This document shows positions 1 through 29,281 of a stretch of DNA of 29,281 bases, in pieces; position 1 is the first letter of the stretch; every line of letters starts with the position of its first letter. The DNA is taken from positions 1 to 29,281 of IMG/VR virus record IMGVR_UViG_3300037784_000007; one strand, 5' to 3'. The notes under the pieces were generated by a model. It saw only the letters and a program-made list of their open reading frames with translations, did no database searches and was not told the origin of the DNA. The stretch comes from a virus. Its lineage: Duplodnaviria; Caudoviricetes. The position numbers were made by a program, and so were the translations under genes.

Positions 1-1956
1 ACCATCTGGTGCATCACCAGACAGCCCACTAATCAAGGTGTTAACAATCTGCATGGCGCGCGGATCTGAGCTGTACTCAAACGGCATATTTTTAACACCG
101 CCATTGCGCACAGCGTAGGGCCAATCCGCATTAAACGGACCCGTCCAAGCTCCTGTGATGGTGTCAGCTTCAAAGTAGATCTGTTCGCCCAGCAGGTTAT
201 CGTTGAGGTCACGGTTGTGCGCCACGATAAGGCGATATTTCAAGGCACGCGGGCCTTCAGTCGCCACAGAAGACGAGCTGTCGCGGTAGATGTAGGGTGC
301 CCAAGCAGGGCCTTCGATGCTTTCAAACGTGGCGTCAAAGTCCAGCGTAGTAACCAGCGACCATGTACCAAGAAGTGTGGCAGATTGGTAGATCCTTACG
401 TTACGCGCTGCGCTGTCCTTAATGGCAAGGAAGTAGTTCCCAGTTGTTCCGCCGGGGCGAATGATGTCAGGAGACAGGGACGCAAAGTTAGCGTCTTCAA
501 TGCCCATCATAACAGGCGCATCTGTTTCCAGCGTCTGAAGGTTGTTGATGCGGGCGATATGCGGGCGGAACGTAGGCGACGGGTTGCCGAGTTGGTTTGT
601 GTAGTCCGGCCCAGTCCGCGCGGTGAACACGAAATAATACTCATCGCTTGCTTTATCGTGGAAGATGCGCGGCCCCCAGATTTGCTGGGTTGACCCATCA
701 CCTTGAGGATTGGGTAGCGTCGGGCGAAACTGGGTAGGACCAAACCAGTGACGGTAGAGGTCATGGGTCAGACCGTCACGACTGCGCCAAGATGAACAAT
801 CATATTGAGACTGGCCCGTGCCAGCTGTAACCGGACGGATCAACTCCCCCGTCGGCGGGTAGAACACGATGTCAGCATCACGTCCGCCAATAACTCGGTC
901 GTTCTGATTGGCTCGCTGCGGCAGTCGATTGAGGCGCTTCCAAGTTAGCGCGTCAGGCGAGGTGTAGAAATACTGTTGCTCGTTTGTCTGGGACTGAAAC
1001 AGTGTCGCCAAATACAGATTGTCAGGGAGCCAGTTGGGGCGCTCTACACCATCAATTCCGTAATCATGAAATGCACTGTCCAACCCAGTCGCGCTTGCAT
1101 TCTTAGTGTACCAAAAGCCGAAGCAACCGAACTGAGATCCTTCTGGAACGATGCCAAGTTGTACCGCTTGACGCATCCGCGCGGCGGTCGTGTACTGCGG
1201 GCCAGCTTCATAAAGCCCCACACCTCCAGCTGTCGTGATGTGCGCGTCAGTAATAGGCTGAGCCGGAACATAGTAATTCCGGTCAAGACTCCGAACCGTC
1301 AGCCGGGTGCCAACGTCGTAAGCTGTGGTTGTGTCAGACTGCAAGTCAGACAAGTCATTAAACAAACCAGAGGCACCACCACCCCCACCCGTCGCGTCAA
1401 GGTGCACCAAGTTAGGGTCAGTGCCATCCTGCGTTGCTGTCAGGCCCGCGCGCGCGTTAATGCGAATAACAGGCGTAGCAACCGACGTGCCGTCATCCTG
1501 CACGTCAAGAGCGTTGATGCTTTGTGCCGCCGTTTCAGCGCGTACAGCCGCCGCCTCAGTGCTGGAAATAGCGGCTTGAAGTTGCGCAAGATACTCTTCC
1601 AACGGGGTGTCAGCGGGAGGCTGAACAGGCAGGAGGTCCGTTAGGTCATGCGGGCCAGCGGTTTGCGGCACTTCGATTTGACCAAGCGGCACGATATACG
1701 GGCTGTTGCCGTTGTAGATTTCAAGCTCTACGTTGTACAGAGTGGAGCGCGTACCGTCGTCATTCGGCCAAAGGTTAATGTCAATCGTACCGTCATTTTG
1801 GATCTGTGCGGTCTGGGGTTTACGTGGTGCGATAACCACGTTGTCAACCGCATCGGTGTCAAAGCCCGTGATTTTAAAATGCACAACTGACCGCTCAGGC
1901 ACAACGTCCTGCGGCAGTCGAATCTCACCTACAACGCGTGTGGTATTGACAGGCAT
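1..1956 (-). CDS. Virion spike/fibre protein with GH43-like five-bladed beta-propeller (partial, >652 aa; absent from ORF track)
   Basis: Manual translation: ATG at 1956 (TAATG overlap with upstream stop, GGAGAGG SD), open to window edge. MPVNTTRVVGEIRLP...INLWPNDDGTRSTLY anchor, HITTAGGVGLYEAG, then YTSPDALTWKRLN, GGRDADI, IWGPRIFHDKASDEYYFVFT, YFLAIKD, SIEGP, RNGGV motifs typical of clan GH-F/J propellers. Confidence 0.85.
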   Translation of the reverse strand, partial: MPVNTTRVVGEIRLPQDVVPERSVVHFKITGFDTDAVDNVVIAPRKPQTAQIQNDGTIDINLWPNDDGTRSTLYNVELEIYNGNSPYIVPLGQIEVPQTAGPHDLTDLLPVQPPADTPLEEYLAQLQAAISSTEAAAVRAETAAQSINALDVQDDGTSVATPVIRINARAGLTATQDGTDPNLVHLDATGGGGGASGLFNDLSDLQSDTTTAYDVGTRLTVRSLDRNYYVPAQPITDAHITTAGGVGLYEAGPQYTTAARMRQAVQLGIVPEGSQFGCFGFWYTKNASATGLDSAFHDYGIDGVERPNWLPDNLYLATLFQSQTNEQQYFYTSPDALTWKRLNRLPQRANQNDRVIGGRDADIVFYPPTGELIRPVTAGTGQSQYDCSSWRSRDGLTHDLYRHWFGPTQFRPTLPNPQGDGSTQQIWGPRIFHDKASDEYYFVFTARTGPDYTNQLGNPSPTFRPHIARINNLQTLETDAPVMMGIEDANFASLSPDIIRPGGTTGNYFLAIKDSAARNVRIYQSATLLGTWSLVTTLDFDATFESIEGPAWAPYIYRDSSSSVATEGPRALKYRLIVAHNRDLNDNLLGEQIYFEADTITGAWTGPFNADWPYAVRNGGVKNMPFEYSSDPRAMQIVNTLISGLSGDAPDG

Positions 1957-2309
1957 TAACCTCTCCTTACGATGTACCGAACGGCAGACGCAAAACCGCC
2001 AGCCAAAATCGGGTTAACTTGAATAATGATGTAATCGTTGCCATCAATTCGGACGGTGCCGCCCAAAGAGGCACGGGGCGCAGATGCACCCACCAAAACA
2101 GCCAGATCCGACTGCAAGACAATCTCGTTGTCAGCCCACTTTTGCGCACCCGTCACAACAGCGTTAACTGTGGTGGTCGTGGGCGTAAGTGTGGGAGGCT
2201 CGAACTCAGTAGCGCCGGGCGTGTTCGTGAACGTGACAAACTGTTGACCATCACCGAAACGTGCGGTCAACCTATCTGCCACCTGCCCTAGCCGTTCACG
2301 CAGCGCCAT
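1956..2309 (-). CDS. Head closure / head-tail joining protein
   Basis: 117 aa beta-rich, 'IVLQSDLAVLV...VRIDGNDYIIIQVNPI...YIVRRG'; follows the adaptor, translationally coupled. Confidence 0.7.
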   Translation of the reverse strand: MALRERLGQVADRLTARFGDGQQFVTFTNTPGATEFEPPTLTPTTTTVNAVVTGAQKWADNEIVLQSDLAVLVGASAPRASLGGTVRIDGNDYIIIQVNPILAGGFASAVRYIVRRG

Positions 2310-2794
2310 CAGACAACAAAAGCCGATGTTGACGCGCCATAGAAGTCACGGATAAACGGCCCCAGACAGTCCTCCACCTGACTAAACCGTGGCGTGTTAT
2401 CAATCACAGTGGCTTCTGCAATGCTGTCATCGCTCATCGGCGCATGATACGACACACGCAGCACGTCCACTTGCTCAGACGCAATAGCCCCGCTACCGTT
2501 GTTCGTGACAGCGCCAGACTGCAACGCGGTCGGGTTCTCAGCCCAAATCAGCGCGGCCTCATACGTGGCTTGCTCCACACGTGTGGGGACAGTCGTGTTA
2601 GACACGCCCTGAATGCCGTTGCGAGGCCAAGCGTCGCCATATGGGTCAACAGGCGTTCCCACCCAGCGATCCCAGAAAGCTTTGCCGTTGATGTACTTGG
2701 AAGCCACCGTGCGCGCTACGTCTGGGTCTCCCGTGAAGGTTCTGCCCGTCTCCGCCGCGTAAGATGTCAGTCCTGCGTTTGATCCATATGCCAT
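2309..2794 (-). CDS. Head-tail adaptor (DnaT_2-like family)
   Basis: WPR...VPTRVEQATYEAAL...IASEQVDVLRVSY motif; position in the neck module. Confidence 0.8.
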   Translation of the reverse strand: MAYGSNAGLTSYAAETGRTFTGDPDVARTVASKYINGKAFWDRWVGTPVDPYGDAWPRNGIQGVSNTTVPTRVEQATYEAALIWAENPTALQSGAVTNNGSGAIASEQVDVLRVSYHAPMSDDSIAEATVIDNTPRFSQVEDCLGPFIRDFYGASTSAFVV

Positions 2795-2800
2795 GTTTGC

Positions 2801-2847
2801 AGTATAGACGCATAGGGGTTGACTTGCGAATTAGGGGCGTGTAGGGT
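2801..2847. promoter_or_regulatory. Interlocked divergent promoter pair 1
   Basis: +: TTGACT 2819-2824, 17 nt, TAGGGT 2842-2847. -: TTCGCA 2830-2825, 18 nt, TATACT 2806-2801, then 6 nt and ATG 2794 with no SD. Confidence 0.7.
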
Positions 2848-2875
2848 GATGGTGGATATAGAAGGAGAACACACC

Positions 2876-2965
2876 ATGAAAGAGATTGTAACGGATATGA
2901 TTGGAGCGGCCTGCGTGTTTGCGATTCCGTTTGCGTTTTATTTTATCGCGTGGGGGGTTCAGTAA
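2876..2965 (+). CDS. 29-aa hydrophobic peptide MKEIVTDMIGAACVFAIPFAFYFIAWGVQ
   Basis: AAGGAGA SD, own promoter, one TM-like segment; below the ORF-track cutoff. Confidence 0.7.
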   Translation: MKEIVTDMIGAACVFAIPFAFYFIAWGVQ

Positions 2966-2974
2966 CCCCACCAC

Positions 2975-3003
2975 TTGACCACACCACCAACGCAAGCTAA
3001 CCT
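2975..3003 (+). promoter_or_regulatory. Sigma70-like promoter for a short transcript
   Basis: TTGACC 2975-2980, 17 nt, (GC)TAACCT 2998-3003. Confidence 0.65.
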
Positions 3004-3007
3004 AAAC

Positions 3008-3070
3008 ACACCAACAGAAAGGCGGGTGATCTCTATCTAGGCAGAGGGGGCCAATTTAGGCCCCCTTTGT
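3008..3070 (+). ncRNA. Putative ~60-nt small RNA with extended Shine-Dalgarno-like segment
   Basis: Lies between promoter and terminator; AGAAAGGCGGGTGATC 3016-3031; only a 4-codon GTG ORF. Confidence 0.45.
3044..3070 (+). terminator. Intrinsic terminator (may also stop the converging minus transcript)
   Basis: GGGGGCC-AATTTA-GGCCCCC-TTTGTT. Confidence 0.75.
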
Positions 3071-3074
3071 TGTG

Positions 3075-3263
3075 TTAGACGTTTTTCCACTGGTTGATGT
3101 CCCAATACTGCAGGACTAGTGCGCCCTTGTCCATGACGTATCGCTTGTGCAAACCGTCATCTAGATCCAGCCAGACAATCGCGTCACCTTTGATGTATGG
3201 TGAACCGCCTAATTGGACGGTATCACCTGTGCTAAAGTGGTTCTCTGAAACGTGAAGTGGCAT
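3075..3263 (-). CDS. Small hypothetical protein (head-fibre operon)
   Basis: 62 aa, TAATG-coupled to the 1245-aa gene. Confidence 0.65.
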   Translation of the reverse strand: MPLHVSENHFSTGDTVQLGGSPYIKGDAIVWLDLDDGLHKRYVMDKGALVLQYWDINQWKNV

Positions 3264-6200
3264 TACGTCACCTGTGTTGTTGAGAGGTTTCCAGAGGCGT
3301 CAACGCTTAGCCGCCAGCGCGTATTGTTAGGAGCTACCAGCACAAGTTCCTCACCCAAGTTCACGGCATCACCTTGGCTGTTCTCAGCGCGCAAGGCCAC
3401 GTCGAAGGCCAGAACCGTTTCGTGGGTGTATGTGGTGCTGAACAACCCGAACTGCGGCAATGTAGCGTGGTTTTCAAGGTCTCTGAGGGTTGAATCAATT
3501 GGATTGAAGTCCTCAAAGTTCAGAAAACGTGCATTCTCATCAGCTACCGTGATATGACCGCCAAGGGTTGCACCAAACCACGTCTCATAACTGCGGTTAG
3601 TGTCAATCTCGGTTTGATCACCTACAACAATCAAGTTGCCATTGTCCGCTGGCTTAAACGCAAACACCTGCCAGCCATCACGCACGTTTTCAATCGCGAC
3701 TTGGCGGGTTGTTCCCGGAGTTGCTGGAATAGTGATGGTTTCAGTGTAGGACAGGATCACCTGCACGTCATTGATGGTCGGTAGACCTGCGTTAACGCGC
3801 GCAGTCTCGCTTACACGGATCTGGCGTGTGTTAGGATACCAGCGGACTTCAACGCTTAGGGTTTCGCTGCCATCACTGATGTTGAACGTGGTCGCTGTTT
3901 CAGTTGCACCGCCAACCCCTGCAAGTGTCGCAGAACCCGCGCCAAAGATGTTGCCGTTAGCGTGACCTCGATACTGGATCGTAAGCGTGGTGGAGCTGGA
4001 CGGAATATTGCGAGTAAAGAACAGCTCATCAGCTTCTGGAACCGGAACGCCATTGACAAACGTCAGAGCGGGGATTGTCTGCCAGATACCAGCGCCAGAC
4101 ACTCGCGTTGCAGGTGCCGGATAAACCGTGTTGGTTGTGCTGCTGGCAGGCTGCGCTGGAACGCGGACGTTTACCAGATACTCGCCGTTGATGTAGCTAA
4201 TCAGATCTCGCCCTGTGCTGCCGTCGAACGCAGTGATATAGCTTTGCTGGTTGGCAGGTTGACTAGGAGGGATAAACAGAAGCTTTCTGCGCACCTGATC
4301 GCCAGACAACTCAGACAGCGGCCTAGAAGACTTGCTGCCAGCCGCTCCGGGGTTTTCGTTTGGCTCATAAAACACGGTCTGAGTTGTGTTAGATGCGCCC
4401 GCGAGTTGCCGGTTGTAGTCAGACGGTCCAACGGTAGGCGTACTTTCCTCTGTGACGCTGGTGTTGTTATCCAAAACGTCAACAACCGCGTCTGGCAAGT
4501 TAAGCGCAGCGTGGGAAAGCTCTGCGTCAATACGCTCGATGTCATCTTGCAGGTTCTCGATATCGTTAGCCCAAGCCACAACCTGATGACTCTGGACGCG
4601 CTCAACTTCAAACCTGTTGCCAACTGTGACGCTGGTGATGCGATAGACAAACCAAGCCACACCGCTATCGGTAAAGCTTTGGATTACCTCTACATTCGGG
4701 GAGGCGTTGTCTAGCGCCACATCCGAGCTAGTGGACAAATTGCGCAGGATGAAATCGCCCGGCTCAGGAACTGCTACAAACAGAACAACTGTCGTCGCTT
4801 GGAACACCGGGTTGTTTGCAGGTACAGTCGCGAAGTCCGCAAGGCTGGATGGGTAAGTGCTGGTTGCAGACCCAGAGAAGAACCGCGCATCAACAACAGG
4901 CGTTTGCGTGACCACATTGGCATATGGAGACAAGCGGTCCTGAATGCTGTCGTAGGTCACACCTTGCGGAGGAATAGCCCGGTTCAGCTTTTCTTGTACG
5001 TCAGCAGACAGCTTACCCTCAACAACAGACTGGTCGGGAATGTTCTGCGTCACATCAACAGAGTTTGCATCCATGCGGAAATGCCGCTGGACCTGCGTCA
5101 GCCAGATTTCAATGGTTGCCAGAAACGGATAGTTGACGCTGGTGCTGCGCGTATAATGGCGAACTGTGCTATTGGTGAATGTGGCATCGTCAACAAACGT
5201 GAAGTCGTCTTCAAGGTTCCAACTTTCAATTACATTGCGCTCATCGTCATAGATCCTGATTTCGATATCGCGCGGATTATGACCGCTGATAAAGTTGGGT
5301 GTAATACCGAGCGTGATATAGTTGTTGAAGCGATTGGTGCCGACCTGAAACTGACCCATTGCATTGCGGTTTTCGCGTCCACCCACATAGGGATAGTTGT
5401 CGCCGGGACGTGGGTTGCTAGGGTCCGTAGATGGCGTCAGGAACGGCGCTTCTGCAAGCGGATTCTCAGACAGCCACACAAGCGCGTCGTTAGCCAGCAT
5501 GGACACGGGCGCTAGATCAACACGGTTGTCAATCTCGGTGATCTGGGCAAGGAAGTTACTTTCCTCACGACTGAAGCGCTGAATGTCATTCCGGTTAAGG
5601 ACAAACCAGTTGTTGCCATCCGTCCAGCTCGTAAATGCGTCGGCGGTCCATACAACGTAGTCGCCATCATAGATAACGCGGTCACTAACGCCAGAATCAA
5701 GCAAGCCTTGACGCAGTGTGCCATCATTCGGGTTGGACCCAATGACAGGGAATGCGTAGCCTTTCTGCACTTGAACGCCAGACGGCAAGAAGGAAAGATC
5801 GCTGTTGTTCCACGATACGTTCTGAAGAACAACCTCGCCAAAGGTTGGGATTGGATCTCCTGATTGCTGGACCCCCAGCCGTTCCCAAATGCCAATGTTG
5901 CCGCCTGTCCGAGTAATCCTGAATGTTGCCGATGTACCTTGCGCCAGCGTCACCGGAATCTCATTGCGATTAAACAGGGCGCTAACAGATGGGGCGCGGA
6001 TGGTAAGGGAGTTGCGAACAACGGACTGAGAGCTGCCGCCCCGATACCCAATGGTGATTGTGAACTCTTGTGCAACGCCCCGCGACTGCAGGTCATCGAA
6101 CATAGATGTCAGTTCACTGATGTCCGGAAGCTCAAACGTGTAGTTGCCATTACTTGCGGCAGTGCCTTCGAGAGATACCGATTGCCTCCCACCATACCAA

Positions 6201-7000
6201 ACGGCTTGGTTCCCATTCGTACCGTAGCTGGCAAAGAAGCTTCCAGAGAACGTGCGTACATCAGCCCCGATGCCCGTGTTGTCCAGCCTCTCCAGCGCGG
6301 TTTGCACATCCGACACGCCTGACAGAACACCAGTGGCGTCATCGTCTGAGAAGGACACCATAGCTGCAGACACCATGCCGGGCGTGCCGCCGTTGGTCAT
6401 GAGCGCGTCAACAACAGCAGCCATCGCCTGCGTATTTGTGACGCTGGCAAGCATACCCGTGAAGCCACTATTATCAATCTTGATCTGCCCGCCACTAGTT
6501 AGGGTGCCGTTAGCAGAAGCAATGGAGAAGGGAACAATGCGCGGGTTAGTCAGGCGCATGAAGCTGTTAGCTTCTCGCAGGGTCGTGATATCACCGAACT
6601 GAATGGACGCGGCTTCTACTGCAAACCCCTCTGGCGCAAGCAGGTCGCCATTAGGTAGGAGCTGCACACCGGAGTCGCCAAAAGTGCCATCGGATAGCTT
6701 GTACGGCACATGCCCAACAGAGACGCCAGACAGTGATGCCACCTCACCTGCTGGACCCGTTACGACATTGGTAACGTCGTTCCATGCTGAGTTGAACCGC
6801 TGGAAATACGTGAACGGGCCACCACCGGACCCGACGCGCACCAGCAAGAACTGATCGCCATCGTAATTCGTAAGCCACGCGGGGTTGTTGGTTGCATAGG
6901 TGTCGCGATCACCCGTGGTGGCAAATTCGTTTTGCTCTGGACCAAGGCGAAACCCAGCCCCACCCCCGCCACGTGCACCACCAAAGCGGAATGAAGTCAT
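3263..7000 (-). CDS. Large structural protein, putative head fibre/spike
   Basis: 1245 aa, T/S/N/G-rich beta character, short coiled coil (DIENLQDDIERIDAEL), C-terminal LVLVAPNNTRWRLSVDASGNL fibre-type motif; between capsid and adaptor. Confidence 0.7.
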   Translation of the reverse strand: MTSFRFGGARGGGGAGFRLGPEQNEFATTGDRDTYATNNPAWLTNYDGDQFLLVRVGSGGGPFTYFQRFNSAWNDVTNVVTGPAGEVASLSGVSVGHVPYKLSDGTFGDSGVQLLPNGDLLAPEGFAVEAASIQFGDITTLREANSFMRLTNPRIVPFSIASANGTLTSGGQIKIDNSGFTGMLASVTNTQAMAAVVDALMTNGGTPGMVSAAMVSFSDDDATGVLSGVSDVQTALERLDNTGIGADVRTFSGSFFASYGTNGNQAVWYGGRQSVSLEGTAASNGNYTFELPDISELTSMFDDLQSRGVAQEFTITIGYRGGSSQSVVRNSLTIRAPSVSALFNRNEIPVTLAQGTSATFRITRTGGNIGIWERLGVQQSGDPIPTFGEVVLQNVSWNNSDLSFLPSGVQVQKGYAFPVIGSNPNDGTLRQGLLDSGVSDRVIYDGDYVVWTADAFTSWTDGNNWFVLNRNDIQRFSREESNFLAQITEIDNRVDLAPVSMLANDALVWLSENPLAEAPFLTPSTDPSNPRPGDNYPYVGGRENRNAMGQFQVGTNRFNNYITLGITPNFISGHNPRDIEIRIYDDERNVIESWNLEDDFTFVDDATFTNSTVRHYTRSTSVNYPFLATIEIWLTQVQRHFRMDANSVDVTQNIPDQSVVEGKLSADVQEKLNRAIPPQGVTYDSIQDRLSPYANVVTQTPVVDARFFSGSATSTYPSSLADFATVPANNPVFQATTVVLFVAVPEPGDFILRNLSTSSDVALDNASPNVEVIQSFTDSGVAWFVYRITSVTVGNRFEVERVQSHQVVAWANDIENLQDDIERIDAELSHAALNLPDAVVDVLDNNTSVTEESTPTVGPSDYNRQLAGASNTTQTVFYEPNENPGAAGSKSSRPLSELSGDQVRRKLLFIPPSQPANQQSYITAFDGSTGRDLISYINGEYLVNVRVPAQPASSTTNTVYPAPATRVSGAGIWQTIPALTFVNGVPVPEADELFFTRNIPSSSTTLTIQYRGHANGNIFGAGSATLAGVGGATETATTFNISDGSETLSVEVRWYPNTRQIRVSETARVNAGLPTINDVQVILSYTETITIPATPGTTRQVAIENVRDGWQVFAFKPADNGNLIVVGDQTEIDTNRSYETWFGATLGGHITVADENARFLNFEDFNPIDSTLRDLENHATLPQFGLFSTTYTHETVLAFDVALRAENSQGDAVNLGEELVLVAPNNTRWRLSVDASGNLSTTQVT

Positions 7001-7260
7001 GAGCGCTCACCTTCAATCATTGCGGCGTCTACCCCCTCCGCCAGCATGTAGATATCAACAGAGTCAGAGTTGCGCTCATAGAAGTCATCAAACGTGACAT
7101 ACTGCGTCTCACCCGTGGCAGGCACACTGTCTCCCACGTCAACCACAACCACACGGACGCGCTCAACGCTGCGTTCGACGCACGAAAACTGGCTGACATT
7201 GCTGCCAACCAGAGTGTACGTTGCGGTGTTGATAGGTTCTCGGAATGTCCTAATCGCCAC
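6997..7260 (-). CDS. Small putative structural protein
   Basis: GTG at 7260 just after the upstream stop with GAGGTG SD; ATGA overlap with the next gene. Confidence 0.65.
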   Translation of the reverse strand: MAIRTFREPINTATYTLVGSNVSQFSCVERSVERVRVVVVDVGDSVPATGETQYVTFDDFYERNSDSVDIYMLAEGVDAAMIEGERS

Positions 7261-7261
7261 C

Positions 7262-7609
7262 TCACACCTCCAACAGGCTTGCAACCAAACCAGTGCTGGA
7301 TGTCATCGCAATGGTGCCAGAGAGATACGAGCGAATGTCACGCAACTCCAAAACAACCGTGGTGCCATCAGCGATAGACGGCATGGTAAAGCCGCCTGAC
7401 AGGTCCACAGATCCTACACCATCAACGGACTGCGATGTTGCGTCTGCTCCTGTGATGTTGGGTGCTAGTGCGCCGCCTGTGCCGTTGCGAAGGATGAGGT
7501 ATTGTGTGACGTTGGGTTTGTATGTGAATGTGTCGTTGCCGTCCAGCGTGGTCTCAGCCACAGCGACAGACGTAAGCGATTGCAGGGATGTAGGGGTAAT
7601 CGTTGCCAT
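7262..7609 (-). CDS. Small beta-rich virion protein (possible fibre base)
   Basis: 115 aa MATITPTS..., AGGA SD, T/S/G-rich. Confidence 0.7.
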   Translation of the reverse strand: MATITPTSLQSLTSVAVAETTLDGNDTFTYKPNVTQYLILRNGTGGALAPNITGADATSQSVDGVGSVDLSGGFTMPSIADGTTVVLELRDIRSYLSGTIAMTSSTGLVASLLEV

Positions 7610-7638
7610 GATCGGTCCTGTTTGGTGGGTTTGCTTGG

Positions 7639-7686
7639 ATTATAGCACAAAGGGGGTTGACGTGGTATGTAGGGAGGTGGTAGAGA
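7639..7686. promoter_or_regulatory. Interlocked divergent promoter pair 2
   Basis: +: TTGACG 7657-7662, 18 nt, (TGG)TAGAGA 7681-7686. -: extended -10 TGcTATAAT (TATAAT 7644-7639), poor -35. Confidence 0.65.
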
Positions 7687-7711
7687 GGTGGTGGATATAA
7701 GGAGAGATGAG

Positions 7712-7843
7712 ATGGACTGGATTGTCAAAGATGATTGCGGGGTTACTGTCGCAGAGTTCCGCTGGAAAGATCACGCAGAGTTGTTTATTGCTGCTGAACT
7801 TGCTGCTGTGGGAAATTGTCTTTTTCTTTTTGAGAGAAAATAG
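7712..7843 (+). CDS. Hypothetical protein, 43 aa (MDWIVKDDCG...LFERK)
   Basis: AAGGAGAG SD; stop abuts the SD of the next gene. Confidence 0.6.
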   Translation: MDWIVKDDCGVTVAEFRWKDHAELFIAAELAAVGNCLFLFERK

Positions 7844-7854
7844 GAGGCCACCCC

Positions 7855-7968
7855 ATGACCCAACCCGAACAAATCTACCACTTAGCCGCTATAATGCGGA
7901 GAATGGGACGGCATAGCGTGGCTGTGCGACTTGAACGTAACGCTAAGGCATTGGAGGAATTCAAGTGA
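7855..7968 (+). CDS. Hypothetical protein, 37 aa (MTQPEQIYHL...EEFK)
   Basis: AGGAGG SD; GTGA overlap with the next gene. Confidence 0.6.
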   Translation: MTQPEQIYHLAAIMRRMGRHSVAVRLERNAKALEEFK

Positions 7969-8093
7969 TCTACATCGCCAACTCAAAAACATGGCAGCCT
8001 ATTATCAGCCACTGTGACCACTTCTACCTTGCGCGCGACGTGGATGGCGTTATGGTGTATGTGATTAAAGATGGACAGGAGCAAGTGAGATGA
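7965..8093 (+). CDS. Hypothetical protein, 42 aa (MIYIANSKTW...EQVR)
   Basis: GGAGG SD, GTG start, ATGA coupling to 8090. Confidence 0.6.
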   Translation: MIYIANSKTWQPIISHCDHFYLARDVDGVMVYVIKDGQEQVR

Positions 8094-8416
8094 GTGATAT
8101 GACTGACACAAGTAAAGAGGCGGTGGAGCGCTGGTGCAAGCAACGCGGTAAGCTTTTGACGAACCCTCCCCAGACGCCACCAGAAGTTAAAATGCTGCTC
8201 GCCCTCCTATCCGAACGCGACGCCCTCCGCGCCCAGCTGCAGGCGGCACGGGATGATGCGCTGGAGGAGGCGCTTGACGCGGTGATAAAAAATGCCCCGC
8301 ATTTCGGCCCGGAAGGTCCTGCGACATCAGAAGAATATGGGGAAAGTGAGGGTTTCCGCATTGCAGTCCAGACCATCCGCGCCCTCAAGTCCACCTGCAA
8401 CGGAGAGGGCCAATGA
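8090..8416 (+). CDS. Hypothetical phage protein
   Basis: 108 aa, 'DTSKEAVER...LLSERDALRA...ARDDALEEA...IRALK' pattern of small alphaproteobacterial phage proteins; AGGAG SD. Confidence 0.75.
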   Translation: MSDMTDTSKEAVERWCKQRGKLLTNPPQTPPEVKMLLALLSERDALRAQLQAARDDALEEALDAVIKNAPHFGPEGPATSEEYGESEGFRIAVQTIRALKSTCNGEGQ

Positions 8417-8529
8417 CAACGCATGAAGCCATATGTGGCCTCTTGTTTACAATATGACACCATAAGAGGCCACTTGATGCCTACTAACAACGTACTGCTA
8501 TTTGAAGTGACCTAGCCAGGAGATGAGAG

Positions 8530-8721
8530 ATGAAAGCATACCTGTCATACCAAGACGACTACGAAACCGGCGCTGAACTGATTGGAGTGTTTGAGACTCT
8601 CGATCAAGCAATGGAAACCAAATACCCTGACTGTGTTGAGATGTGGGATGGATGTGAGCTGAAAAAGAGATGGTGCCGAAAGCGATACAAAGACGATTGG
8701 GAAGAAAAGAAAGTATGGTAA
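8530..8721 (+). CDS. Hypothetical protein
   Basis: 63 aa, AGGAG SD, followed by a terminator. Confidence 0.7.
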   Translation: MKAYLSYQDDYETGAELIGVFETLDQAMETKYPDCVEMWDGCELKKRWCRKRYKDDWEEKKVW

Positions 8722-8728
8722 CCCCACA

Positions 8729-8760
8729 GCGCATCGGCTCAGGTCGGTGCGTTTTTCTTT
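8729..8760 (+). terminator. Intrinsic terminator
   Basis: GCGCATCGGC-TCAG-GTCGGTGCGT-TTTTCTTT. Confidence 0.8.
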
Positions 8761-8779
8761 GCGAGTGTGCATTTTCTTG

Positions 8780-8808
8780 TTGACGTCCTGTCCGTTTGGA
8801 CTTATACA
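8780..8808 (+). promoter_or_regulatory. Sigma70-like promoter
   Basis: TTGACG, 17 nt, TATACA. Confidence 0.7.
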
Positions 8809-8849
8809 GGTTTCAGAGAGAGGGCACAGTGCCCAGAGACAGGAGAAAG

Positions 8850-9038
8850 ATGATGGAAAAGAAACTGAATGCCTACATTGTAAACGTTTTTTATGGACTT
8901 GATGAGTACCCAACAAAACAAAGGATCGTTTACGCTGAGAACGCTGATAAAGCTAAAGAGATTGATGCGTTCAATAATCCCGCCGAACATGAAACAGGCT
9001 CTACATATTCAGCGGTTGTCGCTGGGTATCTCGGCTAA
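8850..9038 (+). CDS. Hypothetical protein, 62 aa
   Basis: Start moved to ATG 8850 (AGGAGA SD; track start lies inside the promoter). Confidence 0.7.
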   Translation: MMEKKLNAYIVNVFYGLDEYPTKQRIVYAENADKAKEIDAFNNPAEHETGSTYSAVVAGYLG

Positions 9039-9066
9039 TAATAACCCCTCACTACACCCCACCCAC

Positions 9067-9095
9067 AAAAAAAACGGGGCCACACCGGCCCCGTC
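9067..9095 (-). terminator. Intrinsic terminator (probable ancestral capsid terminator)
   Basis: ACGGGGCC-GGTGT-GGCCCCGT then T run on the minus strand. Confidence 0.85.
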
Positions 9096-9108
9096 TAATT
9101 CTATTCAC

Positions 9109-9146
9109 CCACCCTTAGGTGCGGGTACCACGCAGCAAGGTGCCGG
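9109..9146 (-). repeat. Orphaned duplicate of the capsid gene 3' end (GTLLRGTRT*)
   Basis: 9109-9129 identical to 9940-9960 (21 nt); adjacent codons synonymous with the capsid end. Confidence 0.9.
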
Positions 9147-9809
9147 TCAGTTATCGTACCCAATTTCTTTATGCCAATCGTCAGGATGTTTTGCCCCTTT
9201 GCTCATATTGCAAGTGGGGCACAAGCACTGCAGATTGTCAGGCCAATTACTGCCACCCAATGCTAGTGGCATGATGTGGTCAACGTGGTAGCCTTCGGAT
9301 AAATCTACCTCGCAATAAACGCACAATCCACCTTGAGAATCATAGATAGCTCTAACATCTTCGGCTGTGTGCTTTCCCTCTGCGTTCTTTTTCGCAGCCT
9401 TTCTGGTGCGGTCTAAGGCGCGTTTCTTATCAGGGTGTCGTTCTACCCACTCACGCGTTCTTTTCTTGCTGTACTCTCTGTTCTTGCTATTGTAGTATTT
9501 CCAGTAGGCCGCCGTAGACCCGTAGCCTTTTTCTATGATTCCCCTTATGTATTGATAGTACTCTTTTCCACCCATGTCTTCACGCCATTCTTTAGAAGCA
9601 TTTCTGGCTCTCTCTGCATTCTTGGGGTCAGATCTGTACTTTGCATTTGCTATGCGGTTGCACTCAAGGCACTCGCACCTTTTTGTCACGCGCTGCTCAA
9701 CGTGACCGTGCTTGCAAGGCTTGCCCGTAAAGTACCTATCAAGGCCCAGTTTAATTGCGTCCGCGCGCTTGACAACAGGTCCGTCATACAATACTTGAAT
9801 ATCAGTCAT
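9147..9809 (-). CDS. Free-standing HNH homing endonuclease
   Basis: RYFTGKPCKHGH...CLEC N-terminus; CVYC...YHVDHIMPLALGGSNWPDNLQCLCPTCNMSK. Confidence 0.92.
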   Translation of the reverse strand: MTDIQVLYDGPVVKRADAIKLGLDRYFTGKPCKHGHVEQRVTKRCECLECNRIANAKYRSDPKNAERARNASKEWREDMGGKEYYQYIRGIIEKGYGSTAAYWKYYNSKNREYSKKRTREWVERHPDKKRALDRTRKAAKKNAEGKHTAEDVRAIYDSQGGLCVYCEVDLSEGYHVDHIMPLALGGSNWPDNLQCLCPTCNMSKGAKHPDDWHKEIGYDN

Positions 9810-9894
9810 AGCATGTTTCTCCAGTGCTGTGATAGGGCGGGATTGCAGGCGTTGCCGCGCCTCTCCCGTCTGCTTAATATAGTGCTGATCGTGA

Positions 9895-9922
9895 AAAAGT
9901 AAAGGGGCCGAAAGGCCCCCTT
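9895..9922 (-). terminator. Intrinsic terminator after the major capsid gene
   Basis: AAGGGGGCC-TTTC-GGCCCCTTT-ACTTTTT. Confidence 0.8.
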
Positions 9923-9945
9923 GGTTCTTTAGTAATGTTCCACCC

Positions 9946-10983
9946 TTAGGTGCGGGTACCCCGAAGGAGAGTTCCAGGTCTTTGGCAGTAGTACAAGGGA
10001 TAGCTATGCATGTGGTACTTCACGAAGCGCGGGGTATCGCGGAATGCGTTGTCCAGCTCCTGAATTGCATATGCCGACTGACCGGGGGTGTTGACAAACG
10101 GCATGTATTCGTCAGCCGGTGCCATTGCCTTGACAAAGATGTCACGACCGCCCACAACGAAGAACCGTGCATCGTTGGTCGGGATTGCCACCTCAGAGTT
10201 GTCATCCGAACCACGGTAGTTGTGGAACATGATGTCGCCAAACTGGAAGGTGCCAAACGCGCCGGAGTCCATACGCAGGTTAGCCGCTGCGTTGTAGTTC
10301 AGGTAGTAGTCACGGACACGCGGGTGAGTAACCAGAGCATCCCAGAACGCATCACCAACAAGCGCGTGCACCTGCGAGCGACCCGGAACCCAACCACCCT
10401 TAGCAGCACGCTGAATGGTACGGTTGACTTGGTTACAGATCGTAATAACGTCTGTGGTGTCAACGTCCAGCTCAAACGATACGTCTGCGTTGGGGGTGAT
10501 GTTGAACTCGGTAAAGTAGTTGTACAGAACCGAACCGTCGCCGGGGTTCATGGTCATACCTTGGATTGCGCCAAGACGCAGATATTCCTCGGTGTATTCC
10601 ATGTTCTGGCGCATTTCCATCAGACGGCGCGCGACTTCACGCTGCACGGTCATCAGTTCGTTTTCGGTGCCAGACTCACGCAGACCCGCAACCTCAGCGG
10701 CCCAAATGGTGTCCTGCTGGGCAAGACGCGGGATTTCGAAGTTGATGGCGTCACGGGTGTAACGCTCGTTCTGATCCGGGTTAGAGCCGCGCGCAGAGAA
10801 CGGGATAAGCTCCAGTTCGTAGGTGCTACGGTCAATGAAAATGTCTTTCTGCCGAACCGGGCGATCCTCAAAGAGGTTCATGCCACCCAGCATCTGAGGC
10901 AGGTAATCCATGCGTTCGACCATGCTCGAAAGCTCGGTCATGTTGAACGCGTCTGGATTGCGGAAGACGTCCATAGTTGCCAT
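9946..10983 (-). CDS. Major capsid protein (lambda gpE-like, HK97 fold)
   Basis: 345 aa; 'F..TELS..V....YLPQ.LG.MNLF', 'YTEEYLRLGAIQG', 'LYNYFTEF', 'SYPLYYCQRPGTL'; follows the decoration gene. Confidence 0.93.
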   Translation of the reverse strand: MATMDVFRNPDAFNMTELSSMVERMDYLPQMLGGMNLFEDRPVRQKDIFIDRSTYELELIPFSARGSNPDQNERYTRDAINFEIPRLAQQDTIWAAEVAGLRESGTENELMTVQREVARRLMEMRQNMEYTEEYLRLGAIQGMTMNPGDGSVLYNYFTEFNITPNADVSFELDVDTTDVITICNQVNRTIQRAAKGGWVPGRSQVHALVGDAFWDALVTHPRVRDYYLNYNAAANLRMDSGAFGTFQFGDIMFHNYRGSDDNSEVAIPTNDARFFVVGGRDIFVKAMAPADEYMPFVNTPGQSAYAIQELDNAFRDTPRFVKYHMHSYPLYYCQRPGTLLRGTRT

Positions 10984-10998
10984 TGTTAAATTCCTCTA

Positions 10999-11358
10999 TT
11001 AATCGCGGACAAGGATGCCAAGCGCAAGCAGAGCCGCGTCAAGTTCAGCATCAGTGCCGTCGTATGTCAGTTTGTACCGCTTGGCCTCTGCGTCACGGGT
11101 GATCACGGTGCGGGTTTGGGTCTGACCTGCATCAACGCCATAAGCCAGAATGCCAGCCGCAGTCTCAGAGCCGTCAGAAGCATCACCGTCCCACGGCACA
11201 GCGTCACCGCCCACGATTGCATAGACCTGACCCGGCAGGATGCGTGCACCAGCCCAGTCAGTGGTGGAATCGAACTCCTGAGTGTCGCGCGACCGATGGC
11301 CGTTTGCCTCGGACTGCAGGAACTCTAGCGTGCGGTCCTGTTCGGTAAGAATAACCAT
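10999..11358 (-). CDS. Head decoration protein (lambda gpD-like)
   Basis: EFLQSEANGHRSRD...DGSETAAGIL...RDAEA...L.ALGILVR. Confidence 0.88.
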   Translation of the reverse strand: MVILTEQDRTLEFLQSEANGHRSRDTQEFDSTTDWAGARILPGQVYAIVGGDAVPWDGDASDGSETAAGILAYGVDAGQTQTRTVITRDAEAKRYKLTYDGTDAELDAALLALGILVRD

Positions 11359-11360
11359 TC

Positions 11361-12482
11361 TTATTTATCCTTCTTCTCTTTAAACATGCCGTCCCATGCG
11401 CTGAACCGACCGTCTTTCTTCATTCGGTCGCGCTTCTTCATGCGGTCACGCTTTTTCATCATCATTTCGTCCTCGTCCTCGTCTTCTTCATAACGATCAC
11501 CGAGAACATTTCGGGCACTGTCATCAACCTTCATGACGCTGAAGATGCCCTTAATTTCTGCGTCGGATACGTGGGCCGCAGCAGCCTCGTCGCCATATAC
11601 AGCGCGCACAGTATCGCGGCGGATCTCGGAGACGGTCTTACCCTTGGTTTCCACGCCGTCAGCCATCTTGGCAGCTTTGCGCTCAACAGAGGAACGCTCC
11701 GCAACGAGGGCTTCAATCTCAGCATCGGACAGGATTTTCTTTGCAGTATCGGCGCACTCTGCTTTAAGCTCGCCAATGGTGGTATCTTTGTCGGCAAGCT
11801 TGGCTTCCAGCGCTTCAATAGCGGCTTTCTGATCCTTCATAGCTTGCTCGATCACTCGTGCGTCAGAGGCGGCAACCTGAACCGCTGCATCCCCGACGAC
11901 AATGGTCTTCACATCCATTTTGACCTCTTTGTCTTGGATTACGGGCGTTGCGCCCCAGTTATGCACACCATCACCGATGCGCGCTTCAGATCCGGCCCTT
12001 GCATCTGTCACTAGGGCCAGATGGTTAAACCGAATATCCTTCATCACCTTGTCATAAGGCGCGTCGTCAGGGGCATCGACCAGATTGGCCGTGTACCCCA
12101 TTGAAATCTCTCTATGCGTGGTCTGTGCCGCCTTAACCCCCTTGGAGTCCTTGACGATCAACGGCGCAACCAGCCATTCGCCCTCACGCAGCACTCCCTC
12201 ACCAGTCTCACCCACAGCCAGCGTTGACCAATTCTCAGCATCAACCGGCTGATCAGGATGGCCCACAGTGACAGGCGCATGTGTCAGGCTAGACATTGCG
12301 TCCGACGCGAAAACCTCTTCAGGCGGGCGATACACACCCACCATCCGATCACCCATCATGCCAAGCTCTGACGCGTGGTACATCTGCACACCCGTTCGCG
12401 CGATCCGGGACATAGCCACAAGATAGCCGTCCTCGGTATTGCGCACAGTGCCGACAGTGGCGTTGTCCTGAAACTTAATCAT
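11361..12482 (-). CDS. Head maturation protease/scaffold (DUF2213 family)
   Basis: TEDGYL...IARTGVQMY...VYRPPEEVF...PVTVGHP...EISMGY...NHLALV..ARAG; start revised to 12482 (alternative 12488). Confidence 0.88.
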   Translation of the reverse strand: MIKFQDNATVGTVRNTEDGYLVAMSRIARTGVQMYHASELGMMGDRMVGVYRPPEEVFASDAMSSLTHAPVTVGHPDQPVDAENWSTLAVGETGEGVLREGEWLVAPLIVKDSKGVKAAQTTHREISMGYTANLVDAPDDAPYDKVMKDIRFNHLALVTDARAGSEARIGDGVHNWGATPVIQDKEVKMDVKTIVVGDAAVQVAASDARVIEQAMKDQKAAIEALEAKLADKDTTIGELKAECADTAKKILSDAEIEALVAERSSVERKAAKMADGVETKGKTVSEIRRDTVRAVYGDEAAAAHVSDAEIKGIFSVMKVDDSARNVLGDRYEEDEDEDEMMMKKRDRMKKRDRMKKDGRFSAWDGMFKEKKDK

Positions 12483-12488
12483 GGTCAT

Positions 12489-12532
12489 ATGGTATGCGAG
12501 GGGTTGACTTTGCGCAAATGAGGGAGTAGGTA
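12489..12532. promoter_or_regulatory. Interlocked divergent promoter pair 3
   Basis: +: TTGACT 12504-12509, 17 nt, TAGGTA 12527-12532. -: TTGCGC 12517-12512, 17 nt, TACCAT 12494-12489, then 6 nt and ATG 12482 with no SD. Confidence 0.7.
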
Positions 12533-12559
12533 GGGGTGGATTTAGAGGAGAGATGTGAG

Positions 12560-12796
12560 ATGGATTATCCCAAAAAACGAACAGTAAGATGGATTGACGA
12601 CGACACTGGCGAAGAGGTTGGATCTTGCGAATACATCCGCGCCGAACTGTATAACGAACTGCTGCGGGCTGCGGATAAGTTGGCGGATCACGTAGAGGCT
12701 GTAGCGGAATGGATGCGGTCAAACGGTTATGATGATGACGCCGATATATCCGCCCTCACCGCATACAAAAAAGCAAAGGAAACCACCAATGACTGA
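12560..12796 (+). CDS. Hypothetical protein, 78 aa
   Basis: GAGGAGAG SD; 'EYIRAELY' motif; start revised. Confidence 0.7.
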   Translation: MDYPKKRTVRWIDDDTGEEVGSCEYIRAELYNELLRAADKLADHVEAVAEWMRSNGYDDDADISALTAYKKAKETTND

Positions 12797-13088
12797 TCCG
12801 AAATTCACACCGGGGCCTTGGGAGGTTAAGTACAAAAACGGGGAGACACAATTGCTAATGAGCGATGGTGATATTCATATGTGCAACATGCACTACTACC
12901 CGTGGGTTCCTGAAAACGATGCTGATTGGCACCTCATCGCAGCCGCACCGGATCTGTATGAGGCGTTGGAGGCCGTACTGTCGTCAATTCCAGATATGGG
13001 CAATTATTATGACGGGGCAGAAGATGCCTTCGAGCAAGCCCGCACCGCCCTCGCAAAAGCCCGTGGCGATCACTCTTCCTCGGACTGA
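12789..13088 (+). CDS. Hypothetical phage protein (TPGPW...LIAAAPDLYEAL family)
   Basis: AAGGA SD, start revised to 12789; overlaps the portal 3' end by 19 nt. Confidence 0.8.
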   Translation: MTDPKFTPGPWEVKYKNGETQLLMSDGDIHMCNMHYYPWVPENDADWHLIAAAPDLYEALEAVLSSIPDMGNYYDGAEDAFEQARTALAKARGDHSSSD

Positions 13089-14359
13089 TCCAGATCCAAA
13101 CCACCGGCGTATTCCTCGGCTGCATTCTCAAGTCCGGGGGATACACCTGCTTCTGTCAGCTCGTTGACGATCTGCTTGTACGCCAGCTCTTCAGGGAAGA
13201 TGCCCGCGCCCACTGCGTCAACGTATTTCTTGACAATCATGTTGCCGATCTCAGCCTTGGTTTTGTCGTCAATCTGATACAGCGACCGCCAGTTGTAATG
13301 GATCTCAGGCGGGATTGACCCCAAAGCCGTCTTGACTGTCATCGCATCCAACACGCGCATCTCTGGCTGCAGGTCGTTCTCCTGAATAGCCGAGATGATG
13401 TCGTAGTAGTTGCGGATCTCCATCTCACCAGTTGCGCCCAACCCACCAGCAGACGTGCCAAACAGCATGGCACGCGGCATACGTGCAGCACCAGACGCAG
13501 CGATCTGAAAGCGGTCAATGATGTCAGGGATGCCCGCGAAGGACATGGTTTTCTGCTCCCACTCCTCATCCTCCATATCAAGGATAAGAGCGCCATTGGT
13601 GGCCTTGGTACGCATAGCCAGCTCTAGCTTGCGCTGAATGGCCTCCAGCTCTGTGGGGTCGGTCACGCGCTGCATCAGGTTGTTGATCTTCATCACATCA
13701 ACCTTGGCTTCCATAATCATGTCAGCAATGTTCGCCATCGCCGCATCAAACCCACGCAGGTCGTCATACATGGACTGCAGCACCGACTCTCCGAACCGAT
13801 TGCGCACGTTACCATACTGACGACGCCGCTTGCCCACGAAATGGACAATACGGCTTGGGTGTACGTTCAGCAGCTCTTCCTGTGCGCCTAGTAGGTCGTA
13901 TTCACGCGGTCGGCCATAATACTCCGACATAGGGTCATACGTATATTCGCCCTCACTGATCTGCCATCGGTCCAGCTTACGGACATATCGCAAAGGCGGC
14001 GCACGCTCAGGCACAAGCGGCGTAGTGGGGTCTTCACCGTTATCCATGAAGATATACCCGTCACCAAACAGGCGGGCGTCAATAAACCCCTCTCGGATCG
14101 TGCGCTTAATGTCTAGGTCGATCTCTGTGGCCTCAATAGCGCTGATCTGGTCGTCTTCTGCCTGCCATTCGCGCCACTGTGCTGTGGCGTGTTGGGCTGG
14201 CATATCGATTACCCGCGCGATCAGGCTTGACCCCTCATACGCAGCAAGGAAGTCCCTATCTTGGAACTCCCGGCGTTGATACGTGGTGGACTTGAACTTA
14301 GACCGAGGTTCAGCCAGTCCAGCCACAGCAAGTGTGAGGGTGTCGTTAAATGTGGTCAT
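13070..14359 (-). CDS. Portal protein (DUF1073 family)
   Basis: Y..S.LIARVIDMPA..AT..WREW, ARLFG, VHPSRIVHF, FG.SVLQ, GAARMPRAMLFGTSAGGLGATGE.EIRNYYD; start revised to ATG 14359. Confidence 0.9.
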   Translation of the reverse strand: MTTFNDTLTLAVAGLAEPRSKFKSTTYQRREFQDRDFLAAYEGSSLIARVIDMPAQHATAQWREWQAEDDQISAIEATEIDLDIKRTIREGFIDARLFGDGYIFMDNGEDPTTPLVPERAPPLRYVRKLDRWQISEGEYTYDPMSEYYGRPREYDLLGAQEELLNVHPSRIVHFVGKRRRQYGNVRNRFGESVLQSMYDDLRGFDAAMANIADMIMEAKVDVMKINNLMQRVTDPTELEAIQRKLELAMRTKATNGALILDMEDEEWEQKTMSFAGIPDIIDRFQIAASGAARMPRAMLFGTSAGGLGATGEMEIRNYYDIISAIQENDLQPEMRVLDAMTVKTALGSIPPEIHYNWRSLYQIDDKTKAEIGNMIVKKYVDAVGAGIFPEELAYKQIVNELTEAGVSPGLENAAEEYAGGLDLDQSEEE

Positions 14360-14366
14360 GGGTGGT

Positions 14367-14410
14367 TGTGTAGTTGGGGTGTTGACACGTGGCAAATGGG
14401 CGGCTATGTA
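14367..14410. promoter_or_regulatory. Interlocked divergent promoter pair 4
   Basis: +: TTGACA 14382-14387, 17 nt, TATGTA 14405-14410. -: TTGCCA 14395-14390, 17 nt, TACACA 14372-14367, then 7 nt and ATG 14359 with no SD. Confidence 0.7.
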
Positions 14411-14436
14411 GGGGGTGTGTAAAAGGAGATAGAATT

Positions 14437-14616
14437 ATGAAAATTGAAGTCGGAAAAACATACATTTCAAACGATGGGTGTGAGTATACAATTACATCTG
14501 AGCGTGAACCCAATGTTTTCCACGATGGCATGGGGCATACATGGTCCGAGGATGGTAAGTTTTACTCGTGCTACGAAGATGGAAACCCGTCTTATGATTT
14601 AATTCAAGAAGCTTGA
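14437..14616 (+). CDS. Hypothetical protein, 59 aa (MKIEVGK family)
   Basis: AAGGAG SD; resembles the N-terminus of 18585..19109. Confidence 0.75.
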   Translation: MKIEVGKTYISNDGCEYTITSEREPNVFHDGMGHTWSEDGKFYSCYEDGNPSYDLIQEA

Positions 14617-14641
14617 CACACCCCGCCACCTAGGCTATGTG
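14613..14641 (+). promoter_or_regulatory. Sigma70-like promoter
   Basis: TTGACA (contains the upstream stop), 17 nt, (GC)TATGTG. Confidence 0.65.
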
Positions 14642-14666
14642 TGATGCAGGATAAAGGAGAGATGAG

Positions 14667-14825
14667 ATGTATGAGATTGCAACTGCGCTTGCTATGTGGT
14701 TTGTGTTTTCTATTTGGACAAGCGACGGGATGATGAACCTATCAGTCAAGTTTACGTTTTTATCACTAGCGATATGGGGAACAATTCGGGCCGCAGAATT
14801 ATTCGGTTACGTTATCACCACCTAA
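14667..14825 (+). CDS. Small membrane protein, 52 aa (MYEIATALAMWFVFSIW...GYVITT)
   Basis: AAGGAGAG SD; two hydrophobic segments. Confidence 0.65.
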   Translation: MYEIATALAMWFVFSIWTSDGMMNLSVKFTFLSLAIWGTIRAAELFGYVITT

Positions 14826-14866
14826 CCCCGCCCATCGCGGCATGTAATGAATGGAGGAATGAAAAG

Positions 14867-15040
14867 ATGATTGACACTGTAATCGTGGTGTGAGATAGAA
14901 ACGGATCGTACTTTCAAACATGGACATCAAATTATAATGGTGACGGAATTGCCCATGGAAGAATTATCGCTAGTAAAATAGGCGGAACATATAAGGTTGT
15001 TACCGCAAAAGAGGAGACCAAACAATTACCCTGTCATTAA
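14867..15040 (+). pseudogene. 57-codon gene with in-frame TGA at codon 9
   Basis: GGAGG SD; MIDTVIVV*DRNGSYFQTW...KQLPCH; frame stays open 48 codons past TGA 14891-14893. Confidence 0.5.
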
Positions 15041-15076
15041 ACGCTTCTACAAGGGTGACACAGTGGCCTTGGAGTT

Positions 15077-16441
15077 CTAAACAGCCGCAGCCCAGCTTCT
15101 AGTCTCTTTAACGGGACAGTAAGCCATAATAAAGGCGTCCGCGATATTCGGGGATGCCACATCACGTTTAGCAAGATCCTTCTTGCTCTCCACCTTACTC
15201 CGCCCTGATGGATCATAGTCCTTGTGAGGTGTACTGAGTTCGGTGATAAGCTTCTCCAGCTTGTCTACATTGGGGTCAATACTGATGATCTCGGCGGGGT
15301 CACATTCCACCCCCTGCGTTACCCACATGTGCGTCTTGCGCAACCTGTCAGCCACGTTCCACCATGATTGAGCCTTGAGGTTGGCAAACTGGTCCTTGTT
15401 CTTGATGCGTGTCCCGCGCAGGTATTCACGGTCGGGCCACAGAACCTTTCCACCAGCGTTAAACGAGCGGTAATAGATCTGTTCCTTGTGCTGCTGGTTT
15501 AGCTCCTTGAACTTGGCACCAGCCGATGCGCCAACCCCGATGCTGTCATAATCAATCGACGCCCCATCATCACGGGCGCGCGTCCATACACGTGTGGCAG
15601 ACTTAAGTAGCTCATCCTCTAGGCCCTTCCACTCCTCAACGTGCTTGAGCAGCTGACCATGTGTGACGCACATAGCGTTAAGGTCGCCACCATCGTCCGC
15701 AACGTCAAACCCGATGCGCCTAGAGCCTGCAATGTCAACGCCTAGCTTGATATGTGCATTGACCGCAGACTGTACCCACGTGCGCTTGATAATGGCTTGA
15801 TCGTCGTCGTTAAGGGGTTCGCCTAGGTAAACGTGATTGTAGTCGTCTGGCGAGGTGCGTTTTAGCTCCTCAATGTCCTCAATAAGCGTTTGAGACAGGA
15901 AAGGGTTGTCGGTGTAGTTGATCTTCTGGACAAGGGCGTTGTTCGGCGGGTCAGCAACAAACCGCTGGTACACGAAGTCAGTGACCAGACGGGGATTGAA
16001 GATGATGTAGATCTCCGACCCCTCTTTACGAATTGTCGGGCCTAGGATCTCCCACATGTCCTTGGTAAGTGAGTGCGCTTCCTCAATCCACAGGATGTCA
16101 ATGCCTTCAAGGGACTTGATTTCATCCGTGTTGCGCGCCAGACCGTAGAACAGGAACTCAGAGCCTGTCACCTTGTGGATGATCTTAGCCTTCTGAAACT
16201 CAAACTCATGCGCGACGCCGAACCGCTCAGCCTGCGACTTGATGAGGTTGTAGACCGATTCTTCTAGCTTGTTCTGGAACATCCGGGTGCAAAGGATGCG
16301 AACCTTGGTGAACCGAGCAATCCGCACGGTGTTAGCCGCAGCATCCCAAGACTTAGAGGATGCGCGACCACCGTACAGGATTTTGTAGCGTGATGGTGTT
16401 GCCCAGAATGAGCGCAACACCGGGTTCATGGATGCGGTCAT
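15077..16441 (-). CDS. terL: Terminase large subunit (PBSX-type)
   Basis: Walker A YGGRASSKS, Walker B ILWIEEA, PTIRKEGSEI, nuclease GFDVADDG and SPNIADA. Confidence 0.95.
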   Translation of the reverse strand: MTASMNPVLRSFWATPSRYKILYGGRASSKSWDAAANTVRIARFTKVRILCTRMFQNKLEESVYNLIKSQAERFGVAHEFEFQKAKIIHKVTGSEFLFYGLARNTDEIKSLEGIDILWIEEAHSLTKDMWEILGPTIRKEGSEIYIIFNPRLVTDFVYQRFVADPPNNALVQKINYTDNPFLSQTLIEDIEELKRTSPDDYNHVYLGEPLNDDDQAIIKRTWVQSAVNAHIKLGVDIAGSRRIGFDVADDGGDLNAMCVTHGQLLKHVEEWKGLEDELLKSATRVWTRARDDGASIDYDSIGVGASAGAKFKELNQQHKEQIYYRSFNAGGKVLWPDREYLRGTRIKNKDQFANLKAQSWWNVADRLRKTHMWVTQGVECDPAEIISIDPNVDKLEKLITELSTPHKDYDPSGRSKVESKKDLAKRDVASPNIADAFIMAYCPVKETRSWAAAV

Positions 16442-16887
16442 GCGTCATCCGCAGACAAGTCATCAATATCCTTAGGAGGCATCCACGTGATCCTCGCCTT
16501 TACCCACTCCGCTCGCTTAGACGCCTGCCTGATCTCATCTGCCATGCAAGGATCAAGCTCTGCCAACTCATCCTCATCCCACTTTGGCATATTTAAGGCA
16601 GAGCGATACTTCTTCTTGTAGTGAGCCCTGACCTTACCCCTGCGCTCAGACACTGAAAGAATAGGGCTATCATTCAACACAGAATTACACTCACCACAGG
16701 ATGGCAGTTTGAGGAAGTCAAGCTTTTCCTTAGCCCTGTCGTTTAGCATATTGGTCAAACTAAGCGGCGGAACGTGATCCAAAGACTCCGCTGGAATGCC
16801 ACAATAGACGCAGAACCCATAACGATCCCCCACAGTGGTATACAGGTGGTCATAAAGAGCCTCCAGTGTGTCCCTCCATTTACTCAT
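16438..16887 (-). CDS. HNH endonuclease between terS and terL
   Basis: CVYCG...LDHVPPLS...SCGECNSVLND. Confidence 0.85.
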   Translation of the reverse strand: MSKWRDTLEALYDHLYTTVGDRYGFCVYCGIPAESLDHVPPLSLTNMLNDRAKEKLDFLKLPSCGECNSVLNDSPILSVSERRGKVRAHYKKKYRSALNMPKWDEDELAELDPCMADEIRQASKRAEWVKARITWMPPKDIDDLSADDA

Positions 16888-16949
16888 GCGCTAAATTCCT
16901 CGAATTATTCCGTTCCGCCCTTGTGCGGGGCTCTCCGTGGCTCTCAGGG

Positions 16950-17318
16950 CTATTCTGAGCCGTTATCTTCGGTGCAGGTCTGCGCTGCGTAGAAATCACC
17001 AAGCCCCTTCGGCGTCATACTGCCGTCAGAGGACGTGTTGTCGATGTGCTGTTGTGGCTTGCCATCATAGCGCTCAATAGCAGTATGGATCAGGCGCAGA
17101 ACATCCGACCGCACATGGTTGAGCGCGTCGGCCTCGTTCTCGGTTAGATCCTGCTCAATAGCGGCAAGCAGTTTCTCCTCAATCGCAAACGCCTTGTCTC
17201 GATTAGCCTTGCGCTTTTCGATTTGTTCAGCCGTAAGACCTCCTGCATTACCACTAGTTCCCGGCTTGAACTGGTGATCGCGTGGAGGTTTGCCATATCC
17301 TACTTCGTAATCAGCCAT
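16950..17318 (-). CDS. terS: Terminase small subunit (DUF5681-type N-terminus)
   Basis: YEVGYGKPP..HQFKPG.SGN; C-terminal TSSDGSMTPKGLGDFY; upstream of terL; start 17318 or 17327. Confidence 0.8.
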   Translation of the reverse strand: MADYEVGYGKPPRDHQFKPGTSGNAGGLTAEQIEKRKANRDKAFAIEEKLLAAIEQDLTENEADALNHVRSDVLRLIHTAIERYDGKPQQHIDNTSSDGSMTPKGLGDFYAAQTCTEDNGSE

Positions 17319-17354
17319 TCCCTGCACTCAGCGTAATTAAACCATCCATAAATA

Positions 17355-17408
17355 TACATAGCCTGCCATTGCCCCAAACGCAAATAACCCCGCCGGTTAG
17401 GGCGGGGT
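17355..17408 (-). promoter_or_regulatory. Terminator of the accessory operon followed by the terS promoter
   Basis: ACCCCGCC/GGCGGGGT hairpin 17387-17408 + TATTT; TTGCGT 17383-17378, 17 nt, TATGTA 17360-17355. Confidence 0.6.
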
Positions 17409-17422
17409 GTGGTCAGTGTGGG

Positions 17423-17686
17423 TTACGCATCCACTGGCTCAGGCACGTCCTGCACCAGTTGCTCTAGCATCTCAGCGCCCTTGGGCTTGCGGACGCGGTA
17501 GCGGATGACTCGAAGATATTTCGGGTAATTGGTCCAATCCCAAGAAAACCCGTCGGCCGCCAGATCTTCCCCAGTCCATCCGTCACAATGCTCAACGTTG
17601 ACCCACCACCCCACACACGGACAGCCCTTGCCGTCGTGCTGCTGCCAATCGGTCCAGCCATCTTCGTTGAATACCCAGCGTGTCAT
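17423..17686 (-). CDS. Hypothetical phage protein (W..HDGKGCP...IRYRVRKP family)
   Basis: GGAGG SD, ATGA overlap; start revised to 17686. Confidence 0.75.
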   Translation of the reverse strand: MTRWVFNEDGWTDWQQHDGKGCPCVGWWVNVEHCDGWTGEDLAADGFSWDWTNYPKYLRVIRYRVRKPKGAEMLEQLVQDVPEPVDA

Positions 17687-18066
17687 GTGTTGGTTTCCTC
17701 CTGTGCAATCAGCGCCTTTAGGATCGCCAGCAACCAAGCGCGGGCGGCACTATATTCAGACGTTGCCTCGTGTCGCTTAAATGTTGATAGCGGAATCTGG
17801 CAAGTCCAAGCGCCATCCCACTCGGCTAGGTTCCAATAGCGATTTGGCAGAACAGCTTCGTGAAGGTCTTGTGCGGCGTCTAGTGAGCCCTTGTATGCTT
17901 CCCATGACAGGCGGGGCAATCCGACCGGCTCATACATTCCGAACGCCCTCTCCGCCACATCCATAAACGCATTGAACATCGGATATTTGGCACCACCCGG
18001 CACGGCATCAAATTCCCCCGCCTCAACCTTGAGCGCCATTTCCTTCAGTGCTTGTAGTCGTGTCAT
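17683..18066 (-). CDS. Hypothetical phage protein
   Basis: 127 aa; 'GSLDAAQDLHEAVLP...ARAWLLAILKALIAQ'. Confidence 0.8.
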   Translation of the reverse strand: MTRLQALKEMALKVEAGEFDAVPGGAKYPMFNAFMDVAERAFGMYEPVGLPRLSWEAYKGSLDAAQDLHEAVLPNRYWNLAEWDGAWTCQIPLSTFKRHEATSEYSAARAWLLAILKALIAQEETNT

Positions 18067-18452
18067 CCATCCATCTCCTCATACAGTCCCAGCTGCTCCC
18101 ATCCATAGTCGCTCACCATGAGCCAGCCCTCGTTATCACGCACTGTAGCCGATAGCAAGCCCTGTGACACCCCTTCACGCACGCAAGCCATCATGTTGGC
18201 AACGGACACGTACCCAAGCTGTGTGGCGAGCTTACGGGCTATGGGGCCACGGTCACGATAAGGAATGCCACCTTCATCCGCGATATGTGCTGTGAGCGTC
18301 ATCAGGTTTGTGTCGTATCGAAAGCCCTCGGTCAGGATGGGCCGGTTCATGGAATCTATGTGCTTTTCGGATCGGCTGAGTGCGAGGAGCGCTTGGTGTA
18401 GCGCGTCCTCTAGTGCTGGCGTTGGGTTCGGGCGGTTGTAGATTGGGATCAT
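18063..18452 (-). CDS. Hypothetical protein, possible winged-helix
   Basis: 129 aa, coupled at both ends. Confidence 0.65.
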   Translation of the reverse strand: MIPIYNRPNPTPALEDALHQALLALSRSEKHIDSMNRPILTEGFRYDTNLMTLTAHIADEGGIPYRDRGPIARKLATQLGYVSVANMMACVREGVSQGLLSATVRDNEGWLMVSDYGWEQLGLYEEMDG

Positions 18453-18583
18453 TGGCGTTCATCCGTAAAGTGAGAGACCGCGCACCCGACAACACCGATC
18501 AAAAGTAGCAGCAACCATCGTTTATCGTCTGTGTAGCATAGAGCGAATGATGCACCCGTCATAAAAGAGAACATGTAACCCAT
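18449..18583 (-). CDS. Small membrane protein, 44 aa (MGYMFSFMTG...DERQ)
   Basis: GGAGG SD, fills the gap, ATGA overlap. Confidence 0.6.
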   Translation of the reverse strand: MGYMFSFMTGASFALCYTDDKRWLLLLLIGVVGCAVSHFTDERQ

Positions 18584-18584
18584 A

Positions 18585-19109
18585 TCACACCTCCTCCATC
18601 TTGATGCTGTCTAGGTCGGGTTCGCCGTCTGTGGTGGTGAAGGTGATGCGGTGGGTGCGCCCGCATGAAGAATTATCTGCGGTCCAACCCCAATTGCAAT
18701 CACTGCTTGGTTTTCCGGTGTACAACGTCACCGTCTCGCGCTGTGGCTGAGGCTTGATGCGGATTTTCTGATGAAGCTCACAAAGTGGAGTTTTCCCATC
18801 CCATTCGAGCCACGCGCTTTGACCGGGCCATTCAGCAAGCAACTGCACACACTTTCCAGACATTGCATAGAAAGAAATTTCCTTGCGCTCCGCGTCGGTC
18901 ATCTCGCCCCATGTCTTGGGGGTGTCGGTCCACTCGGCAATCAGCTCATCGTCATATGTCGTAAAACCTTCGCGGCAAGTCCCATCGTTATTCCACTCTG
19001 GGTCTACTCCTGAACCACTCCCAACCACCCATTTAAAACACCGTCCATCCATAGGCCCAACCTTGCGCCCATCACGTGTCCGGTAGTATTTTCCAACTTC
19101 AATCTTCAT
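18585..19109 (-). CDS. Hypothetical modular phage protein (MKIEVGK family)
   Basis: 174 aa; AGGAGG SD. Confidence 0.8.
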   Translation of the reverse strand: MKIEVGKYYRTRDGRKVGPMDGRCFKWVVGSGSGVDPEWNNDGTCREGFTTYDDELIAEWTDTPKTWGEMTDAERKEISFYAMSGKCVQLLAEWPGQSAWLEWDGKTPLCELHQKIRIKPQPQRETVTLYTGKPSSDCNWGWTADNSSCGRTHRITFTTTDGEPDLDSIKMEEV

Positions 19110-19140
19110 GGCCTTAGCCCTCCTGTGTGTTTCTTGGTTG

Positions 19141-19170
19141 TTGGTAGCATGTGTTGCGAGCGGGTGTCAA
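19141..19170 (-). promoter_or_regulatory. Sigma70-like promoter
   Basis: TTGACA 19170-19165, 18 nt, (TGC)TACCAA 19146-19141. Confidence 0.6.
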
Positions 19171-19184
19171 GGGGGTGTGGTTAG

Positions 19185-19472
19185 TAGTCAGAATAAAAAA
19201 ATCTTACTAAGCACCAAACCCAATGAAATAAGGTATAAGATACCTCTAAATATCTAAATATCTGTTTATAACTCTCTGTAGTAATCCCTTTATCTCTTAT
19301 TGCAAAATACCCCCTTTAGGTATGGTGATATATGGGTATGTAGGTGGTATTTTTTAAAAGGGTTTATTAAAGACTATTCAGCTAGCGTCGTAAACAGCAA
19401 AAAAGCCCATGAAAATCATGGGCTTAAGTGAATATTCAGCTTGTTATTCAGCGGATCTTTTTACTATTCAGC
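19185..19472. other. Putative replication origin
   Basis: ~290-nt AT-rich non-coding tract downstream of the primase-helicase; four TATTCAGC repeats. Confidence 0.55.
19399..19425 (-). terminator. Terminator-like inverted repeat after the primase gene
   Basis: AAGCCCATGA-TTT-TCATGGGCTT-TTTT on the minus strand. Confidence 0.6.
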
Positions 19473-21732
19473 CGCTGTAGAACCATCTTATGACGGTCGT
19501 TCCGTTGGATGGGTGCTTGGTTTCCTCTTTTCGAGCCTGCCCTCTTGACACCATCAGATCTAGTGCTTTTTGCACGTCTTCTGGCTTGTAGCTGCGCAAG
19601 CGGTTCTTGATGACGCCAAAGGTTTCGCCGTGGTCTTTACTGATGAGCTTGGAGATCTTGGCAAACAGAACCATGTCGCCGCCATACGTCTGATCGTTGG
19701 ACACCACGAGGCGTAGCTTTTCATCAATGTCGTGTTTGACTAGAGCGTAGGCCCAACGGACGTGTTCCAGTGTCCGAACCCCGCTTGGTGCAGCAAGGAT
19801 GAGGGACACCTTGGCAACCATCTCATAGCCCCGCCGTGGAATAGGTGTTAGCCCTGTGGCTTCCTTCTGGCGCTCGGCAAACTCCCAAAACTCATGGTAC
19901 ACCATTTGAAGGGCTTCTGCCGCTGCTGGCTCTGTTCTGATCTGCACACGGTCGTTGTAGTACTCGATGCGGTCTTGTGTAACGTCGAACTCTCCACCAA
20001 TTACCAGCGATGACAACCGCCCCTCCATGCTTTCCGACATAGGACGCTTTTTAAACGGGTACTTGGCTTTTGGGTTGGGGTCCACTTCACGAACAATTAG
20101 GGCGCGTCCAATAAAGCCGCTGGTGGCTTGGTCTGGTGTTACCAGCAGATCAAACGTGCTTGGAGTGGTCATACCCATGACAGACACAAACGGCCTGTCA
20201 ATGCCGTTGTCGATGGCTTCTAGGGCCTTTTCTGCGCGCTTCAGTGTGGCAGAGTGTTTGCCGTGCTTGTCGTCGTTCTCCTCAATCGCTTTGCGCGCTT
20301 GGCTTACTTGCCGCACCAGCTCTTTCTTGACCTCCTCCTTGGTGTCACCACCGATGGGCAGGAAGTCGTCGGCCTTGGAATAGGTGTTCATGAGAATGCC
20401 GATCAGCCCTTCAAGGTAGCTTGCGCTCCCCTTTTTTGATGCGTTAACGACCTTCTGCAAGTGAATGCCGAACTCATCAATGTTATAATATGCGGGCTGG
20501 TGGCGCAGCAGGTTGCGCACAACCTCTTGCTCCGATTTCTGCATACCGTGCAGGGCTGGTGTTAGACCTGCGGCGCGCATGATCTTGTTGAATGCCTTGT
20601 AGACGCTATCCTTGCCACTGCCGCTGTCTGCAACACCAAAGCCAAAGAGGTTGGCTGTGGCCCCGTCGATGTCGTCGGTGTAGCGCAAGCCCACAATGTT
20701 TCCCATAACCACAAGGGAGGCTACAACGGCTAGGTGTTCCCGTGGATAGCGACATTGGTCATTGATCCACTCGCAGACCTCCCCCACAAACCCCGGCGGA
20801 CGCAGAAGGTCGATATGTTCGGTTGACAGCAATGGCGCGGGGGCGTCTTCTACGTGGTCGGCCTCAAAGGTTACAGGGCGCTTCCATCCGCCTTCCTCAG
20901 CGTAGTGAATGAGCGTCCCAATGGTGACAGGCATGGATGCCTTACCGAAGCTGTGCCAGCGGCGCTCTAGGGCCTCTACGGTAGGGTATTTAGCGCCCTG
21001 TGCGGACCACTGGTCCCACAAGTGAAAGGCTGCACCGCCGGTTGCATCATGAACTGCCATGCCGACGCGCACCCATTCATCGTGGCTAACGTCTGGGTTG
21101 ATGTAAGACAGCATGTCTGCAATGTCGGCCTCGGTGACGTCCATGCTGGTGCCGTTGTACTCTGCACGGTGATAGTCAGGCTTTCGCAGCAGATCTACAA
21201 GAGCGGCTGGGGCTTCGTCAATTTCGTCTGGCGATCCGGACAGAATGCGATACTCATTGCCGCTTGCGTGCATGGACCCCGGCCCTACGACGAAGCCAGA
21301 AGACTTTGCGTCGATGCCATCAAAGCCTTTCAGGTGCTGCACCATAGCTACGCTAGGGGAGGGTGCACGGAAATAATAGTGCTTGCCACCATCCCTGCGG
21401 CCCGTCTCTACGATCATGCCCGCACCTGCGATTTCCGGGACTTGCTCCAGCAAAGCTTCCAGAGACTTCAAGCCGCCGTTGCGCGGGTCAACATCAATGA
21501 CGATTAGGTCACGGCAGACAATGCCATATCCTGTGTCGAATTGGCCGGTTTCAAAGAGGACTTCCATCTGCTCATCGGACCAGCTGTCCGGTGTGTGCTG
21601 CCATCCTGTATGTCGGGGGCGTTTAAATGCCTCCTTTTCGTCAAGCTTTTCGCCGTCTAGATCGTGCGACCCTAGCAGCGGGAAAACCCGCAGCCCAGCA
21701 TCGTTCATTTGGTGAATAATATCTTCCAGCAT
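19468..21732 (-). CDS. Primase-polymerase / PriCT-2 / helicase fusion
   Basis: LIVIDVDPRNGG, GGKHYYF, GFVVGPGSMHASG (Prim-Pol); W.RVGMAVH..WDQWS..RWHSF (PriCT-2); ADSGSGKD and IDEFG (DUF3987-like). Confidence 0.9.
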   Translation of the reverse strand: MLEDIIHQMNDAGLRVFPLLGSHDLDGEKLDEKEAFKRPRHTGWQHTPDSWSDEQMEVLFETGQFDTGYGIVCRDLIVIDVDPRNGGLKSLEALLEQVPEIAGAGMIVETGRRDGGKHYYFRAPSPSVAMVQHLKGFDGIDAKSSGFVVGPGSMHASGNEYRILSGSPDEIDEAPAALVDLLRKPDYHRAEYNGTSMDVTEADIADMLSYINPDVSHDEWVRVGMAVHDATGGAAFHLWDQWSAQGAKYPTVEALERRWHSFGKASMPVTIGTLIHYAEEGGWKRPVTFEADHVEDAPAPLLSTEHIDLLRPPGFVGEVCEWINDQCRYPREHLAVVASLVVMGNIVGLRYTDDIDGATANLFGFGVADSGSGKDSVYKAFNKIMRAAGLTPALHGMQKSEQEVVRNLLRHQPAYYNIDEFGIHLQKVVNASKKGSASYLEGLIGILMNTYSKADDFLPIGGDTKEEVKKELVRQVSQARKAIEENDDKHGKHSATLKRAEKALEAIDNGIDRPFVSVMGMTTPSTFDLLVTPDQATSGFIGRALIVREVDPNPKAKYPFKKRPMSESMEGRLSSLVIGGEFDVTQDRIEYYNDRVQIRTEPAAAEALQMVYHEFWEFAERQKEATGLTPIPRRGYEMVAKVSLILAAPSGVRTLEHVRWAYALVKHDIDEKLRLVVSNDQTYGGDMVLFAKISKLISKDHGETFGVIKNRLRSYKPEDVQKALDLMVSRGQARKEETKHPSNGTTVIRWFYSG

Positions 21733-21760
21733 GTAACCTCCTGCTAACTTGCTAATCAGC

Positions 21761-21827
21761 TATTTAGACCACGAGGGAAAAAGTGTCAATGGGGGTGTTG
21801 ACAAGTGATAGATGATTGTTTTATACG
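21761..21827. promoter_or_regulatory. Back-to-back promoters of the replication arms
   Basis: -: TTGACA 21789-21784, 17 nt, TAAATA 21766-21761. +: TTGACA 21798-21803, 18 nt, TATACG 21822-21827. Confidence 0.75.
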
Positions 21828-21856
21828 GTTCATGTAACGTCTAAGGAGGACATCGA

Positions 21857-22630
21857 ATGAGTGTACTAGCGGGCGCAAAGCCCCAAGAGAGCAATGAGCC
21901 TCTCATGATTACATTGGCCGGAGATGCGGGGTGCGGTAAGTCTACTGCGGCATCTACGTTTCCTGCGCCGTACATTATCCGGACTAAGGGTGAGGCTATG
22001 CCACGTGACGCGGCAAATAAGCCTGCGGGTCTAGATCCAATTGGCGGCAGGATGAAGCAAGTTAATGGGAAGAACGTGTGGGATGAGAACGAGCTTTTTG
22101 AGCAGCTTGCAGCCCTACTAAAGGACGAGCACGAGTTTAAGACTTTGATTGTTGACAGTGTAACGGGCCTTGAGGACTTGTTTGTTCAGTCAGTGGTTGA
22201 TAATGACCCTAAAAACCCTAAATCTGTGGTGCAGGCAGCGGGGGGGTACGGAGCTGGCAGGGCTGCAGTAAAGTCCAAGCATATGCGGGTTAAGAAATAC
22301 GCAGAGGCTCTACGAGAGAAGAAAGGGATGCATGTTATCTTTCTGGCCCATGTTGAAATTGATCGACTTGATCCGCCTGATGGCGAGCCGTTTACGCGTT
22401 ACAATCTTCAGCTTCACAAGGAGAGTGCGCCAGTATACATCAATAACGTTGACGTAGTGGGTTATATTGGTCAAGAGCGCTTTGTGTCGGATGATGGAAA
22501 GGCGCGCTCTAGTGACGATAGGGAGCTTATCCTTGGAATGACACCTGCCAACATCTCTAAAAACAGACTTGGCATTAGCGGCAGCATTCCACTGAAGCAC
22601 AACGTAAACCCATTTGCAGATTATATCTAA
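21857..22630 (+). CDS. Sak4-like AAA ATPase / ssDNA-annealing protein
   Basis: GDAGCGKST, TLIVDSVT, GGYGAG, VIFLAH, SKNR; next to SSB and exonuclease. Confidence 0.85.
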   Translation: MSVLAGAKPQESNEPLMITLAGDAGCGKSTAASTFPAPYIIRTKGEAMPRDAANKPAGLDPIGGRMKQVNGKNVWDENELFEQLAALLKDEHEFKTLIVDSVTGLEDLFVQSVVDNDPKNPKSVVQAAGGYGAGRAAVKSKHMRVKKYAEALREKKGMHVIFLAHVEIDRLDPPDGEPFTRYNLQLHKESAPVYINNVDVVGYIGQERFVSDDGKARSSDDRELILGMTPANISKNRLGISGSIPLKHNVNPFADYI

Positions 22631-22643
22631 GGAGACCTAACAG

Positions 22644-23228
22644 ATGTCATTTTGGGAACTTTCCGACGGCGGTCAGGCTAAATCTGAAACCACATATGAG
22701 GCACCGACAGGAGGCGGTGAGCCTATCCCTGACAACACCAATGTCGTTGCGTTTGCGGAGAAAGCAGAGTGGGCGAATTTCTACCAATCCGAGGATCAAC
22801 ACGTCAATGTGCAGTGGCGCGTAACAAAGCCGGAGGCGTATAAAAACCGTGTGATCTTCCAGAAGCTGGATGTGTACGGCAAAGACCCGCGCGCAAAAGA
22901 CCCACAGAAAAAGTCCGACAACGCAAAACGGATGTTGGCGGCTATTGACGCGAACGCTGGGGGGCAGCTTTCTACGCTGCAAGGTCCACCTAGCTCGGAG
23001 GATCTGACGCGCGCTCTGACCAACAAATTCATGACGCTGAAGGTCATGAAGTGGGAGATGGATGGAGATGACGGGCAGACGCGTTCTGGGAATTGGATCG
23101 CGGCTGTGTCGCCAAAATCCGAGGTTCAAGAGCCGGTAAAGTCTGAGGGTGGCTCTAGTGGCTATGGCGCAGGGGGTGCGCCTATGGATGACGGTGATAG
23201 CATTCCATTCGCTCCTAACTTTTTGTGA
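22644..23228 (+). CDS. ssb: Single-stranded DNA-binding protein (DUF669-like)
   Basis: Follows Sak4; Gly-rich, acidic tail DDGDSIPF. Confidence 0.8.
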   Translation: MSFWELSDGGQAKSETTYEAPTGGGEPIPDNTNVVAFAEKAEWANFYQSEDQHVNVQWRVTKPEAYKNRVIFQKLDVYGKDPRAKDPQKKSDNAKRMLAAIDANAGGQLSTLQGPPSSEDLTRALTNKFMTLKVMKWEMDGDDGQTRSGNWIAAVSPKSEVQEPVKSEGGSSGYGAGGAPMDDGDSIPFAPNFL

Positions 23229-23237
23229 TAACTGATT

Positions 23238-23259
23238 GAGGGGCTTATGCCCCTCTTTT
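23238..23259 (+). terminator. Intrinsic terminator
   Basis: GAGGGGC-TTAT-GCCCCTC-TTTT. Confidence 0.8.
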
Positions 23260-23297
23260 CATAAGCTATTCAATGAATTCTTAATATAAAGCCATAG

Positions 23298-23326
23298 TTG
23301 ACAATATGGTTTCTGCATTGTATTTT
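23298..23326 (+). promoter_or_regulatory. Promoter of the HNH/exonuclease genes
   Basis: TTGACA, 17 nt, TATTTT. Confidence 0.7.
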
Positions 23327-23359
23327 AGTGTAATTACTGATACAAGTGGGTGTGTTTAC

Positions 23360-23956
23360 ATGTCAGATATAACTGGTAAAAGATATGGAAAACTCATTGT
23401 AGTTTCGTTCGTCGGAAAGAACAATGAGGGAAGAAAAAAGTGGCTTTGCGAGTGCGACTGTGGGGGGGCTGGTGTTTACTACAAAAACAATCTATATAAC
23501 GGCAGGTCACATTGTGGTTGTGATGCCAATAGGAAGCCAAACCTCAAACACGGAATGAGGGGCCATCCACTTTACCCAACATGGTCATCTATGGTTAACA
23601 GGTGCGGCAATCCTAAGTCTAAAGATTATAAGGACTACGGCGCCCGTGGCATTTCCGTCTGCGATGAGTGGGTAAATGATCCTGTTAAATTTATATGCGA
23701 TATGGGGGAAAGGCCGGATGGGTTTAGCCTTGACAGGATAGATAATGATCGAGGGTACTCAAAGGATAATTGCAGGTGGGCAGATAAGCGCACGCAAATG
23801 AAGAACCGCAGGGTCACTGCAAAATTAGACAATGGAATGAGTATAAATGATGTAGCTAAAAAAACAGGATTAGATAGTAGGACGGTGTACATGAGGAAAT
23901 ATAGGGGTTGGACAGATAATGAAATCATATCAGGTGTTAGAGCAAAGAAGCGCTGA
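23360..23956 (+). CDS. HNH homing endonuclease
   Basis: DITGKRYGKL..WLCECDCG..YGARGISVCDEW..DMGERP..SLDRIDNDRGYSKDNCRWA; AT-rich; start revised. Confidence 0.9.
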   Translation: MSDITGKRYGKLIVVSFVGKNNEGRKKWLCECDCGGAGVYYKNNLYNGRSHCGCDANRKPNLKHGMRGHPLYPTWSSMVNRCGNPKSKDYKDYGARGISVCDEWVNDPVKFICDMGERPDGFSLDRIDNDRGYSKDNCRWADKRTQMKNRRVTAKLDNGMSINDVAKKTGLDSRTVYMRKYRGWTDNEIISGVRAKKR

Positions 23957-24794
23957 GTGGCATCGTGCTAGGGTTGGCCGCGTTACTGGCTCTAGGGTGG
24001 GTGCCATCCTTGGCCTTAACCCGTGGCAAACACGAGAGGACGTTATGCGCGCCATGGTGCGTGAGTACCACGGTGCATCTAGTGAGTTTGAAGGCAACGT
24101 GGCCACGGAGCACGGCAAAGCGCACGAGGAGGAGGCTACACTTGACTTCACCTTGGAGACCGGCCTTGATGTTGAGGAGACAGGTTTTCACACCTTTGAG
24201 GATTGGGCTGGTGCTAGTCCTGACGGGCTGATCCAGTCTGAAAATGCCGTCCTAGAGGTTAAGGTGCCATATGGGTTGCGGAATGGTGGTGAGTTTAAGA
24301 CCGCCGCTGAGCAACCGCATTATGCGGCACAGATGCAATGGGAGATGATGTGCACTGGTTGCAGTAAGGCGTATTTTTACCAGTGGTCACGCCATGGCCA
24401 TAAGCTTGAAATCATTGATCGTGACGATGATTTTTTGCGTGAAGCCTGCGGGTCTGCACGTCAATTCTACGCCGAATACTTGTCCGAACTAGACGACCCG
24501 GAACACCTCGAACCACTGCGCAAAGAAATCAACACCGACGCTGTTAAGCTTTTGCTGGACGAATACGATCAGTTGAAAGAAGCGCAGGATTTGGCAAAGG
24601 AACGCCAAAAGGAGGTCTTGGAAGAGTTGGTTGCGCTGACGGGGGAGGCCAATGCGTTGCTATGGGGGCGCAAGCTGACCAAGGTGGAAAAGCAGGGTAG
24701 TGTTTCCTACGCTAAGGCGGTTAAGGATTTGTGTCCTGATGCGGATCTAGAGCCATATCGTGGGCGCGGCAGTTCATATTGGAAGTTGAGTTGA
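23919..24794 (+). CDS. YqaJ / lambda-exonuclease family protein
   Basis: EQRSAEWH.AR.GRVTGS, GASPDGL, LEVKVP, HYAAQMQ. Confidence 0.92.
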   Translation: MKSYQVLEQRSAEWHRARVGRVTGSRVGAILGLNPWQTREDVMRAMVREYHGASSEFEGNVATEHGKAHEEEATLDFTLETGLDVEETGFHTFEDWAGASPDGLIQSENAVLEVKVPYGLRNGGEFKTAAEQPHYAAQMQWEMMCTGCSKAYFYQWSRHGHKLEIIDRDDDFLREACGSARQFYAEYLSELDDPEHLEPLRKEINTDAVKLLLDEYDQLKEAQDLAKERQKEVLEELVALTGEANALLWGRKLTKVEKQGSVSYAKAVKDLCPDADLEPYRGRGSSYWKLS

Positions 24795-24819
24795 TAATGC
24801 AGGTGTGAAGCCCTATATT
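24791..24819 (+). promoter_or_regulatory. Sigma70-like promoter
   Basis: TTGATA, 17 nt, TATATT. Confidence 0.7.
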
Positions 24820-24822
24820 ATG

Positions 24823-24904
24823 TGAGCGGGCTAGGTTAGCTCCCGAAAAGGCTGTGACGCTGACAGCCCTGCCCGTTCAATACATCAGCGCAACCTTAGC
24901 GGGG
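24823..24904 (+). ncRNA. C4-antisense-like structured leader RNA
   Basis: Outer stem TGAGCGGGC/GCCCGTTCA, core GCTAGGTTAGCTCCCGAAAAG, inner stem GGCTGT/ACAGCC; CGCTGA in the loop complements TCAGCG 24885-24890 and TTAGCG 24896-24901. Confidence 0.6.
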
Positions 24905-24909
24905 TTTTT

Positions 24910-25620
24910 ATGTCAGAAAAGAAATACTACGTTTACGTGCACCGTTACGCATCTGGACCTAAAAAAGGGCAGGTGTTTTACGTGGGCAAGGGTAGTGGTG
25001 GAAGATATATTGCTAAATGCAGTAGGTCTGATCACTGGAGACACATAGTTGATAAATATGGATTTACTGCAGAAAAAGTTAAGTTTTTTGAATTTGAAGC
25101 TTGCTCTTTTTCGTTTGAAAGAATTTTAATAAATTCCATAGGAATTGATAGACTGTGCAACCATTCCACTGGTGGAGGTGGCGGAGTAAGTGGGTACAAG
25201 TTTGATCCTGAAACTGTTAAGCTTAAGGCGGAAAAATGTATGAAGCCTGTTATAAATTCAAATGGAGATGTATTTAGCTCTCTCAAGGAAGCAGCTAAAT
25301 TTTGTAGGTTGATGGGTTATGATCGAGCTACTGAAAGTCATATATCAAGCTGCTGCAACGAGAGCAGACATGTGGCTTATGGGTATACGTGGTCATTTGA
25401 TGTATCTAAGACGCCTAAACTTATAGATGCGTCTAGGAAGGTTAATGAAGCAAGATTGAGACCTGTCATATCATCAAATGGAACTGAATTTAATAGTGTA
25501 AGTGACGCAGCTAAGTGGGTTAGGGATAACATTGGCGTGAAATGCGGAACGTCTGATATAAGCAGGTGTTGTAGCGGCAAGCGCAAATACTGCGGCGGAT
25601 TGTCTTGGAGGTATAAGTGA
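24910..25620 (+). CDS. GIY-YIG homing endonuclease with two NUMOD1-like repeats
   Basis: YYVYVH...FYVGKGSGGR; two PVI.SNG..F.S...AA....IS.CC......G..W units; AT-rich. Confidence 0.85.
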   Translation: MSEKKYYVYVHRYASGPKKGQVFYVGKGSGGRYIAKCSRSDHWRHIVDKYGFTAEKVKFFEFEACSFSFERILINSIGIDRLCNHSTGGGGGVSGYKFDPETVKLKAEKCMKPVINSNGDVFSSLKEAAKFCRLMGYDRATESHISSCCNESRHVAYGYTWSFDVSKTPKLIDASRKVNEARLRPVISSNGTEFNSVSDAAKWVRDNIGVKCGTSDISRCCSGKRKYCGGLSWRYK

Positions 25621-27440
25621 TGTCAAGTATTAACTTAAGGCCGTATCAGCAGGTTTGCGTAGATAAAGCTATTCAATGGGCTAAGACCTCTATTGAACCC
25701 GCTGTAATCGATGCGGCGCCTGCGGCTGGGAAAAGTTTTCTTATAGCATCTATTTCTGACGCGCTCACTAACCTGAGCGGCGGTAAGAAGGTGCTTAACC
25801 TTGCTCCATCCAAAGAACTTGTAGTGCAGAACCATGAAAAAATGTTGATGACAGGCCACCCTGCATCAATCTTTTCCTCATCGGCAGGTGTGAAGTCCAC
25901 GCGCCACAACATTGTTTTTGGCACGCCCGGAACGGTGAAAAATTCAATCAGCCGCTTTTTGACTGGGTATTGTGCTGTAAATATTGATGAAGCTCACGGT
26001 ATCACGCCTTCTATCAAACTCATCATTGAGGCTATGCGGGAAGGTAATCCTAACCTGCGGGTGTTTGGGTGGTCAGGCACACCGTTTCGATTGGGGTCAG
26101 GTTACATCTACCGCGTTGATCCTAACGGGCGTGTCATGCCAGAACAGCAAGCAAAAGATCCGTATTTCGCAAAATGCTTGCATCGGGTGTCGGCGCAGGA
26201 AATGCTGGATCAGGGCTTTCTATGCCCTATGGATGTGGGCGCTCCATTGGCTGACGGATACGACACAAGCGCGCTGCGGCTTAACACAATGGGTAAGTTT
26301 GACTCAAAAGACGAACACGCGGTCTATGTGGGGCAGGGTCGCAAGACATCAGCTATTGTCTATGATGTGGTGCAGCAAGCTAAAAACAGATATGGCGGAT
26401 GCATGTTGTTCGCCGCGACCTTGGATCATGCAAAGGAGATCATGGCATCTTTGCCGCCGGGTAATTCTGGTTGTGTACTGGGTAATGACGCTTGGGCGAA
26501 GGATGGAAAAGTTAAAGGACGTGGGAACGTCATTAAGGCTTACAGAAATCAAAAATTCAAGTATTTGGTTTCGGTTGGCACGTTAACAACAGGGTTCGAC
26601 GTAGCTCACACTAGCGTAATTGCGACGTTGCGACGCAGCGAAAGCGCTAGCCTGATCCAGCAAATCCTTGGCCGAGCGTGGCGACTTGACCCGATGAAGC
26701 CAAGGTCGCTGTGGCTTGATTATACAGGTCAGGTTGATGACATGTTTCCAGACGGTGATATTTATTCGCCTGAAATTAGGGCCACACCACAAAAAGAAGA
26801 GGCAACTTATCTTAACGTTACATGCCCAACATGCGGCGGAGTTAATGAGTTTTCTGCGCGCAAGAACGATGAGGGATACAGCGTCACAGAAGACGGGTAC
26901 TTCGCCGATCTAACAGGTCAGAAGATCGAATGTGAACATGGCCCTATCCCGTCCCACTACGGTCGTAGGTGCTTGAATATGGTTCCGGTTGGCGGCGGCA
27001 AGCTGGATCAATGTCAGCAGCGGTGGACGAGTAAGGAGTGCGCCGGGTGTGGTGCTGCAAATGACATTGCAGCAAGGAGATGCTGCGCCTGCGGTTGCGA
27101 GCTAATTGACCCGAACGAAAAACTAAGAATTGAATTTCGCGCGCTGAAACGCTCCCCACACAATCGTCAGTGTGATGAGGTTGTGGCGTTTGAGGCAAGA
27201 GAGACGGTGAGCGGCAATGGCAATGAAGTAGTGCGGCTGGACTTCAAAACACCCTACCGTAGCTTTAGCTGGTGGGTTCAAAAATCGCCAAAGAGCCAAT
27301 TTGCTATGCGGCAGTTGGAGCTATACCAATCATTGAATGGTGAACCACCAAAAACTGTAGAGTACCAGAAGAGCCAGAAGACGGGGTTCTATACTGTGTA
27401 TTCGTTTGGAAAACCAGAAGATGAGGAACCTACACTATGA
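25620..27440 (+). CDS. SF2 DNA helicase (YejH/RadD-like) with Zn fingers
   Basis: LRPYQ, APAAGKS, DEAH, SGTP, LTTGFD, QILGRAWR, CPTC/CAGC. Confidence 0.92.
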   Translation: MSSINLRPYQQVCVDKAIQWAKTSIEPAVIDAAPAAGKSFLIASISDALTNLSGGKKVLNLAPSKELVVQNHEKMLMTGHPASIFSSSAGVKSTRHNIVFGTPGTVKNSISRFLTGYCAVNIDEAHGITPSIKLIIEAMREGNPNLRVFGWSGTPFRLGSGYIYRVDPNGRVMPEQQAKDPYFAKCLHRVSAQEMLDQGFLCPMDVGAPLADGYDTSALRLNTMGKFDSKDEHAVYVGQGRKTSAIVYDVVQQAKNRYGGCMLFAATLDHAKEIMASLPPGNSGCVLGNDAWAKDGKVKGRGNVIKAYRNQKFKYLVSVGTLTTGFDVAHTSVIATLRRSESASLIQQILGRAWRLDPMKPRSLWLDYTGQVDDMFPDGDIYSPEIRATPQKEEATYLNVTCPTCGGVNEFSARKNDEGYSVTEDGYFADLTGQKIECEHGPIPSHYGRRCLNMVPVGGGKLDQCQQRWTSKECAGCGAANDIAARRCCACGCELIDPNEKLRIEFRALKRSPHNRQCDEVVAFEARETVSGNGNEVVRLDFKTPYRSFSWWVQKSPKSQFAMRQLELYQSLNGEPPKTVEYQKSQKTGFYTVYSFGKPEDEEPTL

Positions 27441-27829
27441 AATTCCCTAATTGGTTGCGTGTATACGGCGATACCACATATCGCGGCGCGTGCCCTACAG
27501 AGACAGCAGAGCAATCCACGTTTTTTAATCAACTGCCGCCAGATCTAAAGCGGATTGCACTGCACATTAGGAACGAGGGCAAGCGAAGCCATGCGCAACA
27601 CGCTAAAATGAAGGCAGAGGGCGGTTTTGTGTCAGGTGCGTCGGACGTGATTATTCCGGGGCGTGTGACGTTTGTGTGCGAGATGAAACGCTTGGACCAC
27701 ACAAAGTCTAAGTGGCAACCGGGGCAGATTGACTACCTTGAGGCGTGTCAAGATGCGGGGTGTTTCGTAGCGGTCGCGCTAGGCTGGGAGGCGGCTATGG
27801 GGGCTGTTAGAGAATGGCAGGCCCAATAG
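27437..27829 (+). CDS. VRR-NUC nuclease
   Basis: HIRNEGKR, GASDVII, CEMKR, Q..YL. Confidence 0.85.
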   Translation: MKFPNWLRVYGDTTYRGACPTETAEQSTFFNQLPPDLKRIALHIRNEGKRSHAQHAKMKAEGGFVSGASDVIIPGRVTFVCEMKRLDHTKSKWQPGQIDYLEACQDAGCFVAVALGWEAAMGAVREWQAQ

Positions 27830-27978
27830 TAGCGTTCTTTGGCAGGTGCACGCCGCAGAGCCTTGAAGAGTGTAAAGAATGGGTTCGCGGCAACGGCTGG
27901 ACCAATGAAGATGTGCGCATCAAGAAAACAGACCAAGAGGACGGGTATATTGTCATTGCAAAGCGTAGGTTGTGGTGA
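27814..27978 (+). CDS. Hypothetical protein, 54 aa (MAGPIVAFFG...AKRRLW)
   Basis: Overlaps the VRR-NUC stop and fills the gap. Confidence 0.55.
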   Translation: MAGPIVAFFGRCTPQSLEECKEWVRGNGWTNEDVRIKKTDQEDGYIVIAKRRLW

Positions 27979-27984
27979 TATGTA
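27956..27984 (+). promoter_or_regulatory. Sigma70-like promoter
   Basis: TTGCAA, 17 nt, TATGTA. Confidence 0.55.
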
Positions 27985-28013
27985 TTGTGAGTACAAGACA
28001 AAGGAGGCAACAC

Positions 28014-28235
28014 ATGCGCGTAAAGCAAACACTAGATCTAAACATGAACGCAACACTGACTGCGACCATGCTGCACGATCCGTCTACTGGCCCTGATGAG
28101 GTTGTTGACGTAGACATTCAAGAGGTTGAGATGTTTGGAGAGACATGGACCGAGGCGGAGATGAAGACGCATTTTGGCGAGCTGTACAAGTTCATTCTGG
28201 ACGCAGCGGATAGCAATGATTGGGAGGGGGTGTAG
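28014..28235 (+). CDS. Hypothetical protein, 73 aa
   Basis: AAGGAGG SD; start revised. Confidence 0.75.
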   Translation: MRVKQTLDLNMNATLTATMLHDPSTGPDEVVDVDIQEVEMFGETWTEAEMKTHFGELYKFILDAADSNDWEGV

Positions 28236-28237
28236 GA

Positions 28238-28438
28238 ATGCAACACAACATTCAAGCGATGGTGATTGAGCCGCACAGTGGACAAATCACGGTGACGCTG
28301 TACATAGACCAAGACAACGCGGTTGAGTTTTCGGGCGATGCAAGCTTGATTAAACCGATCACCGATGCAATTATGCTTGGCATGTGCATTGGCGAGATTA
28401 ACGGAAGCAACTTTGAAACGGAAGGAGTGATGCAATGA
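28238..28438 (+). CDS. Hypothetical protein, 66 aa
   Basis: Starts 2 nt after the previous stop; ATGA overlap with the next gene. Confidence 0.7.
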   Translation: MQHNIQAMVIEPHSGQITVTLYIDQDNAVEFSGDASLIKPITDAIMLGMCIGEINGSNFETEGVMQ

Positions 28439-28833
28439 GCAGTGAGTGGGGGCCGTGGATTGCCCATAAAGGAACAAAAATGCCGTCTGACTTGAATGGC
28501 GACGAAGAGGTGCAGACTTGGCGAGTAGATTACAGCACTTGTTACTTGCCAGAGGGGAAGGGGGTGTATCATGAAGAAGAGCATGGTTTTAGTCATACAC
28601 CAGATGACATTCCTTGGCACAACCCAGAATACAACAAACAAATTGTAGCCTACCGCGTCCGTCAGAAAACCCTAACCGGAGAGACGTACTTGACCGCGCT
28701 GGAGACAGATTCCCCGCTGATGACCAACACGCCTATCAAGGGCATGAGTTGCTGTATCAAGGGCGTGTACACGGTTGAGTTCAAGGACAACAAGCCGGTG
28801 CGTATGACGTGGGAGGCAAGAGATGCGAATTGA
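28435..28833 (+). CDS. Hypothetical phage protein (WGPWI.H.G...IVAYRV family)
   Basis: 132 aa; AAGGAG SD. Confidence 0.75.
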   Translation: MSSEWGPWIAHKGTKMPSDLNGDEEVQTWRVDYSTCYLPEGKGVYHEEEHGFSHTPDDIPWHNPEYNKQIVAYRVRQKTLTGETYLTALETDSPLMTNTPIKGMSCCIKGVYTVEFKDNKPVRMTWEARDAN

Positions 28834-29089
28834 TATTGAAACTAATGATGACATTCACGATTGCGAAACATGCGGGTTTGACTACGCGGAGGGCGGGGTT
28901 GTTAAGGTTAACGGTGTGGAGGTGTTGCGACGTGATGCGGTTGCTCATTGCTATGCGGGAACAAGCTATAATGAGGATGAGTTGCTTGTAATGGCTCTTA
29001 AGAAACTTGGACATGATGTGTTTGTCAATGGAGACCGATATCACGTTTGTTGTGTGGATGATGAGTACCACGAGGAGACATCCGAATGA
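28823..29089 (+). CDS. Hypothetical protein with CxxC motif
   Basis: HDCETCG..YAEGG; GGAGG SD. Confidence 0.75.
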   Translation: MRIDIETNDDIHDCETCGFDYAEGGVVKVNGVEVLRRDAVAHCYAGTSYNEDELLVMALKKLGHDVFVNGDRYHVCCVDDEYHEETSE

Positions 29090-29281
29090 TCAGCCGCGAA
29101 GACATGAAAGCCCTTGCGCCACCCACTATGGAACTGGACACCACACGGAAGGACTGGCGCGACCACTTGGATAAGATCGTTCGCCTTGGCGACGTAGGCA
29201 CACGTATCGTGTACTGGGTAGGCCAAACAGACGTCGAACCACGTGGTGTGCGCAAGGAGGTGTTTGACGTCATGCGGGCCT
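29086..29281 (+). CDS. Hypothetical protein (partial, MISREDMKALAPP...)
   Basis: AGGAG SD, ATGA overlap, open to window edge. Confidence 0.65.
   Translation, partial: MISREDMKALAPPTMELDTTRKDWRDHLDKIVRLGDVGTRIVYWVGQTDVEPRGVRKEVFDVMRA

Follow-up and report, generated by a model that had tools for sequence, protein, structure and literature searches.

The window, the whole 29,281-nt stretch of viral DNA that we analysed, carries its head and neck genes on the minus strand. As the sequence-only reading had proposed, these genes are divided by four reverse-strand cassettes, and at each junction a TTGAC lies inside the spacer of the opposite promoter. The structural identities also stood, with the portal, protease, decoration, capsid, adaptor and head closure proteins matched in PHROGs. 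The portal gene occupies 13070..14359 (minus), and its 3′ end retains the −35 (TTGGAT), not the −10, of a promoter that is seen there in cassette-free relatives. The protease, decoration and major capsid genes form a minus-strand unit (9946..12482) with a terminator at its end (9901–9922); the terminators downstream of the capsid and HNH genes are strong. The 'head-fibre' label of another unit (115, 87–95, 1245 and 62 aa) is putative, as its proteins had no family or PDB match, the 1245-aa protein matching nothing in PDB, Pfam or PHROG. Rfam gave no match anywhere in the window.

On their sequence, all four plus-strand cassettes have their own TTGAC-N17/18-TA promoter and Shine–Dalgarno (SD) site. 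Cassette 1 (2876..3071) contains a 29-aa ORF, a second TTGAC promoter at 2975 with a short gene-less unit, and a hairpin terminator at about 3040–3071. Cassette 2 (7712..9096) contains six small SD-led ORFs (7712, 7855, 7965, 8090, 8530 and 8850), an internal terminator (8728–8753), a second promoter (8780) and a minus-strand terminator (9072–9096). Cassette 3 (12560..13088), which is missing from a close allele, encodes ORFs of 78 aa and 99 aa (phrog_1273) and ends within the portal's last codons, while cassette 4 (14437..15040) encodes a 59-aa ORF, a second promoter (14613), a 52-aa ORF and a short ORF with an in-frame stop. A search for terminator hairpins found them at cassettes 1 and 2, none at cassette 3 and none at cassette 4 toward the terminase large subunit gene. 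No regulator family was convincing among the variable cassette genes; a single ABATE match fell below the cut-off.

The TTGAC motifs at 2819, 7657, 12504 and 14382 are all present as claimed, each followed at 17–18 nt by a plus-strand −10, and a small ORF with an AGGAG lead starts 25–28 nt beyond each of these −10 boxes. The G-run that was said to precede them stands directly before the motif at three sites, with GGGGTG preceding the one at 14382; relatives are often A-rich in that stretch, and the G-run was discarded as a conserved element. At junction 1 (2794..2847), the minus-strand, late-type promoter comprises a GC/TTTGC box (2824–2836), the −35 TCGCAA (2829–2824) and the −10 TATACT (2806–2801) before the ATG of the head–tail adaptor gene (2794), and is crossed by the early-type plus-strand promoter (TTGACT 2819–2824, TAGGGT 2842–2847). 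Junction 3 (12482..12532) has the minus-strand box at 12512–12524, TTGCGC and TACCAT (12494–12489) before the ATG of the DUF2213 protease (12482), crossed by plus-strand TTGACT (12504–12509) and TAGGTA (12527–12532). Similarly, junction 4 (14359..14410) has the minus-strand box at 14390–14402, TTGCCA and TACACA (14372–14367) before the portal ATG (14359), crossed by plus-strand TTGACA (14382–14387) and TATGTA (14405–14410). Because the −10 lies only 6–7 nt upstream of the ATG at these three genes, their transcripts are predicted to be leaderless. The late promoter of junction 2 (7609..7686, minus) has an extended −10 (TGcTATAAT 7647–7639, with TATAAT at 7644–7639), lacks the TTTGC box and precedes a leadered 115-aa gene; its plus-strand partner is TTGACG (7657–7662) with TAGAGA (7681–7686). 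The minus-strand −10 boxes were correctly called at all four junctions, whereas the proposed −35 of junction 1 is better read as TCGCAA with a 17-nt spacer and junction 2 has no good −35. The box lies inside the cassette promoter's spacer at three of the four junctions. The predicted opposed start sites are 57–61 bp apart, a distance at which the footprint of the polymerase leads to steric exclusion.

Positions 1–19500 contain six matches to the interlock pattern, which was defined post hoc, against a mean of 0.27 and a maximum of 2 in 300 Markov shuffles; four are the junctions and two are the stand-alone plus promoters at 2975 and 14613. The likewise post hoc pattern GGG..TTGAC-N-TA occurs four times, against 0.06 in shuffles. 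A generic E. coli sigma-70 scan recovered one of eight promoters and showed no overall enrichment (11 vs. 15.1). The host is likely alphaproteobacterial, an assignment based on the sliding clamp encoded by one relative (43% to Paracoccus).

Judged by their motifs, the structural promoters are a separate class, newly recognized in this analysis and defined by a GC box, TTTGC and −7T. The early class (TTGAC-N17/18-TA, mostly without −7T, with a strong SD) is found on cassette and replication genes. The late class (SSS-NN-W-T-T(T/C)GC-N2-N17-TAnnnT, often leaderless) is found on structural units, and its class-specific site, missing at junction 2, adjoins the non-consensus −35. Among late promoters selected by score with T-T(T/C)G(C/G) and TA fixed, the GC box was present in 39 of 44, and in 17 of 18 cassette-free ones, compared with 55 of 311 control sites, and −7T in 36 of 44, compared with 13 of 50 early promoters and 75 of 311 controls. 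In a strand test blind to genes, the counts were 47 vs. 6 across 19 clade loci and 7 vs. 8 across 23 outside loci. Whether in coding sequence, a terminator arm or the early spacer, the box is retained; in a host-genome control it occurred at 3 of 13 sites, a number that gives low power. No SD precedes the portal, protease and adaptor genes, whose −10 stands 6–7 nt upstream of the start (15 of 17 rows for the protease).

Late-class promoters occur both with and without an opposed TTGAC partner. The terminase small subunit promoter (17355..17408, minus; box from 17390, TTGCGT-17-TATGTA) has no such partner and serves as an internal control. It is built into an arm of the terminator closing the early unit upstream and is the sole promoter found to overlap a hairpin; the box matches at 17390 and 19407 both fall on terminator arms, where a GC stem plus a T run can mimic the motif.

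The window belongs to an uncultured aquatic siphophage clade with a conserved layout and a probably lytic lifestyle. Related loci, not retrieved by a single protease query, were found with a protease alignment. No close cultured relative was found, the best identities being 38% for the portal, 46% for the capsid and 49% for the helicase. Neither an integrase (PF00589) nor a phage sigma factor (sigma region 2) was found in the relatives G001 (100% complete), G002 (99%) and G003; the window itself is a fragment. Across 56 of 64 junction rows (six excluded for a weak late promoter and two for having no upstream gene), which represent related phages rather than independent events, a reverse TTGAC was present at 25 of 30 cassette-flanked and 6 of 26 cassette-free structural promoters (519 of 5302 background windows). 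With a TA box also required, the counts were 22 of 30 and 3 of 26 (88 of 5302). Offset +6 (TTGCCT-GTCAA) accounted for 13 of the 25, at different genes, and the geometry otherwise varied (+9, +29/30, +39/43), with no overlap at five of the 30 cassette junctions. Where the pair overlaps at common offsets, the box falls within the early promoter's spacer. Most protease promoters of relatives are of the late class and have no partner, and protease, post-capsid and tube junctions that lack a cassette also have promoters of this class.

The synteny check proposed earlier bore out the persistence of the pair: near-identical phages retain it and exchange the genes behind it, the exchange points lying directly behind the promoters, and genes move between the early region and the cassettes. 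Junction-related repeats are limited to short families (23–26 nt, 69–85% identity). A cassette-free allele with a promoter inside the portal end was found in runs X6, X11 and X12, from three studies, and the junction 3 pair of the window has the +9 offset seen at portal junctions. At this junction, the cassette appears to have displaced the promoter embedded in the portal 3′ end and to have brought a new one.

Could a single phage protein act on these sites? The candidate is a 129-aa protein (18063..18452, minus), core to the clade and encoded in an early-type unit with a TTGACA promoter at 19170. Its predicted fold is a winged helix (pLDDT 78), with AspA/MarR-type proteins as the best structural matches. 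The gene was present in nine motif-bearing genomes or loci, just upstream of the terminase genes in eight of them, and absent from all 10 complete outside virus records and from phage KpV79. The protein had no match among 50,697 phage records, and the structure libraries named no specific phage activator for it. By fold and distribution, it is a candidate late activator with predicted binding; its co-occurrence with the motif amounts to about a single observation because both mark one clade. Winged-helix proteins may also serve other jobs.

We propose that the junction pairs form a one-way early-to-late switch in which a single activator also blocks the overlapping early promoter, a reading to which the sequences lend about an even chance. 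As the complete relatives encode no sigma factor, the host sigma-70 polymerase would read both promoter classes. On entry, it would occupy the TTGAC promoters, hiding the weak late promoters, and at junctions 3 and 4 unterminated early RNA would run antisense into the portal and terminase genes. The early-made winged-helix protein would then bind the GC/TTTGC box beside the late −35 and recruit polymerase in the style of a class II activator; seated in the early spacer, the same protein would turn the cassette off. The junctions would also be places where interchangeable early genes can insert. More tentatively, and in our view somewhat doubtfully, this one protein might operate a distributed switch in which the box is both late activator site and early operator, the portable pair enables a lytic phage to house any early gene within its virion module and turn it off in time, and unterminated early RNA silences the portal and terminase beforehand.

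The comparative data fit the sequence-only reading in that the two classes are too close for co-occupancy and a phage factor would flip them. On the other hand, occlusion by the plus promoter does not hold as the main timer: the same late class also stands alone (at 17390 and at most protease promoters in relatives) and therefore needs its own control. An 'either/or toggle' was likewise an overstatement, a one-way switch being most likely. A bistable switch of the lambda PR/PRM type was rejected, given that no integrase was found in the three relatives, the variable cassette genes and the lack of a convincing regulator family.

Compact packing, in which both classes are real and separately timed, a small genome presses the two promoters together, reverse-strand cassettes are tolerated at unit boundaries alone and the overlap serves no regulation, retains an appreciable minor probability. 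Its case rests on the several geometries, the five non-overlapping junctions, the commonness of stand-alone late promoters and the widespread divergent transcription from symmetric promoter elements, as described in a bacterial study (bioRxiv 10.1101/2020.01.31.928960). Against it stand the overlap at most cassette junctions (25 of 30), the preference for a single offset across different genes and the persistence of the pair where neighbouring genes have been lost or replaced; steric exclusion at 57–61 bp applies whatever the origin. It is unlikely that the flip occurs at the polymerase, with an AsiA/gp39/P7-like protein or the loss of CarD help silencing TTGAC promoters that lack −7T and freeing those with −7T or an extended −10, and with the box as an extended −35 preference. 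The clean −7T split between the classes would fit, as would the stimulation of non-(−7T) promoters by CarD in Rhodobacter (PMC8407463) and the extended −10 of junction 2, a promoter type that phage proteins displacing sigma region 4 spare (PMC7403470). However, this leaves the conservation of the box in three contexts unexplained, the TTGC −35 is kept in most late promoters, and no such inhibitor was identified. A polymerase-level flip could also work jointly with an activator.

The other suggestion of the sequence-only reading, that each cassette is a foreign moron inserted into one operon with an outward promoter restoring downstream expression, describes junction 3 in outline (the cassette-free allele, the +9 offset) and agrees with a cassette GC content (43–51%) below that of the structural genes (53–55%). 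As a general rule it is very unlikely: the cassettes resemble in GC the replication and plus-strand early genes of the phage itself (49–51%), cassette genes are shared with early regions, complete relatives yielded no integrase, and junctions without a cassette also have a structural promoter of the late class. Finally, the minus-strand matches might not be promoters, one upstream promoter reading the structural genes through the cassettes. As no terminator hairpin was found at junctions 3 and 4, read-through is possible there, and the generic scan overlooks most sites; against this stand the SD-less portal, protease and adaptor starts close behind a −10, the strong terminators after the capsid and HNH genes and the 47 vs. 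6 strand bias, making it highly improbable.

Many lytic phages of 45–50 kb have no polymerase or sigma factor of their own, and to our knowledge the timing of their late genes is mostly unknown. The clade supplies a defined promoter class and a candidate activator family without a cultured representative, and permits a simple reporter test of this timing. If the proposed switch is true, it would account for the reverse-strand ORFan blocks tolerated between head and tail genes, as in KpV79, and a flip switch of ~60 bp run by one protein could serve as a useful engineering part for these hosts. If the −7T split matters, it would connect the timing of phage genes with the dependence of alphaproteobacterial promoters on CarD.

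In the literature covered, mostly the main texts of non-subscription articles, we found no description of early and late promoters interlocked at the junctions of structural genes; the passages covered of PMC2771037, PMC3391216, PMC5795418 and PMC4331800 report clusters that alternate, or unknown ORFs lying between the head genes, not this arrangement. Bidirectional bacterial promoters, as described by Warman et al. (bioRxiv 10.1101/2020.01.31.928960), share −10 elements and start 7–25 bp apart. The junctions resemble them in their predicted divergent starts from overlapping elements, but here the −35 regions cross and the starts would be separated by 57–61 bp, the short spacing being approached in just a few relatives (+39/+43 offsets). 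By annotation, the Jedunavirus KpV79 (NC_042041), one of the related phages with a DUF1073 portal and a DUF2213 protease, has reverse small-gene blocks and predicted promoters between its portal, protease, neck and tail genes, with a reverse TTGAC directly before three starts. It differs in its promoter grammar, a protease without the GC/TTTGC box and the lack of a winged-helix homolog, and is a myovirus of enterobacteria. The PeSL cassettes of the T4-type phages RB49 and phi1 (Arbiol et al. 2010, PMC2839356) are one-directional promoter plus stem-loop units; they share the sigma-70 early promoters before small ORFans, the gene shuffling there and, for a few, a place in virion modules, whereas the junctions interlock the early promoter with an opposed late one and differ too much among themselves to be near-identical repeats. 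Phage morons such as HK97 gp15, expressed from repressed prophages (Cumby et al. 2012, PMC3594210), are also independent units with their own promoter among morphogenesis genes. Unlike them, the cassettes come from phages in which no integrase was found, draw on the phage's own early gene pool and face a conserved late promoter. Mu Mor/C and lambda CII are phage activators that redirect the host sigma-70 polymerase at or beside a poor −35. As in T4 MotA/AsiA (PMC7403470), a phage DNA-binding protein is predicted here to redirect that polymerase near a poor −35. In contrast to all of these, the 129-aa winged-helix family is unrelated and has no cultured-phage match, and its predicted site would also block the opposed promoter, at four or more junctions.

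At the four junctions of an early-type plus promoter with a structural minus promoter (J1–J4; 2794..2847, 7609..7686, 12482..12532 and 14359..14410), we found the TTGAC sites with TA boxes at 17–18 nt, the SD-led plus-strand ORFs and the minus-strand -10 boxes exactly where the sequence-only reading had placed them. Three of the minus -10 boxes lie 6–7 nt upstream of an ATG without an SD, which looks like a leaderless mRNA signature, and the predicted plus and minus starts are 57–61 bp apart. The interlock pattern, defined after the sites had been seen, was observed 6 times compared with 0.27 in 300 shuffles. The generic scan with the E. coli consensus detected 1/8 junction promoters, and therefore the signal is invisible to that consensus. 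The window, which is the entire virus record (a 29,281-bp fragment), carries on its minus strand the genes for terminase large, portal, DUF2213 protease, decoration, major capsid, HNH nuclease, head-tail adaptor and head closure, with four genes lacking a family match; primase, Sak4, SSB, exonuclease and helicase occupy its right-hand part. Hairpins occur at the end of cassette 1 (the plus-strand small-gene block 2876..3071), within cassette 2 (7712..9096), splitting it, 3′ of the HNH gene, 3′ of the capsid gene and after the early unit preceding terminase small. No terminator hairpin was found where cassette 3 (12560..13088) meets portal or cassette 4 (14437..15040) meets terminase large, so that antisense transcription may run through at these two places in both directions.

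Several smaller features were seen alongside. At 2975–3071 (+), a TTGAC promoter is followed by ~60 nt and a strong hairpin, with no ORF and no Rfam match; this unit may be a lost-gene relic or a small RNA. An SD-led ORF in cassette 4 (14867–15040, +) has an in-frame TGA after 8 codons and is probably a pseudogene. Its 25-nt leader (14834–14858), in which no fold was found, is identical in the relative G001 (L199, 4179–4203) before a different gene and is a possible exchange point. The non-crossing, back-to-back TTGACA pair in the primase/Sak4 gap (21780–21830) is the early/early counterpart of the junctions.

No close cultured phage was found for the window. In its complete relative G001 (49,753 bp, with terminal repeats), Pfam finds a gene for a phage tail terminator and none for a sheath, and G001 also encodes RNR, ThyX, dUTPase and a sliding clamp; sigma region 2 was not found in G001 or in two other relatives, G002 and G003. 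The nearest match of the G001 clamp among plasmid records is from Paracoccus (43%), which points, indirectly, to a probably alphaproteobacterial host. Window DNA is present in pond metagenomes, and close relatives are present in seawater, aquaculture and sediment runs. In the early region of G001 (6740–9791), ectoine synthase, ParB-N and DUF3440/PAPS-reductase-like genes perhaps form a DNA-modification block.

From an alignment of 40 proteases, 191 loci were retrieved, and the promoter upstream of the portal, protease, post-capsid, adaptor and tail tube genes was scored in 29 clade loci (64 rows, of which 56 were kept after removal of 6 with weak promoters and 2 lacking an upstream gene). The results show that a reverse TTGAC accompanied 25 of 30 promoters facing an opposite-strand ORF compared with 6 of 26 not facing one; when a TA box 17/18 nt further on was also required, the counts were 22/30 and 3/26. 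Background windows gave 519/5302 for the reverse TTGAC and 88/5302 for the TTGAC with its TA box. The p-values of about 1e-5 overstate independence, as the rows are related and cassettes were called with a simple ORF caller. The TTGAC offsets from the late -35 were +5 (1), +6 (13), +9 (3), +29/30 (5) and +39/43 (3). Most close relatives have no cassette at the protease and yet have a leaderless promoter for it within the portal's last codons, which indicates that the structural promoter predates the cassette. At locus L028 (about 7990–8070), a tRNA-like sequence, recognized by eye, stands upstream of the portal promoter in place of a protein cassette.

When late promoters were picked again with a score that gave no credit for -7T or leaderless spacing (44 of 64 rows), -7T was present in 36/44, compared with 13/50 TTGAC promoters and 75/311 control sites. 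A GC box (SSS-NN-W-T-TYGC), which terminator arms can mimic, stands upstream of the late -35 in 39/44 versus 55/311 controls; of the cassette-free late promoters, 17 of 18 have it. The host control (3/13 intergenic sites within 400 kb of Henriciella sequence) is a weak one. In 19 clade loci, a count blind to genes gives 47 motifs on the structural strand versus 6 on the opposite strand; in 23 outside loci, it gives 7 versus 8. In the window, it is found at J1, J3 and J4, where the GC box lies inside the early promoter's spacer, at the partnerless terminase-small promoter and at three other minus-strand sites whose meaning is doubtful (19407, 6688 and 2000). J2 has an extended -10 promoter without the motif. 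Most alphaproteobacterial sigma-70 promoters lack -7T, and CarD has been proposed as a requirement for them (PMC8407463); the early class thus resembles host promoters, unlike the late class.

Contigs from eight runs were compared with the window region, X4 giving no joints. In the synteny check that the sequence-only reading had proposed, cassette content does vary behind a retained promoter pair: X5, X6, X7 and X9 lack the first cassette 2 gene and keep the pair. X9, X12 and X13 lack the first gene of cassette 3 or have other sequence in its place; 14420–14423 is followed by new sequence in X6, X12 and X13, as is 2862 in X6; and in X7, the window's 12560 gene stands behind the J4 promoter. 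Where a joint has 80% likeness and a short side, it may derive from another organism, and the X11 joint, on a 3.9-kb contig, has a short side of 84 letters. Homologs of window early-region genes are found within relatives' cassettes, and one cassette gene is matched by a homolog that precedes a head module on the structural strand. Swaps in near-identical phages, together with these homologs, thus indicate that the cassettes are slots for an interchangeable pool of early genes. Separately, an exact 21-bp duplicate of the end of the capsid gene flanks the HNH gene (9147–9809, within 9109–9975), and X5 and X9 lack the HNH gene (joint 9146–9982), which suggests a mobile homing nuclease. The cassette gene 14437–14616 and the early-region gene 18585–19109 share an N-terminal type (MKIEVGK...) and apparently belong to one mobile small-domain family.

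Could one early protein switch the overlapping promoters? The candidate gene (18063–18452) encodes a 129-aa protein that is 60–69% conserved in most close relatives and has 55 matches among cluster representatives. It is predicted (pLDDT 78) to fold as a winged helix that is best matched by AspA and MarR-type regulators, and it gives weak MarR/PadR profile matches. The profile search was positive in the window, G001–G003 and loci L010, L012, L018, L028 and L052, and found the protein in 0/10 complete outside virus records and not in KpV79. The profile was positive in 5/34 records, most negative clade records being fragments that end before that region. A branch of the protease tree (98/95) has the positives on one side, and therefore the co-occurrence amounts to little more than one event. 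Within the clade, the provirus L033 (88% complete) has neither the protein nor, at its protease, the motif.

We propose that host sigma-70 polymerase would take the TTGAC promoters first and in doing so would also mask the late promoters that overlap them. Being made early, the winged-helix protein would then bind the GC box, recruit polymerase to the late promoters and block the early promoters from within their spacer. The sequences show the junction anatomy, the two promoter classes, their conservation and the swapping of genes; promoter activity, timing, exclusion, the part played by the protein and the host are inferred. That this one protein acts as an early-to-late switch is, in our judgment, an even call. 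Close packing of promoters without function seems unlikely to us. A factor directed at polymerase or CarD would bear on the -7T difference between the classes and, beside a GC box specific to one of them, is more doubtful still. Morons with a back-promoter, the other earlier proposal, hold true for J3, where a cassette-free allele in X6, X11 and X12 (three studies) has the promoter TTGGCT-17-TAACAT-6-ATG in the portal's end, of which the window retains the -35 only; the lysogeny that morons imply found no counterpart, with no tyrosine integrase detected in G001–G003, and as a general account this is improbable. That there are no minus promoters is very improbable.

The proposed winged-helix switch has known counterparts. 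Mu Mor/C is an activator-dependent late system, and the proposed working of the junctions is alike. They would also work like the activator-dependent late system T4 MotA (PMC7403470). Gene shuffling at the junctions resembles that at PeSLs (PMC2839356); as PeSLs they were rejected, there being no repeated near-identical units here. Neither do the cassettes qualify as morons, with no lysogeny here, nor the junctions as Warman-type bidirectional promoters, as the start spacing differs. The annotated record of Jedunavirus KpV79 (L206) has a similarly interleaved layout but a different promoter grammar. It carries inverted TGAC...GTCAA repeats (445, 5466, 7541, 13105–13133 and 24660–24690), found near the starts of the terminase small, head morphogenesis and protease genes, which suggests a different, palindromic operator in Jedunaviruses. 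No published description of the promoter interlock was found in the literature searched, most subscription papers lying outside its scope. The arrangement is real and clade-wide, a variant of known phage regulation with a concrete candidate factor.
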